Part shown: positions 1 through 57,720 of the stretch, piece after piece | Layout: the number at the start of each line of letters is the position of its first letter | Position numbering within the stretch: the stretch's first letter is position 1 | Assembly: GCA_020446775.1 (NCBI GenBank) | Contig: JAGREB010000035.1 | Coordinates: 1 to 57,720 of the forward strand | Length of the DNA: 57,720 nucleotides | Origin: Paracoccaceae bacterium | GTDB taxonomy: Bacteria; Pseudomonadota; Alphaproteobacteria; Rhodospirillales; Rhodospirillaceae | Direction: 5' to 3' | Made by a program: the position numbers and the translations under genes | Notes under the pieces: model-generated | Databases searched by the model: none | What the model was told of the DNA's origin: nothing | Seen by the model: the letters and a program-made list of their open reading frames with translations, nothing else

Positions 1-593
1 TCTTCCGATACACGATCTCTGACGAATCCACCTCGGACCTTATGCGCCAACCGATTCAAAGCGGCCCGCGACGCCGCGTTGGGTTCAACCGAGGCATCGG
101 CTTTGTCGCCCACGAACAGATTCGTACCGGGCCCAAACAAGATCATCGGACAAGGCACGGAGTTGAGAATCTGAAGGTCCGCTATCACATCGGGATTTAA
201 ATCCTGCGCCGTCTTAAACATGAAGTAGCCGCCGGCACCGAGGACAAAAACATCGCGATCGGGATCAATCGTAGATATGAAATCGGTGGTAAGTTCGCGC
301 CACCTCAATTCAATGACTTCACCAATCTCGAATTGCGCGGCTTCGGCGATCAACTCGGGTATGGCTTTCGCAATTGCCAAGTCGCCGCGATTCGTTCTTT
401 CGCGATCGATATAGTGGTGATAGTGGCCAGGGACTTTTCCGGTCCAACGAAATGTCGAAACCGCAAGGGCTCGGACAACCTGACTCTTCAAGGCGGCTGG
501 CAAAGATCGCGCGATTGGCCGATAGGCGGTGTTGAGCGGTTCTGCGACGTACAGTATTAGACGAGAGAACGTCTTGACTTTTGACAATGTCAC
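1..593 (-). CDS. polysaccharide pyruvyl transferase-like protein (N-terminal part; the CDS leaves the window at nt 1)
   Basis: This ORF is absent from the ORF track because it runs off the window edge. My minus-strand translation from GTG at 593 (alternative TTG at 587) stays open to nt 1: (M)TLSKVKTFSRLILYVAEPLNTAYRP...YIDRERTNRGDLAIAKAIPELI...VFVLGAGGYFMF...GFVRDRVSE. The NxGDxAI, GxGG and RDxxS blocks resemble PF04230-type pyruvyl transferases. The call rests on recollection only. Confidence 0.5.
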   Translation of the reverse strand, partial: MTLSKVKTFSRLILYVAEPLNTAYRPIARSLPAALKSQVVRALAVSTFRWTGKVPGHYHHYIDRERTNRGDLAIAKAIPELIAEAAQFEIGEVIELRWRELTTDFISTIDPDRDVFVLGAGGYFMFKTAQDLNPDVIADLQILNSVPCPMILFGPGTNLFVGDKADASVEPNAASRAALNRLAHKVRGGFVRDRVSE

Positions 594-668
594 ACAGCCC
601 CAATATCTTTTATACCGATATACGCTGCATTATCGACTTATTGATGTAACCGCCACAATATCTCACGC

Positions 669-1733
669 GTGTTGATTTCCGCAATGACCATCGACAAACT
701 GGTCGCACTTAAGATATTCGCCAAAAGATTCCTATTTGAGATCGGGGGGCTTCGCCTTTGGCACCGGTTTGTGAATCGCCGCAATCTTACGGTGGTAATG
801 TTTCATAGGGTCGTCCCGCTCAACGACTCGAGATTCTCATCCGCTAATCCGCATTACACGATCACGCCAGACGAATTCCGATCCTGCCTTTCATTTTTCA
901 AAAAATTTTATTCTGTCGTGTCACTGGAGCAAGTGAAGGCGGCGTGCGGCGGCGCGACTTTGCCCCCTTGTCCACTACTCATCACGTTTGATGATGGCTG
1001 GCGCGACACACTCGATTATGCTGCTCCGGTTTTGCGAGAATTTGATCTGCCCGCGGTTGTTTTTGTAAGCACAGGGCAGCTGGGAACGAACGAAGGCTAC
1101 TGGCAGGAAGACATCCTTAGGCTCGCTGACCGCGGTGATTTGAAAATCGACGAGGCCATCGCAATATGTGGTGGCGAAGACGCCTTCTCACAGAAATCCC
1201 GCGGTCAGAAATGGCCGGACGCTATGGTCGAGAAACTCAACCGTATACCTCCATCAATGCGCCGCACAGCCATAAAAGGGCTTAGTGCGCGCCGCGCGTG
1301 CCTAGATAGGACGATGCTTAATGAGGCGGAATTGGTACAATTGAGCGGGCTTAACTTCGATATCGGAGGTCATGGGCATTCGCATGATCCGTTGACCGAA
1401 ATCGGTGATATTGAAGTTGAAATCAAGAACTGTAGGGAACGCTTGTCAAATTTACCTTTGAAGGCCGCTCCTGAAAGCTTCTCTTTCCCGCATGGAAGGT
1501 ACAATCGGCAAATCTCGGATACAGCGGAGCACCATGGTTTCCGAATGCGCTTTTCAAGCGAACCACTCTTGAACTCGGTGGACACATTGGACGGCGCCGA
1601 AGCGATTGGTCGAATCGAAATCGATTTATCGCGCTTGCGCACTGGCAACGGGTTTGATTCGAGGAGAAACTTGCCGGAATTGGCCATGAATCTGGTGCTT
1701 CGGCCTGCACGGCGTGGACCGGCAAATGAATGA
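669..1733 (+). CDS. polysaccharide deacetylase (NodB/CE4 family)
   Basis: A 354-aa ORF carries ITFDDGWRD (the CE4 Asp-Asp motif) and GGHGHSHD (a His motif). ATG at 684 is an alternative start. Confidence 0.8.
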   Translation: MLISAMTIDKLVALKIFAKRFLFEIGGLRLWHRFVNRRNLTVVMFHRVVPLNDSRFSSANPHYTITPDEFRSCLSFFKKFYSVVSLEQVKAACGGATLPPCPLLITFDDGWRDTLDYAAPVLREFDLPAVVFVSTGQLGTNEGYWQEDILRLADRGDLKIDEAIAICGGEDAFSQKSRGQKWPDAMVEKLNRIPPSMRRTAIKGLSARRACLDRTMLNEAELVQLSGLNFDIGGHGHSHDPLTEIGDIEVEIKNCRERLSNLPLKAAPESFSFPHGRYNRQISDTAEHHGFRMRFSSEPLLNSVDTLDGAEAIGRIEIDLSRLRTGNGFDSRRNLPELAMNLVLRPARRGPANE

Positions 1734-1759
1734 TCTCAGATTTCATTCTCGCCAACGGT

Positions 1760-2821
1760 TTATTCACGAGCAAGAACACGCCTGAGCGTGGACAGTCTCC
1801 AGTCCAAAGCGGAAAAACCGCGCGCGATCACTCCGGCCACCCCATCACGTACCATTAGTCTGCGGGCAAAATATTGCTCCGCATTGGAAAAATCCCGTTT
1901 GGCTTGCGTATCACCTTCGCCCCGGTTTATGAGCGTAATGCCGTCGTCCTTTGCGTGTTGGATCGTATGCCACAGCAAGAGCCGCCCAGGAGAGTATTTC
2001 CTCAAATCGGGCTCATACACGGGAAACCAATAGTTCAATGTTCCTTGTCCAAGCAATCCGATGTGACTAGCGATCACGTCCTCGTCGGCACATAGTTCGG
2101 AGACATGCAACCGACAAAAGTCAGAATCGACGCGCGTTAGCTCGAGCAATAGCGTAAGGCGGCTGCTGGCTGCAAAAACGTCTTCGGCTTTTGTCGCGCG
2201 GTATTGAAGCCGCTTTCGTTCGACAATGCTTCTCACTTGGTCGGATGTCGGCCGCGGATAGCTGCGATATTTGATGGGTCCGAGATCTTTGGCTAAACGG
2301 CGCATGCGGCGTTCAGTGTCTCTGACAAAATCTACGTTTGCGGCGGTCAGATTCTCAAGGTATGCCTCGGGTCCATCGGAGAGATTAATGAGATGACCCT
2401 TTGCAATTTCGGAATCGGTAGGCGCGCGATCGAGCCGGATTTCCTTTTGTTGGAGCGGCAAGTGGGAAACATGGTAACCGGTCAAGCTACATATGCGGAG
2501 AAGTTTGCGCTCGGGTATTGATGTACCATCGCGAGCCACAACGCCGGCACAATCCGAAAGCTCTTCGCCAATGCGCACCGCATATCCAAGCTTTGATGCG
2601 AAAGGACCGGAAAATTGAAACGGGAAAAAGCCGATAACATCGCCATCTTCGTGCAAGACTGCAACGCGGGCGGAGCCGTAAGCTCGCTCGCATGCTCGAC
2701 TAAACTCTGGTGAAAGAAAGGCTGCGGCTTGGTACCGGGCGTCGCGTAAATACTGATGCCAGAGCGCGATGTTGTTCGTGGAAATTTTTGAAGGCTCTTG
2801 CACGTCTGCAATAAGTGTCAC
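1760..2821 (-). CDS. CelD/BioF2-like GNAT-fold acyltransferase (FemAB-related, Acetyltransf_6-like)
   Basis: A 353-aa ORF with a GTG start. The C-terminal block RLLLWHTIQHAKDDGITLINRGEGDTQAKRDF is typical of CelD-like proteins in EPS loci. Confidence 0.6.
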   Translation of the reverse strand: MTLIADVQEPSKISTNNIALWHQYLRDARYQAAAFLSPEFSRACERAYGSARVAVLHEDGDVIGFFPFQFSGPFASKLGYAVRIGEELSDCAGVVARDGTSIPERKLLRICSLTGYHVSHLPLQQKEIRLDRAPTDSEIAKGHLINLSDGPEAYLENLTAANVDFVRDTERRMRRLAKDLGPIKYRSYPRPTSDQVRSIVERKRLQYRATKAEDVFAASSRLTLLLELTRVDSDFCRLHVSELCADEDVIASHIGLLGQGTLNYWFPVYEPDLRKYSPGRLLLWHTIQHAKDDGITLINRGEGDTQAKRDFSNAEQYFARRLMVRDGVAGVIARGFSALDWRLSTLRRVLARE

Positions 2822-3236
2822 GTCAGCCTCAATTTGTTCTTAAGTTTACGATAATGAGCAGCAAAATATCGTATGAATTCGCTGCACAATTCGTTGATAC
2901 GCGAGTGATCACAATCTACCAACCTACGATTTGAAGAAATTAAGGTAATGCATGCCGATTTGGATTGTAACTCATATTAGTTCTTCGGGTGAGCGGGCCA
3001 CACCGGGATTTGCATTTGATGCAGCGGGGACTGGGCTTGCGAGTTCATGGCGCAAAGCGTTTTTCTACTGGGCGAAAGCAAACGATTCTATTGGCGCGCA
3101 GGTGTCGGATTAAGCACGCATGGAATTCGAATCAGACCGCGATATTGTTCTGTGGCGCGTGCGGCACAGATTCTTATAATACTATCAGCCTACACTCTTG
3201 TTATGTACAACTCGTTCGATTACTGGATCATTTGGA

Positions 3237-4184
3237 ATGGCGAGTCCTACGGTTAGCGTTATCGTTCCAGCTTTCAACGCTGCGAGTTTCTTACCTCGTG
3301 CTCTGCGTTCCGTTGCCCAGCAAACGATGCGTGATTTTGAAGTCATCGTAGTTGATGACGCAAGCTCCGATGACACTGTCGAGGTCGCCCGCAAATACGG
3401 GGAAGAACTCGGAGTGTGTTTGCGCGTATTGGCCTTGGATACAAATTCCGGTCCGGCGGTAGCGAGGAATGCCGGGGTAGCCACAGCGAAAGGGGAATTC
3501 GTTTCATTTCTCGACGCCGACGATGTTTGGATGCCTGGGAAACTTTCCCGGCAAGTCGAGATCATGCGCGACGACAATCGCGTCACGCTTTGTGGATGCA
3601 ACGCCTATTGGGTGGATACGAATGGAGCACAAGTTGCTCTGTTATTTGAAGGTTTGGCCCCGCGCCAACCGAATGGATGGAAAATACTGTTGTGGCACTC
3701 ATATGTTGCCACACCTTGTGCAATGGCGCGGCGTGAAGACCTTGGCATCGCCCCTTTCAATCCTCGTTTAAAAATAGCCGAAGATCGCGACTTGTGGATT
3801 CGTCTGGCGACGAACGGCGTAGTCGGCCTAGTACCCGACCCGCTCGTCAACATCGAATTACGCTCGACGAGCTACATGGCTCGCAATGCGAATCTGATTG
3901 CAACGGTCACGGCCGACATGTTGCGTGGACATATGCGGTCTAACGCCGACGCTTTGTCGGTCCTGGATCATATTCGCGCCGAACGGGTTCTCGCGCGCCA
4001 AATTGGAAAACAACTTTGTTCGGCCGACAGATATTGGCGCGGCACCGGGTATCTTATTAAGTCGACGCTCATGGGCGGCGATCCTTTCGATAACTTCCGC
4101 CATATGTTGTTGACGGCACCCATAATTCGAGACATGAAGAAGTACTTTCGGTCTAAGAATTCTGCTGGAGTTCGTGGAGGCTAA
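3237..4184 (+). CDS. glycosyltransferase family 2
   Basis: VSVIVPAFNAASFLPRALRSVAQQT..FEVIVVDDASSDDT and LDADD are GT-A fold motifs. The ORF track starts at 3198, but ATG at 3237 (MASPTVSVIVP) gives a canonical N-terminus. Confidence 0.85.
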   Translation: MASPTVSVIVPAFNAASFLPRALRSVAQQTMRDFEVIVVDDASSDDTVEVARKYGEELGVCLRVLALDTNSGPAVARNAGVATAKGEFVSFLDADDVWMPGKLSRQVEIMRDDNRVTLCGCNAYWVDTNGAQVALLFEGLAPRQPNGWKILLWHSYVATPCAMARREDLGIAPFNPRLKIAEDRDLWIRLATNGVVGLVPDPLVNIELRSTSYMARNANLIATVTADMLRGHMRSNADALSVLDHIRAERVLARQIGKQLCSADRYWRGTGYLIKSTLMGGDPFDNFRHMLLTAPIIRDMKKYFRSKNSAGVRGG

Positions 4185-4294
4185 CGGCTTGCGTAATCGG
4201 TCGATCTGCAGTCCCAGGCGTTCCACTGCCCTGTATAATCTAGGGCCATGAGATTTGATTAGAGTCTGCTCGCCTTAAACGCATTATTCGAGAA

Positions 4295-5311
4295 ATGGCA
4301 CCAGCTGAGACAGTCAGGTTCATTCGCGCCGACACTTCGGCGCTTGACCGTCCACAACTCTGTATACATGTGGATACGGAAGAGGAATTCGATTGGACGG
4401 GTCCGTTTCGGAGAAGCAATACGTCTGTTCAAGCCATTTCAAATTTGCGTCTCGCGCATGATATTTTCCGCCGCTACAGCCTAAAACCGGTTTATATCGT
4501 CGATTATCCGGTCGCCTCGAGCGAACTTGCGAGGCAGACCCTCGGCCCCTGGGTTAACGGTGGCGAATGCTTGATCGGAGCCCAATTGCATCCTTGGGTT
4601 ACGCCGCCGCACGAAGAAGTCATATGCTTAGAGAATAGTTTTCCCAGCAACTTGCCGCGCGATCTTGAGCGGCGAAAACTTGAATGCCTCGCCAAAACGA
4701 TTCGTGAAAATCTCGGAGAGAATCCGAGAGTATACAAGGCTGGTCGGTATGGTCTTGATTTGGCTCGTATTGATACGCTTGTGGAGCTTGGGTTCAGAGT
4801 GGATACGAGCGTGGTTCCGTTCAAGAGCTTTGCCGGCAAAGGTGGCGGGCCAGATTTTTTCGGGCTCCCAGACCAGCCATTTTGGTCTTTGAAGTATCCC
4901 GATTTTCTATTCTTACCTGTTACGGGCAGCTTAATCGGGCCTTGGCGCAACATTGATCGCGCAAGTCTCGATAGGTACCTTTTCAGCGATACCGCTATAA
5001 GATGGAGAATTCCTAGCGTGCTTGCGCGCCTCGGCTTGGTCGAACGCATCAGTTTGTCTCCAGAGGGGGCCGACGAGAATGATATGATACGTCTAATGGA
5101 CAACTTGGTTGGCCACGGGAAAAAGGTTTTATGCCTTTCGTTTCACAGCCCGTCCTTGATGCCGGGGTGCACACCATATGTATCGGACGAACGTAGCCTG
5201 CAACGATTCATTTACATCCTTGAATCGGTTCTCGAGCATTTCTTTGGAAAGCTGAACGGCGCGCCGACAGACTCACTGACGCTTCGATCTCAACTCGGAA
5301 AAGGCGTGTAG
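4295..5311 (+). CDS. WalW-like protein of the glycoside hydrolase/deacetylase superfamily
   Basis: A 338-aa ORF. The N-terminal IHVDTEEEFDW motif is one I recall from WalW-type polysaccharide-deacetylase-fold proteins. The functional call is weak. Confidence 0.5.
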   Translation: MAPAETVRFIRADTSALDRPQLCIHVDTEEEFDWTGPFRRSNTSVQAISNLRLAHDIFRRYSLKPVYIVDYPVASSELARQTLGPWVNGGECLIGAQLHPWVTPPHEEVICLENSFPSNLPRDLERRKLECLAKTIRENLGENPRVYKAGRYGLDLARIDTLVELGFRVDTSVVPFKSFAGKGGGPDFFGLPDQPFWSLKYPDFLFLPVTGSLIGPWRNIDRASLDRYLFSDTAIRWRIPSVLARLGLVERISLSPEGADENDMIRLMDNLVGHGKKVLCLSFHSPSLMPGCTPYVSDERSLQRFIYILESVLEHFFGKLNGAPTDSLTLRSQLGKGV

Positions 5312-5417
5312 AAGCCGGCCGCGCGCTGCAAGGCGGCGCGTTCAACGTTCCACATTGGAAAAGCGCCCGAACTCCAGCCGCTAAAACGCCGTGAGCGACG
5401 CCTCCCGCATGCTCGCC

Positions 5418-6737
5418 TTACACAGCGGGAATAATCTTTCTGCCGGAGCCAATTCGCTTTGGTCGCAGTTTCGAGTTCGAGTTCATCCCGGACCCCGCTT
5501 CAACGTTTCGGGATATGTACGTGTGCGCAGAAATACCCGTGCAAACCATCAGGAAGAATGTATCCGAGTAGGCGACAGATAGCGCGCCCCCACCGGTAGC
5601 GAAAACCAAGAGACAGGTGCGTACCGCGATTGCAAGGTCATACGCCCATCGGCGATCGGGGTGCGATTTTCCAAGGCGGATAAGATCACCCATTGCCCGC
5701 CATACAGAAAACAACACTACAAGATAAATAATCAAGCCAGGCCAGCCCTGTTCTCCGAGAACTTGGAAATAGATACTGTGAGCGGCATGGCTTTCGACGC
5801 CAGGCAAGTATCGGTCCCAGATCGCCGGCTGAATTGGCCCCTCGAAGCCGGTTCCGAAAGGGAAATCGGCCGCAGCTTGAAATGCGACGAGCCACGCGTC
5901 AACTCGTCCCTGAAACGAAGAATCTTCCGAAGCGTTTGAGATCGTCGATATTCTATCCAGATATTGTTGGGGAACAAACTGCATTGCCATCGGCCCGAGC
6001 ATCGCCAACGCGATCACGATATACAAAATTTTTCGCTTATGCTGAAAAAGTACTGAACCCAGGGCGATGGAAAGCGCAATAAATCCACCTCTTGAAAAAG
6101 TCCCTATGATCGCGATTGACGTGAAAATCATTTGGACGATCAAACCTGCGCGAAGAATTCTCGACTGCAAATTTAATAAGAGATAGTTGAGAAATGGAAT
6201 CGTCATCGCAAGCGCGAGTGCGAGGTGATTCCGGTCGGATAATTGACTTTGTTCAGGACCGTTGATGATTCCCGCACCAGCGGTGACGATCGTTCTAAGC
6301 CCTCCCCAAAGGCCGTAAAACCCTAAGGAAACGAGAATTACCCATATTAGTCCATTGATTCGCACGGGATTGTTGACGACAACCGTACATAACGCGATCA
6401 GCAACATGATTTTTGCGTTTCGGTCCCACATGTTTGGCGCCGTGGGCGAAACAGCGAATACAAATGTCGTCAACGTATACCAACCAACGAATACCGATAC
6501 CCATATCAGGAACCGACTAAAGCGGAAATTTTTCAAGTCACTTGGATTCATCAGCACCGCACCAATCGTTACGATCGCAATGATCTGATTGATCGGCTGG
6601 TCAGCAAGAAACCCGAAAACCATTCGATGAGGATTCAGGAGCGAAACCCATGCCCAAAGGTATATCCCGATTACGGGAAACCTTATGGTCATCGACACAA
6701 ATATACTAAGATAGAGAATTAGAAATATATCGCGCAT
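5418..6737 (-). CDS. O-antigen ligase/Wzy_C-like membrane protein, exosortase A-associated type
   Basis: A 439-aa polytopic membrane ORF. The N-terminus MRDIFLILYL...IGIYLWAWVSLLNPHR matches the pattern of the exosortase-A-associated O-glycosylation ligase family (TIGR03097-like). Confidence 0.8.
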   Translation of the reverse strand: MRDIFLILYLSIFVSMTIRFPVIGIYLWAWVSLLNPHRMVFGFLADQPINQIIAIVTIGAVLMNPSDLKNFRFSRFLIWVSVFVGWYTLTTFVFAVSPTAPNMWDRNAKIMLLIALCTVVVNNPVRINGLIWVILVSLGFYGLWGGLRTIVTAGAGIINGPEQSQLSDRNHLALALAMTIPFLNYLLLNLQSRILRAGLIVQMIFTSIAIIGTFSRGGFIALSIALGSVLFQHKRKILYIVIALAMLGPMAMQFVPQQYLDRISTISNASEDSSFQGRVDAWLVAFQAAADFPFGTGFEGPIQPAIWDRYLPGVESHAAHSIYFQVLGEQGWPGLIIYLVVLFSVWRAMGDLIRLGKSHPDRRWAYDLAIAVRTCLLVFATGGGALSVAYSDTFFLMVCTGISAHTYISRNVEAGSGMNSNSKLRPKRIGSGRKIIPAV

Positions 6738-6971
6738 CGTTCGTGAAACTACACGTACACCGATGCATTGTCGACATTCTCATGCCGGTTTAGGTGGCGC
6801 CTATGCGATCGTGCCACCAGCCGACGGCAGAGCCCGAAACTAGGTTTGGGGACGACAAAAAGGTTGGAATCGCGAGGAGTGAATAATCGACGTGATCAAG
6901 AACTAATTCGGTTCTAAGTGGGCGGATTCAGCCGTGCCACGAAATGAAAACTCGCGTACGCCACTTGCGTC

Positions 6972-8744
6972 TCAAAGCCGCCATTTGGGCGTAACCGTCC
7001 AATTGTTTGTCAACTGCCCCCTGCTCCAGGCCAAGGCATCGGTCACATCTTCAACGCCAATCATGTCGATGAAAACCAGAGCACCCCGTGTATATTGCAA
7101 ATAGTTTTTGTCTTCGCTGACAAGCCAGTCGTCCGACGTCGGAACTTGGTAGTTATAAATTTCCGCGTTGAGCGACCACGCGTCCGCCCAACTCGAAACC
7201 CACTCGACCTTGCCCGGAGGACTGAGCGATAAATCGTATGGTGTGGCATATGCACGAGGCCAACCGCGCTTGTTGGACGTTCTCGCGATTTGTGTGTCTA
7301 TCTGCCATTTAAATTGCGGTAACCAAGACTCAAATCCCATCAAGATTACCCATCCCATGACCGAGGAAACAAAATCTTCCTGCCATGGTTTTGTAATCCC
7401 GTCGTATCCACGTGGATCGCGAAGCGCACGAAATATCTTTCGCGGCGGGTAGTCGCTTTCAACGAATTCGCCTTGAAACCATATCCTCGTGCGTTCAAGC
7501 AAATCTACCCAATATTTCTTGGGCAACAGCCAGCGCGGCGGCTCCGCCGGCGAAACGTTAGCTGCCTGACTAAGCGTGCGAAGCGACCACGCGAACGAAC
7601 GCGATTGAGGAATACTTAGCCGATACTCGGGAACCAAAGATCCGCGATTCCAATTTGCGGCGAATTGAAGCTCTTCCAAATAATACGGATCGCCGGTAAG
7701 GAGATACGGAAGGTAGGCGACAGCAGGTTGGTGCGATGAATCGACCTTAAAATCCGAGGCCAGAGTCTTAATCTTGTTCTTGCTGGGCGCTACATCCGGA
7801 TACCAAGTCGCCTGCGAATAGACATCAAGGTCAATGGGCGCACCGGTCTCGAGGTCGCGCATATGCCACGGAATGGTTCCCGCAGCTTCAGCTTGGGCAA
7901 TAATAACATCTCGATCAGCAGGCGCTTGGCTTACGATATATTGCGCCTGCCACCCAGTCACCATCCCGATATCGTCCCGTTCGCCTGTGCCGGGCATGTA
8001 AAGCTCGAGCCCGGCCGACCCCATAATTTCGTACTTAAAACGATTTGCATTGCGCTTCTCATTTTTGGGCGCGGCCGTTCGCTGTGGTGAAGCGCCGATA
8101 CCAAGCGACTTGCCGCGTTCAGTTGGAGCAGGATTACCGAACAAGAGCTTCCCTGCATCGGTCAATTGCGGCGCAGCAGGCAATCCACCGGCAGTTGATG
8201 CTGATTGACTTTTACGTGAAGCGGCAGGGGCCTGAACGTTCGTTGCAGATATTGAGTGTTGGGATAAACCGAAGGGAGGCAGTAAATGGCTCTTAATCAA
8301 TTGCGAGACGTCTCCGACGACCGGCCGCGGCATAGATTGCCAGCGCCATCGCGAAAACCAGAAGTGTTTTGGGATTTGAATCGTCGCGAGCACCGTAGAA
8401 TCGCGATAAATTTTTGCAACGTATGCTTCTAAATGTTGGGGGTCTGCGCCCCACAAGCGGCCGAACTCGAATACGATTTCTGTTCTTTCACCATCGAGGT
8501 CAGGCCTAAAATGAACAACAAGCGGAAAATCTGGGCGTTGCGCCGCCCAGCATCCCTGAACAAAACCGCCGATCGGCGATTGAAAAGATCCGAGATCTAC
8601 ACCGGCCTGCAGCGTGTAACTGTACTCTTTACCGTGGTATTCAATGGTGACTGCGAGATTTGGCAGGGATTGGGCAAATGCCCGATCAGCTTGCAACGCA
8701 CAAGCGCCCACAGAACCGATGAAGCGGCGGCGATCATAAGTCAT
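6972..8744 (-). CDS. secreted protein of unknown family (paralog A), probable Tat signal
   Basis: The ORF track gives 6972..8807. ATG at 8744 gives MTYDRRRFIGSVGACALQADRAFA, a twin-arginine-type signal. The protein shares long conserved blocks with the next ORF (HFWFSRWRWQS, YMPGTGER, HQPAVAYLPYLLTGDPYYLEELQF, YTRGAL). I recognise no family. Confidence 0.8.
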   Translation of the reverse strand: MTYDRRRFIGSVGACALQADRAFAQSLPNLAVTIEYHGKEYSYTLQAGVDLGSFQSPIGGFVQGCWAAQRPDFPLVVHFRPDLDGERTEIVFEFGRLWGADPQHLEAYVAKIYRDSTVLATIQIPKHFWFSRWRWQSMPRPVVGDVSQLIKSHLLPPFGLSQHSISATNVQAPAASRKSQSASTAGGLPAAPQLTDAGKLLFGNPAPTERGKSLGIGASPQRTAAPKNEKRNANRFKYEIMGSAGLELYMPGTGERDDIGMVTGWQAQYIVSQAPADRDVIIAQAEAAGTIPWHMRDLETGAPIDLDVYSQATWYPDVAPSKNKIKTLASDFKVDSSHQPAVAYLPYLLTGDPYYLEELQFAANWNRGSLVPEYRLSIPQSRSFAWSLRTLSQAANVSPAEPPRWLLPKKYWVDLLERTRIWFQGEFVESDYPPRKIFRALRDPRGYDGITKPWQEDFVSSVMGWVILMGFESWLPQFKWQIDTQIARTSNKRGWPRAYATPYDLSLSPPGKVEWVSSWADAWSLNAEIYNYQVPTSDDWLVSEDKNYLQYTRGALVFIDMIGVEDVTDALAWSRGQLTNNWTVTPKWRL

Positions 8745-8877
8745 GACCGTTTGACACCCTTTTGCGCAAACGTATGGCAGCCCGCGCCTAGCATAACAAC
8801 CTTTCAACGAACCCCAAAGCGATCAACCGGTAATCCAGTTCAAGACTGCCAAGTGCAGTCCGATTGGCGGACCGGTA

Positions 8878-10971
8878 TTAGGCGCTGAATCGCCACTTGT
8901 AAGGAGGCGAATTTAACGTGCTCATTATGCCTGTCGCCCACGAAATGCGCTCCGACACATCGACATCAGTCAATCGCGCAATATAGGTCAGTGCGCCGCG
9001 CGTATAGGAAAGATATGTAAGATCGGAGCTCACGGCCCAGGTATCAGGATCTGCATCGACAAACCCCTGCTTTTCGCGATTGAGCTCCCATGCTTCCGCC
9101 CAAGATTCAACCCACGGAGAATGGGTATCCGCGCGAATATGTAATATATAGGGTGTTGAATAGGCCCTGTTCCAATCGCCGTCCCGGTCTGTCCGCGACA
9201 AAGTCGAACCGGCAAACCATTCAAAACTTCGCCTCCATTCCACAAATCCCATATCTAAGAGCCAGCCCGTAATCGCAACCAAGAATTCGTTTTGCCATGG
9301 CCGAAATTCGGTATCGGGAATCGAGCTCGTTACACGAAAAACTGAGCGTTCGGGAGAGAGCGCATCGATATAAACGTCTTCAAGATGATGGCGGTAAACT
9401 TCAAGCATGTCCGCCCAGTAGCTTCGCGGCATCAACCAAACTGGAGTGACATCCGGTGTTATGCGCGCACATTGAGCCATCGTTCGAACCGACCATGCAT
9501 ACTGGCGCGGCTGGCTGATTGATGGGCGATACGTTGGCGGAAGCTCACCATGATTCCACGTTGCCTGAAATTGTAGCGCTTCAAGAAAAAACGGGTCGCC
9601 TGTCAACAGATATGGCAGGTATGCCAGCGCCGGTTGATGTGCTGAATCGAGTGTAACGGGCGTATCGGGTGCCGTTGCCTTGATCCAGGGGGATCCCGTT
9701 CGGGAATCATAGTACCAAGTGGCCGTCGGATACGTCCGAAAATCGAATGGTGAGCTCGTTGTTTCGTCGCGTATATGCCAGGGCATCGTGGCACTCGCTT
9801 CAGCTTGAGCCATTAGCTTATTCAACGCAGACACGGATCCCGTACATATATATTCTGCCTGCGGATCGGTTACCGGTCCGATTTCGGGCCGTTCACCTGT
9901 GCCCGGCATGTAAGGATACAAACCGGCAAGTCCCATGATTTGATATTCGGAAATATCCGGCGAAATTCCGAGCGATTCATTTTTCTGCTCGCGAACCGCA
10001 GGGGCGCGGGTATTTGGACTTGGATCGGCGGCTCGTTTTGCCGACGCGACCCTTGCAAGTAACGCAGGTATTGCAATTGGCACGTTGTAGCGCTGCAGGA
10101 TCAGATTCACATCTGAAGAACTAAGCGATCCACCCGATAGGCCTTTCGTCAGCAACGAAATGATGCGTGCACTGTCTACGACCGCGTTATCACCGCCAGT
10201 TGCCGGCGGCGGGCTAACAATTGGAGGAGGAGGCGACACCACAACCGGCGGGGGCGGAGGTGGCGACACCACAATGGGCGGAGGAGGAGGTGGTGGTGAT
10301 ACCGGCGGAGGCGATACCGGCGGTGGAGGTGGCGGCGATACGGGCGGAGGAGGAGATGGTGGTGGCGATACTGGCGGTGGAGGTGGCGGCGATACCGGCG
10401 GTGGCGACGTCGCGCTGCTTGATTGATATGCATTCACGTCGTACGGAGGCAACAGCCCGGCGTCAATAAGGTCTCCGGTCGCTGTAACGATCGGTCGTTG
10501 ACTTGATTGCCAGCGCCACCTTGAAAACCAATAGTGTACTGGTATTTCAAGCGTAGCGAGTGTGCTTCCGTTATCGCGGATCGTCACTGAATAGGCACCG
10601 AGATTTTCCGGGTTCAGATTCAGGAAATTCCCGAGCTCAAATACTACCTCTTGGCGGGTATCGTCGCGATCAGGGCGAAAGTAGACCTTCAAGGGGATAC
10701 CCTGGACGTCTACTTTGATACATCTTTGAGTGAAGCCGCCGATCTCTGACACAAAATCACCGAGATCTTCCCCATCAATTTGGCGGGCGGTGAATGTTTC
10801 TCCGTCCAATGTGATCTCGACGGTTAAGGGGCCGAACGTTTGGCCGTGCGCCGGGGACGCGGAAAGTGCGCCCGTCACGGTTGCGGCCGCGCCGCCGGCT
10901 TCGAGGAGCAGGCGGCGTGAAATTGATAAAGGCTTGCCTTGGTACCGCGCCTTGGTCATCCGCGCCTGCAC
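8878..10971 (-). CDS. secreted protein of unknown family (paralog B) with poly-proline linker, probable Tat signal
   Basis: A 697-aa ORF. The N-terminus ...SISRRLLLEAGGAAATVTGALSASPAHG resembles a Tat signal. It has the same two conserved domains as 6972..8744, joined by a stretch of about 68 aa made of S/V/I/P only. Confidence 0.85.
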   Translation of the reverse strand: MQARMTKARYQGKPLSISRRLLLEAGGAAATVTGALSASPAHGQTFGPLTVEITLDGETFTARQIDGEDLGDFVSEIGGFTQRCIKVDVQGIPLKVYFRPDRDDTRQEVVFELGNFLNLNPENLGAYSVTIRDNGSTLATLEIPVHYWFSRWRWQSSQRPIVTATGDLIDAGLLPPYDVNAYQSSSATSPPPVSPPPPPPVSPPPSPPPPVSPPPPPPVSPPPVSPPPPPPPIVVSPPPPPPVVVSPPPPIVSPPPATGGDNAVVDSARIISLLTKGLSGGSLSSSDVNLILQRYNVPIAIPALLARVASAKRAADPSPNTRAPAVREQKNESLGISPDISEYQIMGLAGLYPYMPGTGERPEIGPVTDPQAEYICTGSVSALNKLMAQAEASATMPWHIRDETTSSPFDFRTYPTATWYYDSRTGSPWIKATAPDTPVTLDSAHQPALAYLPYLLTGDPFFLEALQFQATWNHGELPPTYRPSISQPRQYAWSVRTMAQCARITPDVTPVWLMPRSYWADMLEVYRHHLEDVYIDALSPERSVFRVTSSIPDTEFRPWQNEFLVAITGWLLDMGFVEWRRSFEWFAGSTLSRTDRDGDWNRAYSTPYILHIRADTHSPWVESWAEAWELNREKQGFVDADPDTWAVSSDLTYLSYTRGALTYIARLTDVDVSERISWATGIMSTLNSPPYKWRFSA
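10204..10407 (-). repeat. degenerate GC-rich tandem repeats encoding a (V/I)SP(3-7) poly-proline linker inside the CDS 8878..10971
   Basis: The plus strand reads ggcggtggaggtggcggcgataccggc-like units repeated with variation. They translate on the minus strand to SPPPVSPPPPPPVSPPPSPPPPVSPPPPPPVSPPPVSPPPPPPPIVVSPPPPPPVVVSPPPPIVSPPP (residues 189-256). Confidence 0.9.
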
Positions 10972-11219
10972 GCCTTATTTCTATGCATTATAAATAACAT
11001 CCGGAGATACTCGCGCTTTAGGCGAAATTATAAGTTATTTAATCAACAATCACACGTGAGTCCACTCAAAGATTGGTTCAAATCACGCACCTAGTTTGGT
11101 GTCCGAATGAGCGGGGAATGGCGACTTTGTGTCGGTGTACAAACGTTGCCTCGTCGAAAATTGCCGCAATATGGGCAAACACAGTTCGGCACAGAAGTCG
11201 GGTTCCGTTCAGAACCGCT

Positions 11220-12704
11220 TCAATCCCTTTCCACGGCCAATATCTTCAATCGGGCGATAAGGATTGATTCGGGTCCGCCCGGACGCCCGACTGCGAGCCA
11301 CAAAATCGCAAGGCTTACGATATATGTTGTCGCTCCAAGCAAGATATCGCAGATCAATGAAATCGCCGGGACTCCGGTTAATGCTCCATGGCATCGCCCC
11401 AATACAAAGATCATAACGATTGAGGCGATCATGGGTCGCCAAATCAACCGAAGCCCCCTGGTTGGACTCACATCAAGGCGGATCAGCAAGTATGCCACCA
11501 TGAATACGGTGAAAATAAACGCGATTACGAACCGCACTTCCGCGATAAATTTTGGACTCAAGAACGACCCGACAATAAACGCACCGACCAATAGTGTGGT
11601 TGCATGCGCAAAGTGAATCAGAGACGCATCCTTTTCGCGATGCAAGGTGGTGTACATATCTTGCATGACGAATATGAGACCCATGCATGCTCCCGCGAGC
11701 GCGAGCCACGCAAACGTATCTACACCATCTACCCATTTTGACCCGAGCAAAACCAATACGAGATCGCTTGATATGCAATAAAGTCCCGTACCGATTGCAA
11801 ATACGGCTAGAAATGCCAAACCGAGGACTTCGAGGAATACGTTTTGTAATTCGGCCTTCGAACTCTTGAATCTTGCATACCCCGGCAAAAGGGCGCGGTT
11901 GAGGGGCTCGAATATTTCTTGAATCGGCATAAATGAAACTGTCGAGATGACCGAATAAATTCCCAACGCATCGGCCGCCCCCAACCTTCCCATGGCGATC
12001 GCGTCGCCTCGCTGGGCCCCAAACAAGCTGCCATTGGTCAACATCATCCAGCGTGAAAACGACCACAATTTCTTAACGTATCGGGACGAAAACCGGGGGC
12101 GGTAGTCACTCATCGTGTAACTCAAGATCACCGCCACCAACGACGTGGCCGGGCCGGCGATCGCCAATGCATGATAATCGCGAAATATCAGCGCAAGGGT
12201 GATCGTCAAGATCACGCCCAAACCTTTGCGGTACGTCCAATACTTGAATTCACGGTTGAATTGCATGTCCTTGCGGAATTTCACGACACCGATGTTTTCG
12301 AACCCCAAAATAACGGGTTGCAGGGCGATTATCGCGAGGACGTTGATGACACGATCGTCTTGAAAATACGAAGCGACGGCGGGCATCATGACCAGCGTAA
12401 CCACTGCCAATCCTGCACCAATAAGAATTTGTATTGTCCAGGCCGAATTGTAGAAGTCGCGGTCCGGATTGGTTTCTCGTAGGATTGCCTGATCGACACT
12501 GAAATCGACGACGTTGGTAATAAAAGTTACAAACAAGTAGGCCATTGCCATCAAGCCGAAGTCTTCCGGATCGAGCAGCCGGACGAGAACGAGAGTGCTG
12601 ATCAGGCCGAGCGAACGCATGAACCAGCGCATAATCACCATCCACAGTGCGCCTTTGGCCATCTGATTGCGTAGAAGATCAAAACCGGGTTTGCTATTGG
12701 TCAT
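11220..12704 (-). CDS. oligosaccharide/polysaccharide flippase (Wzx, MOP superfamily)
   Basis: A 494-aa polytopic ORF. The N-terminus ...KGALWMVIMRWFMRSLGLISTLVLVRLLDPEDFGL is typical of the Polysacc_synt family. Confidence 0.85.
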   Translation of the reverse strand: MTNSKPGFDLLRNQMAKGALWMVIMRWFMRSLGLISTLVLVRLLDPEDFGLMAMAYLFVTFITNVVDFSVDQAILRETNPDRDFYNSAWTIQILIGAGLAVVTLVMMPAVASYFQDDRVINVLAIIALQPVILGFENIGVVKFRKDMQFNREFKYWTYRKGLGVILTITLALIFRDYHALAIAGPATSLVAVILSYTMSDYRPRFSSRYVKKLWSFSRWMMLTNGSLFGAQRGDAIAMGRLGAADALGIYSVISTVSFMPIQEIFEPLNRALLPGYARFKSSKAELQNVFLEVLGLAFLAVFAIGTGLYCISSDLVLVLLGSKWVDGVDTFAWLALAGACMGLIFVMQDMYTTLHREKDASLIHFAHATTLLVGAFIVGSFLSPKFIAEVRFVIAFIFTVFMVAYLLIRLDVSPTRGLRLIWRPMIASIVMIFVLGRCHGALTGVPAISLICDILLGATTYIVSLAILWLAVGRPGGPESILIARLKILAVERD

Positions 12705-12912
12705 TGAGTACGGCCATTGGCACCAATTCGATCGGGCTTTCAGAAAAGTTATGCGGGCTCGCGTACGCCATTAACATCAAACGCGCAAAGCATCAAAATA
12801 CTCATTGAATTCTAGTTCGTTTAAGCGTTATGCAAAGCGCTTTGAAAATAAATGTTGGTTCCATTCCGGTTGTAAGAAGCCTCTTACGCCGTGTTCGATT
12901 GATGGGTCGAGG

Positions 12913-14100
12913 ATGATAAAGCTCTTAACTTTCTCGACGCTCTTTCCAAACGTTGCTCAACCGGCGCATGGAAAATTCGTCGAAAATAGACTGCGTCATT
13001 TACTAGCGTCGGGAGAAGTTTCCGCACGAGTCATTGCACCAGTGCCATGGCTTCCATTTCGGCACAAAATAATGGGGCACCACCCAAATTACAGCACCGT
13101 TCCGCAGCTTGAACAGCGTGCGGGCATCGAGATTTTGCATCCGCGTTACGTAGTTATTCCGAAAATTGGCATGAGCGTAGCTCCGACTCTGTTGGCTGCG
13201 GCCGCCAAAAACACGATCAAACAGGTCATCAACGATGGTTTTGACTTCGATGTCTTGGATGCTCATTATTTCTACCCGGATGGCGTTGCGGCTGCCATGT
13301 TGGCTGACTGGCTTGGAAAACCCGTCGTAATTACCGGTCGAGGAACTGACCTCAATTTGATCCCTAAATACAAATTGCCCCGCCGACAAATTCGATGGGC
13401 CGCCGCCCAAGCCCAGGGCTTGATAACGGTTTGCCAAGCCTTGAAGAATTCGCTGGTTGAATTGGGGGTCCCTCAAGACCGCGTCACCGTGTTACGCAAT
13501 GGCGTAGATCTTGAGCTTTTCAAGCCAATCGATCGCCAAGCCGCCCGCGCTAAATGGCGCGCCTCAGGGCTGACTCTCATATCGGTCGGATTATTGATTG
13601 ACCGCAAAGGGCATCACCATGTGATCCGAGCGTTACAAGAACTACCTGAATTTAATCTACTGATTGCCGGAGATGGACCCGATCGCGAAAAGCTCGAAGC
13701 ATTGGCTGCCCAAATTGGCGTTTCGGAACGGGTTAGATTTCTCGGAAACCTGATGCAACCGGAGTTGCGGGAATTATATGAAGCTGCCGACGCGCTCGTG
13801 TTAGCGTCAAGCCGCGAAGGTTGGGCGAACGTCCTGCTTGAAGCGATGGCCTGTGGAACACCGGTCATTGCCAGCAATATCTGGGGGACTCCAGAAGTCG
13901 TTGCGGATCCAGCGGCCGGCGTGTTGATGCCACACCTCAACCCTGCGGGCGTGGTCGCCGGAGTTCGCACATTATTCGCGGCGGCACCAAATCGCGTGGC
14001 GACGCGATCTTACGCCGAACGGTTCAGTTGGGACGATACAACGCGCGGGCAACTAGCGCTCTTCAACGGTATTCTTGGGAAGTCGGCTGGCGGAAAATGA
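12913..14100 (+). CDS. glycosyltransferase family 4 (GT-B)
   Basis: MIKLLTFSTLFPN... start at 12913 (the ORF track starts at 12805). The C-terminal half LLIAGDGPDREKLE...VLASSREGWANVLLEAMACGTPVIAS is the GT4 E-x7-E region. Confidence 0.85.
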   Translation: MIKLLTFSTLFPNVAQPAHGKFVENRLRHLLASGEVSARVIAPVPWLPFRHKIMGHHPNYSTVPQLEQRAGIEILHPRYVVIPKIGMSVAPTLLAAAAKNTIKQVINDGFDFDVLDAHYFYPDGVAAAMLADWLGKPVVITGRGTDLNLIPKYKLPRRQIRWAAAQAQGLITVCQALKNSLVELGVPQDRVTVLRNGVDLELFKPIDRQAARAKWRASGLTLISVGLLIDRKGHHHVIRALQELPEFNLLIAGDGPDREKLEALAAQIGVSERVRFLGNLMQPELRELYEAADALVLASSREGWANVLLEAMACGTPVIASNIWGTPEVVADPAAGVLMPHLNPAGVVAGVRTLFAAAPNRVATRSYAERFSWDDTTRGQLALFNGILGKSAGGK

Positions 14101-14132
14101 GGCCGATAATCAATTTTTCGTCGCGCGCGGCC

Positions 14133-15326
14133 TTAGGGTAAGCACGCATCAACTGCCGCAAGTTGGCCCGGCCACGAATACCGTTCAACCAGCAACTGAC
14201 GTGCAACGGGCCCCATCCGACGCGCGATGTCCGGAGAAATTGCGTTGATAACATGCTCGGCAAATTCCGCCGCCGTTTCACCGACAAGGACATGTTTGCC
14301 GGGTTCGGCTTCAATCCCTTCCAAACCTTGCGGGGTCGTCACGACTGGTTTGCCCATCGCCATGCCCTCAAGCACTTTGTTCTGAATTCCGCGCGCGAGG
14401 CGGAGCGGAGCAACGACGACTTTTGCGTGATGGATGTACGGCCTCACATCGTCGACCCTCCCCGTCACCATAATACCGGGACGCTTTGCAAGTGCGGTCA
14501 CAGCCGCCGCGGGCTTGGCGCCGACAATGGCGAACATCGCGTTCGGAACGGATTTGCGTACGTAAGGGAATATCTCGTCCGCGAACCACATCACCGCGTC
14601 TACATTCGGACGGTAATCCATTGTACCGGTAAACACGAGCACCGGACCGGCATCAGAATAAGGTGATGGATACGCGCGATCCGGGGAAAAGAATTCGCAA
14701 TCAATTCCATTGCTGACAGCGCGGCACATTTCCGCGGACTCAGGGGCGAGAGTTCGGAATAACTGTGTCTCCGCTTCCGAAACAAATAGGGATGCTGTTG
14801 CCTGACGTGCCAGTCTTCGATCGAATTCAAGTAACGTGCGGGCTTCGCGGCGATAGAGCCACGATAGCGGCCACGGCGCGTCCGCCGCGTACTGCATCCA
14901 TTTATCTGAATCCACATCGACAAAATCCATGATCACGGGGCAGGAAACGGTCTCAAAATTTACGTACTGCGCCATTGCCGACGAATAGACAAAGATCGCG
15001 GATGGTTTAACCGCGTTATGCGTTTTGCGCGTCCAGGATTTCATCTCGGAATTCGCGAAGGCCCGTACCGACAACGGTTCACCGGAAAGCAGAGCCGTGA
15101 CAGACATAAGACGGCTGATCTTGGCGTTCAAACGTATGCAAGCAAGGGATTCGACCATACTTGCCAATGTTTTGGCGTGTTGCATATCCTCGACGTCGTC
15201 GACGAAGCAACCGAGATGAACGGCAAATCGCCGGGAAAGGTATTTGAGAATCTGGTAGGCGCGGATTTTTTCGCCCTTATTGGGGGGATAAGGTATTCGG
15301 TGGCAAAGAAAAACAAGATCGGGCAT
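14133..15326 (-). CDS. sugar transferase, PEP-CTERM/EpsH1 system-associated type (GT4-like, TIGR03087-like)
   Basis: The N-terminus MPDLVFLCHRIPYPPNKGEKIRAYQILKYLS matches the signature start of the exosortase-locus glycosyltransferase family. C-terminal motif: GIQNKVLEGMAMGKPVV. Confidence 0.85.
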   Translation of the reverse strand: MPDLVFLCHRIPYPPNKGEKIRAYQILKYLSRRFAVHLGCFVDDVEDMQHAKTLASMVESLACIRLNAKISRLMSVTALLSGEPLSVRAFANSEMKSWTRKTHNAVKPSAIFVYSSAMAQYVNFETVSCPVIMDFVDVDSDKWMQYAADAPWPLSWLYRREARTLLEFDRRLARQATASLFVSEAETQLFRTLAPESAEMCRAVSNGIDCEFFSPDRAYPSPYSDAGPVLVFTGTMDYRPNVDAVMWFADEIFPYVRKSVPNAMFAIVGAKPAAAVTALAKRPGIMVTGRVDDVRPYIHHAKVVVAPLRLARGIQNKVLEGMAMGKPVVTTPQGLEGIEAEPGKHVLVGETAAEFAEHVINAISPDIARRMGPVARQLLVERYSWPGQLAAVDACLP

Positions 15327-15433
15327 AACCTGATCGTCAGGTTGGGGCGATGGTGCGGCTGGTTAATTTGGGCATCGCATCATTTTGGATCGAAGGCAAG
15401 CCTTGTGAGGGCAGCAAATTGGGGGAAGCGGGC

Positions 15434-16981
15434 GTGCGCAACTTGACCACTGATATCGGTTCGCAATCCAAATCCGACGCCGGTGTCGGATGGACGACGA
15501 TTCTGCTGATCGGTGCAGTTGCGATATCGGCCCTTATCGTGATTTTTTGGCCGACAGTCGATAGCGCAATCTATCAATGGAACACGTCCTCCGCCTATAA
15601 CTATGGATATCTGATCGCCCCCATCTCGGCATATATGATTTGGAGCGAGCGCTCGGCCCTGACGGTGTGGCGCCCGTCGCCGACTTGGCTGGGCGCTGTG
15701 GTCTCGGCCGCATTCTCCGGTGCGTGGTTGCTCGCCGACATCTTGGGTGTCGATGAAGGACGACAAATCGCATTCATCGGTATTGCGCAGGGGTTATTCC
15801 TTGCGATGCTCGGATGGCGCCTCTATCGCCGGATTGCTTTTCCACTGGTTTATCTTTGGCTAATGGTCCCGACGGGAGAATTTCTTCACCCGTACCTCCA
15901 GGATATGTCTCACGCCGCGGCGACCAAAATGCTGGAATGGAGCGGCGTTCCCGTATTCGGTGAAGGAATCTTGATTCAGGTTCCGACAGGAAATTTTTTG
16001 GTTGAACCGGGTTGTTCGGGTTTGAATTTCCTGCTCGCTTCTATTGCGCTCGCACTGCTGTACGGAAAGCTAACCTATCGCAAGTGGTCGACTCGTTTGA
16101 TTGCCCTCGGCAGCGCAATCGCCGTCTCGATACTGGCCAACTTTGCGCGGGTCTACTTGATCGTTGCGATTACGGAATTTTCCAATCGCAAGCTCGATAT
16201 TACCGACGATCACTTGTTTTACGGTTGGGTATTTTTTGGCGTTGTGATGATGGCAATGATGTGGTTCGGGATGAAGTTCAAGGACACGCCGGATCAACAT
16301 CCTGGGCATGAGGCGGAATCTCCTGCGAACCGCGTATTACCTTCGACCGGGCCGTTAATCGGCTTGGCTCTTGCGAGCATCGCCGTTGCGGCGACTGCGC
16401 CTGTGCTCGCCGGCTTGACGACAGGCGGAGACAACGCGGAGATGGTCGCCTTGGCAGCGCCTCCTGCAATCGGCGAATGGACGCTCGCGGAATCGCAACG
16501 CGATTGGAGTCCAAGTGTCGTGACGGGCGACGCCTCATTGTTGGCGAGATATCGTAAGGCCGGAATCGCGGTTGATTTATCCATTACCTATTATTCGGCG
16601 CAGGTCGACGGCCGAGAAGCTGCCGCGGCGGAGAATGGAGCCGAAGAAGTCGGCCGTTGGCAAACGACATCCAGTGCCACGACAGAAATAGAGATTGATG
16701 GCCGCACGGTCGTAGTCCGCGAGATAGATATCAAAAGCACCAATGCACAACGCCGGTCTTTCGCGTGGTACTATAGTTCCGGCTGCACGACCGCCGGCCG
16801 CTTGAAAGCGAAAATCTGCGCCGCGCGAGATCGGCTGTTGGGCTCGCCGTCGCCGGGGGCGTTTGTAGTGGCGTCGACGCTGCAAGCGGCCGATGGTCAG
16901 GGTCTCGCGGCGCTCCGTGACTTTTCCGCACAACTACGTGTTGAGCAGATTTTGCCGCGCAGCAACCTCGAACGTAACTGA
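15434..16981 (+). CDS. xrtA: exosortase (XrtA-like) fused to a C-terminal EpsI-family domain
   Basis: Exosortase catalytic-type motifs are present: EPGCSGLNFL (Cys), ANFARVYL (Arg) and DDHLFYGWVFF (His), within about 8 TM segments. The last ~210 aa (from about nt 16337) resemble EpsI (..GEWTL..WSPSV..ARYRKAGIAVDLSITYYSAQVDGRE..). The ORF track starts at 15350. GTG at 15434 follows a GGGGGAAG Shine-Dalgarno-like run. Confidence 0.85.
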   Translation: MRNLTTDIGSQSKSDAGVGWTTILLIGAVAISALIVIFWPTVDSAIYQWNTSSAYNYGYLIAPISAYMIWSERSALTVWRPSPTWLGAVVSAAFSGAWLLADILGVDEGRQIAFIGIAQGLFLAMLGWRLYRRIAFPLVYLWLMVPTGEFLHPYLQDMSHAAATKMLEWSGVPVFGEGILIQVPTGNFLVEPGCSGLNFLLASIALALLYGKLTYRKWSTRLIALGSAIAVSILANFARVYLIVAITEFSNRKLDITDDHLFYGWVFFGVVMMAMMWFGMKFKDTPDQHPGHEAESPANRVLPSTGPLIGLALASIAVAATAPVLAGLTTGGDNAEMVALAAPPAIGEWTLAESQRDWSPSVVTGDASLLARYRKAGIAVDLSITYYSAQVDGREAAAAENGAEEVGRWQTTSSATTEIEIDGRTVVVREIDIKSTNAQRRSFAWYYSSGCTTAGRLKAKICAARDRLLGSPSPGAFVVASTLQAADGQGLAALRDFSAQLRVEQILPRSNLERN

Positions 16982-17000
16982 AAGTCGGACTTCCTTTTTC

Positions 17001-18902
17001 ATGTGCGGAATCGTCGGCCTTTTTGATGCCAAAGATCGGGCATCGTTCGACCCCAATCTAATCAAGGCTATGAGCGATGCGATTGCGCACCGGGGTCCGG
17101 ATGGCGATGGCGCATTCAACGCGCCCGGGGTCGCGCTCGGGCATCGCCGATTGGCAATCATCGATCTTGCCGGCGGGGCCCAACCAATGGCGAGCGAGGA
17201 TGGTCGTACGGTCGTAGTCTTCAATGGCGAAATTTACAATTTTCAGGAGATCGCCGCAGATCTGAGCCGCCGCGGATGCATTTTCCGAACCCATAGCGAC
17301 ACGGAGACAATCCTGCACGCATGGCGCGTTTGGGGACCGGCGTGCGTGGATCACCTGACAGGAATGTTTGCTTTTGCACTGTGGGATCAGCGCGACGAGA
17401 CGTTATTTCTCGCACGTGATCGGGTTGGCAAGAAGCCGCTCTACTATTCCGTCACAAACGATCGATATTTGGCGTTCGCCTCCGAGATCAAGTCACTTCG
17501 AGTTTGGCCGCAATTCGATTCGACTTTGGATCCCCACGCCATCGAAGACTTCCTGAGCTTTGGGTATGTCCCAGACCCGAAATCGATTTACGCGAATGTG
17601 CGGAAATTACCGCCGGGCCATACGTTGATATGGACGCGAGGCAAATCGCTTTCGATCAAACCGTATTGGAATCTTGACGTCGCGCCCGCCGAGAATCTCA
17701 GCATGGGCGAAGCTATCGATGCGCTCCACGCCCACCTCCGTCGGGCGGTCGATAGGCGATTAATCTCGGACGTGCCCCTCGGCGCATTTTTATCAGGCGG
17801 CGTCGATTCTAGCGCCGTCGTCAGCACGATGGCGCGGTCAATGACAGACCCGGTCAAGACGTTTACGATCGGTTTTGGTGTCGACGATTACGATGAGACC
17901 GCATACGCACGAGAGATCGCAAGCCGGTATCGCACGAATCACGGCGAGGCAATTATTGATCCGAGTGATATCGCACAAGGCGTCGACACGATTGACAGGC
18001 TAATCGACGTCTACGATGAACCATTCGGCGACAACTCCGCGATTCCCACAATGCGCGTCTGCCAGGAAGCACGCAAACGCGTAACCGTCGCGCTTTCCGG
18101 CGACGGCGGCGATGAGGCATTTGCCGGGTATCGGCGTTACTTGTGGCACGTACGCGAGCAGCAGGTTCGATCGTTTGTACCAAGCTCGATCCGCGTTCCA
18201 TTCTTCAGCACGCTTGCTCGCATATATCCACAGATCGACAGTGGCCCACGATTCCTGCGCGCGAAATCCACGTTGCGCGAACTTTCACTTAGCACCGCCG
18301 ACGCTTATTTCAATAGCGTTGCGGTCATCCACGATGAGCCGCGGTTCCGGCTCTATACCGAAAGCTTCAAGAATAAATTGCAAGGATACAGCGCCAAAGA
18401 GGTCATCAGAGAACATATTGGTCATTGCCCTGACGAACGGCCTTTGATTCAGGCGCAGTATGTTGATCTGAAAACTTGGCTGGCCGGCCGTATGCTTGTC
18501 AAAGTTGACCGAGCCAGCATGGCGTACGGCCTTGAAGTTCGCTCCCCGTTTCTCGATCACGATCTATTCCAGTGGGCGACCCGCCTACCTGGAAACTTAA
18601 AACTCGACGGCGGAAATTATAAGGCAGTGCTTAAAAAGGCGCTTGAGCCTTGGGTCCCTCACAATATTTTGTACCGTCCCAAACAGGGCTTTACGATGCC
18701 GATTGGTCAATGGTTGCGGACCGAATGGCGTAACGTAGTTCGCGAGGCTTTGAACGCGCCGGCGCTCGCTGATTGCGGAGTCGTTGAACCGAGAGAGATT
18801 CTAAATTTGGCCGAAGAGCATTTCTCTGGTGCGCGCAACCACGACGCAGTTTTGTGGAACATCCTTATATTCGCACGCTTCGTTTCTAAACTCAGGAATT
18901 GA
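17001..18902 (+). CDS. asparagine synthetase-type amidotransferase, exosortase A system-associated
   Basis: MCGIVGLFD (N-terminal nucleophile Cys2), followed by the SGGVDSS PP-loop. The ORF track start at 16893 is a 5' read-through, and ATG at 17001 gives the obligatory Met-Cys start. Confidence 0.9.
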   Translation: MCGIVGLFDAKDRASFDPNLIKAMSDAIAHRGPDGDGAFNAPGVALGHRRLAIIDLAGGAQPMASEDGRTVVVFNGEIYNFQEIAADLSRRGCIFRTHSDTETILHAWRVWGPACVDHLTGMFAFALWDQRDETLFLARDRVGKKPLYYSVTNDRYLAFASEIKSLRVWPQFDSTLDPHAIEDFLSFGYVPDPKSIYANVRKLPPGHTLIWTRGKSLSIKPYWNLDVAPAENLSMGEAIDALHAHLRRAVDRRLISDVPLGAFLSGGVDSSAVVSTMARSMTDPVKTFTIGFGVDDYDETAYAREIASRYRTNHGEAIIDPSDIAQGVDTIDRLIDVYDEPFGDNSAIPTMRVCQEARKRVTVALSGDGGDEAFAGYRRYLWHVREQQVRSFVPSSIRVPFFSTLARIYPQIDSGPRFLRAKSTLRELSLSTADAYFNSVAVIHDEPRFRLYTESFKNKLQGYSAKEVIREHIGHCPDERPLIQAQYVDLKTWLAGRMLVKVDRASMAYGLEVRSPFLDHDLFQWATRLPGNLKLDGGNYKAVLKKALEPWVPHNILYRPKQGFTMPIGQWLRTEWRNVVREALNAPALADCGVVEPREILNLAEEHFSGARNHDAVLWNILIFARFVSKLRN

Positions 18903-18924
18903 TCGCACTGCTCGCCGTTCGCCT

Positions 18925-19962
18925 TCAGGCGATATTGCGCACAATTAACGGCCCCAGGCGATTTGCAATTGGCAGGGGAAGTTTCCTCCAAATTTTTATG
19001 AATAGCCGGTATTTCGGATTGGTCGGATTGATGTCGGGCATGCCCGTGCCGGGCTTTGTCATAAATTGATGTATGAGCGGAACAGGTGAGAATCCCCAGT
19101 TCTTCTTGAAGTCATAGGGGCCCGTTCCGACTTTACTTCTACCAAAATCAAATGTGTTCAGGCCTTTGGCGACCGCATGCCGCATCAATTTCCAGTACAT
19201 CAAATCGTTGGCGCCGAGGCGGCGAGCGCGCGGCATTGAGCCGGTGTAAAATGGCATAACGCTGTTCTTGAAATAAAAATTCAAGACGCTGGCAACGGGT
19301 TTGCCGTCGCTGCGAATGGTCAAGACGTCACAGGCCGGACCGAACACTTTGAGGAGATTGGCGAAATATTTCTTTCCAAAGACCGGCGTGCCGAGATTCC
19401 GCACGCTCACGGCGTAGAGATCCCATAAATCGTCGACATTCGTATCGATCGTATATGTCAATGCGGAATCGATTGCTTTGCGCACGACGGCGCGTTGCTT
19501 ACGCGGAATTTGTTTCAGGTTTTCGGCTTCATCTTCGGGCAATCCTCGCGAAAAACCCGCATAAAGATTGTCTCGTGTCAGCCATCCTTGAATAGGGCGT
19601 ACGGGACAGCGCACTTCAAGGTAGAATGCGCCACTTGATTCGAGAATTCTGAGCGCTTCGTCTGTCAGCGCTTGGCGAGCGGCCTCGTCATCGGCAATGG
19701 GACCTCCCGCGACCGAATAGCCGTTTGAAATCAAAGCGTGCCCGAATAAGAAACTTTTAGTTTCGACTATAGGCATCACGCCCACAATTGCCCCGCCTCG
19801 TTCGGCGAAGAGAAAATGCGTGGCATGTCCGAAACTACGCTGGACGACAGTTTGCCATCCGGCACGGTGAAAAAATGTCCCCTCGGCGCTTCTGTCCACG
19901 AAGGCATCCCAGGCAGCATGCTCGGCGTCCGTTAGACGATTAATTGTGACAGGACTAGTCAT
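18925..19962 (-). CDS. FemAB-family protein, PEP-CTERM system-associated
   Basis: A 345-aa ORF. ...AWDAFVDRSAEGTFFHRAGWQTVVQRSFGH... and the C-terminal FDFGRSKVGTGPYDFKKNWGF are typical of the TIGR03019-like family. Confidence 0.85.
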   Translation of the reverse strand: MTSPVTINRLTDAEHAAWDAFVDRSAEGTFFHRAGWQTVVQRSFGHATHFLFAERGGAIVGVMPIVETKSFLFGHALISNGYSVAGGPIADDEAARQALTDEALRILESSGAFYLEVRCPVRPIQGWLTRDNLYAGFSRGLPEDEAENLKQIPRKQRAVVRKAIDSALTYTIDTNVDDLWDLYAVSVRNLGTPVFGKKYFANLLKVFGPACDVLTIRSDGKPVASVLNFYFKNSVMPFYTGSMPRARRLGANDLMYWKLMRHAVAKGLNTFDFGRSKVGTGPYDFKKNWGFSPVPLIHQFMTKPGTGMPDINPTNPKYRLFIKIWRKLPLPIANRLGPLIVRNIA

Positions 19963-19965
19963 ATT

Positions 19966-20874
19966 TCACACCGAAATCGCCGAGGCAAACACGCGGTCCA
20001 TTCGGTCCCATTCAAATTCGTTCAAGACCTTCGAGAGGCGGTTTTCCATTCGGCCAAGATTGGCGTAGTGGCGAAGTCGTGACTTGATGGACAATCCAGA
20101 TTCACGTGGCTGGTCGGCGTCGATTTCCCAGGGATGAAAGTAAAAAATACTTGGCTGGAGGTCGGTATCGTTGACTCGGGAAATTGCCCATGACGACCAT
20201 GTGTACGGCAACAATCGGAAGAAACCGCCACCCCCGCATGGAATGTTGCGCTTGCCAAAGCGGACCGTTGAGATGGGAATTTCGACGAGGCTCGCGTTCT
20301 GTTCCGGACGGAATGGAAAGCGCGGCGCTTCCGGCATGCCGTACAAGTCGTGCCGGATAGGGTTAATACTTGAACTGTAGGTGTGCCCAGCTTCAGCAAG
20401 AACTTCTAAAGCCCACAAGTTGTCGCGACTGATCGAGAATGTCGCGGCACGATAACCGTTCACCGGGACACCTGAAATATCCTCTAAGATCGACTTTGTA
20501 CGCCGCACGTCGGCGTCAAACTGTTCGCGCGTTTGCGTGTGGACACGAACATGTTCGTAACCATGGCTACCCAATTCGTGCCCCTCGGCTACGATCCTTT
20601 TGACCAAGCCATGGTGCTGCTGAGCAACCCAACCAAGCGTAAAAAACGTTGCCTTAACATCGGCTTTGGCAAAGAGATCGAGCACGCGATGAGTAGAATA
20701 CTCGACTCTTGATGGCCGCGAATCCCAATCTTCGCGAGACACGACGGACGACAAGGCATGCACCTGGAAGTGCTCTTCTACGTCGACCGACATCGCGTTG
20801 ACGACGCGACTATCGCGCATCAACGGTGGCGACGGGGGAACTGGCACGAACTGCGATGGGTTTACAACGTTCAT
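19966..20874 (-). CDS. polysaccharide deacetylase, PEP-CTERM locus subfamily
   Basis: NAMSVDVEEHFQVHA and GHELGSHGYEH are CE4 motifs. ATG at 20874 forms an ATGA overlap with the stop of the upstream ATPase gene. The ORF track start is 20916. Confidence 0.85.
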   Translation of the reverse strand: MNVVNPSQFVPVPPSPPLMRDSRVVNAMSVDVEEHFQVHALSSVVSREDWDSRPSRVEYSTHRVLDLFAKADVKATFFTLGWVAQQHHGLVKRIVAEGHELGSHGYEHVRVHTQTREQFDADVRRTKSILEDISGVPVNGYRAATFSISRDNLWALEVLAEAGHTYSSSINPIRHDLYGMPEAPRFPFRPEQNASLVEIPISTVRFGKRNIPCGGGGFFRLLPYTWSSWAISRVNDTDLQPSIFYFHPWEIDADQPRESGLSIKSRLRHYANLGRMENRLSKVLNEFEWDRMDRVFASAISV

Positions 20875-21740
20875 TTTGATGGTGATTCGCCACTGGCATG
20901 GGGCGGCGTTTGCCAACTGTTGAATTCTGCCCGCAAGTCCTCGGCAACCTCGTTCACCATTTTTGCGTCAATATCGTGACGTTGTTCCAAGTATGCGAAT
21001 AATAGCACACGGCTAAACAGAACGTTGATCAGTCGTGGGACACCGGATGTCGCCCGGAATACCGACGGATATGTGTCGGGCGCGACGGCCGGGTCGCCTG
21101 CCCAACTGGCATGCTTCAAACGATGTATGATGTAGTCTTTGGTTTCTTCCTCTGACATCGGACCAAGATGATATGTTGCGATCACACGCTGGCGCAATTG
21201 AGTGAGCTCATTGCTGGCCATCTTGTCTCTAAATTCCGGTTGGCCGAGCAACAACAATTGCAGCGAAGGCGGGCGTGCCACTTGTAAATTCGATAGCATT
21301 CGCAACTCTTCCAGCGCGCCCAGTGAAAGATTTTGCGCTTCATCAACGATCACGACCGCTCTAACTCCCCGGCCCGACGCATTCTTGAGAAACGTTTGCA
21401 AACGCAGCAGCAGCGTCGCTTTGTCGAGGTTTTCCTGATTGATACCAAAACCGGCGGCCACCATCCTGAGCGTGTCGTCGGCACTGAGCTGGGTTGTCAC
21501 AACGGTCGAGGTGACGAATTTGGTTGGGTCGAGAGTGGCAAGAAAGTGCCCAACCAATGTTGTCTTGCCCGCTCCCACCTCGCCTGTAATGACGACGAAC
21601 CCCTCGCCTTGAGTCAGCCCAAACGACAAGTAACCGATTGCGCGCTTGTGGCCGTGGCTCGCAAAAAAATATTTGTGATCCGGGGTCAGTTGAAACGGAG
21701 GTTCGGTGAATTTGAAAAACTGCTCATACATTTCGCGCAA
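20871..21740 (-). CDS. ExeA-like AAA ATPase, XrtA/PEP-CTERM system-associated
   Basis: MYEQFFKFTEPPFQLTPDHKYFF... and the Walker A motif ITGEVGAGKTTL match the TIGR03015-like pattern. Confidence 0.85.
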   Translation of the reverse strand: MREMYEQFFKFTEPPFQLTPDHKYFFASHGHKRAIGYLSFGLTQGEGFVVITGEVGAGKTTLVGHFLATLDPTKFVTSTVVTTQLSADDTLRMVAAGFGINQENLDKATLLLRLQTFLKNASGRGVRAVVIVDEAQNLSLGALEELRMLSNLQVARPPSLQLLLLGQPEFRDKMASNELTQLRQRVIATYHLGPMSEEETKDYIIHRLKHASWAGDPAVAPDTYPSVFRATSGVPRLINVLFSRVLLFAYLEQRHDIDAKMVNEVAEDLRAEFNSWQTPPHASGESPSK

Positions 21741-21751
21741 CGTCTCAATGT

Positions 21752-23302
21752 CTAGAAGCGCCGGGTAAGCGACAGAACGACGACATTCTCGTAGTTATCT
21801 ACGATTGTCGATTGTCGTTGCTGGTAAATGTATTGCAGCGAAGCGTAAACGGTCGGGCCGAGCTGATATTCTAAGTTGGCAAGACCTGAGATTGTCTCCG
21901 ACTGCCCCTGCCCGAGCGTAGCCGTTCGTGGTTCTACTTTCGCATACTGGAACGAAACGTCCGCCGCAAGATGAGGGCTCAGCTGTCGACCCAAAGCCGC
22001 TTGGGCCGACCACTGGTCGCTCCGCGTTTCATCAACATCGCGCGTTTCGTATTGTCCCGTCAGAGAATAGTTATTTCGTCCAAATACGCCCGATAACGAC
22101 AATTGAGCGGAATTTCTGCGAAATGCCTGGTCAGAGATATCGAAGGGGACTTGCGTCACGTTTGGATTGAGACCGGTGATGGGATCCACCAAATTTCCAA
22201 GATCGTCGCGAACCACGCCGCCAAGCTGACGTGCCACAAGCCGTTGCTGTGTTTCGATCGATTCTTGAAAAGTGGCGCGTAGCTGCAGCCATTCCCGCGG
22301 TGCGTAAGTAATATCGGCTTGAAAGTTGGGTCCGCGATAACGATATCCCCCCTCCAGATTGATATTCGTACGCGAACTCGGCACCCACACAAACCCAACG
22401 CGGGCGTAAGCGTCCTCGGTATCCTGATTCAATGTGGGCTCGTTGATCTCGTCATACCCAGACGTCGCAGTAAGGGCCAAGGCTTGCGACATGCGATATT
22501 GGATGACAGCCTCTGCATTGCGACGGTCGGAGCTGCCGGTATTTTGGACATTTGCAGGAGTGTTCAGACGCTTCGTTTTTTCAATGGAACCGGTCAGCGT
22601 CCACGAAAGCGACGTGAACGACGGTCCGCTCGTCAACGTAAGGACGCCAACTTGAGTCAAAGTATCTGATGCTTGAGCCGCGTTTGGCCCTGCCGGAGGA
22701 GATAGGTACCCGGTCCCTGACAAATTATAGTTCGCCCTTATCTCGAATCCATCCCCGACGCGTGTGTGCAATTCTGGATTGACGAGATACGTGAGGACCT
22801 GAGCTTGATTCTGACCGATCGATCGTTCAGATGCCGGTTGCGCGCCGGAGTCTGACGTCGATTGAAGCTGCGTCGCTGCATTGGCACGGACGCGGAACAT
22901 ATCTTCGATAATATCGACATCCGACGCAATCAGGCCGTTGTAACGTTCGCTATTCAAATTGCTCTTGTGAGCATATGAATCAAAGCTGAGATTTGCCGTC
23001 GCGTTGATAGAACCGCGCCGGCCCTCGCCTCGAAGATTTGCAACCGCTGTGGCTGTACCTATTAAATCAGATTCACGACTAACGTCCGCGACGAGAACGT
23101 TGTCGGTATATGTGGTTGTTAAGGAGCCCCCCGCTTGAAACAGCCAAGGCGGGTTAGCCGCAGACGCCGGACCGTTGACCTGGGCCGCTACATTTGGGTT
23201 ATGACCCAATACCGAGATCAAAAGCGAAAGTACATGCGTGCAAATAAAATGCCCGCAGTTTCGGAATTGATGGGTTCTCGATTGAAAAAGTATCCGATGC
23301 AT
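21752..23302 (-). CDS. PEP-CTERM system-associated outer-membrane beta-barrel protein (TIGR03016-like)
   Basis: Alternating beta-strand-type sequence rich in Y/T/N/G, with the C-terminal LSLTRRF (terminal Phe) typical of OMPs. ATG at 23302 follows AAGG. The ORF track uses TTG at 23332. Confidence 0.7.
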   Translation of the reverse strand: MHRILFQSRTHQFRNCGHFICTHVLSLLISVLGHNPNVAAQVNGPASAANPPWLFQAGGSLTTTYTDNVLVADVSRESDLIGTATAVANLRGEGRRGSINATANLSFDSYAHKSNLNSERYNGLIASDVDIIEDMFRVRANAATQLQSTSDSGAQPASERSIGQNQAQVLTYLVNPELHTRVGDGFEIRANYNLSGTGYLSPPAGPNAAQASDTLTQVGVLTLTSGPSFTSLSWTLTGSIEKTKRLNTPANVQNTGSSDRRNAEAVIQYRMSQALALTATSGYDEINEPTLNQDTEDAYARVGFVWVPSSRTNINLEGGYRYRGPNFQADITYAPREWLQLRATFQESIETQQRLVARQLGGVVRDDLGNLVDPITGLNPNVTQVPFDISDQAFRRNSAQLSLSGVFGRNNYSLTGQYETRDVDETRSDQWSAQAALGRQLSPHLAADVSFQYAKVEPRTATLGQGQSETISGLANLEYQLGPTVYASLQYIYQQRQSTIVDNYENVVVLSLTRRF

Positions 23303-23309
23303 CGGGACC

Positions 23310-24227
23310 TTAGTAATTCCCGTAGTAACCAAAACGATCTTGGCCGGCGACCATTTTTGCGCGATTGAGGATGAAATGGACGTTGGGGCACGAATTCACT
23401 AAGGGAAGAGATTCTGCAATGGCTGCCTTGGTTGTTTCGCCCGCAGCAACAACCATGATGACGTGACCGACGTGCAACGCGAGCACGCTGGGCTCAGAAG
23501 AAGCCAACACCGGAGGTGTATCGAAAATAATAAATCGATCTGGATAACGAGAAGCGAGCTCGTCGACCAGGTTGGCCATACTTTGACTTGCAAAAAGCTC
23601 GGTCGCAGCTTCGATAGGCTGGCCAGTCGGAATCAAGGCAAGATTGGGGATGCTTGTTTTCACGATGACGTCGGATACGGCCATCTTGGGGTTCAGCAGC
23701 ACGTCCATAATGCCTTTGCGGTCGCCGACCCCCAGCTTCCTGCTCAACGTCATGCGCCGAATGTCGCAATCGACGAGAAGCACATACAAATCGCGTTCTG
23801 AGGCCACGCTCATCGCGAGATTGATCGCTGTAAATGTCTTACCTTCACCCGGCTTGGCGCTAGTCACCATCACAACGTGACTGTTTTGCTCGCCGGACTT
23901 GGAGCGATCAAATGCCGACCTAAGCAATGGGCGCTTAACGATTCGATATTCTTCCGCAATCAGCGAGCGCTGGTTTTGCGGGGTCAAGTATCCTTCCTTT
24001 TGTAGCTGTACCAGGTCGAGTTCAATACCCGCCGATGGGCCGCTACCCGCATGACCGTTCCCGCGAGCATCCAACGCGCGTTCCGAAGCAAGCGGCGTGG
24101 CTGTCGCAAGCAGGGTGCTCGCACCGGATGCATCCGGTGCGTTCGGAACGACGGGCGCTTCGCTTTGTTTACCGAGTCTTTCGGCAATGCGTCCGATTAA
24201 ATCCAAAGGTGGGCGTGAGCTTGACAT
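23310..24227 (-). CDS. EPS tyrosine autokinase (BY-kinase ATPase domain), XrtA-associated
   Basis: Walker A motif VMVTSAKPGEGKTFTAINLA, Walker A'/B-like motifs LLVDCDIRR and IIFDTPP, and a Tyr-rich C-terminus RFGYYGNY. Confidence 0.85.
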   Translation of the reverse strand: MSSSRPPLDLIGRIAERLGKQSEAPVVPNAPDASGASTLLATATPLASERALDARGNGHAGSGPSAGIELDLVQLQKEGYLTPQNQRSLIAEEYRIVKRPLLRSAFDRSKSGEQNSHVVMVTSAKPGEGKTFTAINLAMSVASERDLYVLLVDCDIRRMTLSRKLGVGDRKGIMDVLLNPKMAVSDVIVKTSIPNLALIPTGQPIEAATELFASQSMANLVDELASRYPDRFIIFDTPPVLASSEPSVLALHVGHVIMVVAAGETTKAAIAESLPLVNSCPNVHFILNRAKMVAGQDRFGYYGNY

Positions 24228-24252
24228 GTTGGCGGTGTCGTTTCCAATACGG

Positions 24253-25845
24253 TCAGAGCATCATGAGCGCGATACGACTGGGCAAGTTGGAGAGATTTGG
24301 TGAAATTGCAATAAAGAGAATGCCCATCACAACTAAACTGGCCGCCACGACGCCAAACTTTGCATGTAGCTCAAAGAACGATTTCCGGACTCCTTCGATG
24401 ATAACGGCAGGCGAAACACACCCTAAAAAGCCGCAATCGCCGAATTCCTCGAAATCTTCCGGAGTTCTTACGCTTCCATCAATTTGTGCCAGCAGAATGA
24501 TTAACCCCGCGCCCGCACCCAAACCGCCTACAAACACGACGATGTTGAAGATTCGCCGCATCGGACCAGCGGGGATCAAAGGTATCTCGGGCGCGGCAAT
24601 GATCCGGAATTGAACAGGTTCCGTGCTGGAGTCCGCGGCTTGTGCAATGCGCGCTGATTCGCGGCGCGCCAGAAGATTCTCGTAGTTGCTCTTCAAAACC
24701 TGATAATCACGGTTAAGGCTTGTAAATTCGGCCTCGATCCGCGGCGCTTCGGTCGCCATGCGCTCAAGCTCATCAACCTTTGTCCGCGCATCGGCAACCT
24801 TGCGATCGGAGCTGCTGACGGCGGCTTCCGCCTCGGCAAGTCTAAATGCCAACTGCGAATAGAGTGGATTAGGAACTTGTGACCGGGGCGCGGCGACGTC
24901 TTTCGCCGGTTCGGTCTGACTTTCCAAGCCGGCCTGCTGGGTGAGCAAATCTTTCAACGCCGTTTCCACCCGCACAACGTCCGGATGTTGATCCGTGTAC
25001 ACAAGCTTCAATTCGTCGAGGCGTGCTTGCATCGCAGCAATCCGTTGCTGCAAGGTCTGCGGCGCGCCACCCACGACGACCTGGGGCGCGGTGTTGACAT
25101 CGAGGAATTGCTGCGTCTTGTTCAGCTGTTCTTGAAGCTGATCACGCTGCGCCACGCGATCCGCGCGCTCACGTAGCGCCACATCAACTCCTTCCTTGGC
25201 AACTTGCAGACGCGCCGAAAAATTTTCGGTCGAAGAAGAGAAATAGTCGATATTTTTAACCTTAAAGTCGGCAAGACGCTGTTCGGAATCGGTCAATTGC
25301 TTATCATATTCTTCAATTTGCTCTTCGATGAAGGACCGCGCCGTTTGAATATCGACGCGCTTGTTTCCGACACTGCTTTCAACAAAAATCGTCAAGAGAG
25401 CTTGCACAACGTCCCTCGCAAGTCGTGGAGCGTTGTCGGTGAACTCCAATAGAAAAAGATTTGTTCCCTGACTTCTGAGTTTGATCCGTTCCTCTAAGCT
25501 GTCGATCAAGCTTTCCATGTCGGCGTCCGACGTTATGCTCTTGTCCATGTCGGTCATTTGCACGACTTTTGCGATATTGGGGCGGCTCGTCAGAGTACGC
25601 TGCATCACCGCAACTTCCTGATTGCGATTTGTGTCGTCGGCATTGACGGATATTCCGCGCAGCAACGGGTTGAGAAGTGACGACGTATCGACATAGAACC
25701 GCGCTTCTGACGTAAATTTGTCGGGTAACATCGCCACGGATACCCAACCAATAGTGCAAACGGTCCAAGCCGCGCCCAGAGCCAACCATCGTTGACGCCA
25801 GATCATTTGCATATATTGGAGCACAATGGCTTTTGCGTTTTCCAT
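24253..25845 (-). CDS. polysaccharide chain-length determinant (Wzz/PCP), PEP-CTERM locus subfamily
   Basis: A 530-aa ORF with an N-terminal TM segment followed by a Wzz block (FTSEARFYVD), a long coiled-coil region and a C-terminal TM segment. Confidence 0.85.
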   Translation of the reverse strand: MENAKAIVLQYMQMIWRQRWLALGAAWTVCTIGWVSVAMLPDKFTSEARFYVDTSSLLNPLLRGISVNADDTNRNQEVAVMQRTLTSRPNIAKVVQMTDMDKSITSDADMESLIDSLEERIKLRSQGTNLFLLEFTDNAPRLARDVVQALLTIFVESSVGNKRVDIQTARSFIEEQIEEYDKQLTDSEQRLADFKVKNIDYFSSSTENFSARLQVAKEGVDVALRERADRVAQRDQLQEQLNKTQQFLDVNTAPQVVVGGAPQTLQQRIAAMQARLDELKLVYTDQHPDVVRVETALKDLLTQQAGLESQTEPAKDVAAPRSQVPNPLYSQLAFRLAEAEAAVSSSDRKVADARTKVDELERMATEAPRIEAEFTSLNRDYQVLKSNYENLLARRESARIAQAADSSTEPVQFRIIAAPEIPLIPAGPMRRIFNIVVFVGGLGAGAGLIILLAQIDGSVRTPEDFEEFGDCGFLGCVSPAVIIEGVRKSFFELHAKFGVVAASLVVMGILFIAISPNLSNLPSRIALMML

Positions 25846-25941
25846 CCTAGCCTTTGGTGCTCTTGCTTTGCTCTAACCGCATCTTCAATAAGCCGATTTC
25901 AAATCGATATTTTAGAAATCGAATCTGGCTCTCAAAAGCAA

Positions 25942-26559
25942 TCAGAACCAGCTTTGAGGGATGATCAACACGTCGCCCGGCAAGACATATGCATTGGCCG
26001 AGACATCGCCGTCTTTGAGCAAATCATCTAACCGAACGCGAAAGCTCTGCTGCCCGTTCAGCGCGCGCCGCACCAGAACCGCACCATTTCCTGCCGCAAA
26101 TTCCGTCAGACCGCCGACTTGAATCATTAAGTCAAGAACAGTCATATTGCGCCGGAATGGAACGGCTTGCGGTTGGGTCGCTTCGCCGACCACCCGGATT
26201 TGACGATCAAACGGGCCGACGAAATTCGTCACGATTACGGTGACACGCGGGTCCTGAATGAGTTCGCCTAGGATTTTCGCAATATCATCTGAAAGTTCGG
26301 TCGGCGTGCGGCCAGCAGCCTGAAGGTCATCTATTAAGGGCACCGAGATCTTGCCATCAGGCCGAACGATTACATTGGTCGAAAGGTCGGGTTGACGCCA
26401 AACAAAAATCTGCAGCTGATCAATGGGGCCAATCACATAAGCGCTATCTTCCTCGACCGTTGGAGGGGCGGCACTCGGCGCGTCGGGGAGCGAAGAACAG
26501 CCGCCAAGAAATATCGCCAGCGCGACAGTGGTCGCGATTGCAATTAATTTTTGCTGCAT
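25942..26559 (-). CDS. polysaccharide export lipoprotein (Wza-like: Poly_export plus SLBB)
   Basis: Lipobox LGGCSS, then IGPIDQLQIFVWRQPDLS and DGKISVPLIDDLQAAGRTPTEL, the Poly_export signature. Confidence 0.85.
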   Translation of the reverse strand: MQQKLIAIATTVALAIFLGGCSSLPDAPSAAPPTVEEDSAYVIGPIDQLQIFVWRQPDLSTNVIVRPDGKISVPLIDDLQAAGRTPTELSDDIAKILGELIQDPRVTVIVTNFVGPFDRQIRVVGEATQPQAVPFRRNMTVLDLMIQVGGLTEFAAGNGAVLVRRALNGQQSFRVRLDDLLKDGDVSANAYVLPGDVLIIPQSWF

Positions 26560-26770
26560 AGACCTGCGCCCCTTTGTCGGCCGAACCGGATGATCGTTAA
26601 CCGTGTATCTGTATTGCTAATTAGGGCGACAGGCAACCGCCAAGAGCGCCCGGATAGGGCTCAAAATTAAGCTTTTGTTGATGATTCCGGTGTGCTTCGA
26701 TCGGCCCAAGATCGACTGGCGACATTCGCCATCGGGACGTCTGAAGTAGCCAGGTTCTAGGGGACTGAAA

Positions 26771-27877
26771 GTGCCAGATGGCGTCGATTTGAGACCACTC
26801 CCCCCTCTCGAAAACTTGGCAAGAGACTGGCAAGAGCTGGAATGCCGATCTTGCGGTTCGTTTTTTACCTCGTGGACGTGGATCGGCGCATGGCTCGACA
26901 CCGTCATACAAGAGCGCAACGCGGCGGCGAATCTTTCTTTGTTGACTGTGCGCGACGGGAAGCCGGTTGCGATGGCGATTCTCGGCCGTCGCAACGCGTG
27001 GACATGGCCGATTGGGCGCGAATTTGGGGCAGTGAATCAGATTGGCGACTCAGCGCTAGACGGCATTTGGATTGAATATAACGATTTGCTCGCCGCGACC
27101 GGGCACGAGAAGCATTCGCTTGACGCACTACTTCAGTATATCGCGGCAGATCGAACGCCCGGTGCGGTACAAATCCCAAAAGGAGTTCGGTGGGCGGGGC
27201 TGAGCGCCGCTAGCGTCGAGCGCATTCGCGCATTCGATTTGGCCTTCACCATTCGACGAGCGTCGAAATGCAGGTGGGTCAATCTTACTCAAGACCATGG
27301 CGACATCGATCTTTATCTTTCGCACTTGAGCAGCAACTCGCGGCAACAAATTCGCAGATCACTTCGCCTCCTATTCGGGGATAAACGGCCGAGGATCGAA
27401 CGCACCGTGCCCGAGACCCTTGCAAGCGATCTGCAAAAATTCAAGCAGATGCATGTCGATGCGTGGCGCAAACGTCGGGGCCATGACGGCGCTTACGCAA
27501 ATCCGTTGTTCGAAACGTTTCTTCATCGCCTTATATCTGCCGGTATCGCCAACGGTAGTGTCGAGCTTCTCAAGATCAACAGCGATTCTACCTTGGTCGG
27601 CATTCTGATCAATTTCATCTATCGCGGATCCGTATACGCATATCAGAGCGCATTTCAGTACTATGACGACAATCGAATAAAACCGGGAATTGCTTCACAC
27701 GCCGCAGCGATCGCAGATTTTGGCGCGAAGGGAATGGAGGCCTACCGCTTCATGGATGGGGCGGGACGCTACAAGGAATCCCTAGGTACAAATCAGGAAG
27801 TGCTCTATTGGGTTGATATAGCGAAACCAACTTTATTCACGAAATTGACATTTGCGATCGCGAACTGCCTCTCGTGA
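26771..27877 (+). CDS. CelD/BioF2-like GNAT-fold acyltransferase (FemAB-related)
   Basis: A 368-aa ORF with a GTG start. L..W.ELE....GSFFTSWTWIGAWL and the C-terminal YRFMDGAGRYKESLG resemble the CelD-like family. Confidence 0.6.
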   Translation: MPDGVDLRPLPPLENLARDWQELECRSCGSFFTSWTWIGAWLDTVIQERNAAANLSLLTVRDGKPVAMAILGRRNAWTWPIGREFGAVNQIGDSALDGIWIEYNDLLAATGHEKHSLDALLQYIAADRTPGAVQIPKGVRWAGLSAASVERIRAFDLAFTIRRASKCRWVNLTQDHGDIDLYLSHLSSNSRQQIRRSLRLLFGDKRPRIERTVPETLASDLQKFKQMHVDAWRKRRGHDGAYANPLFETFLHRLISAGIANGSVELLKINSDSTLVGILINFIYRGSVYAYQSAFQYYDDNRIKPGIASHAAAIADFGAKGMEAYRFMDGAGRYKESLGTNQEVLYWVDIAKPTLFTKLTFAIANCLS

Positions 27878-28100
27878 GATTAGATAAAAATGGAAGCATT
27901 ACTCTTCGTCCTTGCCAATCTCTTTCTCGGCGCCGTTATGATATGGGTCGTGATTGAGGACAGCAAAAAGGACAAAGGTGGCCACGCTGGATGGTTCGCC
28001 TTTCGCGAAGGAAACTCCGCAACTGACCAAAGATTTCAGGCCGGCGATAAAAAGCCATCTAAGCAAAATCGTAGAATTCGCGGGCACGGTTTACCCGGCC

Positions 28101-29990
28101 CTAGACCTCGATAATTTTCGTAACGATCCGTTCCGCAGCCGCGGCCGCGCTTTCCTGTATCGTATCGACATAAACGTCAGGCGCTTCGGGCCGCTCATAC
28201 GGACTATCGATGCCCGTGAAATTCTTGATTAGGCCGGCGCGGGCTTTTTTGTAGAGGCCCTTCACATCACGTCGCTCGGCCTCGGCAAGCGTGGCATCGA
28301 CAAAAACTTCAATGAACTCGCCTTCCGCCATCATCGCGCGCACCATCTGCCGCTCCGCGCGAAACGGCGAGATGAACGAGCACAACACGACCAGTCCGGC
28401 GTCGGCCATCAACTTCGCGACCTCGCCGATGCGGCGGATATTCTCGACCCGATCGGCGTCCGTGAAGCCTAGATCTTTGTTGAGTCCGTGGCGAACGTTG
28501 TCGCCATCGAGCAGATATGTGTGCAAACCGCGCGCGTGAAGTTTTTGTTCGACGAGATTGGCAACGGTCGATTTGCCGGCGCCCGACAGGCCCGTGAACC
28601 AAATGACCCGAGGCGCTTGGCCCTTGAGTGCGGCGCGCGCTCGGCGGTCAATCGAGGTCGGCTGCCAATGGATATTGTGCGATCGTCTCAATGCAAAATG
28701 AATCATTCCACCCGCGACGGTCGCATTCGTGATGCGGTCGACCAGGATAAAGCTGCCGAGGTCGCGGTTGACGTCATAAGGCTCGAACGCGATCGGTTGA
28801 TCGAGCGCGATATTGCAGACGCCGATATCGTTGAGCTTGCATGTTTTGGCGGCCAAATGCTCGAGCGTGTTGACGTTGACCAAAAACTTGAGATCGGTGA
28901 CATCCGCCGAAACGACCTTGGTTGCCGTCTTCAACCAATATTGGCGCCCCGGCAGCATTGGTTCGTCGCCGAGCCATATGATCGTCGTTTCAAATTGCTG
29001 TGCCACCTCCGGCGGGGCTTCGCTATCCACAATCACGTCGCCGCGCGAGCAATCGATTTCCCGGTCGAACGTAATGGCGACGGATTGGCCGGTGCCGGCA
29101 ACCGGCAAATCCCCGTCCATCGTCACAATACGCGCGACGAGTGCGTCTTGACCCGATGGCAGAACGCGGACTCGATTGCCCGGCGCGACTTGGCCTGCGA
29201 CAATTCGCCCGGTGAATCCGCGAAAAGAGAGACCGGGGCGGTTGACCCATTGCACCGGCATGCGGAACGGGGCCGTCGCGTCATCCGAGCGTATTTCGAC
29301 CGTTTCGAGATGGTCGAGCAAAGTCGGACCCGAGTACCATGGCATCGATGCTGATGTGCAGGCGACGTTGTCCCCGCGTAGGCCTGAAACAGGAATCGCC
29401 GTGACGTTGTTGAGTTCGATGCGATTGGCAAAGGCATCGAAGTCGGCCGCGATTTTATCAAAAATCTCCTGGGCAAAATCCATCAAGTCCATCTTGGTAA
29501 CCGCGAGAACAACATGGCGGATTCCCATGAGTGCGGCCAGATACGCATGACGACGCGTTTGCGTTTGCACGCCGTACCGTGCGTCGACGAGGATCACCGC
29601 CAATTCGACGTTCGACGCGGCGGTCGCCATGTTGCGCGTGTACTGTTCGTGGCCGGGCGTATCGGCGACGATGAATGAGCGCTTACCGGTCGTGAAATAT
29701 CGATATGCGACATCGATCGTGATGCCTTGTTCGCGCTCGGCCGCCAATCCATCGACCAACAAGGAAAAGTCGATGGCCTCGCCGGTCCCGGCCCCACCTG
29801 TTGTGATATCCGAAAGCTGATCTTCGAAAACAGCCTTGGTGTCGTAGAGCAGACGCCCGATCAACGTCGACTTGCCGTCATCGACTGAGCCACACGTCAT
29901 GAAACGCAAGCGGCTCTTTTCGGCGGGCGGCGAAGCCGATTTGGGCGACTGGGTATTCCAATGACCGCTTTCGGCGACTGGCGATACCAT
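28101..29990 (-). CDS. cysNC: bifunctional sulfate adenylyltransferase subunit 1 / adenylylsulfate kinase (CysN-CysC fusion, NodQ-type)
   Basis: GTPase G1 motif [16 protein letters not shown] and G3 motif DTPGHEQY, then the APS kinase P-loop [14 protein letters not shown] at 29990 lies 1 nt after the cysD stop. The ORF track start is 30047. Confidence 0.95.
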
Positions 29991-29991
29991 C

Positions 29992-30915
29992 TTAGAAGTA
30001 ACCTTCTTGCTTTTTGCGCTCCATCGAGCCGGATTGATCGCGATCAATCACGCGGCCCTGGCGCTCGGATGATTTCGCTGCGAGCGTTTCTCGGATGACA
30101 GCATCAATCGTCGCAGCCGAACTTTCGATGGCCCCCGTCAGCGGATAGCAACCGAGCGTTCGGAAACGCACCGACTTCATGAACGGGCGTTCGCCTTGAT
30201 CCAGCGGCATGCGCTCGTCATCGACCATGATCCAGGCCCCGTCGCGGCGCACCACGGGACGTTCCGCCGCGAAATAGAGCGGAACGATTGGAATATTTTC
30301 GAACCGGATATATTGCCAAATGTCGATTTCCGTCCAATTGGACAGCGGAAAAACACGGATCGATTCACCTTTGCGGATTTTCGTATTGAAAAGTCGCCAA
30401 AGCTCGGGCCGCTGATTTTTCGGATCCCAGCGATGATGGGGGGTCCGAAACGAAAATATTCGCTCCTTGGCGCGGCTCCGCTCCTCGTCGCGTCGCGCGC
30501 CGCCCAACGCGGCATCGAAACCCCACTTTTCTAACGCCTGCTTCAACGCCTGCGTTTTCATGACGTCGGTGTGAACCGCAGACCCATGCGTAAATGGGCC
30601 GATCCCTTGCGCCAATCCGTCGGGGTTTGTGTGAATCAACAATTCCATCCCTGCTTCCTGGGCCATGCGATCACGGTGCGCGTACATGGCCCTGAACTTC
30701 CAGGTGGTATCAACGTGCAACAGGGGGAACGGCGGTGCGGCGGGATAAAAAGCTTTTTGGGCAAGGTGAAGCATGACCGCCGAGTCTTTGCCGATTGAAT
30801 ACATCATGACCGGCCGCGCCATCTCGGCAACGACCTCGCGCAAGATATAGATAGACTCCGCCTCAAGTTCCTTCAGGTGGGCGAGAGGCGCGAAAATGCG
30901 ATTGGACGGCGACAT
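29992..30915 (-). CDS. cysD: sulfate adenylyltransferase subunit 2
   Basis: [18 protein letters not shown]...[14 protein letters not shown] (PP-loop). The ORF track extends to 31119, but ATG at 30915 gives a normal CysD/NodP length of about 307 aa. Confidence 0.9.
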
Positions 30916-31259
30916 TTGGCGTGTCACGGGACGGTGGATTGGCCGTGTACTCAGCAACATGGGGGCTCGGCTCCGACTGCAGAGGAGCGCCGTGTAAAAC
31001 GTGACGCGCCCGCCGCAATGGGATTCGAGCCTCGGACCCGAAAGCAGCAGACCGTCGGCCCGTTTATTTGGCGAATTTGCGCCGAGAGAGAATAAAATTC
31101 TGTCGGTTTCGATTAGCACGCGCCTCCCTCATCCGTCCATGAACTGAAAAGAAAGCGCTGCTGATGTAAGAATCGATTGGCGTGTTCACCGAATCGTGTA
31201 GAAGCTATCTAAGCTCACACTGCTCATCCAATTTGGTTTTCGAGCCTGTCGCCTTTGGA

Positions 31260-32426
31260 ATGAAGATCCTTTACCACCATCGTACGCTGTCCAAGGACGG
31301 TCAGAACGTTCACATCGAGGAATTGATCGCGGCATTTCGCCGGGCTGGTCATGAGGTCGAAGTCGTCGGGCCGTCTAGCCACGCCAAATCGGAATTTGGT
31401 TCAGATGGCGGTACTTTGTCGCGTTTACGGCAGGCATTACCGCAATGGATTTCTGAAATCCTGGAGTTTGCGTATTCGCTGCTTGCGTTTGCGCGCCTGT
31501 ACCGCGCCGCGAAAGCTTTCAAGCCCGATTTCCTCTATGAGCGCCATAATCTATACCTGATGGCCGGGGCATGGCTGCGCCGCCTGACAGAATTGCCATA
31601 CATCTTGGAGGTCAATGCGCCGCTATACGACGAGCGGGCCGCAAACGGTCAAGCACGCCTCGGCGCCCTTGCCAGATGGACCGAAACTTCGGTTTGGAAA
31701 ACCGCCGATATAGCGCTGCCGGTGACCCAGGTTCTCGCGGATATTATGATGTCTGCCGGTACGCCGCGGGAACGCATTCTTGTCGTTCCCAATGGCATAA
31801 ATCCGGCCGAATTTGCGAACGGCACGCCAAAGCGCGACCTCAGGAGTGAATTGGGTGTCGCAGGAAGTATCGTTATCGGCTTCACCGGCTTCGTCCGAGC
31901 TTGGCACGGCCTTCCGGGCGTTGTGGATGCCATGGCGGATTTGGTGCCCGAAATCGACTGCAAGTTTTTGATTGTCGGCGACGGCCCTGCGGTGAGCGAT
32001 ATCAAACAGCGCGCAGCTGAGAAAAACATCGCCGATCGCGTTTTCATTACTGGAATTATCAAACGCGAGGACATGTCTGCATATGTTGCGGCTTTCGATA
32101 TTGCGATGCAGCCGCAGGCCACGCCTTATGCCTCGCCGCTCAAATTGTTCGAATATCTCGCCCTCGGCAAACCGGTGATCGCGCCGGACCAGCCAAATCT
32201 ACGCGAGATTTTGACGCACGAAGACAACGCGCTGTTGTTTGATCCCCATGACGACGCGTCGTTGGGCGTCGCGCTGACCCGTCTGCTGCGCGATCCCGAC
32301 CTCAGAGCGAGATTGGGAACGAGCGCGAAAGCGACGATCTCGCGGCGCGGCTTGACGTGGGATGACAACGCACGCCGCGTTGTCGAAAGAGCGGGTCGCC
32401 TGGTCGAAACCGGGACCGGCCGTTAA
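31260..32426 (+). CDS. glycosyltransferase family 4 (GT-B)
   Basis: MKILYHHRTLSKDGQNVHIEEL... and FLIVGDGP...ASPLKLFEYLALGKPVIAP. The ORF track start at 31182 is a 5' extension. Confidence 0.85.
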   Translation: MKILYHHRTLSKDGQNVHIEELIAAFRRAGHEVEVVGPSSHAKSEFGSDGGTLSRLRQALPQWISEILEFAYSLLAFARLYRAAKAFKPDFLYERHNLYLMAGAWLRRLTELPYILEVNAPLYDERAANGQARLGALARWTETSVWKTADIALPVTQVLADIMMSAGTPRERILVVPNGINPAEFANGTPKRDLRSELGVAGSIVIGFTGFVRAWHGLPGVVDAMADLVPEIDCKFLIVGDGPAVSDIKQRAAEKNIADRVFITGIIKREDMSAYVAAFDIAMQPQATPYASPLKLFEYLALGKPVIAPDQPNLREILTHEDNALLFDPHDDASLGVALTRLLRDPDLRARLGTSAKATISRRGLTWDDNARRVVERAGRLVETGTGR

Positions 32427-33397
32427 GCCGCCACCCTCAGATAGTGCACGCTGAACAGCTGTTGGGCGTCGACCCAGTAGTGGACCGGGGTATAGCCGGC
32501 CGAGGCGACCAGATCGCGAAAACCGTCAATGGTGTACTTGTATGAGTACTCGATGTGAATCCGCTCGCCCGACCTGACGCGGAAACCGCGGCCGGCCGCG
32601 TGAATGAGTTGGTCGACCTCGCTGCGCAAGAAGATTTCCATCCTGCCCCGTTCAGGAACGTAACCGGCATCGTGAACAAAGCGGGATACGTCGATATCAC
32701 CATCGAGTTCCCGATTGATGCGATGGAGAACATTGAGCGTGAATTCAGCAGTGATACCCTGGCTATCGTTGTAGGCCGCATTTAACAGCGACGGTTCTTT
32801 TTGCAGGTCGGCGCCGATCAGCAGATCGGAACGTGGGCCGCACAAGTGCCGCACACGTTCCAGGAACGCGACCGCTTCCGAATTCGTCATATTGCCGATG
32901 GTCGAGCCGGGAAAAAACGCGACCCGCTTGTCGTACCCGTCTTCGAGCACCTGTGGCAGATCGAAATTCGACGTGTAGTCGGCACAGACCGCGGCGACGG
33001 GGATCGACGGATGGGCCCGGGCAACCGTCTCCGCGGCGCTCTGCAGATGTTCGGCCGAAATATCGATTGGAACATAAGTTTTGGGGCTAACCAAAAGCTC
33101 GAGCAGCACGCGAATCTTGTCGCTCGACCCGCTGCCGAGCTCGACGATTTGAGCGCGCGGCCCGATCAGCGCAGCAATCTCCGCGGCGTTGTCGTCGAGA
33201 ATCCGCGTCTCGGTGCGCGTCGGATAATATTCCGGCAGTTCGCAGATTTTGTCGAACAGCGTCGAACCGGCAGCGTCGTACAGGTACCGGCAGGGGATCG
33301 ATTTCGGCGACGCCGACAGTCCGGAAATCACGGCCTGTTCGAAGCTTTCGACGACCGCCGGCGCCCGGTCGTAAAATTTCGCGGTTGCGTGCCTCAT
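32423..33397 (-). CDS. egtD: L-histidine N-alpha-methyltransferase (ergothioneine biosynthesis)
   Basis: LFDKICELPEYYPTRTE, VELGSGSSDKIRVLLE, YVPIDIS, FFPGSTIGN and LLIGADLQK..LLNAAYNDSQGITAEFTLN are EgtD (Methyltransf_33) signature blocks. Confidence 0.9.
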   Translation of the reverse strand: MRHATAKFYDRAPAVVESFEQAVISGLSASPKSIPCRYLYDAAGSTLFDKICELPEYYPTRTETRILDDNAAEIAALIGPRAQIVELGSGSSDKIRVLLELLVSPKTYVPIDISAEHLQSAAETVARAHPSIPVAAVCADYTSNFDLPQVLEDGYDKRVAFFPGSTIGNMTNSEAVAFLERVRHLCGPRSDLLIGADLQKEPSLLNAAYNDSQGITAEFTLNVLHRINRELDGDIDVSRFVHDAGYVPERGRMEIFLRSEVDQLIHAAGRGFRVRSGERIHIEYSYKYTIDGFRDLVASAGYTPVHYWVDAQQLFSVHYLRVAA

Positions 33398-34690
33398 TCA
33401 AACCTCCCGCGCCAAACGGATACCGCCAAAACACCATCGCGCGTGAGGCGGAAAGAAATTGCGATAAGTCGCACGCGCGTGACCGGGCGGCGTGATCGCG
33501 GCAGAACCACGCAGCACCACTTGATTCGACATGAACTTGCCGTTGTATTCGCCGACCGCTCCGGACGACGTTTTGAAGCCCGGATAAGGCAAGTAGGCGC
33601 TTGCCGTCCATTGCCAAACCTCGCCGAACAACTGACACAGGCGGTCACTCCCCTGCGCCGCTGCCGGGTGCACGGCGCATGGCCGGGCCGCATCGTCAGC
33701 CGCCCCCACGTTCACGGCCGCGTGTTCCCATTCGAATTCGGTCGGCAAACGCGCCCCGGCCCAGCGCGCGTAGGCGTCGGCCTCATAATGGCTGACGTTG
33801 ACGACAGGTTCGGCCGGATCGAGGGCGCGTTCACCGTGCAGGGTGAAGACCCGCGACCCGCCGTCTTCAGTTTCGCGCCAATACAGCGGCCCATGCCAAT
33901 TCTGCGATTGAACCGCCGCCCAGCCGTCCGAAAGCCACAGTTCGGGCCGCCGGTAACCGCCGTCGGCGATGAAATCGAGGTATTCCCCGCAGGTGACAAG
34001 CCGATCCATCAATGCAAATGGCTGCAACCAGACCGCATGACGCGGACATTCGTTGTCGAAGGCGAAACCCGCTCCGGCGTGACCGATTTCGCACTTGCCG
34101 CCGTCGAACGCGACATAGTTTGCGGCCGGGGTTTCGCGCGCCGCACGCGGTTGAGCGGCGCGATAGACCGGATTGAGCGGCGTTTGCGACAGGACATGTT
34201 TGATATCCATCAGGATCAATTCCTGATGCTGTTCCTCATGATGCAAGCCGAGCTCGATCAAGGACGCGGTCTTCGCCCACGCATCGCCGCTGGCCGTCCC
34301 GACAAACGCGATCAGCGCATCGTCGACGCTATCGCGATAGGCGACGACGTCAGCCACCGACGGCCGGGCGATCAGGCCGCGCTCCGGTCGGGGATGGCGC
34401 GCTCCGGCAGCCTCATAATACGAATTGAACAGGTAGCCGTAGTGCGGGTGAAACGGCCGCGCACCGCCATGGGGAATCAGCACAAACGTCTCGAAGAACC
34501 ATGTCGTGTGCGCCAGGTGCCACTTCGTCGGGCTGACGTCGGGCATCGACTGGATGGTCATGTCCTCAGGAATCAGACCATCCGTCAGCGAAACTGTCGC
34601 GGCACGAACGCGCTTTATCCGATCGATGAAAGCGGCCCGGTCGCCCGACACCGCCAACTTGCCGGCATCAGTCGCGGGTGAGCGCGGCAT
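33398..34690 (-). CDS. egtB: ergothioneine biosynthesis sulfoxide synthase EgtB (DinB_2 plus FGE-sulfatase domains)
   Basis: MPDVSPTKWHLAHTTWFFETF (DinB-like His motif), ELILMDIKH, and the C-terminal VWQWTASAYLPYPGF...LRGSAAITP (FGE-like domain). The stop abuts the egtD start. Confidence 0.9.
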   Translation of the reverse strand: MPRSPATDAGKLAVSGDRAAFIDRIKRVRAATVSLTDGLIPEDMTIQSMPDVSPTKWHLAHTTWFFETFVLIPHGGARPFHPHYGYLFNSYYEAAGARHPRPERGLIARPSVADVVAYRDSVDDALIAFVGTASGDAWAKTASLIELGLHHEEQHQELILMDIKHVLSQTPLNPVYRAAQPRAARETPAANYVAFDGGKCEIGHAGAGFAFDNECPRHAVWLQPFALMDRLVTCGEYLDFIADGGYRRPELWLSDGWAAVQSQNWHGPLYWRETEDGGSRVFTLHGERALDPAEPVVNVSHYEADAYARWAGARLPTEFEWEHAAVNVGAADDAARPCAVHPAAAQGSDRLCQLFGEVWQWTASAYLPYPGFKTSSGAVGEYNGKFMSNQVVLRGSAAITPPGHARATYRNFFPPHARWCFGGIRLAREV

Positions 34691-34865
34691 CGCACAGTCC
34701 GGATTCGCGCAAACGTCCGCCGTTTGCCCTCAAGGCATTGCGCGCCGATGCCTTGCGTTCCACATAAATCACGCGCCGAAGTCCCTCTGTGCAGTGCGAT
34801 TACCGAGGCGCCACGCTGAAGGATATGGGGACGACGGTCAAGTTTTGAAATTTTCCGGCACGTAC

Positions 34866-35621
34866 TCATTCGCCTCCGGCATGCACACCAGGATCGACGG
34901 CGTGAAAGATCTTGTTTGCGCAGTCAGGATTGCCAATACACTCGGCGGTCAATCGGCCCAGGCCGACGCGCGTGACAGCGCCAAATGCGGACTGATCTTC
35001 AGTCAGTTTAGCCCCATCCACGTCACCCGGCTTAGAATTGCGCAGCACGGCGTTGCGGATAATGGTGTAGGTGACACCGCTAGCCATTAAATGCTTTTCG
35101 CCGGCGTCCTTGGCCATCAAGGTCGGTTTCATGGCCTCCCAGCGCTCTTTCGGATAGACCGCCTGGCTGTCGCCGGCACCGACCGAACTGTGCAGGATGA
35201 CCTGCGAAACGCCCGTCGCGGCAGCGGCAGTGGAGATATTTTTCTCGCTGATGTCATAAAACTCGGGTCCCGAACGACCGCGCGCGAGCGCATCGACCGC
35301 CGCTTTGAACTTCGCCGCGGCAAATGCGGCGTTCACATCGCTTTCGTTGAGGACATCGCCCTCGACATAGGCGATATCGAGCCCGTCGAGGCGGGCATGG
35401 TCCGATGTCGGCCGCGCGAATACCGTTACGCCATGGCCGCCCGCGATCAAGGCTTTGGCGACTTCGGCGCCCAGTTTGCCCGTACCGCCAAAGACAAGCA
35501 CGTCACCGTCCATGGGTGCGCGCGCCCAAGCATTCACCGAAACGTGCTGCAAACCGAAAACCAACGCGGCACACAGGGCCACACGGCGCGTCAAACGAGG
35601 CATTGGCGGGACTCCCCTCAC
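34866..35621 (-). CDS. NAD(P)H-binding protein (NmrA/atypical SDR-like), possibly with a signal peptide
   Basis: VLVFGGTGKLGAEVAKALIAGGHGVTVFAR is a Rossmann GxxGxxG motif. The first 35 aa look like a signal peptide (..RRVALCAALVFGLQHVSVNAWA). ATG at 35513 (MDGDVLVFGG) is an alternative cytoplasmic start. Confidence 0.7.
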   Translation of the reverse strand: MRGVPPMPRLTRRVALCAALVFGLQHVSVNAWARAPMDGDVLVFGGTGKLGAEVAKALIAGGHGVTVFARPTSDHARLDGLDIAYVEGDVLNESDVNAAFAAAKFKAAVDALARGRSGPEFYDISEKNISTAAAATGVSQVILHSSVGAGDSQAVYPKERWEAMKPTLMAKDAGEKHLMASGVTYTIIRNAVLRNSKPGDVDGAKLTEDQSAFGAVTRVGLGRLTAECIGNPDCANKIFHAVDPGVHAGGE

Positions 35622-35788
35622 AAGATTGTTTCCAAGATCGCCGCAACACTAGCAGTCCGCGCGATATTGCTAAATCGAATCCAAGCGATTTGCTTGTTTT
35701 ACTCTCTTGAATGTGAAGGCGCGGGTTTTTGTTGCACATAGTCCCGGAAATCCGTCTGATACGCGCTCCATAGCAATGGGCGGACCAA

Positions 35789-37105
35789 TTGACTGATCAC
35801 GGCACACAGGAAGCTAACGCTCAATCGCGGCAGCCACCGGCCGTGGCGCCGCCCGCCGCGAAGATGGTCGCCGGCGCGTCCGTCGGCAACCTGGTTGAAT
35901 GGTTCGATTGGTATACCTATTCGGCCCTCGCGCTTTACTTTGCCCCGGCGTTTTTCCCGTCCGGCAATGCGACGGTGCAACTGATGAACGCCGCCGCCGT
36001 GTTCGCGGTCGGTTTCATGATGCGCCCTATCGGCGGTTGGATGCTCGGTGCCTATGCCGATCGGCACGGCCGCAAGGCCGCGCTGACGTTGTCCGTTCTC
36101 ATGATGTGTTTCGGATCGCTGATTATCGCGCTCACGCCCGATTACGGATCCATCGGCATCGCAGCCCCGGCCATGCTGTTGTTCGCGCGCTTGTTGCAGG
36201 GTTTGAGCGTCGGAGGCGAATACGGCGCGAGCGCCACCTACCTGACCGAAATCGCACCTCACGCCCGGCGCGGCTTCTTTTCGAGCTTTCAGTACGTGAC
36301 ATTGATCATGGGACAGTTGTTGGCGCTCGCGGCCCTGATAGCCCTTCAATTTGTGTTCCTGACACCGGAACAATTGGCCGATTGGGGTTGGCGCATACCA
36401 TTCGTCATCGGCGCCGGATGTGCTTTGGTCGCGCTATACCTGCGCCGGCAACTGACCGAGACCGAGAATTTCACTTCGGCCAAAAGTCGCGGCCGCGAAT
36501 CGTCGCTCCGCGCCCTCGCCCGACACCCGCGCGCGCTGTTGACGGTTGTCGGGCTGACCTTGGGCGGAACGGTCGCGTTCTATACTTACACGACCTATGC
36601 GCAAAAATTCCTCGCGAATACCGCAGGCTTTTCCAAGGAACAGGCGACGGCGACAAGTGCCGCCGCCCTGTTCGTGTTCATGCTGTTGCAACCGGTTTTC
36701 GGCGCGCTGTCCGACAGAATCGGCCGCAGGCCACTGCTGATCGGATTCGGCGTCTTCGGCACGCTTCTCACCTACCCGATCATGTCGACTTTGGCGACGG
36801 CAAACACGCCGGTGACCGCATTCGTCCTGATCGTCGCGGCGTTGCTGGTGGTCTCGGGTTACACGTCGATCAACGCGGTCGTCAAAGCCGAATTGTTCCC
36901 GACCGAAATCCGCGCCATGGGCGTGGCCCTTCCTTACGCATTGACCGTATCGATTTTCGGCGGGACGGCGGAATTCATCGCGTTATCCCTCAAGCAAGCC
37001 GGACACGAGAACTGGTTCTATTGGTACGTCACCGGCTGCATCCTGGTGTCGCTGTTGGTCTACATGGCCATGCAGGATACGCGCGCACGCGATCTCAACG
37101 CCTAA
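35789..37105 (+). CDS. kgtP: MFS metabolite:H+ symporter, alpha-ketoglutarate permease (KgtP)-like
   Basis: Long colinear similarity to my recollection of E. coli KgtP: GNLVEWFDWYTY..YFAP.FFPSGN, MRPIGGW..G..AD.HGRK, LLQGLSVGGEYG.SATYL.E, FQYVTLI.GQLLAL, LQP..GALSD.IGRR. The start is uncertain (TTG at 35789 or ATG at 35864). Confidence 0.8.
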   Translation: MTDHGTQEANAQSRQPPAVAPPAAKMVAGASVGNLVEWFDWYTYSALALYFAPAFFPSGNATVQLMNAAAVFAVGFMMRPIGGWMLGAYADRHGRKAALTLSVLMMCFGSLIIALTPDYGSIGIAAPAMLLFARLLQGLSVGGEYGASATYLTEIAPHARRGFFSSFQYVTLIMGQLLALAALIALQFVFLTPEQLADWGWRIPFVIGAGCALVALYLRRQLTETENFTSAKSRGRESSLRALARHPRALLTVVGLTLGGTVAFYTYTTYAQKFLANTAGFSKEQATATSAAALFVFMLLQPVFGALSDRIGRRPLLIGFGVFGTLLTYPIMSTLATANTPVTAFVLIVAALLVVSGYTSINAVVKAELFPTEIRAMGVALPYALTVSIFGGTAEFIALSLKQAGHENWFYWYVTGCILVSLLVYMAMQDTRARDLNA

Positions 37106-37108
37106 ATC

Positions 37109-37741
37109 TTACGCGATCCGCCCGCCGTCGACGTGGATCACGCGATCCGTCAGCCGCTCGATTTCGGCTTGATCATGGGACACGTACAAACAGGGAATTT
37201 GGAAGCGGTCGCGCAGGCCGATGAGGTAGGGCATGACTTCGTCCTTGCGGCGCGCATCGAGCGATGCAAGGGGTTCGTCCATCAACAAGAATGCCGGCTG
37301 CGACAATAACGCGCGTCCGATGGCGACGCGCTGTTGTTCGCCGCCGGACAAAGTCATGGGTTTTCGGGTCAGCAACCGGTCGAGCCCAAGCAAACCCACC
37401 ACGTCCTCGAACGCGATATCGATCTTGGCGGCTTTCGCCATGCCGTAACGCAGATTTCGCTCGACCGACATGTGCGGAAACAACCGCCGGTCTTGGAACA
37501 CGTAGCCGATGCGCCGCCGTTCGAGCGGAACATGGATGCCCGATGACGAGTCAAAGACCGGGCGGTCATGGATGTGAATCCGCCCGCGCGCGGGCGTCAG
37601 CGTTCCGGCGACCATATCGAGGATCGTGCTCTTGCCGGCGCCGGATGGCCCGAACAAAGCGGTAAAGCCGGGGCCCGCGTTGAATTTGACGGCGACCTCG
37701 AAATCGCCGCGGCTGATGGCGACGTCGACTTCAAGCGCCAT
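37109..37741 (-). CDS. modC: molybdate ABC transporter ATP-binding protein (short form without a C-terminal TOBE domain)
   Basis: Walker A GPSGAGKST, signature LSGGEQQRVAIGRAL and Walker B FLLMDEPLASLD. ATG at 37741 lies 7 nt after the modB stop, and the ORF track start at 37987 is read-through into modB. The product is about 210 aa and ends right after the ABC core. Confidence 0.85.
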   Translation of the reverse strand: MALEVDVAISRGDFEVAVKFNAGPGFTALFGPSGAGKSTILDMVAGTLTPARGRIHIHDRPVFDSSSGIHVPLERRRIGYVFQDRRLFPHMSVERNLRYGMAKAAKIDIAFEDVVGLLGLDRLLTRKPMTLSGGEQQRVAIGRALLSQPAFLLMDEPLASLDARRKDEVMPYLIGLRDRFQIPCLYVSHDQAEIERLTDRVIHVDGGRIA

Positions 37742-37748
37742 GGGTCGC

Positions 37749-38432
37749 TCAGTCGCGGCGGATGCGGTGGTTGAGAATCTCGCTGGTGATGATGGCCCCA
37801 AGCGACAATCCGATGGCAAAAAGCGACAGCCGCAGAGCATTGTCATCGCCACCCGGACTTTGCAGAAACGTATAAATGGCGATCGGCAATGTTTGAGTCT
37901 CGCCGGGAATATTCGAGACAAAGGTGATCGTCGCGCCAAACTCGCCGACGCTGCGGGCAAACGCCAACACCGCGCCCGCGACCACACCCGGGAGTGCGAG
38001 CGGCAGGGTGATCGTGAAAAACGCGCGCCACGGCCCCGCCCCTAACGACCGCGCCGCCGTTTCAAGCCGCCGGTCGACGGATTCGAGTGAAAGCCTGATG
38101 CTGGTCACCATCAACGGCAACCCCATGACGGCAGCGGCCAGCGCGGCGCCCGTCCACTTGAATGCCAGGGTAATGCCGAACCAGTCGTAAAGCGCCGCGC
38201 CGATGACGCCGCTGCGCCCAAATCCGAGGAGCAGCACATACCCCGTGACCACCGGCGGCAGAACGAGCGGCAGCATGATCGCGCCCGACACAACCGGCTT
38301 TAGGACGAAATCTTTACGGGCAAGCATGTACGCAAGCGCGAAACCGAACGGCAAGCTGACAACGACGCTTGCAGCACCGATTTTAAGACTCAGGAAAATC
38401 GCGGTGAGTTCAGGTTGCGTCAATGCGTCCAT
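37749..38432 (-). CDS. modB: molybdate ABC transporter permease
   Basis: A 227-aa ORF with the EAA-type loop ETAARSLGAGPWRAFFTITLPLALPGV. It lies between modA and modC. Confidence 0.85.
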   Translation of the reverse strand: MDALTQPELTAIFLSLKIGAASVVVSLPFGFALAYMLARKDFVLKPVVSGAIMLPLVLPPVVTGYVLLLGFGRSGVIGAALYDWFGITLAFKWTGAALAAAVMGLPLMVTSIRLSLESVDRRLETAARSLGAGPWRAFFTITLPLALPGVVAGAVLAFARSVGEFGATITFVSNIPGETQTLPIAIYTFLQSPGGDDNALRLSLFAIGLSLGAIITSEILNHRIRRD

Positions 38433-38456
38433 GCCGATGTCTTTCGCGCGCCCGGT

Positions 38457-39245
38457 TCAAAGAGCCGTGAAACCGAAGTGGCGATAGATCGCCCTTGCAG
38501 CATCCGAGCGCAAGTAATCGAGAAGGCTTCTCGCCGGCGCGGTATCGCGCCCGGCGATAATTGCCATGGGATACACGATGGGTGGATGGGAAGCGGCGGG
38601 AAACGTGCCTGCGACCGCAACACGATCCGATGCGGCAGCGTCGGTACCGTAGACAATCCCGGCGGGAACTTCCCCGCGTTCTACGAACGCAAGCGCCGAG
38701 CGTACGTTGTCGGCGCGCACCAGCCGGTCCTTGAGCGAGGGCCAGGCGCCCATCGCCTCAAGTGCGGCTTGGGCGTACCGGCCTGCCGGTACCGCACTTG
38801 GATCGGCAATGGCCAGCAGGCCGTCGCCAAGCGCACCCGCCAAATCAAAACCAGGTCGAATTTCGATCGTAATCGGCCGGGTGCGCGGTGCGATCAGGAC
38901 CAGAGAATTCCCAACCATATCGGCCCGCGTTCCGGCGACAACACGGTCACGCGCTTGCAGATAATCCATCCACTGTTCATCGGCGGAAATAAAGATATTC
39001 GCCGGCGCGCCGTGTTCGATTTGCCGCGCGAGCGCCGAACTGGCGGCGTGGGCGAAGACGGGGCGTGGAAAACCACGCGCCGCGTAATCGTCGGCCAACG
39101 CCACCGCCACGTCGGTCAGGCTCGCAGCCGCGAAGACCAAGGGCGGATCAGCCGCGCGGACCACTTGAAACGGCATGGCGATTGCCGCCACGGTGAGCAG
39201 AACTGCCAGCGGTAAACGCGCAACGAAGGATTTCGGTTTCGACAT
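38457..39245 (-). CDS. modA: molybdate-binding periplasmic protein
   Basis: A signal peptide followed by LVFAAASLTDV...FISADEQWMD...GEVPAGIVYGTDA, the ModA pattern. Confidence 0.85.
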   Translation of the reverse strand: MSKPKSFVARLPLAVLLTVAAIAMPFQVVRAADPPLVFAAASLTDVAVALADDYAARGFPRPVFAHAASSALARQIEHGAPANIFISADEQWMDYLQARDRVVAGTRADMVGNSLVLIAPRTRPITIEIRPGFDLAGALGDGLLAIADPSAVPAGRYAQAALEAMGAWPSLKDRLVRADNVRSALAFVERGEVPAGIVYGTDAAASDRVAVAGTFPAASHPPIVYPMAIIAGRDTAPARSLLDYLRSDAARAIYRHFGFTAL

Positions 39246-39265
39246 CGGTTAAGTGCAAGGGTATA

Positions 39266-39289
39266 CGATATATCTAACAGAATATATCG
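39266..39289. promoter_or_regulatory. Mo-box-like operator (candidate ModE-family binding site) upstream of modA
   Basis: A perfect inverted repeat CGATATAT-N8-ATATATCG lies 21 nt upstream of the modA ATG. It fits the CGnTATAT...ATATAnCG pattern of ModE operators. Confidence 0.7.
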
Positions 39290-39324
39290 CTACGCTTCCC
39301 CCATGGCGAATCTAATCCGCGCGA

Positions 39325-39687
39325 TCAGCGTCGGGGCACTTTTGCCAGCTTTCTCAATTTTTTGAGCGCGGGCAAAAGCCCCGCGGCCGTCTTTCGCTCG
39401 ACGGCCCGGTAAAGCTTGAGGACGGCTTGACCTTCGGTTGTGAGTTCGGCGCCCCCGCCACCGCCCTTCCCGCCCTTGGACTTGCGGATCACCGGTTTGG
39501 CGAATTGGCTATTGAGCTCGTCGAGCAGCAGCCATGCGCGCCGGTAGCTCATGCGCATCGCCCGGGCGGCGGCCGAGATCGAGCCGGTTTTATGGACCGC
39601 TTCGAGAAGCTGAGCCTTGCCCGGACCGAACGAGAGCGACGGAGTCACGTGGATACGGAGATGAAAATCTTTGTTGTGCTTGACCAT
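39325..39687 (-). CDS. ModE-like transcriptional regulator, N-terminal wHTH domain only (no Mop domains)
   Basis: A 120-aa ORF. FGPGKAQLLEAVHKTGSISAAARAMRMSYRRAWLLLDELN is the ModE N-terminal DNA-binding domain. The protein ends before any Mop/TOBE repeat. Confidence 0.8.
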   Translation of the reverse strand: MVKHNKDFHLRIHVTPSLSFGPGKAQLLEAVHKTGSISAAARAMRMSYRRAWLLLDELNSQFAKPVIRKSKGGKGGGGGAELTTEGQAVLKLYRAVERKTAAGLLPALKKLRKLAKVPRR

Positions 39688-39747
39688 GGCGGAGGTGTCT
39701 TCGAACTGCGCGCCACACCATAACCAGAAAACGTGTGAATGTACGAT

Positions 39748-41067
39748 CTAATCGGCAGAGCCGGGTGGATTGAGATCGATGATCGAATACCCGCCCACCG
39801 CAACGGCGGCAATCGCGACCAAAGCGGCAAATACACCCGCATCGCCTCCGTACACATGCACAGGACCGAGCAATGCCGCACCGCCCGAGGTGCCAAGATT
39901 GACGAATGCCATGAATAGCGCGAATTGCGTGGCCGCGATTTCGTGGACGCTGATGCGCATCGCGATGGCGTAGATCGAGACCGACATCAAAACGAACAGG
40001 ATTTTGTACGCGACAACATACGCGATCATTACGGCGCGCACGTCCCAAAAGCTTTGCGACAGGGCAATACCACCATGGATAACAGCCATGATCATGAGCG
40101 TTGCAAGCAAAGTGCGTTTCGCGCCAAACCGGTCGGTGAGGAAACCACCGGCTACGATCCCGAATATGCCCCCAATCAGCCCGGCCGAACCGGCGAGTTC
40201 CGTGAAATCCGTATCGGCCCACTTCAGGCTCTGCACGGTGATCACGGGCATCGCCGCCATGAACAATCCGTAGGAGGCCAAGGCGACAAACGTTGCGGCG
40301 GCGAAACCGACGCTGCGCCGGGTCAGCGCCGCCCGAAACAAACTGCGCACAATCGCGGCCCAATTTCCGATATGATACGCGCGGGCACGGGTCGACGCCG
40401 CGCCCGCGGACCACGGTAGAAATCGTTCACCGGACCTTTCTCGAAATACAATGGCGGCCACCATGATCGCGGCGACCGCAATCGCCGTCGTCAAAGCCGC
40501 GGCGCGCAAACCGTAGGACGACAGCAGCCACCCCGTGACCGCAGCCGATCCTGCGATTCCCAAGACCTTGCTCCCCCACATCACCCCGTTTGCACTCGCC
40601 TGTTCCTTTGGGGGCAATACATCGATCGCCATACCGTCGACCGCGACATCCTGAAATGCGCCGCACGTGTTGATAATCACGCCGACGAACATGAGCGCCG
40701 CCATGTCGGTTGGATCGTCGAGCATTCCCAGCACGATGAGGGACACGACTAAACCGGTTTGCGCGGCAAGCACCCATGGGCGCCGCCGGCCCATGGCCAG
40801 GAACGTCCAGCGATCCATGAGCGCGCCGTTGATCAGCTTCAGACTCCACGGCAACAAGATGACGCCGATGAAACCGCCGATCGCCGACGCACCGACACCT
40901 TGCGCGGCGAGCCATGCCGGTACAGAGACATAAAGCAATCCTTCGGGAAGACCTTGTGCAACATAGAGTGCACCGAACGTCGCCAATCGCAGACGCGGAC
41001 TATCCGCGAGCACCGGCCACTCGCCGCCTTCGGCATGCGACGATTTTTCTTGGTCTAAAGCGTTCAT
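39748..41067 (-). CDS. MFS transporter (AmpG/PAT-family-like)
   Basis: A 439-aa ORF with about 12 TM segments. YVAQGLPEGLLYVSVPAWL...LPWSLKLINGALMDRW resembles the AmpG-type motif PxSxKxxWxPxxDR. Confidence 0.65.
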   Translation of the reverse strand: MNALDQEKSSHAEGGEWPVLADSPRLRLATFGALYVAQGLPEGLLYVSVPAWLAAQGVGASAIGGFIGVILLPWSLKLINGALMDRWTFLAMGRRRPWVLAAQTGLVVSLIVLGMLDDPTDMAALMFVGVIINTCGAFQDVAVDGMAIDVLPPKEQASANGVMWGSKVLGIAGSAAVTGWLLSSYGLRAAALTTAIAVAAIMVAAIVFRERSGERFLPWSAGAASTRARAYHIGNWAAIVRSLFRAALTRRSVGFAAATFVALASYGLFMAAMPVITVQSLKWADTDFTELAGSAGLIGGIFGIVAGGFLTDRFGAKRTLLATLMIMAVIHGGIALSQSFWDVRAVMIAYVVAYKILFVLMSVSIYAIAMRISVHEIAATQFALFMAFVNLGTSGGAALLGPVHVYGGDAGVFAALVAIAAVAVGGYSIIDLNPPGSAD

Positions 41068-41204
41068 ACCTTCGGACTCATCGATAGTGCATTGTGCTTT
41101 TGTGCCAATAGCGATGGAATCTCATGGATTTCTGTGGCATACTCAAACGTATCACGCATCGATACGCATTGATCGCGATTCGATCAGCAAAAAATTGGTG
41201 ATTC

Positions 41205-42755
41205 ATGGCACAAGCATTGCAACGAGCAATGCTGCGTGTGCGCCGCGCAGCCTTGCCCGACATTCCACACATCCGCGATGTAATGGCGCGCGTCTACACC
41301 GACATGCCCGGTTATTCGGAAGACATGTTGCGCGGCCAAATGCTGAAGTTTCCGGAAGGCCAGCTGGTTGCCGAATACGACGGCAAAGTTGTCGGCTATT
41401 GCGCAACTTTCCGAATCTCGGAACCGATCGCACTCGCCAATCATACCTGGGGCGAGATCACGGGCGGCGGCTTCGCGGCGCGCCACGATCCAACCGGAAA
41501 TATTTTGTATGGTATGGAGGTCGCAGTCGATCCGGCCCTGCGCGGCTTGCGCATCGGGCAGCGCCTTTACAACGAACGCAAAAACCTGTGTCAGAAATTC
41601 GGACTAAAAGGCATCGTTTTTGCCGGCCGCTTGCCCGGATTGGCGCGCAAACTCAAAGACGTCGGCACCGTCGAAAACTACATCGAACTTGTTCAGACGC
41701 GTAAAATCCGCGACCAAGTTCTGTCTTTCCAGTTGCGAAACGGTTTTGAATTTCTGCGCGCGCTGCCCGATTACATCAAATCGGACAAGGCCTCGCTGGG
41801 CTATGCGGCGCTGATGATGTGGAAAAACCCGCGCTGGCACGAACCGATCACGGCCCCCAACATGCCATCGGAAACAAAGCGGATCGTTCGTGTCGCGTGC
41901 GTTCAGTACCAATTGCGGCAGGTACAGTCGTTCGAGGAGTTCGGTCGAAACGTTGAATACTTCGTCGACGTGGTTGCCGACTACAAAGCGGATTTTGTGT
42001 TGTTTCCGGAACTCTACACGCTTCAACTTTTGTCGTTCATGAAGGAACGATTGACCCCGGAACAATCGATCGCCGAGCTGACCCAGTTTACCGAACCCTA
42101 CAAGAACCTCATGAGCCAGTTGGCGGTGCGATATAACGTCAACATTATCGGCGGCAGCCATCCCTCGCGGCAGGAAGACGGCGATATTCATAATGTCGCC
42201 TATATTTTCCTGCGCGACGGCTCGATCTATACGCAGGAAAAAATCCACCCGACTCCCAATGAAAAATATTGGTGGAACATTCAAGGCGGCAATGCGCTCT
42301 CGGCGATTCCGACCGATTGCGGCCCCATCGGCGTGTTGATTTGTTATGACTGCGAATTTCCCGAGCTGCCGCGTCACCTTGTCGACCAGGGCGCGCAGAT
42401 TCTGTTCGTTCCGTTCTGCACCGATACGCGCGAGGGCTACAACCGTGTGCGTTATTGCGCCGCTGCGCGCGCCGTTGAGAATCAGGTTTACGTCGCGCTG
42501 GCCGGCAACGTCGGCAATCTGCCCAATGTGAATAATCTCGATATCCAATACGCGCAAAGTTGCGTTTTGGAGCCGTGCGACTTCGGGTTCGCCCGCGATG
42601 GAATCGCGGCCGACACCACGCCGAATACGGAGATGGTCGCCATTGCCGACCTTAGGCTCGATGAACTCGATGCCGCACGAACCGCCGGTACGGTCCGCAA
42701 TCTCGGCGACCGCCGTTTCGACCTTTACTCGGTCGTCTGGAGCGAGAAAACCTAA
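41205..42755 (+). CDS. bifunctional GNAT N-acetyltransferase / carbon-nitrogen hydrolase (nitrilase superfamily) fusion
   Basis: The N-terminal GNAT motif A is VAVDPALRGLRIGQRLY. The C-terminal CN-hydrolase triad context is FVLFPELYT (Glu), YTQEKIHPT (Lys) and GVLICYDCEFPE (Cys). Confidence 0.85.
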   Translation: MAQALQRAMLRVRRAALPDIPHIRDVMARVYTDMPGYSEDMLRGQMLKFPEGQLVAEYDGKVVGYCATFRISEPIALANHTWGEITGGGFAARHDPTGNILYGMEVAVDPALRGLRIGQRLYNERKNLCQKFGLKGIVFAGRLPGLARKLKDVGTVENYIELVQTRKIRDQVLSFQLRNGFEFLRALPDYIKSDKASLGYAALMMWKNPRWHEPITAPNMPSETKRIVRVACVQYQLRQVQSFEEFGRNVEYFVDVVADYKADFVLFPELYTLQLLSFMKERLTPEQSIAELTQFTEPYKNLMSQLAVRYNVNIIGGSHPSRQEDGDIHNVAYIFLRDGSIYTQEKIHPTPNEKYWWNIQGGNALSAIPTDCGPIGVLICYDCEFPELPRHLVDQGAQILFVPFCTDTREGYNRVRYCAAARAVENQVYVALAGNVGNLPNVNNLDIQYAQSCVLEPCDFGFARDGIAADTTPNTEMVAIADLRLDELDAARTAGTVRNLGDRRFDLYSVVWSEKT

Positions 42756-42762
42756 CTCCGGC

Positions 42763-43932
42763 TCAACCGAACTGCGGCAAACCCAGCATCAGGCGCCCGA
42801 CGCGGAGTTTGACGACGTCGTCGGTGGGCGCCATGACCGATCCGGCCTGAGCATCGCGCAAATAACGGCCCAGAGAATTGGCGCCGGCATAACTTTTCCC
42901 GCCACCAATGTTCATCGCCGCGCGCGCAACCTCAAGCGCGGTCTCGTCGGCGGCGCATACACACTGAATTAAATGCCGCGGATCGGCCGCGCCTTCGTCG
43001 TCCATTTGGCGCGCCACCGCCATGACGAAGGCGCGCGTGCGATCGATCGACAACCGCATCTCGCCCAGATAACGCTGGATACCGTCGAGTTTCGCGAGCG
43101 GCGAACCGGTGTCGCCGTATTTGCGCCCGGTAACGTGCGCCATGGCTTCTTCGCACGCGCCTTCGGCGATTCCGAGAAACACCGCGGCAAAGGTGATCAT
43201 CGAGAACGGCATGAAAGCGGGAAATACCCGTGTTTGCCAGGCGCATTCGTCACCCAGGCGATTGCGGGAAGCCTTCACGCTGCCTTTGAAGGTCATCGGC
43301 GAGGATGCGTTGGCGCGCATGCCAAGACCGTTCCATGGCGCGTCGATGGTCCACTGCGTCGCGGCCTTTTCGATCACGAATGCGGTGTAATTGCCGGTCC
43401 CTGCCCCCTTGTCGTGCAAGACGGGCGTAAAATAGAGATCGGCATGGCCCGATGACGTGACCCAGCCTTTATGGACTTCGGTCAGGTCATACTTGTCGCC
43501 GTTTCGCGTGGCGTGGCTTTGCATCACCCAGGTGTGCGACCCGGTACCGGCTTCGGAGATCGCGGAGGTCACCAGCAGTTTGCCGGCTGCAATCGGTTTC
43601 ACGAACGCTTCGACTTGTTCGGGATTGGCGAGGCGCCAGATCGGCTCGGTCGCTTCCGAGTGCATCTTGAAGCACATGGCCGTGGACGCGCAGGCGCGCG
43701 CCAAACGCTCGATCACCATGACAGCGGTTTGCACATCGGCGCCGAGCCCGCCCCACTTCGCCGGAATACGCATGCCAAAAAGGCCGGCCTTGGCGAGTTC
43801 GTCGAAATTCGCGCGCGGGAATTCGGCGGTGCGGTCGACCTCGTCGGCGCGTGGGCGCAGGACATCGCCGGCTAATTGCTCGGCGAGCTTAACCAGATTT
43901 TCCTGACGCGGCAGCGGCGCGAACAAGGTCAT
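42763..43932 (-). CDS. acyl-CoA dehydrogenase family protein
   Basis: A 389-aa ORF. ...DRTAEFPRANFDELAKAGLFGMRIPAKWGGLG... and the C-terminal GGKSYAGANSLGRYLRDAQAG fit the ACAD fold pattern. Confidence 0.8.
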   Translation of the reverse strand: MTLFAPLPRQENLVKLAEQLAGDVLRPRADEVDRTAEFPRANFDELAKAGLFGMRIPAKWGGLGADVQTAVMVIERLARACASTAMCFKMHSEATEPIWRLANPEQVEAFVKPIAAGKLLVTSAISEAGTGSHTWVMQSHATRNGDKYDLTEVHKGWVTSSGHADLYFTPVLHDKGAGTGNYTAFVIEKAATQWTIDAPWNGLGMRANASSPMTFKGSVKASRNRLGDECAWQTRVFPAFMPFSMITFAAVFLGIAEGACEEAMAHVTGRKYGDTGSPLAKLDGIQRYLGEMRLSIDRTRAFVMAVARQMDDEGAADPRHLIQCVCAADETALEVARAAMNIGGGKSYAGANSLGRYLRDAQAGSVMAPTDDVVKLRVGRLMLGLPQFG

Positions 43933-44219
43933 GGCGGCCTTTCGTTGCCTCGGGCGGCCCGGAATCGTCCGACAACCGGGCGCGCCGCCAAATCGAATTT
44001 TGCGGCGACCGGCCGATCACGTCAGCCGCCGCGCACGAGTATGTGCACATAACGAGCACACAAATCTACCGGAGCACACGCGAGCGGGCGCGACGGGCCG
44101 AGACCCGAAATAAGCCTACCCGCACGGCGATGTGATGAGCGGCGCAACGGCATGTCCCTTTATGGCGGGCGCATTTGGCCTTATCTGTTAGGTAACCCAC
44201 CCGCCCGCAGGAGCGCCCC

Positions 44220-44870
44220 ATGTGGACCCTTTCCCGTGCCAAAGCCGCTATGCCCAGACGCGAAGACGCGCTCCCCGGCCGCACCGTGCGGATGCCGGTC
44301 CCCGAAACGCACTTCGTGAACGGCAGCCGCCTGACCGAACCGTTTCCGCAAGGGCTGGAAACGGCGATGTTCGGTTTGGGGTGTTTCTGGGGTGCGGAGA
44401 AACTGTTCTGGCAAATCCCGGGGGTCTATTCGACCCAGGTCGGCTACGCCGCCGGATTCACGCCCAACCCGACCTACAAAGAGGTGTGCAGCGGTCTGAC
44501 GGGCCACAACGAAGTGGTGCGCGTGGTGTTCGATCCGGCCAAGGTATCCTACGAGGCGCTTGTGAAGAAATTCTGGGAAGGTCACGACCCAACCCAAGGC
44601 ATGCGCCAGGGCAACGATGTCGGCTCGCAGTATCGGTCGGGAATCTACGTCTATTCTCCGGGACAACGCAAAACCGCCGAAGCCTCGAAAACGGCCTATG
44701 AAAACGCGCTGGGCGACAAAGGATACGGCCAGATCACGACGGAAATCTTGGATGCGCCGGAATTCTATTACGCCGAGGATTATCACCAGCAGTATCTCGC
44801 CAAGAATCCCGGCGGTTATTGCGGCCTCGGCGGAACGAACGTAAGCTGCCCGGCGTTTGCGGCGGAGTAA
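44220..44870 (+). CDS. msrA: peptide-methionine (S)-S-oxide reductase
   Basis: [55 protein letters not shown] is the canonical MsrA GCFWG active-site block. Confidence 0.95.
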
Positions 44871-44875
44871 AGAAT

Positions 44876-45346
44876 ATGAAAAAAGCAATCGGTGCATTGT
44901 TCTGCGCGGCGATTTTCGCAGCGCCCGCTATTGCCGAAACACCGGTATTCAGCGCGGCGCCGACGATCCTGGTGCGCTCACCCAATCCGGCAGAGTTGGC
45001 CAAGTTCTACATCGCGCTCGGCTTCAAGACCGACCGCGTCACATCCAATGGCGGTGTGATATTTCACCTCGAGGGCGACGTCGGCTCGCTTGAAGTCATC
45101 CAGATGGATCCCAACACGCAGCCGGCCATGGGCAAGACGTCGCGCACGCAGCAAGGCGTCGTGGCGATCTTCGAAGTGAGCGATCAGGACGAAGTGATCC
45201 GGCGCGCCAAGGAAAACGGCGCAACGCTGGTCGAACCGTGGCACGCATCAGACCGTCCGGTGACGATCTATTACATCGGCGATCCCGAGAACAATATTCT
45301 CGGCTTCGCGCCACGCCACCACAATCCGACCATTAAGACTCCCTAA
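44876..45346 (+). CDS. VOC/glyoxalase-fold protein with signal peptide
   Basis: MKKAIGALFCAAIFAAPAIA signal, then a beta-alpha-beta-beta-beta-like module (FYIALGFK...FHLEGDVG...IFEVSD...AKENGATLVEP...YYIGDPENNILGF). The ORF track start at 44819 overlaps msrA. Confidence 0.55.
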   Translation: MKKAIGALFCAAIFAAPAIAETPVFSAAPTILVRSPNPAELAKFYIALGFKTDRVTSNGGVIFHLEGDVGSLEVIQMDPNTQPAMGKTSRTQQGVVAIFEVSDQDEVIRRAKENGATLVEPWHASDRPVTIYYIGDPENNILGFAPRHHNPTIKTP

Positions 45347-45356
45347 CACCTGGCAC

Positions 45357-46145
45357 TTACCAGGGGATCGGCCGGCCGTCGTAGTTGAGGGCTTTGTCGT
45401 TGGTCTCCAGCGTCATGCCGTCGATCACCTTCATCACACCCTGAACACTGACCTTGGTGGTGATCGAGGCCGGACCGCGGTAGCCCGACGCCGCCAGCAG
45501 GTCGGTTTCGACCATCCCGGGCGCAATGATTCCCACGATGATGCCGTCGGCACGCCAATCGGCGGCCAGCGCGCGGAAGCCGATGTTGAGCGCAGCCTTG
45601 CTCATCCGGTAGGCGTAGAACCCGCCCCGCCGGGTTGTCAGTTCCGATGAGCCCAAACCGCTGGTCATCGCGAAGACCTTCTTTTGTTCGCCCTTGAGCA
45701 GGCTTGGCTTGAACGACTCGGCCATTTTAAGTGCGCCCCAGGCATTGACGTCCAGTACGTCGCGGAAATTGTCGTAGTCGAGAGAACCAACGGTTTGCTT
45801 GGGCACATCACCCAACATGCCGGCGTTATTGATCAAGACGTCGATCGGTGTGTCCTTGTATTTCCCAGCCAAGGCTTCAATGGCCGCGTGATCGAATAGA
45901 TCCAGTTTTTCGACGGTGATATTCTTGTGCTGAGCGGCAAGCGCATTGAGCTCGATCGCTGTATCGGGATTGCGCGCGGTGCCGATCACCGTCCAGCCGC
46001 GTTCGGCATATTGCCTGACGAGTTCGAGGCCGATGCCGCGATTGGTCCCGGTAATCAAGACCGTCGCCGCTTCGGCCACCGCCGCACCCCAAGCGGTTAG
46101 CGCCGCAACAATGGCGAACAATATGACATGCGATGAACGGTTCAT
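45357..46145 (-). CDS. short-chain dehydrogenase/reductase (SDR)
   Basis: VLITGTNRGIGLELV (TGxxxGIG), NNAG and YRMSKAALN (YxxxK). The hydrophobic N-terminus may be an artefact, because GTG at 46079 gives (M)AEAATVLITG. Confidence 0.8.
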   Translation of the reverse strand: MNRSSHVILFAIVAALTAWGAAVAEAATVLITGTNRGIGLELVRQYAERGWTVIGTARNPDTAIELNALAAQHKNITVEKLDLFDHAAIEALAGKYKDTPIDVLINNAGMLGDVPKQTVGSLDYDNFRDVLDVNAWGALKMAESFKPSLLKGEQKKVFAMTSGLGSSELTTRRGGFYAYRMSKAALNIGFRALAADWRADGIIVGIIAPGMVETDLLAASGYRGPASITTKVSVQGVMKVIDGMTLETNDKALNYDGRPIPW

Positions 46146-46223
46146 GGCGTCCCCCTATTGTTTTGCCGGCGGCCGATGGCAACAGCGTGCCGCGTCGGTC
46201 GGCGGATGTCGATGTGCCCCGGG

Positions 46224-47651
46224 CTATGCGTTTCCAGACTGCGCCTCGGTCGCGGCGCGCAGTTCCTTGTCGACCGTGTAGCCCAGCATGGTTAGGGCGC
46301 CGAGCACACAAAACGTCATGGGGACGATCGACACGCACATGGTAATCGCGGTGATCGCCGCCTCGGGCTGGTCGGCCAGTTCCTTGCCACGCGTCGAGAT
46401 AAAACCGGTCGCACCCAAAGCAAGTCCCAACAGGACCGGCCCGATGGTACTGCCGACGTTTTCAACCAGCGTATAGGCTGCGGCATAGAAACCTTCCTGG
46501 CGAACCCCGGTCGTGCGCCGGTCGAGCTCCATAATGTCAGGCAGCATCGCCGTGCCCGCGGTCATGCTGCCGGTGGAAAAGACGCCGACGACGAAAAAGC
46601 GCGCGAAAGCGACCCACGTCGGTTCTGCCGGCGTCGCCAAAAGCCAGGTGAGAAACACGCAACCGAGCCCGATGGTCGAGATCATATATGCGGTGCGCTT
46701 GGCCATGACGCGCGTGGTCAGCCAGGCCCACAGCGGCAATGCGACAACGCTACCCGCCGAGTAGCCGAGCCCGAATGGAGCCAGGAAACGTTCGTCACGT
46801 CCCAACACGTAGATGGCGTAAAGCAGAAGCGTGCCTTGCAACGACGATTGCGCCAGAAACGAAAGGATCTTCGCGCCGATGAAGCAGCCGAACGACCGGT
46901 TCGACAAAATGAAACGCAGCTGATCCTTGAGCGTGTAGGACTCGTCGGCCGACTTGACCAGAAACTTGGCGCGGCGCGTGCTCCAAAAAGTCGTGAAGAA
47001 AATCACCGCAATCAGGATGGCGATGACAATTCCGCCGCGGCCGTAACCGGGTGCGCCGCCTCCGAAGCGCACGATCAGCTGCGGCAGGATCACCGTCATG
47101 GTCAGAAGGCCCATGACGTTGAAGAACACGCGTTGCGACATCAAGATCGTGCGTTCGTTGTAGTTGCCGGTCATCTCGGCGGCCATGGTCATGTACGGAA
47201 CCATAAACAGCGAGGTTCCCAAGGCGATCAGCAGCAGAACGCCGAGCACATAGGCCGCGGTCATGGTTTCGTCGCCAAGCAAGGGCGCATTGAACAGCGC
47301 AATGAACGCGAACGGCGCGATACACAGGCCCGCCAGCAGAAACGGCCGGCGGCGGCCCCAGCGCGTATCGGCCCGATCGCTGATCCGGCCGATAATCGGA
47401 TCGATGATCACGTCGAAGAATTTGGAGACACCGATCAGCGCACCGGCCAGCGCCGCGCCGATACCGAGCAGATTGGTCATGATGAACAAGCTATAACTCG
47501 ATACCGCTCCGATCATCATGCCGGTGCCCATGGCCCCGGCCGCCCAACCCAGCTGCTGGAATCTGTCGAGTTCGTAGGCCGGCGAACGACCCTGTGACGT
47601 CAGGTTTTCGGACATGCGCACACCAAACCCGTTTTTTTCGGCCATTCGCAC
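46224..47651 (-). CDS. MFS/GPH-family (glycoside-pentoside-hexuronide) cation symporter
   Basis: FDVIIDPIIGRISDRADTRWGRRRPFLLAG is the GPH signature DxxxDPxxGxxSDR...GRRRP. The protein has about 12 TM segments. Confidence 0.8.
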   Translation of the reverse strand: MRMAEKNGFGVRMSENLTSQGRSPAYELDRFQQLGWAAGAMGTGMMIGAVSSYSLFIMTNLLGIGAALAGALIGVSKFFDVIIDPIIGRISDRADTRWGRRRPFLLAGLCIAPFAFIALFNAPLLGDETMTAAYVLGVLLLIALGTSLFMVPYMTMAAEMTGNYNERTILMSQRVFFNVMGLLTMTVILPQLIVRFGGGAPGYGRGGIVIAILIAVIFFTTFWSTRRAKFLVKSADESYTLKDQLRFILSNRSFGCFIGAKILSFLAQSSLQGTLLLYAIYVLGRDERFLAPFGLGYSAGSVVALPLWAWLTTRVMAKRTAYMISTIGLGCVFLTWLLATPAEPTWVAFARFFVVGVFSTGSMTAGTAMLPDIMELDRRTTGVRQEGFYAAAYTLVENVGSTIGPVLLGLALGATGFISTRGKELADQPEAAITAITMCVSIVPMTFCVLGALTMLGYTVDKELRAATEAQSGNA

Positions 47652-47754
47652 AAGGCCGCGTGCCGAACTCGCCCGCGCTGCATCGATTGCCCCCGCCGTT
47701 CCCTGGTGGCTAGGATAGCCCTACTGCCACATAAAAGAATAGGGAGGGGACGAC

Positions 47755-48051
47755 ATGCACCGTCATACGGTTCTGTTCAATTTCAAGGACGAAGTTTCAC
47801 CAGCCGACCGTGACCGCATCGTCGAGGCGTTACGCAGCCTCAAATCGATCTCGGTCGTCAAAGATTTGATGTTGCACAAGAACAAGGTGCCGCCGAGCCC
47901 GAAAGCGCCGTTCGAGTGGCTGTTGGTCGCGGATTTCGCCAACGACGACGACCGCCAAATCTACGAGAAGGACGAGCTGCACGTAAAAGTCATTCGGGGC
48001 GACTTCGTGCCCAACGTGAAGAATTACGCCGTCGCCGACGTAAACTATTGA
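47755..48051 (+). CDS. Dabb (stress-responsive alpha/beta barrel) domain protein
   Basis: A 98-aa ORF. MHRHTVLFNFKDEVSPADRDRIVEALRSLK...H..V is typical of the Dabb domain. A GGGAGGGGA Shine-Dalgarno run lies upstream. Confidence 0.8.
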   Translation: MHRHTVLFNFKDEVSPADRDRIVEALRSLKSISVVKDLMLHKNKVPPSPKAPFEWLLVADFANDDDRQIYEKDELHVKVIRGDFVPNVKNYAVADVNY

Positions 48052-48101
48052 CCGGCAGCGCCCACGCGGGCGCGCCCGACGCGCCCTGAAAGTGACAAAT
48101 C

Positions 48102-49175
48102 ATGGTTCCGATTTACACAGCGGCGTGCGTTCAAACCAATGTCTGGCCGGTTTACCCGAAGAAGGGCGGACCGGCCGAACTCGATCACAAAGAGAAGAAT
48201 CTCAGCCGCGCGATCGATCTGATCGATCGCGTCGCCGCGTGGAATCCGTCCAAGATCTACGTTCTGCCCGAGTTCTTCATGACCGGCGCGGGCGGCGTCG
48301 GCAATACGCAGCGCGACCGCGACATCATTTGCGTGCGCTTCCCCGGCCCCGAGATCGACCGCTTGTGCGCGCTGGCCAAGCGCGTCGATGCCTATGTCGC
48401 CGGCATGGTGTGGGAAGTGATGGACGATTGGCCCGACCGCTACTGGAACACGGCCTTTGTCATCAGCCCCGAAGGCAAGGTCGTCCTCAAATACCACAAG
48501 CACTATGACTTCACCGGCAAGACCAAACCGGGCGACGTGATGACCGAATATATCGAGCGGTACGGTGTCGATGCGTTGTGGCCGGTGGTTGATACGCCGT
48601 ATGGCCGCATCGGCTGCCTGGTGTGCTTCGATATCAACTTCCCCGAGAACGCGCGATGTCTGGCGCTCAACGGAGCCGAGATCATTCTGCACCCAACCTC
48701 CGAGGGCCGCGCGCCGTTCCTGATGGAAGACGTCGGCGGCTGGGAAATCGGCAAACGTTCGCGCGCCTACGAAAATCTTTGCTACGTCATCTCGGCCAAT
48801 CAGGGCCATTTCCTCGGCAGCGACTTTCCGACCGACCGCATGCGCGGACGCAGCCAGATCATCGACTACACCGGGCGGGTGGTGAACATCGCCGAAACCA
48901 CCGGTGAATGCATTTTGCAAGCCGACATCCACATCGAGCAGCTGCGCCAGAAACGCGCGCAGGTGCAGATGAACTTTCTCAATGAATTGCAGACTCACGT
49001 CCACGCGGTGCAATACGCCCGCAAGGCGATGTGGCCGAAGGAATTGTGGAAGACCGCGCCGACCGGCGGCGATTTGGGCAATATCAAAGCGGCGCGCGAG
49101 AACCTCGCGCGCCTGCAGAAGGAAGGGCTGTTCGTGCCGCCCTCATCAAGCCTCGACAAGAAAAGTTTCGTGTAA
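48102..49175 (+). CDS. carbon-nitrogen hydrolase (nitrilase superfamily, amidase-like branch), paralog A
   Basis: YVLPEFFMTG (Glu), VVLKYHKHYDF (Lys) and GCLVCFDINFPE (Cys), with a long C-terminal extension as in aliphatic amidases. Confidence 0.8.
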   Translation: MVPIYTAACVQTNVWPVYPKKGGPAELDHKEKNLSRAIDLIDRVAAWNPSKIYVLPEFFMTGAGGVGNTQRDRDIICVRFPGPEIDRLCALAKRVDAYVAGMVWEVMDDWPDRYWNTAFVISPEGKVVLKYHKHYDFTGKTKPGDVMTEYIERYGVDALWPVVDTPYGRIGCLVCFDINFPENARCLALNGAEIILHPTSEGRAPFLMEDVGGWEIGKRSRAYENLCYVISANQGHFLGSDFPTDRMRGRSQIIDYTGRVVNIAETTGECILQADIHIEQLRQKRAQVQMNFLNELQTHVHAVQYARKAMWPKELWKTAPTGGDLGNIKAARENLARLQKEGLFVPPSSSLDKKSFV

Positions 49176-49184
49176 GGAGATGCC

Positions 49185-50255
49185 ATGACGACCGCGAAAC
49201 CGAAGCCGCCGCTGCGCTATTACGCGCTTGCGTGCCAGACCATCATCAAGCCGATCACGGCCGAGGTGGAAACCCCGGAACAAGGCCGCGCGATCATGCG
49301 CGACAACCTCGATGCCGCCCTGCTGTTGGCGAAACGCGGCATCGGCAACGGATTGGGCGACGTCAAGCTGATCACCTTCCCCGAAATGTTCCTGACTTTG
49401 GCGCCGGTCGGCTGGCCGCGCGGCGTGAAGGGCTGGCTCGACGTCGGATGTGTCGAAGTTCCCGGACCCGAACTTGAACCGCTGTTCCAATTCGCCCGCG
49501 ATTACGGCGTGTACATCGGCGCGAACTGTTACGAATACGACCCGAAATGGCCGATGCGCTATTTCAACTGCTCGTTCCTGATCAACACCAAGGGCGAAGT
49601 GGTATTGAAATACCGCAGGCTGCACAGCCACATCTCGCCCAGCCCGCACGATTTCCTCGATCAGTACGTCCAGACGGAAGGCTGGGATGCGCTATTCCCG
49701 GTCGCCGACACGGAACTCGGCCGAATCTCCATGTTCCCCTGCATGGAAATCTCGAAACCCGAAGTGGCGCGGATGTTCGCCATGAAAGGCGCGGAAGTCC
49801 TGCTTCATCCGACCGGCGACTCGCCCGATTTCCCCGGCTGGACCGCATGCAAGCTTGCGCGGGCGTTCGAGAACAATTGCTACGTCGTCTCGACCAATTG
49901 CGGCGGCTGGGTCAGCAAACGCGGCTATCTCGAATCGACCAATGCCGGCGGCACCAAGATCATCGATTACATGGGCAACGTCATCAACGAAGCCAAGCCG
50001 TCGGGTGAAAGCATGAAGGCGCGCGGCCTGATCGACATCGAGCAGCTACGCGCACACCGGCATACCCGCAACTCGTTCAACATGATCGCGCAACTGCGCA
50101 CCGAGCTTTACACCGAATACAAACGCACGATCACGGCGCCCAACCGATTCTCTGATCCGATGAAGGACCAAGAGTCGCTGCGCAAATTGTACGGCGAGAC
50201 CATGGCCAAGCTGACCGAAGAGGGCTTGTTCCCGCCGCCGCAGCTCACGCCGTGA
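49185..50255 (+). CDS. carbon-nitrogen hydrolase-like protein, paralog B (catalytic Lys position apparently Arg)
   Basis: ITFPEMFLT (Glu), VVLKYRRLHSH (aligned to YHK in paralog A and to the YRKxH consensus, and reading YRR here) and SMFPCMEISKPE (Cys). It is colinear with paralog A and starts 9 nt after its stop. Confidence 0.75.
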   Translation: MTTAKPKPPLRYYALACQTIIKPITAEVETPEQGRAIMRDNLDAALLLAKRGIGNGLGDVKLITFPEMFLTLAPVGWPRGVKGWLDVGCVEVPGPELEPLFQFARDYGVYIGANCYEYDPKWPMRYFNCSFLINTKGEVVLKYRRLHSHISPSPHDFLDQYVQTEGWDALFPVADTELGRISMFPCMEISKPEVARMFAMKGAEVLLHPTGDSPDFPGWTACKLARAFENNCYVVSTNCGGWVSKRGYLESTNAGGTKIIDYMGNVINEAKPSGESMKARGLIDIEQLRAHRHTRNSFNMIAQLRTELYTEYKRTITAPNRFSDPMKDQESLRKLYGETMAKLTEEGLFPPPQLTP

Positions 50256-50287
50256 CGTCATAGTCCGGCGTAAAGGCGAACGCTCGG

Positions 50288-51076
50288 CTACGGGGTCGCG
50301 GCCGCCGCGGCGGATTCGCGCAGTTCCTTGACTTTGTCATCGGCGGCGGACTTGGCGCTCTGGAAAGCGCGCGCGGCGCCCGACGGATCGCGTTCTGTGT
50401 AAAGGTTCTCGATCTCGCGCCGTAAGCGATGAACGTTGTCCCGGCCGGGCCCGGACGCGACGGCCGCAAGGCCGACGTGAATCCATTTATACGCCTCGGC
50501 CAAATCCGCCAGCGCCGCCTTGTCATTTACGTCGGCCTTCATGGCGCGGTCCCGCAATGCTTGGGCAAGATCGAGCATGCCGATCACGAGGCCCTTGTCG
50601 GCGACCGCGGTCAATTGTGCAATCCCGCCCGCAACGTCGCCGTTGGTGATTGCTTCCTCGCCAAGATATCGCTGGGCATCGAGCATGCCGCCTGCGGCGG
50701 CTTTGGTCATCCAGGTGCGTGCCTGATCGAGGTCTTTCTCGACCCCCTCACCGTTTGCGTAGATCACACCGAGCTGGAATTGCGCATCGGCGAATCCTTG
50801 ATCCGCCGATTTGCGGTACCAATCGATCGCAGCCGCGATGTCCTTGTCGACGCCGCGGCCGGTGCGATACATCACACCGAGATTGCGCTGCGCTTCGGCG
50901 TTCCCCGCTTCTGCCAGCGGCCGCACCAATTTGAGCGTGTTCGCGTAATCGCCGGCCTGAAACGATTTTTCCGCCGTATCCAGATCCGAGCGCGCATCGC
51001 CCCACGACGGCGCGGCCGGCAGAATCGCGAATGCGAGCGCTGCCGAAAAAATAAGTGCGTAAAGATTCTTCGCCAT
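50288..51076 (-). CDS. Sel1-repeat (TPR-like) protein with signal peptide
   Basis: Repeats AEAQRNLGVMYRTGRGVDKDIAAAIDWYRKSADQGFADAQFQLGVIYANGEGVEKDLDQA. The N-terminal signal is MAKNLYALIFSAALAFAILPAAPSWG. Confidence 0.8.
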   Translation of the reverse strand: MAKNLYALIFSAALAFAILPAAPSWGDARSDLDTAEKSFQAGDYANTLKLVRPLAEAGNAEAQRNLGVMYRTGRGVDKDIAAAIDWYRKSADQGFADAQFQLGVIYANGEGVEKDLDQARTWMTKAAAGGMLDAQRYLGEEAITNGDVAGGIAQLTAVADKGLVIGMLDLAQALRDRAMKADVNDKAALADLAEAYKWIHVGLAAVASGPGRDNVHRLRREIENLYTERDPSGAARAFQSAKSAADDKVKELRESAAAAATP

Positions 51077-51099
51077 TGACCGTGTCCCGTGTTGAAGGA

Positions 51100-51804
51100 T
51101 TACCGCGAGGCAGCATCGCGTTCCGCGGCCTCGCGGGCAAATCTTGCGGCGCGCGCGGCGGCTAAGTGCGCCGCCATTTCACCATGAATACGGCTCGCCA
51201 GCGGATTTAGCAGAAGGCGCTGCCAGTACCCGGCGCATTTGTTCCGCGATGCGAGCGGCGAATCGCCGCCGAAGTGAGGCATGAAATCGAGCACTAGATA
51301 GAAAATCGGCATCAATACGCAATCGGCAAGCGTCATCGAGTCCCCCGCCGCGAGTCCGGAGTCCGGCAAATGATGCTCGAGCCGGTCGAAACCGTCGGCG
51401 ATCCCGGCCAATCCCCGCTCGACGACCCGCGCATCCCGGCTTTTGAGGTCCCGGTGGGGAAACATCGTCATCAGCCACGACATGATCGATTGATCGGCGA
51501 TCTGCATCAACATGCGCATGCGCGCCCGGGTAAGCGGGTCGGCGGGTTTCAGCGGCGGGTCGGGAAAAGCGTCGTCGATCCACTCCAGGATCGCGAGCGA
51601 TTCCTGAAGCACGGCGATTTGACCGGGGCCGGTCGAGATCCACAGCGTCGGCACTTTGACGAACGGATGTAGCGCCTTGTACGCAGGCGAGCCGAGGCCG
51701 TCAGGCGGCGGAAACAGATCGACCGCCGTGCCTTTGGCGTAGAACGCCATACGGCAGCGTGTCGCATAGGGCGACGATCCTGTGTTCAGCATTCGGAGCT
51801 GCAC
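51100..51804 (-). CDS. glutathione S-transferase family protein
   Basis: The thioredoxin-like N-domain pattern SPYATRCRMAFYAKG...VKVPTL...LQESLAILEWIDD is followed by a helical C-domain. Confidence 0.7.
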   Translation of the reverse strand: MQLRMLNTGSSPYATRCRMAFYAKGTAVDLFPPPDGLGSPAYKALHPFVKVPTLWISTGPGQIAVLQESLAILEWIDDAFPDPPLKPADPLTRARMRMLMQIADQSIMSWLMTMFPHRDLKSRDARVVERGLAGIADGFDRLEHHLPDSGLAAGDSMTLADCVLMPIFYLVLDFMPHFGGDSPLASRNKCAGYWQRLLLNPLASRIHGEMAAHLAAARAARFAREAAERDAASR

Positions 51805-51896
51805 TGAGCATCCCTTCGCGCGCGGGCTCGGTTCTTAAAGACCCTGTTTCTTAAGGACCATGGTCGCGCGAACCGTGACCGGTGTAAACTCCCGGG

Positions 51897-52922
51897 ATGG
51901 GCCACACGATCATTCAGCGCATCGCGGCGCTCTCTATGACAGCGATGACGATTCTCGGTCTTGGCGGACCGGGGCCCGTATTCGCAGCGAATGCGATCGC
52001 CGCGGCGCTTTCCTATCCCGGCGATCCGACCGATCAGTATTGGCAAATTTATGCGCGCGACCTTCGGGCCGCGAACGCCGGGATCGATCTGACCCTGTTG
52101 ACCCGGGGTGAAATCGGCAGCGAAGAGCAGATCTTGCCCGCGACTAGGCGCGGGCGCGTTCAACTGGCGGGATTCACCACCAGCGGTCTCGAGGCGCTGA
52201 TCCCGGAGTTCGCGCTGTTTCTTGCGCCTTACCTGTTCGAATCCTTCGACGAAGTCGATTTCGTGCTCGACAACTATCTGGCCGTACCGATGGCCGAACT
52301 GTGCGCCAGCAAGGGTCTTGTCATGTTGACCTGGTACGACGAGGGCTGGCGGAATCTTTTTTCCAAGACGCAGATGAACGGCCCGGGCGATGTGCGCAAT
52401 TACCGGTTCCGGGCGCTGCAAGCCAAGGCGTCGCAGGAATTTCTAGGGGCGCTCGGCGCCGACGTGATACCGATTCCGTTTCCCGAAGTGATTCCCGGCT
52501 TGCAGACCGGATTGATCGACGGCGGCGAGATCGGCGTTTACATGTACCGGGTCAGCGGCGTGCGCGATGTGGCGCCGTATTATACCCTCACCGAGCACGC
52601 CTATTCGACCGGCATCATCTCGGCCAACAAACCCTGGTTCGATAGCCTCACGCCGGCGGAGCAGGAGGCAATTCGCGCTACAGTGCCGAAAGCACCGGTC
52701 GCGCGCCGCTTGATGCGGGACGCCGCCGCAAGCGGCATCGACGCGGTTATCGCAGGCGGAGCGCATGTGCAAAGATTGACGCCGGAGCAACGCGCCGCGT
52801 GGGCCGCAGCCGTCGCGCCGACGCACCGTCAATTAATCGACAACATCGGCGGCGATGCCCAGCGAATTTACGATTTGATCGTCGAGGCGAAGCGCGCGTT
52901 TGCGGCTCAGCCGAATAATTAG
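51897..52922 (+). CDS. TRAP transporter substrate-binding protein (DctP family), orphan
   Basis: A signal peptide followed by ..GEIGSEEQILPATRRGRVQLAGFTTSGLEALIPEFALFLAPYLFESFDEVD.., the DctP pattern. No DctQ or DctM gene is adjacent. Confidence 0.75.
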   Translation: MGHTIIQRIAALSMTAMTILGLGGPGPVFAANAIAAALSYPGDPTDQYWQIYARDLRAANAGIDLTLLTRGEIGSEEQILPATRRGRVQLAGFTTSGLEALIPEFALFLAPYLFESFDEVDFVLDNYLAVPMAELCASKGLVMLTWYDEGWRNLFSKTQMNGPGDVRNYRFRALQAKASQEFLGALGADVIPIPFPEVIPGLQTGLIDGGEIGVYMYRVSGVRDVAPYYTLTEHAYSTGIISANKPWFDSLTPAEQEAIRATVPKAPVARRLMRDAAASGIDAVIAGGAHVQRLTPEQRAAWAAAVAPTHRQLIDNIGGDAQRIYDLIVEAKRAFAAQPNN

Positions 52923-54007
52923 GCGAACCTGACCGCGTAAACCGGCGGCAACGTATTCGAAACCGATGCCCAGTTCTCGCCCTGGTCGTCGGTCGCCCAC
53001 AAACCGCCAGTGGTCGAACCCATCGCCAACCGCTCGCCGGTTCGATCGATGGCCAAACCATGGCGATAGATCAGGTCGAAAGCGTTTTCCTGCGGCAGAC
53101 CGTTGCGCAAGGTCGTGAACGTCTTGCCGCCGTCACGCGTGCGATTAACCACCACCTTGCCGTCGACGGGAGCACGAATCTGGTCCGAATGGGCCGGGAC
53201 ATACCACGCGGTCTCGGGATCCTTGGGGTGAACGGCAACGGCGAACCCAAAATTCGACACCGGGACGGGTTTGATTTCCTGCCAGCTTTTCGAGGCATCC
53301 GTCGAACGGAACATCGCGTTGTGATGCTGACACCAGTAAATGTCGGGATTGGTCGGCGATTGAACGATCATATGGACGTCCTGCACGGCCGGATCGTCCT
53401 TGGCGCCCGGCGGCACATAGGCCGCCCACATGCCATGCGAGGCGACACGCCAGGTCTTCCCGCCGTCCTCGGTCAGATTGACGCCACCGCACGAGACACC
53501 AACCGCGATGCGATTCTTGTCGCGCGGATCGACGCAAACCGAATGCAGCGCCGGATCGACGGTTCCGCCGCCGACCCATTTTTTGCGTTCTTCGAAATCC
53601 CACAGCCCGCGATTGAGCGTCCAGGTCGCGCCGAGATCGTCGGAATAAAATAGCCCGCCCGGCGCGGTCCCGCACCACACGGCGTTGGGGTTTTGCGGAT
53701 CGGCCCACTCAAGCGCCCAGATGCCTTTGTTGGCCGGCGCCGACTCATCGGACTCGCCGCCGTCGGCCTTGGGATAAGCGGGCGGGTCGAGTTCGGTCCA
53801 CGTTTTGCCGCCGTCCTGCGTGCGATGAAGCTTTACGCCAAAGTGACCGAGATTGAGCGCGGCCAATATCGTTTGCCCGGATTTATCGGACAGCGCGAGC
53901 GACACCGGCGAACCGTAGAAATGCGTCGCATCGTGTACCCAGCCTTTTTCGTTGCGCGTGTAGGTCATCAATCCCTTGCGCGTCGAGACCAGCATGAGAT
54001 CGGACAT
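52919..54007 (-). CDS. BNR/Asp-box repeat beta-propeller protein (sialidase/Ycf48-like fold), no signal peptide
   Basis: Six Asp-boxes: TQDGGKTW, SDDLGATW, TEDGGKTW, STDASKSW, TRDGGKTF and TDDQGENW. ATG at 54007 follows a GAAGGAAG Shine-Dalgarno run that begins immediately after the stop of the upstream MoaD-like gene. The ORF track start is 54034. Confidence 0.8.
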   Translation of the reverse strand: MSDLMLVSTRKGLMTYTRNEKGWVHDATHFYGSPVSLALSDKSGQTILAALNLGHFGVKLHRTQDGGKTWTELDPPAYPKADGGESDESAPANKGIWALEWADPQNPNAVWCGTAPGGLFYSDDLGATWTLNRGLWDFEERKKWVGGGTVDPALHSVCVDPRDKNRIAVGVSCGGVNLTEDGGKTWRVASHGMWAAYVPPGAKDDPAVQDVHMIVQSPTNPDIYWCQHHNAMFRSTDASKSWQEIKPVPVSNFGFAVAVHPKDPETAWYVPAHSDQIRAPVDGKVVVNRTRDGGKTFTTLRNGLPQENAFDLIYRHGLAIDRTGERLAMGSTTGGLWATDDQGENWASVSNTLPPVYAVRFA

Positions 54008-54020
54008 TGCGGCTTCCTTC

Positions 54021-54296
54021 TTAATTGTCACCACCCGAAAGCGCTTGGAGAATATACAACTCGCTGTCAGGCTTCACCGGCTGCGAGAGAATATCCGAAC
54101 CGCGCAAATGTTCGCCATCCAGAAACACGGCGATGTGAATGCGCAAACGATCTTGGTCGTCGAGTATGTAAGTTTTAAGACCGGGCGTCTTGGCGAATAC
54201 CGACGCCAGCACTTCGCGAATCGTCGATCCGGCCCCATCGATGGGGTTTTCAGGCGCGACGCGCTGCAGATGGGCGGTGAAATGAACCTGGACCAT
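54021..54296 (-). CDS. MoaD/ThiS-family ubiquitin-like beta-grasp protein with a GG-DN C-terminus
   Basis: A 91-aa product from ATG at 54296, with an AGGAA Shine-Dalgarno run 7-8 nt upstream (ORF track start 54344). MVQVHFTAHLQRV...TIREVLASV...VFLDGEHLRGSDILSQPVKPDSELYILQALSGGDN fits the MoaD pattern (..V.VNGE......L.DGDE..I.PP.SGG) but carries two residues after the Gly-Gly. Confidence 0.65.
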   Translation of the reverse strand: MVQVHFTAHLQRVAPENPIDGAGSTIREVLASVFAKTPGLKTYILDDQDRLRIHIAVFLDGEHLRGSDILSQPVKPDSELYILQALSGGDN

Positions 54297-54354
54297 ACTC
54301 GTGTTCCTAACTCCCAGGATGCGCCATGGACGACAGGGAGTCACCGGTTTTAGG

Positions 54355-55422
54355 ATGCAATCGAAATTCGTTTACTCCACTTCGCAATCCGCCGCACCAA
54401 TGATCAAGTCAGAATTGCTCGCCGCATTGCGTGGAGGCCTCGCCGATCAAACGGTCATGACGGCGGCAGAAAACATAGTGACGGGGGGATTGGAGCGCAC
54501 GGCCGAGGATATCGAACTCGCATTGCTGTTCGCGCAAGCCGCCTGGATCGCCGACCAGCGCAATCCCATAGCCACGCGCGCACGCGATGCCGCGCAAGCC
54601 GTGATCGCGGCCGTGCCCACTTTGGCCGATGGGTACCGCTGGCTCGGTTTCGCGCATTTGAGCCGTGGCGAGTACCGCGAAGCCTTCACGGCCCTTTCGG
54701 CAGTGAAAGCCGTACCCGGCGAAGCCAACTTCGACAATTTCCGGGCGCTGGCCCAAAACCTGATGCTCGGGAGGACCGAGGCAGGCTTTAAGTGGAACGA
54801 TACGGACTATGTTTTTCCGCTCAGCTGCCACAATGCCGCAGCGATCGAAGCCGGTGCGTTCCATAGCGTCGGGGTGTTGACGGAAACGGACGAGTTGCAA
54901 GCCTTGGCGCGTTGCGCGGCGGGCCGGCCGATCGAGCAAATCGCCGAAATCGGCGTCTTGATCGGCAATCATACCGCCTTCATGCTGCACACGTTTCATC
55001 CCGATCACCTCGTACTGATCGATGCCGATCCCGCCAACATTCCGTTGATCGAAAAAACCGTCCGCATGAATACGCCCGCCAACACCGCGCCGATTGTCGA
55101 AACCGTTACCGCGTTCGTGGGCCGCGGCGGCGCCGACGTTTCCTTTGCCGGAGAAATGGTGCCGCATCGCCGCTTATGCGATCTGGTGACCGGACCGGTC
55201 GATCTGATCAAGATCGATGTCGACGGGGCGGAAATCGAGCTTCTCAACGCGGGCGGCGACCCCATCGAGCGCCACCGTCCCCTGACATTGATCGAAACGA
55301 CGCCGTCCAGCGATGCCCCGGTCGTCGAGTGGTTCACATCGCGCGGGTTTTCATGCGCGGCGATGTTCGACCACGGATCGTACCGCAACCGCATCATGGT
55401 GGCGGGGGACGCCGCGCCGTGA
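54355..55422 (+). CDS. FkbM-family methyltransferase with an N-terminal helical (TPR-like) region
   Basis: The C-terminal half EIGVLIGNHTAFML...LIDADPANIPLIEKTVRMN...VDLIKIDVDGAEIELL is the FkbM (Methyltransf_21) pattern. The start is uncertain (54301, 54355 or 54400). Confidence 0.7.
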   Translation: MQSKFVYSTSQSAAPMIKSELLAALRGGLADQTVMTAAENIVTGGLERTAEDIELALLFAQAAWIADQRNPIATRARDAAQAVIAAVPTLADGYRWLGFAHLSRGEYREAFTALSAVKAVPGEANFDNFRALAQNLMLGRTEAGFKWNDTDYVFPLSCHNAAAIEAGAFHSVGVLTETDELQALARCAAGRPIEQIAEIGVLIGNHTAFMLHTFHPDHLVLIDADPANIPLIEKTVRMNTPANTAPIVETVTAFVGRGGADVSFAGEMVPHRRLCDLVTGPVDLIKIDVDGAEIELLNAGGDPIERHRPLTLIETTPSSDAPVVEWFTSRGFSCAAMFDHGSYRNRIMVAGDAAP

Positions 55423-56474
55423 CGGAGCCAACACAAGTTTTCAGCCCGCAAGTCTTGAAGGCGGCCTTTGCCGACGGCGTCTACGTGTTCTGCCCGGAGA
55501 AAATCCCAACGCACAATGCCGGGTGCCTGATCGAAGGCCTGTTGGCGATGGGCATACCGGTTAAAACCAACGCCGAACGCATCACTTCGCGCGAAGCCTC
55601 GATGCCGCTGAAGGGCATCGATCTGGCATCGCTGCGCGCGCCGATGTTCGACGGTATGGCGGCCTACCTGCTCGATATCACGCACACCAATCATTACGCG
55701 GAGGTCTCGGGTCTGCGCGGCAAGCGCGTGGCTTATCTGACCACGGCCGACACCAGCTTGTTCTGCAAAGTGCCCGACGACGTCCTGCTGTTTTCGACCC
55801 ATGAAAGCGCGCTCGCGCGCATGAGCGGGCGGCGGGCGGCAATCGGATTTGGCTTGAGCGCGGCGGCGATTGCCGCAACCGCCGTGGCCAAACCGTTCGC
55901 CGAGCGCAAACGCGCCGCGTTGCGCAATTTTCGCGCCACCCTCAGCCAAAGCGTGCGTGCGATGCTCGACCTCGCGTTCGTCCCGGCACTGGAAGCGCGC
56001 ATGACCATCGACCGTACGGATTATGACGCGGCGGCTTATGTTCAAGCGTTGTGCGAAAGCCAAGTATGTTTAGCCTACGGCGGCGATTTCTTCGCCGCGT
56101 TGCAGACCAATCTCTATCTCGCGAAATCCCAGCCGCAGGTCTACGCGAATCACAAATTCCAGGATTTGAAAGCACCGGCGGTCGTGATGCGCTGGGACAG
56201 CTGGCGTTTTTGGGAAAGCCTCGCCGCCGGTTGTCTGACGGTGCAACTCGATTTCGATAAATACGGGTTCAAATTGCCGGTCATGCCCGAGCCCTGGGTG
56301 CACTACGTGCCGCTCGACCTCGGCAATCTCAACGGTTCCCTAGAACAGATGTTCGACCGCGAAAAAGAATGGCCGGAGATCGCCGCGCGGGGGCGGACTT
56401 GGGCGCTTGACCACTATGCGCCGGCCCCCACGGCTGCCTACATGCTGGGCGAAATTCTCGCGGCTTATCCCTGA
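55419..56474 (+). CDS. hypothetical protein with an exostosin/CgeB-like glycosyltransferase C-terminal motif
   Basis: GTG at 55419 overlaps the FkbM stop (GTGA). The ORF track start at 54912 is read-through. YVQALCESQVCLAYGGD...WRFWESLAAGCLTVQLD...WVHYVPLD resembles the GT-B C-terminal block Y..l..S.fCL.p.G....R..Eal..GC.PV. The functional call is weak. Confidence 0.45.
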   Translation: MTEPTQVFSPQVLKAAFADGVYVFCPEKIPTHNAGCLIEGLLAMGIPVKTNAERITSREASMPLKGIDLASLRAPMFDGMAAYLLDITHTNHYAEVSGLRGKRVAYLTTADTSLFCKVPDDVLLFSTHESALARMSGRRAAIGFGLSAAAIAATAVAKPFAERKRAALRNFRATLSQSVRAMLDLAFVPALEARMTIDRTDYDAAAYVQALCESQVCLAYGGDFFAALQTNLYLAKSQPQVYANHKFQDLKAPAVVMRWDSWRFWESLAAGCLTVQLDFDKYGFKLPVMPEPWVHYVPLDLGNLNGSLEQMFDREKEWPEIAARGRTWALDHYAPAPTAAYMLGEILAAYP

Positions 56475-56477
56475 CGC

Positions 56478-57720
56478 TTACGCAACATCGGGCGTGTAGT
56501 GGGTCTTGAGGCTCGAGACCAAATCCTCGAAAGCGACGGTCTGCACACGCGGGTCTTCCTTACGCAACAACCCCGCCATCGGGTCGGTAATCACGTTCAG
56601 CACCACTGGACGGTCGGCGGCAAAGGCCATCTTCATGGCCGGCGCAAGGTCGCCCGGATTTTCGATCCGCCGGCCGATGGCGCCGTAGGCTTCGCCGATC
56701 AGGTGATAATCGCAGTGCCCGAGTTCGCAATTCACATGGCCACCGAAGGCCTTGATATGACCGTGCTTCTCGGTCCCCCAGCCGCCGTCGTTGGAGATGA
56801 TGCAGATCAAGCGCAATCCCGCCAGCGCCGCGCCGTTGAATTCGCTTGAATAAAACCCGAACGCGCCGTCGCCGGTGACCAGTACCGTCGGCCGAGCTTG
56901 CTTGCCGGTCAGCGCCGCCTCTTCCTTGGCCCAGGTCGCCGCGCCCATGGCCAATGGCGTACCGGTCCCCATGGACCCGTACGGATAGTGATCCATGAAC
57001 GCGCGCTCGGATCGAACGCGCAGGATGGCGTGCATCCAGTTTTGAATATCGGCACCGTCGCCGACATAGATCGCGTCCTCGGGCATCTCCTTCATCAACG
57101 CGCGCGCAATGGCGTAAGGATGCATCGGCGTCTTGTCGCCGTAACCCAGTTCTTCGATACGCGCGAGCCGCGGCGCGATGGCGTCATTGACCCATCCTGC
57201 ACCGCCGGCTTTGACGCCGAGGCGCGCAAGCTCGGCGGTGATCGCTTCGACCGTCAGGCGCGCATCGGCGGCGATCGGCACGTCGATGACGCGATTGCGA
57301 TGCAATTCCTCGGCCTGAACGTCGATCTGGATGAACTTTGCGTCCTTGGCAAATCGCGGCGGCAAACCGAACCCGACTCTTTGAGTCAAACGGCAGCCAA
57401 CCACCAACACGACATCGGCTTGCTTGGCGGCGGGCTGCGCCAGCGGCCAGGAGAAACCAAGATCGAGATCTTCCGGCACCAACCCACGCGCAAGCGCGTT
57501 GGCGAGCACGGGAATCTTGTAATCGGTCGCAAGCTTGCGCAGCGCAGCGCCCGACATGGCCGCGCCGGATCCGGCCAGGATCATCGGCCGCTTGGCACCG
57601 GCAAGCAAATCGGCGGCACGTTTCACCGCATCGGCCGACGGCCCGGCGGGAACGGGAATAGTCAGCGGATAGTCGACGCGCTCGGTCTGATCGAGCGCGC
57701 GCGCTTCCCAGCCGTTGGGA
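56478..57720 (-). CDS. thiamine diphosphate-dependent enzyme (acetolactate synthase/oxalyl-CoA decarboxylase-like); 5' end outside the window
   Basis: The ThDP-binding motif is VTGDGAFGFYSSEFNGAALAGLRLICIISNDGGWG. The ORF track starts at 57626, but the frame stays open to nt 57720 (..NGWEARALDQTERVDYPLTIPVPAGPSADAVKRAADLL..) and the N-terminal PYR domain is missing, so the gene continues beyond the window. Confidence 0.85.
   Translation of the reverse strand, partial: PNGWEARALDQTERVDYPLTIPVPAGPSADAVKRAADLLAGAKRPMILAGSGAAMSGAALRKLATDYKIPVLANALARGLVPEDLDLGFSWPLAQPAAKQADVVLVVGCRLTQRVGFGLPPRFAKDAKFIQIDVQAEELHRNRVIDVPIAADARLTVEAITAELARLGVKAGGAGWVNDAIAPRLARIEELGYGDKTPMHPYAIARALMKEMPEDAIYVGDGADIQNWMHAILRVRSERAFMDHYPYGSMGTGTPLAMGAATWAKEEAALTGKQARPTVLVTGDGAFGFYSSEFNGAALAGLRLICIISNDGGWGTEKHGHIKAFGGHVNCELGHCDYHLIGEAYGAIGRRIENPGDLAPAMKMAFAADRPVVLNVITDPMAGLLRKEDPRVQTVAFEDLVSSLKTHYTPDVA

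Follow-up and report, generated by a model that had tools for sequence, protein, structure and literature searches.

Paired Tat-signal genes of an XrtA/PEP-CTERM locus encode putative glycan-cleaving enzymes of an unannotated, probably PL26-like family shared with phages

Organization of the locus

Two adjacent genes, here called A and B, lie between Wzx and a TIGR03097 Wzy-like gene in the window (the whole stretch of DNA analysed, 57,720 nucleotides). The locus is an XrtA/PEP-CTERM EPS locus. Further along it are genes for XrtA, an AsnB-like amidotransferase, FemAB, a deacetylase, an ATPase and an outer-membrane protein, as well as a tyrosine kinase, a chain-length determinant and an exporter. 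The features are:

5418-6737, minus strand: downstream neighbour, exosortase-A-associated Wzy/O-antigen-ligase-like membrane protein (TIGR03097, E 2e-109; Wzy_C and DUF5935)
6972-8744, minus strand: gene A, 590 aa, with Tat signal, beta-sandwich, linker and (alpha/alpha)6-type domain (ORF and gene call P0001)
6975-8057, minus strand: C-terminal helical domain of A, putatively catalytic (AF2 secondary structure, weak PDB fold matches)
8058-8264, minus strand: disordered A/P/S/T-rich linker of A, residues ~161-229 (AF2 pLDDT)
8265-8663, minus strand: N-terminal beta-sandwich of A, residues ~28-160 (AF2 model, invariant columns, alignment to sister family)
8673-8744, minus strand: twin-arginine signal peptide of A, residues 1-24, MTYDRRRFIGSVGACALQADRAFA followed by Q (read from sequence; conservation of the RR motif)
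8878-10971, minus strand: gene B, 697 aa from GTG, architecture as in A with a much longer linker (ORF)
8881-9969, minus strand: C-terminal (alpha/alpha)6-type domain of B (similarity to the domain of A)
9970-10431, minus strand: linker of B, ~150 aa, with a (S)PPPPPPV run (translation; Tandem Repeats Finder)
10432-10836, minus strand: beta-sandwich module of B, residues ~46-180 (similarity to the module of A)
10843-10971, minus strand: twin-arginine signal of B, ending in LSISRRLLLEAGGAAATVTGALSASPAHG followed by Q (read from sequence; motif conserved in the family)
11220-12704, minus strand: upstream neighbour, MOP-family (Wzx-type) flippase (Polysacc_synt_3, E 3.7e-62)

Both reading frames and both flanking genes are thus as the initial annotation had described them. 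The ATG of A at 8744 is preceded by AAAGGG; the mechanical ORF reaches TTG at 8807, and the database gene call P0001 has 590 aa. In the case of B, the start is probably ATG at 10959 (693 aa) rather than GTG at 10971, because the former agrees with database call P0105 (693 aa) and has better RBS spacing.

Paralogy and export signals

The similarity of A and B is far above chance. BLASTP aligns their C-terminal modules with 43% identity over 380 aa (E 2e-99) and their N-terminal modules with 40% identity over 172 aa (E 2e-36). Judged by these alignments, A and B are tandem paralogues built of two shared modules, as had been proposed. The motifs quoted for them at that time are all present and fall mostly on family-invariant columns. 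In the family alignment B retains all 50 invariant columns, 20 of which hold Arg or Trp. A rough NJ tree groups A with copies that adjoin TIGR03097 Wzy-like genes, and B with long-linker copies. We infer that A and B represent two old lineages.

The twin-arginine signals also hold up. The motif, RR followed by any residue and two hydrophobic ones, is found in both A and B and in 65 of 72 aligned homologues; homologues that miss it look like truncated gene calls. Cleavage of the signal of A is placed by its AxA motif.

Predicted structure and family placement

The AF2 model of A (pLDDT 85.9, pTM 0.85) contains a beta-sandwich of nine strands with pLDDT above 95, which carries the invariant residues R80, D82, R87, E89, E93, H127, R132, W133, R134, W135 and R140. 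Residues 162-229 have pLDDT below 50. Across the family, the length of this linker ranges from 15 to 184 aa, and in B its (S)PPPPPPV run is encoded by imperfect 24/30-nt tandem repeats (10223-10406, Tandem Repeats Finder). About 12 helices were assigned to the C-terminal domain of A, which we read as six hairpins, i.e. a predicted (alpha/alpha)6 toroid. Its key residues R256, E286, H338, Y344, E357, R382, W386, R389 and R488 are conserved in the family, in its sister family (see below) and in phage members.

The initial annotation regarded both modules as belonging to no recognised family. This stands for direct searches: no family in Pfam or NCBIfam matched A or B, sequence and profile searches of PDB found nothing, and PHROGs matched neither the family nor its phage members. 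Sequence, profile and PDB fold searches gave no significant match of A or B to any characterised enzyme. Among PDB folds, the top matches of the A model are GH76, GH88, GH105, AGE epimerases, GH127 and GH116, all of them weak (best E 0.025, TM at most 0.39). Every leading match is nevertheless an (alpha/alpha)6 glycoside hydrolase, epimerase or lyase. GH76, GH88, GH105 and AGE-family epimerases, the best direct matches, are single-domain six-hairpin (alpha/alpha)6 barrels acting on sugars, GH88 and GH105 on unsaturated uronates. They match A with E 0.025 to 1, TM at most 0.39 and ~10% identity, share no sequence-level relation with it and, unlike A and B, have no N-terminal beta-sandwich.

The family can nevertheless be placed. 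Profile comparison (hhalign) aligns it with a sister family bearing the PcRGLX RIFT barrel (PF19501) at 99.9%, E 2.7e-35, over 474 columns that span both modules, at ~20% identity. The beta-sandwich of A aligns to the central beta-sandwich of the sister family. In one family member, P0377, a RIFT barrel immediately precedes the family region. The model of the sister family (pLDDT 89, pTM 0.92) in turn matches PcRGLX, an exo-rhamnogalacturonan lyase of PL26, over its full length (E 2.7e-6, prob 1.00), although overall superposition is poor (TM 0.28-0.35, 9% identity). The link of A and B to PL26 would then be a transitive one, running through the sister family; PcRGLX is absent from the top 50 fold matches of the A model, and the catalytic residues could not be mapped onto PcRGLX. 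Taking sequence and models together, we place A and B in an unannotated family that is probably part of the PL26-like (PcRGLX/YetA-like) superfamily, whose carbohydrate-active enzymes combine a beta-sandwich with an (alpha/alpha)6 toroid.

In PcRGLX/YetA-like proteins (PDB 5XQG, 5XQJ, 5XQO; PF19501 is the first domain) and the sister family, the order is barrel, beta-sandwich and helical domain. A and B have the last two and lack the RIFT barrel, but they begin with a Tat signal, and their sandwich and toroid are separated by a long disordered linker. Whereas PcRGLX acts on pectin, the substrate of A and B is presumably a bacterial EPS, and their lyase chemistry is putative. PL26 enzymes cleave acidic polysaccharide by beta-elimination (PMC13501991, PMC8787155). 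As fusion partners there are fn3/Ig-like modules, a ConA-like lectin domain and PG_binding_1. All of these are typical accessory modules of secreted CAZymes.

Distribution in bacteria

A genome scan found the family in only a few dozen MAG assemblies, most of them alphaproteobacterial, with several paralogues per genome. Because of this narrow spread, it is not a general XrtA component. Where it occurs, bacterial members are enriched in Wzx/Wzy/XrtA loci. Core genes of these systems are near the family gene in 28 of 61 bacterial loci; a TIGR03097-type homologue lies within 10 kb in 18 and a flippase homologue in 15. Counting all polysaccharide-type neighbours raises the number to 36 of 61. By the terms of the initial annotation, its functional proposal would fall if homologues lay mostly outside polysaccharide loci. 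The majority do not, but 25 of the 61 loci have no such neighbours, and phages carry more than 100 members. The A-like lineage repeatedly adjoins TIGR03097 genes, and a pair of A-like and B-like genes recurs in single XrtA superclusters of other MAGs.

Family members in phages

Besides the PL26-like link, what goes beyond the initial annotation is the frequent presence of this family in phage genomes, where its genes are often part of tail modules. A BFVD match is A0A6J5SAL0 (E 4.8e-20, TM 0.75). True family members with the invariant residues are encoded on at least 118 viral contigs of IMG/VR, and gp39 of EBPR siphovirus 1 is another; R80, E89, W133-W135, R140, H338, D352, E357, R382, W386, R389 and R488 are kept in 100% of phage members. 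Their sources are uncultured phage contigs and an activated-sludge phage, and we take the IMG/VR sample identifiers to denote soil and rhizosphere metagenomes. Phage members have no Tat signal. Their N-terminus is anchor-like and is followed by a Pro-rich linker. Neighbouring genes include those for tail fibre, tail, internal virion protein, portal and terminase, and gp39 adjoins a gene annotated "glycoyl hydrolase". A recognisable tail gene is at most four genes away in 22 of 80 viral loci, which is a lower bound because annotation was obtained for only ten neighbour clusters.

The alpha/alpha toroid is a recognised but rare fold of phage depolymerases (~1% of cases; PMC11326577, PMC12491483). 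Phage members of our family resemble such tail depolymerases in layout, with a linker joining an N-terminal anchor or coiled coil to a predicted enzymatic head, and in being encoded among tail-fibre genes. In contrast, A and B are cellular, Tat-exported and without virion anchor.

Proposed function

We suggest, with somewhat better than even confidence, that A and B are Tat-exported periplasmic glycan-cleaving enzymes (lyases or hydrolases) that process the probably anionic EPS of their locus. The periplasmic polymer-processing enzyme put forward initially thus remains the best-supported reading. In the presumed scheme, both proteins would fold in the cytoplasm, be exported by Tat, lose their signal at the AxA site and be soluble in the periplasm. 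The beta-sandwich would pack on the toroid and form a cleft lined with invariant Arg, Trp, His, Tyr and Glu. This cleft might hold the EPS flipped by Wzx and polymerised by the Wzy-like protein, and a glycosidic bond would be cleaved there, either by beta-elimination (His338/Tyr344 with an Arg neutraliser) or by acid/base hydrolysis (Glu286/Glu357). As a result, chain length would be set, stranded periplasmic polymer cleared or product released. Since A-like and B-like lineages recur jointly in related XrtA superclusters, A and B probably do not duplicate one another; the linkage recognised by each may differ, or one may be an endo- and the other an exo-acting enzyme.

Other EPS operons encode periplasmic glycanases: AlgL (PL5), PslG (GH39), PelA, BcsZ (GH8) and ExoK (GH16). 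Like A and B, they are exported, encoded in the biosynthetic locus and thought to trim or clear polymer in the periplasm. As Pfam gave no match, A and B belong to none of these families; they also differ in fold class and domain layout, in Tat export, and in being two paralogues in a Wzx/Wzy-type XrtA locus. Another parallel is WcaM, a predicted Tat substrate without an assigned role, whose gene belongs to the colanic acid cluster, likewise a Wzx/Wzy-dependent EPS cluster. Its predicted fold is a beta-helix, unlike A and B, and homology is not expected.

Could A and B modify the polymer without cutting it, as a C5-epimerase type enzyme (lyase-like proton abstraction, chain left intact) or another periplasmic tailoring enzyme? 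Uronate lyases and C5-epimerases have common chemistry and sometimes a common helical toroid fold; the fold matches of A include AGE-family and cellobiose 2-epimerases, and the locus encodes many tailoring enzymes (deacetylases, FemAB/GNAT-type transferases, AsnB-like amidotransferase). We nevertheless consider this unlikely, because members in phage tail modules fit a receptor-destroying enzyme, not an epimerase, and the nearest characterised relative, via the sister family, is a lyase. It is equally unlikely that A and B are catabolic, degrading foreign polysaccharides for nutrition or competition, with their position in the EPS locus incidental. The 25 loci lacking EPS neighbours, the multiple paralogues per genome and one paralogue group near a TonB-dependent receptor would suit such a role. 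That group, however, also adjoins a biosynthetic pyruvyl transferase, and A and B run in the same direction, flanked by Wzx and the Wzy-like gene, and the gaps showed no terminator-like site; the recurrent association of the A-like lineage with TIGR03097 genes points the same way.

We give still less credence to peptidoglycan remodelling, in which the machinery that exports EPS would pass the sacculus through openings made by the bacterial copies, and the phage versions would act as lysins carried on the virion. Peptidoglycan hydrolases are frequent in phage tails, and three long relatives (P0234, P0339, P0343) are fused to PG_binding_1, but this domain is often merely a periplasmic anchor. 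In the same phage genomes a lytic transglycosylase domain is already present in another protein, an internal virion protein (cluster v27), bacterial neighbours are EPS genes rather than cell-wall genes, and Pfam, PDB folds and PHROGs reveal no likeness to lysozyme, transglycosylase or amidase families. Least probable in our view are non-catalytic periplasmic binders or scaffolds, for example leading the growing chain from Wzy to the exporter, with purely receptor-binding phage versions. The catalytic residues are putative, and the many invariant Trp and Arg would suit binding as well. Yet His, Glu, Asp, Arg and Tyr are invariant throughout the family, the phage members and the distant sister family, which is more typical of an active site, and the fold relatives are all enzymes.

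Taken together, we favour glycan cleavage as the role of A and B. In phages, this domain would then serve as a receptor-destroying depolymerase attached to the virion. Because this unannotated family is also found in phage tail modules, A and B probably cut the bacterium's own slime polymer.

Genes A and B within the XrtA locus

The initial annotation had described two minus-strand ORFs encoding paralogous, two-module proteins between a flippase and a ligase-like gene of an XrtA/PEP-CTERM exopolysaccharide (EPS) locus. Both ORFs, here called A (590 aa) and B (697 aa), are confirmed and their flanking genes are as described. The following genes of the window are relevant here:

4295-5311 (+), 338-aa protein without a Pfam match
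5418-6737 (-), TIGR03097 Wzy/ligase-like gene
6972-8744 (-), A
8878-10971 (-), B
11220-12704 (-), MOP/Wzx flippase
26771-27877, FemAB/GNAT-type gene
28101-31119 (-), CysN/CysC fusion (GTP_EFTU and APS_kinase) and CysD-like gene
31182-32426, GT4 gene
32423-34690 (-), EgtD-like methyltransferase and EgtB-like protein

The longest mechanical ORF of A begins at TTG 8807; ATG 8744 has an AAAGGG ribosome-binding site and agrees with the database gene call. For B, a start at ATG 10959 (693 aa, identical to database protein P0105) is more likely than GTG 10971. The paralogy covers both modules: BLASTP of A against B gives 40% identity over 172 aa (E 2e-36) in the N-terminal module and 43% over 380 aa (E 2e-99) in the C-terminal one.

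The four genes wzx, B, A and wzy run in one direction with intergenic gaps of 130-250 bp. A promoter/terminator scan of 5300-12900, whose counts were not above those of shuffled sequence, found no terminator-like sites in the minus-strand gaps between them. Farther along the locus lie genes for XrtA-EpsI, an AsnB-type amidotransferase, FemAB, the XrtA deacetylase, an ATPase, an outer-membrane protein, a tyrosine kinase, a chain-length determinant and an exporter. NCBIfam matches were obtained for nine of ten scanned neighbour genes, and eight of these nine are XrtA/PEP-CTERM-system families.

The 338-aa protein belongs to a family (cluster c5) that recurs across 11 related EPS loci carrying the A/B family; its gene is thus a second unannotated locus-associated gene. 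The G+C content is about 0.50-0.55 over the EPS locus (approximately 1-28000) versus 0.60-0.62 in the rest of the contig (32000-57720), with the step located at about 28-32 kb. The CysNC/CysD pair is flanked by EPS genes, the FemAB/GNAT-type gene bordering it on one side and the GT4 gene on the other, and the same pair directly adjoins B-like genes in related MAGs (for example, 11885-14703 in locus L063). PAPS synthesis encoded amid XrtA genes may be a hint that the EPS is sulfated; a sulfotransferase was not identified. Directly past the EPS region, the EgtD-like methyltransferase gene (Methyltransf_33, E 3e-106) stands beside that of the EgtB-like protein (DinB_2 and FGE-sulfatase), and the two look like an ergothioneine biosynthesis pair.

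A family new to domain databases

Neither A nor B matches any Pfam model at E<=1, except for one spurious NUT match, and the models of known EPS-operon glycanases (PL5 AlgL, GH8 BcsZ, GH39 PslG, heparinase II/III, alginate lyases) are among those unmatched. NCBIfam gave no match either, which bears out the earlier statement that such genes are not part of the described XrtA/PEP-CTERM marker set. PHROGs yielded nothing for A, B, their phage relatives or a sister-family protein, and sequence searches of the PDB with A, the family profile (A1), the sister profile (A2) and a broad superfamily profile (A4) returned noise only. Homologues are nevertheless numerous. At least 485 are present among 5.8 billion clustered proteins; none has a functional name or a Pfam domain, and the few named ones are called 'hypothetical protein'. 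HMMER over 1.84 billion representatives recovered 3,098 sequences at E<=1e-3 and 802 at E<=1e-30, so that the family comprises about 3,100 representatives at 50% identity. Literature searches (PcRGLX, PL26 structure, exosortase-linked hydrolases) found no account of it. The family is therefore new to Pfam, NCBIfam and PHROGs and has no characterised member; because it is invisible to these resources, its bacterial and phage copies are now annotated as hypothetical.

Domain architecture and export signals

In the AF2 model of A (pLDDT 85.9, pTM 0.85), a nine-strand beta-sandwich (residues 30-136) begins straight after the Tat signal; residues 162-229 are disordered and residues 230-590 form a domain of about 12 helices. 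The inter-domain linker is rich in A/P/S/T and, depending on the family member, 15 to 184 residues long. Within the linker of B (window 10201-10407), imperfect tandem repeats of 24/30 nt (TRF arrays 10223-10406) encode an (S)PPPPPPV stretch of some 70 residues. An alignment of 72 family sequences contains 50 invariant columns, 11 of them Arg and 9 Trp. Since A and B each keep all 50, we rejected the idea that one paralogue is a pseudo-enzyme.

The twin-arginine signals proposed at the outset hold for both proteins. Motif, hydrophobic stretch and AxA-type site can be read in A (DRRRFIGS…AFA, then Q) and in B (SISRRLLLEAGG…AHG, then Q), and 65 of 72 homologues share the RR motif. Two other readings of the termini were discarded. 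A has VGAC near its signal, but the Cys is not conserved family-wide and neither protein has a conserved lipobox, which disfavors lipoproteins. PEP-CTERM substrates are equally disfavored, as A ends in …TPKWRL and B in …PYKWRFSA, with no hydrophobic tail or C-terminal sorting signal.

Fold and relationship to PL26

Foldseek comparison of the model of A with the PDB gave nothing at E<=1e-3. The top weak matches were all (alpha/alpha)6 carbohydrate enzymes (GH76, GH88, GH105, AGE-type epimerases, GH127, GH116, GH94 and an exo-heparinase). PcRGLX, the exo-rhamnogalacturonan lyase of family PL26 (EC 4.2.2.24; PMC13501991, PMC8787155), was absent from the top 50. The lead to the fold came from two distant relatives in related loci: an 873-aa protein (locus L003) carrying PF19501, the PcRGLX-like N-terminal RIFT barrel, and a 963-aa protein (locus L034) terminating in RTX repeats. 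Searches with these two proteins themselves returned RTX-repeat matches or noise only.

The two relatives define a homologous sister family of at least 353 proteins, most with PF19501 and many with RTX repeats, named in their sources 'RIFT barrel domain-containing' or 'YetA-like'. Profile-profile comparison aligns it with the family of A and B at 99.9% probability (E 2.7e-35) over 474 columns covering both the beta-sandwich and the helical domain; pairwise, A and the sister protein P0121 share 23% identity (E 3e-16). A model of a sister protein (pLDDT 89.1, pTM 0.92) consists of barrel, beta-sandwich and helical domain. Its top PDB matches are three PcRGLX PL26 entries including 5XQG (E 2.7e-6 to 1e-5, prob 1.00, full-length alignment), followed by dextran dextrinase, GH121, GH105 and GH88; the superposition on PcRGLX is poor overall (TM 0.28-0.35, 9% identity). 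The link of A and B to PL26 is real but transitive, passing through the sister family, because no profile reaches the PDB by sequence. As in PcRGLX/YetA-like proteins, the modelled beta-sandwich of A is followed by a C-terminal helical domain, whereas the RIFT barrel is absent from A and B. The sister family has this barrel, and so does one relative, P0377, directly upstream of the family region.

Residues conserved in both families include W133, R256, H338, Y344, R382, W386, R389, W480 and R488 (numbering of A), as well as E286 and E357, which are Asp in the sister family. Judged from the alignments, this set would suit a lyase site of the His/Tyr/Arg kind as well as a hydrolase site with two carboxylates.

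The sister-family genes in L003 (7107-9728) and L034 (13988-16879) adjoin Acyl_transf_3 genes, with Tat-type family genes only a few kb away; both products have the RIFT barrel, with RTX repeats added in L034. Some genomes thus have a Tat-exported and a probably type-I-secreted version close together. On plasmids, tblastn found two Skermanella RTX-type sister-family genes only, in uninformative context.

Bacterial loci and the paralogue pair

A motif-seeded scan, limited to one genome per species, collected 61 bacterial loci, all in MAGs, mostly Rhodospirillaceae-like together with other Alphaproteobacteria and often with several copies per genome. The family is enriched in EPS loci. At least one polysaccharide-type neighbour occurs within 10 kb in 36/61 loci, core Wzx/Wzy/XrtA-system genes in 28/61, a TIGR03097 homologue in 18 and a Wzx homologue in 15; in twelve loci that lack EPS genes, the neighbours are heterogeneous housekeeping genes. 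We rejected a core XrtA component on grounds of taxonomic range. The scan found the family in only a few dozen MAG assemblies, mostly alphaproteobacterial; it is therefore a lineage-specific accessory rather than a core XrtA marker.

In an NJ tree, A clusters with copies adjoining the TIGR03097 gene and B with long-linker copies. The latter have three kinds of surroundings. Some sit at the margin of the XrtA export cluster, next to an HTH gene and CysNC/CysD; others diverge from a gene for a polysaccharide pyruvyl transferase, with a TonB-dependent receptor nearby; and a tandem trio lies close to regulators. Two MAGs carry A-like and B-like copies about 20 kb apart in a single contiguous XrtA supercluster of about 40 kb, each made up of two loci that abut on the contig:

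JAYRJU010000002.1, 401614-445467, loci L016 and L006, one A-like and one B-like gene
JBFWVA010000002.1, 213707-257560, loci L036 and L022, one A-like and one B-like gene

Further, in locus L002 the two copies stand on either side of wzx. The pair is therefore old and retained, and conserved even where it is not tandem.

Fusions occur among the long relatives, the partners being fn3 or Ig-like modules, a ConA-like lectin domain or PG_binding_1. In three genes of Acetobacteraceae-like and other alphaproteobacterial MAGs (L053 7238-9679, L055 7916-11560, L057 9056-11560), 3 to about 9 tandem Ig-like repeats of some 90 aa each, with weak matches to X25 and bMG6, precede the family domain; these genes have no Tat motif at the called start.

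Family members in phages

Among predicted viral structures, the model of A has one strong Foldseek match, a protein of 430 aa from an uncultured Caudovirales phage (E 4.8e-20, TM 0.75, 24% identity). At least 118 IMG/VR viral contigs, many of about 40 kb, encode relatives with 28-39% identity over approximately residues 30-585, that is, both domains. In 65 distinct phage proteins R80, E89, W133, R134, W135, R140, H338, D352, E357, R382, W386, R389 and R488 are kept without exception; these proteins are therefore members of the A/B family and not of the sister family. Among GenBank phages there is a single relative, gp39 (779 aa) of EBPR siphovirus 1 (locus L146). It directly precedes gp40 (696 aa, annotated 'glycoyl hydrolase'), the two occupying 10684-15114 between terminase and head genes, so this phage has two candidate glycan-active genes side by side.

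An RR motif near the N-terminus is found in just 2/80 phage members. Most begin with a short beta-segment (for example, MPDPITNEITLTVTG) or a coiled coil, and 64/80 have a Pro-rich linker within the first 130 residues. This PEPTPPP-type linker resembles that of B, but it precedes the beta-sandwich whereas the bacterial linker follows it. Annotated with PHROGs, the recurrent neighbours comprise three tail-fibre clusters as well as tail protein, portal, terminase, scaffold and an internal virion protein that has a transglycosylase domain. A recognisable tail-type gene stands at most four genes away in 22/80 phage loci, and structural or packaging genes occur in 42/80; both are lower bounds, because only ten neighbour clusters were annotated. 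The family gene stands at the end of the structural block in several long loci from contigs of roughly 40 kb, among them L110, L114 and L121. Several phage members fit the layout of a tail depolymerase, with a place in the tail module, an N-terminal virion-anchor-like part and a putative enzymatic C-terminal domain. The alpha/alpha toroid is a known though rare fold of phage depolymerases (PMC11326577, PMC12491483). A and B themselves differ from tail depolymerases in being cellular and carrying a Tat signal. A rough NJ tree with the sister family as its root places most phage members basally and shows the Tat-type bacterial members as derived. As the tree is without support values, the direction of transfer is only suggestive.

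Discussion

We consider it rather probable that A and B are a Tat-exported, periplasmic pair of glycan-cleaving enzymes acting on the EPS of their own locus. Here we infer that the two proteins are catalysts, that this EPS is their substrate, that they act in the periplasm and that they divide the labour between them. The substrate may be anionic, as suggested by the many invariant Arg residues and by genes for pyruvyl transferase and PAPS synthesis that occur in related loci as well as in the window.

Other functions can be imagined for such exported proteins. They might modify the polymer without cleaving it, in the manner of an epimerase, or merely bind it without any catalysis; alternatively, they might remodel peptidoglycan or serve in catabolism. 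All four are less consistent with the data, since each fits either the phage evidence or the genomic context less well than cleavage of EPS does. Much of the preferred, glycan-cleaving interpretation is familiar in kind: a glycanase encoded in an EPS locus, with the (alpha/alpha)6 fold of CAZymes and an architecture like that of PL26. New are the loss of the RIFT barrel, the Tat export, the paralogue pair retained in XrtA loci and the occurrence of the same family in phage tail modules.

A bolder and rather doubtful possibility is that A and B are domesticated receptor-destroying enzymes of phages, now forming a dedicated periplasmic glycanase pair of the XrtA/PEP-CTERM floc-EPS pathway. An alpha/alpha-toroid tail depolymerase, folding in the cytoplasm, would have lost its virion anchor and acquired a twin-arginine signal, Tat being an export route that would fit an already folded protein. 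Duplication of the gene would then have been followed by recruitment to the floc-EPS pathway in an uncultured alphaproteobacterial group. That Tat export accompanies co-option of a cytoplasm-folding phage domain is a directly testable idea.

We know of no polymer-processing enzyme assigned to the XrtA/PEP-CTERM loci by which environmental and wastewater bacteria flocculate and build a biofilm matrix, and A and B are concrete candidates for this role. If they are active, their family would found a new CAZy family of lyases or hydrolases common to phages and to the EPS loci of their hosts. The putative active-site scaffold shared by phage tail modules and host EPS loci would then offer a testable route to new EPS depolymerases, as well as a way to match phages with EPS types of uncultured soil bacteria.

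Follow-up and report, generated by a model that had tools for sequence, protein, structure and literature searches.

We report here a self-contained two-gene module that consists of a CysO/SAMP1-like carrier protein and a beta-propeller of the PDB 3b7f family. Hundreds of bacterial species retain the two genes side by side, and the products almost certainly work together. The module lies on the minus strand of the window, a 57,720-nucleotide stretch of DNA from a Paracoccaceae bacterium (contig JAGREB010000035.1), where a sequence-only reading had singled it out as fitting no described sulfur-carrier or conjugation pathway. That judgment stands. Searches of the literature returned no published function for the pair, and the available text of the beta-grasp surveys PMC1779556 and PMC1949818 links ThiS/MoaD proteins to no propeller, BNR protein, or sialidase.

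The carrier, the propeller, and their coupling

The upstream gene (54024 to 54296, minus strand) encodes a 91-residue beta-grasp protein of the ThiS/MoaD family, identified from its open reading frame, Pfam, an AF2 model, and Foldseek. The sequence-only reading had made its MoaD/ThiS-type assignment depend on detection by a family profile, and the protein scores 28.0 bits against Pfam ThiS (PF02597; cut-off, 22.5), with residues 4 to 89 covering the whole profile. The AF2 model agrees, showing a beta-grasp fold (pLDDT, 88.5), and its nearest structures by Foldseek are SAMP1, CysO, and a MoaD-related protein (TM, 0.77 to 0.85). All of the nearest solved structures are GG-terminated carriers or modifiers. 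The top NCBIfam match is SAMP1 (NF041918) at 45.2 bits, below the equivalog cut-off of 60, and TIGR01687 (moaD_arch) scores 15.2, below its cut-off of 49.5. The protein ends, as first read, with YILQALSGGDN: the codons of Gly88-Gly89 (54035 to 54030, minus strand) are followed by those of the extra residues Asp90 and Asn91 (54029 to 54024) and then by a TAA stop (54021 to 54023), two codons past the Gly-Gly. The preceding QALSGG is invariant in the alignment of homologues, and S87, G88, and G89 are invariant across both subfamilies of the pair as well.

A 13-nt intergenic spacer (54008 to 54020, minus strand) separates the genes. The TAA is followed by the Shine-Dalgarno-like GAAGGAAG (54020 to 54013), the 5 nt CCGCA, and the ATG of the propeller gene (54007 to 54005), an order that bears out the proposed translational coupling. 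Stop-to-start spacing is equally short in relatives (a gap of ≤35 nt in 62 of 80 loci), and the Shine-Dalgarno sequence there is often supplied by the Gly-Gly codons themselves (GGAGG). Rfam gave 0 matches around the pair (52500 to 55000, E ≤ 1), with no riboswitch or RNA motif, and a promoter and terminator scan found nothing exceeding shuffled sequences.

The downstream gene (52919 to 54007, minus strand) encodes a cytoplasmic, seven-bladed Asp-box (BNR) beta-propeller of 362 residues plus the stop codon, identified by the same four means. Inspection of the translation confirmed the six Asp-boxes that had been counted (residues 63-70, 122-129, 179-186, 235-242, 290-297, and 339-346). The lack of a signal peptide was also read correctly, since the N-terminus is charged and residues 4 to 9 form a propeller strand in the AF2 model (pLDDT, 92.5; seven blades). 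The protein exceeds the Pfam cut-offs for BNR and Sortilin-Vps10, the latter being its strongest Pfam match. It is a member of the 3b7f/YP_299179.1 family of single seven-bladed Asp-box propellers, matching 3b7f with a profile E value of 3e-80 over residues 5 to 355, a phmmer E value of 2.8e-51, and a Foldseek E value of 2e-31 (TM, 0.88), although the two are only 31% identical. 3b7f is the structural genomics entry for Reut_B4987 (YP_299179.1) of Ralstonia eutropha JMP134; the available text of PMC2716378, the sole paper located on it, treats it as uncharacterized and mentions no ThiS/MoaD neighbor. The crystal structure of this paralogue has been out since 2007. Propeller relatives form at least 7231 clusters at 90% identity (E ≤ 1e-20; 8000 best candidates scored). 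The best 120 of these are all 303 to 382 residues long, and none of the 120 has a ThiS domain listed; no longer proteins containing the small protein were found, which is weak evidence on fused forms.

The propeller alignment contains 62 invariant columns. K11, H155, S172, H212, H229, R278, and R315 are polar residues invariant in both subfamilies, and 3b7f retains all of them together with H55, R141, and D210. Judged by the strand order of the model and the positions of the Asp-boxes, the conserved polar residues are predicted to sit in strand 2-3 or inter-blade loops, on the face opposite the Asp-boxes. This face is named as the functional one in the available text of PMC2716378, which also describes an open tunnel of 9 by 11 Å in 3b7f. 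The position of Cys173 is occupied by Cys in 65 of the 80 loci, by Thr in 7, and by Ser, Val, or Ala in 3 (it was not located in 5), and the 3b7f equivalent is Ser. Cys173 is thus mostly conserved and not required, so a cysteine persulfide relay is not a general property of the propellers. No TGA occurs at this position in the 75 of 80 loci in which it was located. The single TGA in G122 lies within a frameshifted stretch, away from Cys173.

PGAP labels the orthologues of the propeller "exo-alpha-sialidase" or "sialidase." The propeller is not a sialidase, and the label is a misannotation. GH33 exo-alpha-sialidase was rejected because BNR_2 (PF13088) gives no match at E ≤ 1, the blades number seven and not six, and there is no signal peptide. 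GH74 xyloglucanases have two tandem propellers in ~700 residues, in contrast to the single 362-residue propeller here, and match at a TM of 0.6 when query normalized, about 0.3 when target normalized, with 16% identity (Foldseek). Two further candidates fell short of their cut-offs: the F510_1955 glycosylhydrolase (NF045728; 75.5 versus 175) and Ycf48 (14.8 versus 27 for PF14870 and 17.3 versus 326 for NF010237).

Conservation of the pair

All 80 related loci have the propeller gene immediately downstream of, and codirectional with, a ThiS-like gene, so the pairing, on whose conservation the sequence-only reading had staked its proposal, is retained across genomes. By their record titles, these loci come from Alphaproteobacteria, Betaproteobacteria, Acidobacteriota, Planctomycetota, Gemmatimonadota, Chloroflexota, and Verrucomicrobiota, and at least 583 stretches of the genome collection encode a relative of the small protein. 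Well-studied bacteria are among the carriers of the pair, including Ralstonia, Cupriavidus, Burkholderia, and Pseudomonas aeruginosa. In the last of these, its locus tags may be PA1355/PA1356, a bare guess made by counting from PmpM and used for no conclusion here; a P. aeruginosa transcriptome study names PA1356 a single time, apparently by its annotation.

A tier of paralogous propellers (182 to 286 bits), in which 3b7f is placed by score, shows the reverse gene order, with a GG-terminated ThiS-like gene directly downstream of the propeller gene in 10 of the 11 loci fetched. Because this tier keeps the pair in the opposite order, the association predates the split of the subfamilies and has survived rearrangement, and the 80/80 adjacency together with the inverted order indicates that the pairing is not due to chance. 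More distant propeller paralogues at loci L095, L098, and L099 and at a Streptomyces plasmid locus have no ThiS-like neighbor.

Apart from genes shared through lineage synteny, such as alaS, recA, and icd, the pair has no conserved third companion. The neighbors in the window encode a DctP-type solute-binding protein, a GST, a Sel1-repeat protein, two CN-hydrolases, an FkbM-like methyltransferase, and a ThDP enzyme; these showed no functional link to the pair and are conserved with it only in close relatives.

Partner enzymes and known carrier systems

The absence of E1, JAMM, MoaE, and ThiG partners from the window, noted at the outset, was upheld. A whole-assembly profile search gave no ThiF, Prok-JAB, MoaE, or ThiG match on the contig of the window (C308), and a linked E1 was found in 0 of 96 loci (tblastn with MoeB, E ≤ 1e-6, within up to 8 kb). 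Nor was any rhodanese, cysteine desulfurase, JAMM-, E2-, or ligase-type gene linked to the pair in the loci examined. Elsewhere in the assembly, ThiF matches only contig C45 (an E1 fragment), Prok-JAB only C327, and MoaE only C550, whereas ThiG has matches on C56 and C103 and, more weakly, at four places on other contigs. Contig C550 carries a canonical moaD-moaE pair, with a ThiS-family gene directly before the sole MoaE match, and C103 carries thiS-thiG; the small protein of the window was accordingly rejected both as MoaD proper and as ThiS proper, its own contig having no ThiG match. It is the third carrier of the genome.

In a sample of 301 genomes of the same class, 49 of 50 propeller-positive genomes have a ThiF-family match (the unpublished genome G240 is counted in both figures), and the exception, G223, is 71% complete. 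This co-occurrence is weak because ThiF-family genes are present in 250 of the 301 genomes anyway and relatives are not independent.

The arrangement is like that of CysO-CysM (3dwg), CysO-BexX (4n6e), MoaD-MoaE (1fm0), ThiS-ThiG, and TtuB-TtuA, in that the gene for a GG beta-grasp protein adjoins and is coupled to that for one partner enzyme, and the small protein counts CysO among its closest matches in both sequence and fold. Known carrier-partner pairs each serve a distinct sulfur-insertion chemistry (thiamin, molybdopterin, cysteine, thiosugars, and thio-tRNA), and the BexX 2-thiosugar system provides a precedent for an unlinked housekeeping E1. Unlike in these pairs, no E1, PLP enzyme, MoaE, or ThiG is found nearby, the GG is followed by DN, and the partner is a seven-bladed Asp-box propeller. 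We know of no beta-propeller that acts as acceptor for a ThiS/MoaD carrier, and literature searches for one were likewise empty. SAMP1 resembles the small protein as a GG-terminated beta-grasp protein of about 90 residues, its best NCBIfam match and closest fold; the small protein differs in being bacterial, in having no linked UbaA-type E1 or JAMM, and in being locked to a propeller gene. On the propeller side, the sortilin Vps10 domain is also an Asp-box propeller, with ten blades versus seven here, and binds peptide C-termini. The fold matches also include Ycf48 with its D1 peptide bound, likewise a precedent for peptide C-terminus binding by a propeller. Both of these proteins are extracytoplasmic or thylakoid lumenal, whereas the propeller described here is cytoplasmic.

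Proposed mechanism and alternatives

The chemistry of the carrier's C-terminal carboxylate is, on a balance that tips slightly in its favor, the point of the system. In the mechanism that we propose, an unlinked housekeeping E1 of the ThiF/MoeB type would adenylate the C-terminal glycine of the carrier, with thiocarboxylation following. The flexible GG tail would then dock on the top face of the propeller, which is lined with invariant residues (His, Arg, Lys, Ser, and Asp), in a conserved pocket or tunnel, and the propeller would act as acceptor enzyme, passing sulfur or an activated acyl group to a substrate. Binding of the carrier to the propeller is suggested by the genomic pattern. Sulfur transfer to the propeller as acceptor enzyme, with the GG carrier activated in trans by the housekeeping E1, is a serious possibility that falls somewhat short of an even chance. 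Still more tentatively, the propeller may represent a new class of ubiquitin-like-carrier-dependent enzyme, which would take the activated GG tail into its His/Arg-lined tunnel and build a sulfur-containing or acylated metabolite or cofactor.

In the protein of the window, the DN tail leaves no free GG. A misplaced stop codon due to sequencing error, which had been considered, is unlikely: a run of another study (X3; depth, 3.5) yielded a contig with 0 differences over 53998 to 54263, including the GG-DN-stop. The carrier ends exactly at Gly-Gly in 75 of the 80 loci and in 32 of 35 database homologues, and tails past this point are rare, 1 to 3 residues long, and mutually different (DN here, DA and N among the 35 homologues, and NTA and C among the 80 loci). 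The residues after GG had been taken as a hallmark of the system that implies proteolytic maturation, and this part of the sequence-only reading was not supported. Since nearly all relatives end at Gly-Gly, the family is a canonical free-GG carrier and DN is a lineage-specific oddity, a change that in this organism has to be either trimmed or tolerated. Processed carriers are exemplified by QbsE/QbsD and HcyS/HcyD. A precursor whose extra residues are removed by a protease before activation would fit the reproduced GG-DN, the few tailed relatives, and the unlinked Prok-JAB protein encoded in the genome, but the tailless majority, the differing tails, and the absence of a linked protease imply that processing would at most compensate locally for a displaced stop codon, and we regard a processed-carrier pathway as quite improbable.

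The other alternatives assign different roles to the pair. The beta-grasp protein could be a non-covalent subunit, regulator, or plug whose GG tail or surface binds the tunnel or top face, leaving the catalytic or binding function to the propeller alone, with no adenylation or sulfur chemistry. An E1 or sulfur-mobilizing gene is never linked, Sortilin-Vps10 is the strongest Pfam match of the propeller, 3b7f has an open tunnel in the available text of PMC2716378, a few lineages tolerate residues beyond GG, and the paralogues with no ThiS-like neighbor indicate that the propeller fold can function alone. A plain docking surface, however, would not require the chain to end exactly at Gly-Gly; that strict stop and the SGG invariant in two subfamilies are a signature of carboxylate chemistry, and the nearest relatives are all C-terminally activated carriers, so we consider a non-covalent role unlikely, if the most plausible of the competing explanations. 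Ubiquitin-like tagging of the SAMP/TtuB type, in which an unlinked E1 would conjugate the GG to target lysines and the propeller would be receptor, adaptor, or main target, draws on the NCBIfam and fold matches to SAMP1 and on the stand-alone JAMM/Prok-JAB protein on contig C327. It is improbable given a SAMP1 score under that model's cut-off, the absence of linked E2-, ligase-, and JAMM-type genes, and a strict 1:1 operon with one enzyme-like partner, which resembles carrier-synthase pairs more. Finally, the PGAP names and the position of GH74 xyloglucanases next after 3b7f among the structural matches could be taken to mean that the propeller is a real glycoside hydrolase or sialidase and its MoaD/ThiS neighbor functionally meaningless. 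This is scarcely credible in view of the profile scores, blade count, and architecture given above, and the 80/80 adjacency, taken with its inversion among the paralogues, rules chance out.

Ubiquitin has its prokaryotic roots in carriers of the ThiS/MoaD type, and the fold of the partner described here is not known to have been linked to these carriers before. If the propeller does represent a new class of carrier-dependent enzyme, that system would be found widely among bacteria of soil and water and among those associated with plants or hosts. The DN tail in the window provides a natural test of the need for a free Gly-Gly. Working out the pair would correct a large misannotation and could uncover a new sulfur-transfer or tagging reaction.

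The gene pair and its products

Both genes lie on the minus strand. The first encodes a 91-aa protein ending ...YILQALSGGDN (54296 to 54024), and its TAA stop (54023..54021) is followed directly by GAAGGAAG (54020..54013) and then by CCGCA and the ATG (54007..54005) of a 362-aa ORF ending at 52919. Pfam ThiS (PF02597) covers the full length of the small protein (28.0 bits; cut-off, 22.5), whose top NCBIfam match is SAMP1 (45.2 bits, under the model cut-off of 60). Its model is a beta-grasp fold with a disordered tail (residues 88-91), and the nearest structures, by fold and also by sequence, are SAMP1, CysO (complexed with BexX or CysM), and a Thermus MoaD-related protein. The MoaD/ThiS type proposed in the sequence-only reading is thus borne out by profile and structural model.

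For the large protein, Pfam matches to Sortilin-Vps10 (47.3 bits) and BNR (29.7 bits) each exceed the cut-off, and six Asp-boxes were read in its translation (residues 63-70, 122-129, 179-186, 235-242, 290-297, and 339-346). Because its charged N-terminus forms a propeller strand in the model, the protein lacks a signal peptide; ORFs, Pfam, and model agree with the coupled, six-Asp-box BNR protein described earlier. The model (pLDDT 92.5, pTM 0.90) is confidently that of a propeller, and its top structural match is 3b7f (Foldseek E 2e-31, TM 0.88, 31% identity), the structural-genomics structure of Reut_B4987 from Ralstonia eutropha JMP134; the next matches, of far lower similarity, are GH74 xyloglucanase halves, dispase autolysis-inducing protein, and Ycf48. 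Passages of PMC2716378, the one paper found to discuss 3b7f, describe a functionally uncharacterised, seven-bladed protein that founds its own family, lacks the usual Velcro closure, and has an open 9 by 11 Å tunnel; they place the Asp-boxes on the structural bottom face and recommend the top face as the place to look for function.

Elsewhere in the window, a short gene for a Dabb (stress-responsive A/B barrel) protein (47755-48051) precedes two neighbouring genes (48102-49175 and 49185-50255, plus strand) whose products, 357 and 356 aa long, are paralogous carbon-nitrogen hydrolases of the nitrilase superfamily. An FkbM-type methyltransferase-like ORF (54301-55422) is followed by an ORF of ~360 aa with no Pfam match (55380-56474, plus strand). 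In 6 of 80 related loci (e.g., L009, 6814-7863), relatives of this last ORF (cluster 13) are found upstream of the ThiS-like gene in divergent orientation.

Conservation of the pair

With one genome scanned per species, at least 583 stretches were found to encode a small-protein relative. In all of the best 80 loci, the propeller gene is next downstream on the same strand, so the pair is conserved in other genomes, with gaps of ≤35 nt in 62 loci and ≤200 nt in 79. By record titles, these loci belong to Alpha- and Betaproteobacteria, Acidobacteriota, Planctomycetota, Gemmatimonadota, Chloroflexota, and Verrucomicrobiota. When their flanking ORFs were clustered, no third gene emerged as conserved across lineages; alaS, recA, and icd recur beside the pair through synteny within Xanthobacteraceae-like genomes. 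No fused carrier-propeller forms were found among the relatives searched. The propeller is split between frames in five of the 80 loci (L031, L036, L039, L054, and L075), probably through frameshifts or assembly errors, and also in genome G122 (L107). A cysteine of the propeller is not invariant: the position is Cys in only 65/80 loci, with no TGA there. Orthologues of ~50-54% identity were found by tblastn in plasmid and chromid records of Ralstonia solanacearum, Cupriavidus metallidurans CH34, Burkholderia species, and Pseudomonas aeruginosa. The P. aeruginosa "plasmid" region (NZ_CP133752.1, 1-19104) carries core-chromosome-like genes around the pair (PmpM, rhtA, and a sigma factor) and may be a chromosomal segment or large integrative element.

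A sample of 301 genomes from the same class contained 50 with a propeller match at E ≤ 1e-30, counting the unpublished G240 and the genome of the window. Orthologues, at 490-588 bits, account for 21 genomes, and another 23 lie at 231-286 bits, as does 3b7f (273 bits); a few score lower. Neighbours were examined at 16 of the 52 listed propeller places. Three high-scoring control loci have the ThiS-like gene upstream of the propeller, and in 10 of 11 loci at 182-286 bits a ThiS-family gene, each time ending ...SGG, lies directly downstream of it; the sole exception (L095) and the two remotest loci (L098 and L099, 124-134 bits) have no ThiS-like neighbour. The remaining neighbours at these loci are unrelated to one another. 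The association has therefore outlived both a gene duplication and an inversion of gene order, strong evidence for a joint function of the two proteins.

The alignment of 32 propellers has 62 invariant columns. Polar residues T9, K11, H155, S172, H212, H229, R278, and R315 stay invariant when seven paralogues are added, and 3b7f retains all of them plus H55, R141, and D210. From the strand order in the model and the Asp-box positions, these residues are predicted to sit in strand 2-3 or inter-blade loops, on the other face of the propeller from the Asp-boxes. Both subfamilies share R52, H54, and S87-G88-G89 as invariant residues of the small protein.

Candidate partner enzymes

The window's genome (67% complete, 556 contigs) encodes a moaD-moaE pair on contig C550 and a thiS-thiG pair on C103, so the carrier studied here is an additional, third one. 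A ThiF-family fragment lies on C45. As the sequence-only reading noted for the window, no E1 gene is linked: none occurs in the regions flanking 96 loci. A ThiF-family match is present in 49/50 propeller-positive genomes against a background of 250/301, an outcome that could have refuted activation in trans but did not, and that weakly supports it; the sole genome without one (G223) is 71% complete. A stand-alone JAMM/Prok-JAB protein of 145 aa with an HSHPNG motif (C327, 961-1398, plus strand) is the sole candidate for DN-tail trimming. Its gene lies between pseudouridine-synthase-like and aminotransferase-like genes, with no ThiS-like neighbour on the short contig.

The Gly-Gly terminus and the function of the pair

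The DN tail was reproduced in a contig from another study's sequencing run (a single low-depth contig, 3.5×), which covers 53998-54263 with 0 differences and makes an assembly error, the alternative raised earlier, unlikely. The tail is nonetheless atypical for the family. An exact Gly-Gly end is found in 32/35 database homologues, the others being the window protein (DN), P0028 (DA), and P0012 (N), and in 75/80 loci. The other five end in NTA (L014) or C (L059), have an in-frame stop (L009), or read through past Gly-Gly with the stop lost (L028 and L032); the last three, like the split-propeller copies, look damaged or mis-assembled. These counts point to a canonical free-Gly-Gly carrier family in which DN is a local peculiarity, and so do not sustain residues after Gly-Gly as a mark of the system. 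They likewise count against the rival reading of the carrier as a processed precursor, for which the DN tail and the JAMM candidate might speak.

In those orthologue records that are annotated, the pair is labelled "MoaD/ThiS family protein" and "exo-alpha-sialidase," and relatives in the propeller family (at least 7,231 clusters at E ≤ 1e-20, 8,000 best candidates scored) are named "hypothetical," "exo-alpha-sialidase," or "photosystem II stability/assembly factor-like." These names would fit a true glycosidase, but the propeller has no match to the sialidase-type BNR_2 domain in Pfam, and the sialidase label is unfounded. The small protein may instead be a non-covalent subunit or plug, or the pair a protein-tagging system. 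The pair is a conserved, translationally coupled module of a Gly-Gly-terminated beta-grasp carrier and a 3b7f-family propeller. We favor a reading in which the two would bind each other, an unlinked E1 would activate the carrier, and the carrier tail would dock in the conserved face or tunnel of the propeller, the putative acceptor enzyme.

In agreement with the earlier view that no described pathway fits, searches of literature available without subscription, also under the 3b7f identifiers, found no description of the pair. Of two wide-ranging surveys of beta-grasp proteins in prokaryotes, the passages searched of PMC1779556 lack the words propeller, BNR, and sialidase, and those of PMC1949818 tie none of these to ThiS/MoaD, the single "propeller" being a figure-legend abbreviation.

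The Gly-Gly codons, GGAGG, lie 5-8 nt 5′ of the propeller ATG in many relatives. GGAGG followed by TGA, with ATG 2-5 nt on, was seen very often at ThiS-like 3′ ends in the 80 loci (L007-L086; e.g., L043, L046, L048, and L057). These codons thus seem to double as the Shine-Dalgarno sequence of the propeller gene, and a carrier C-terminus shared with the propeller's ribosome-binding site may constrain both.
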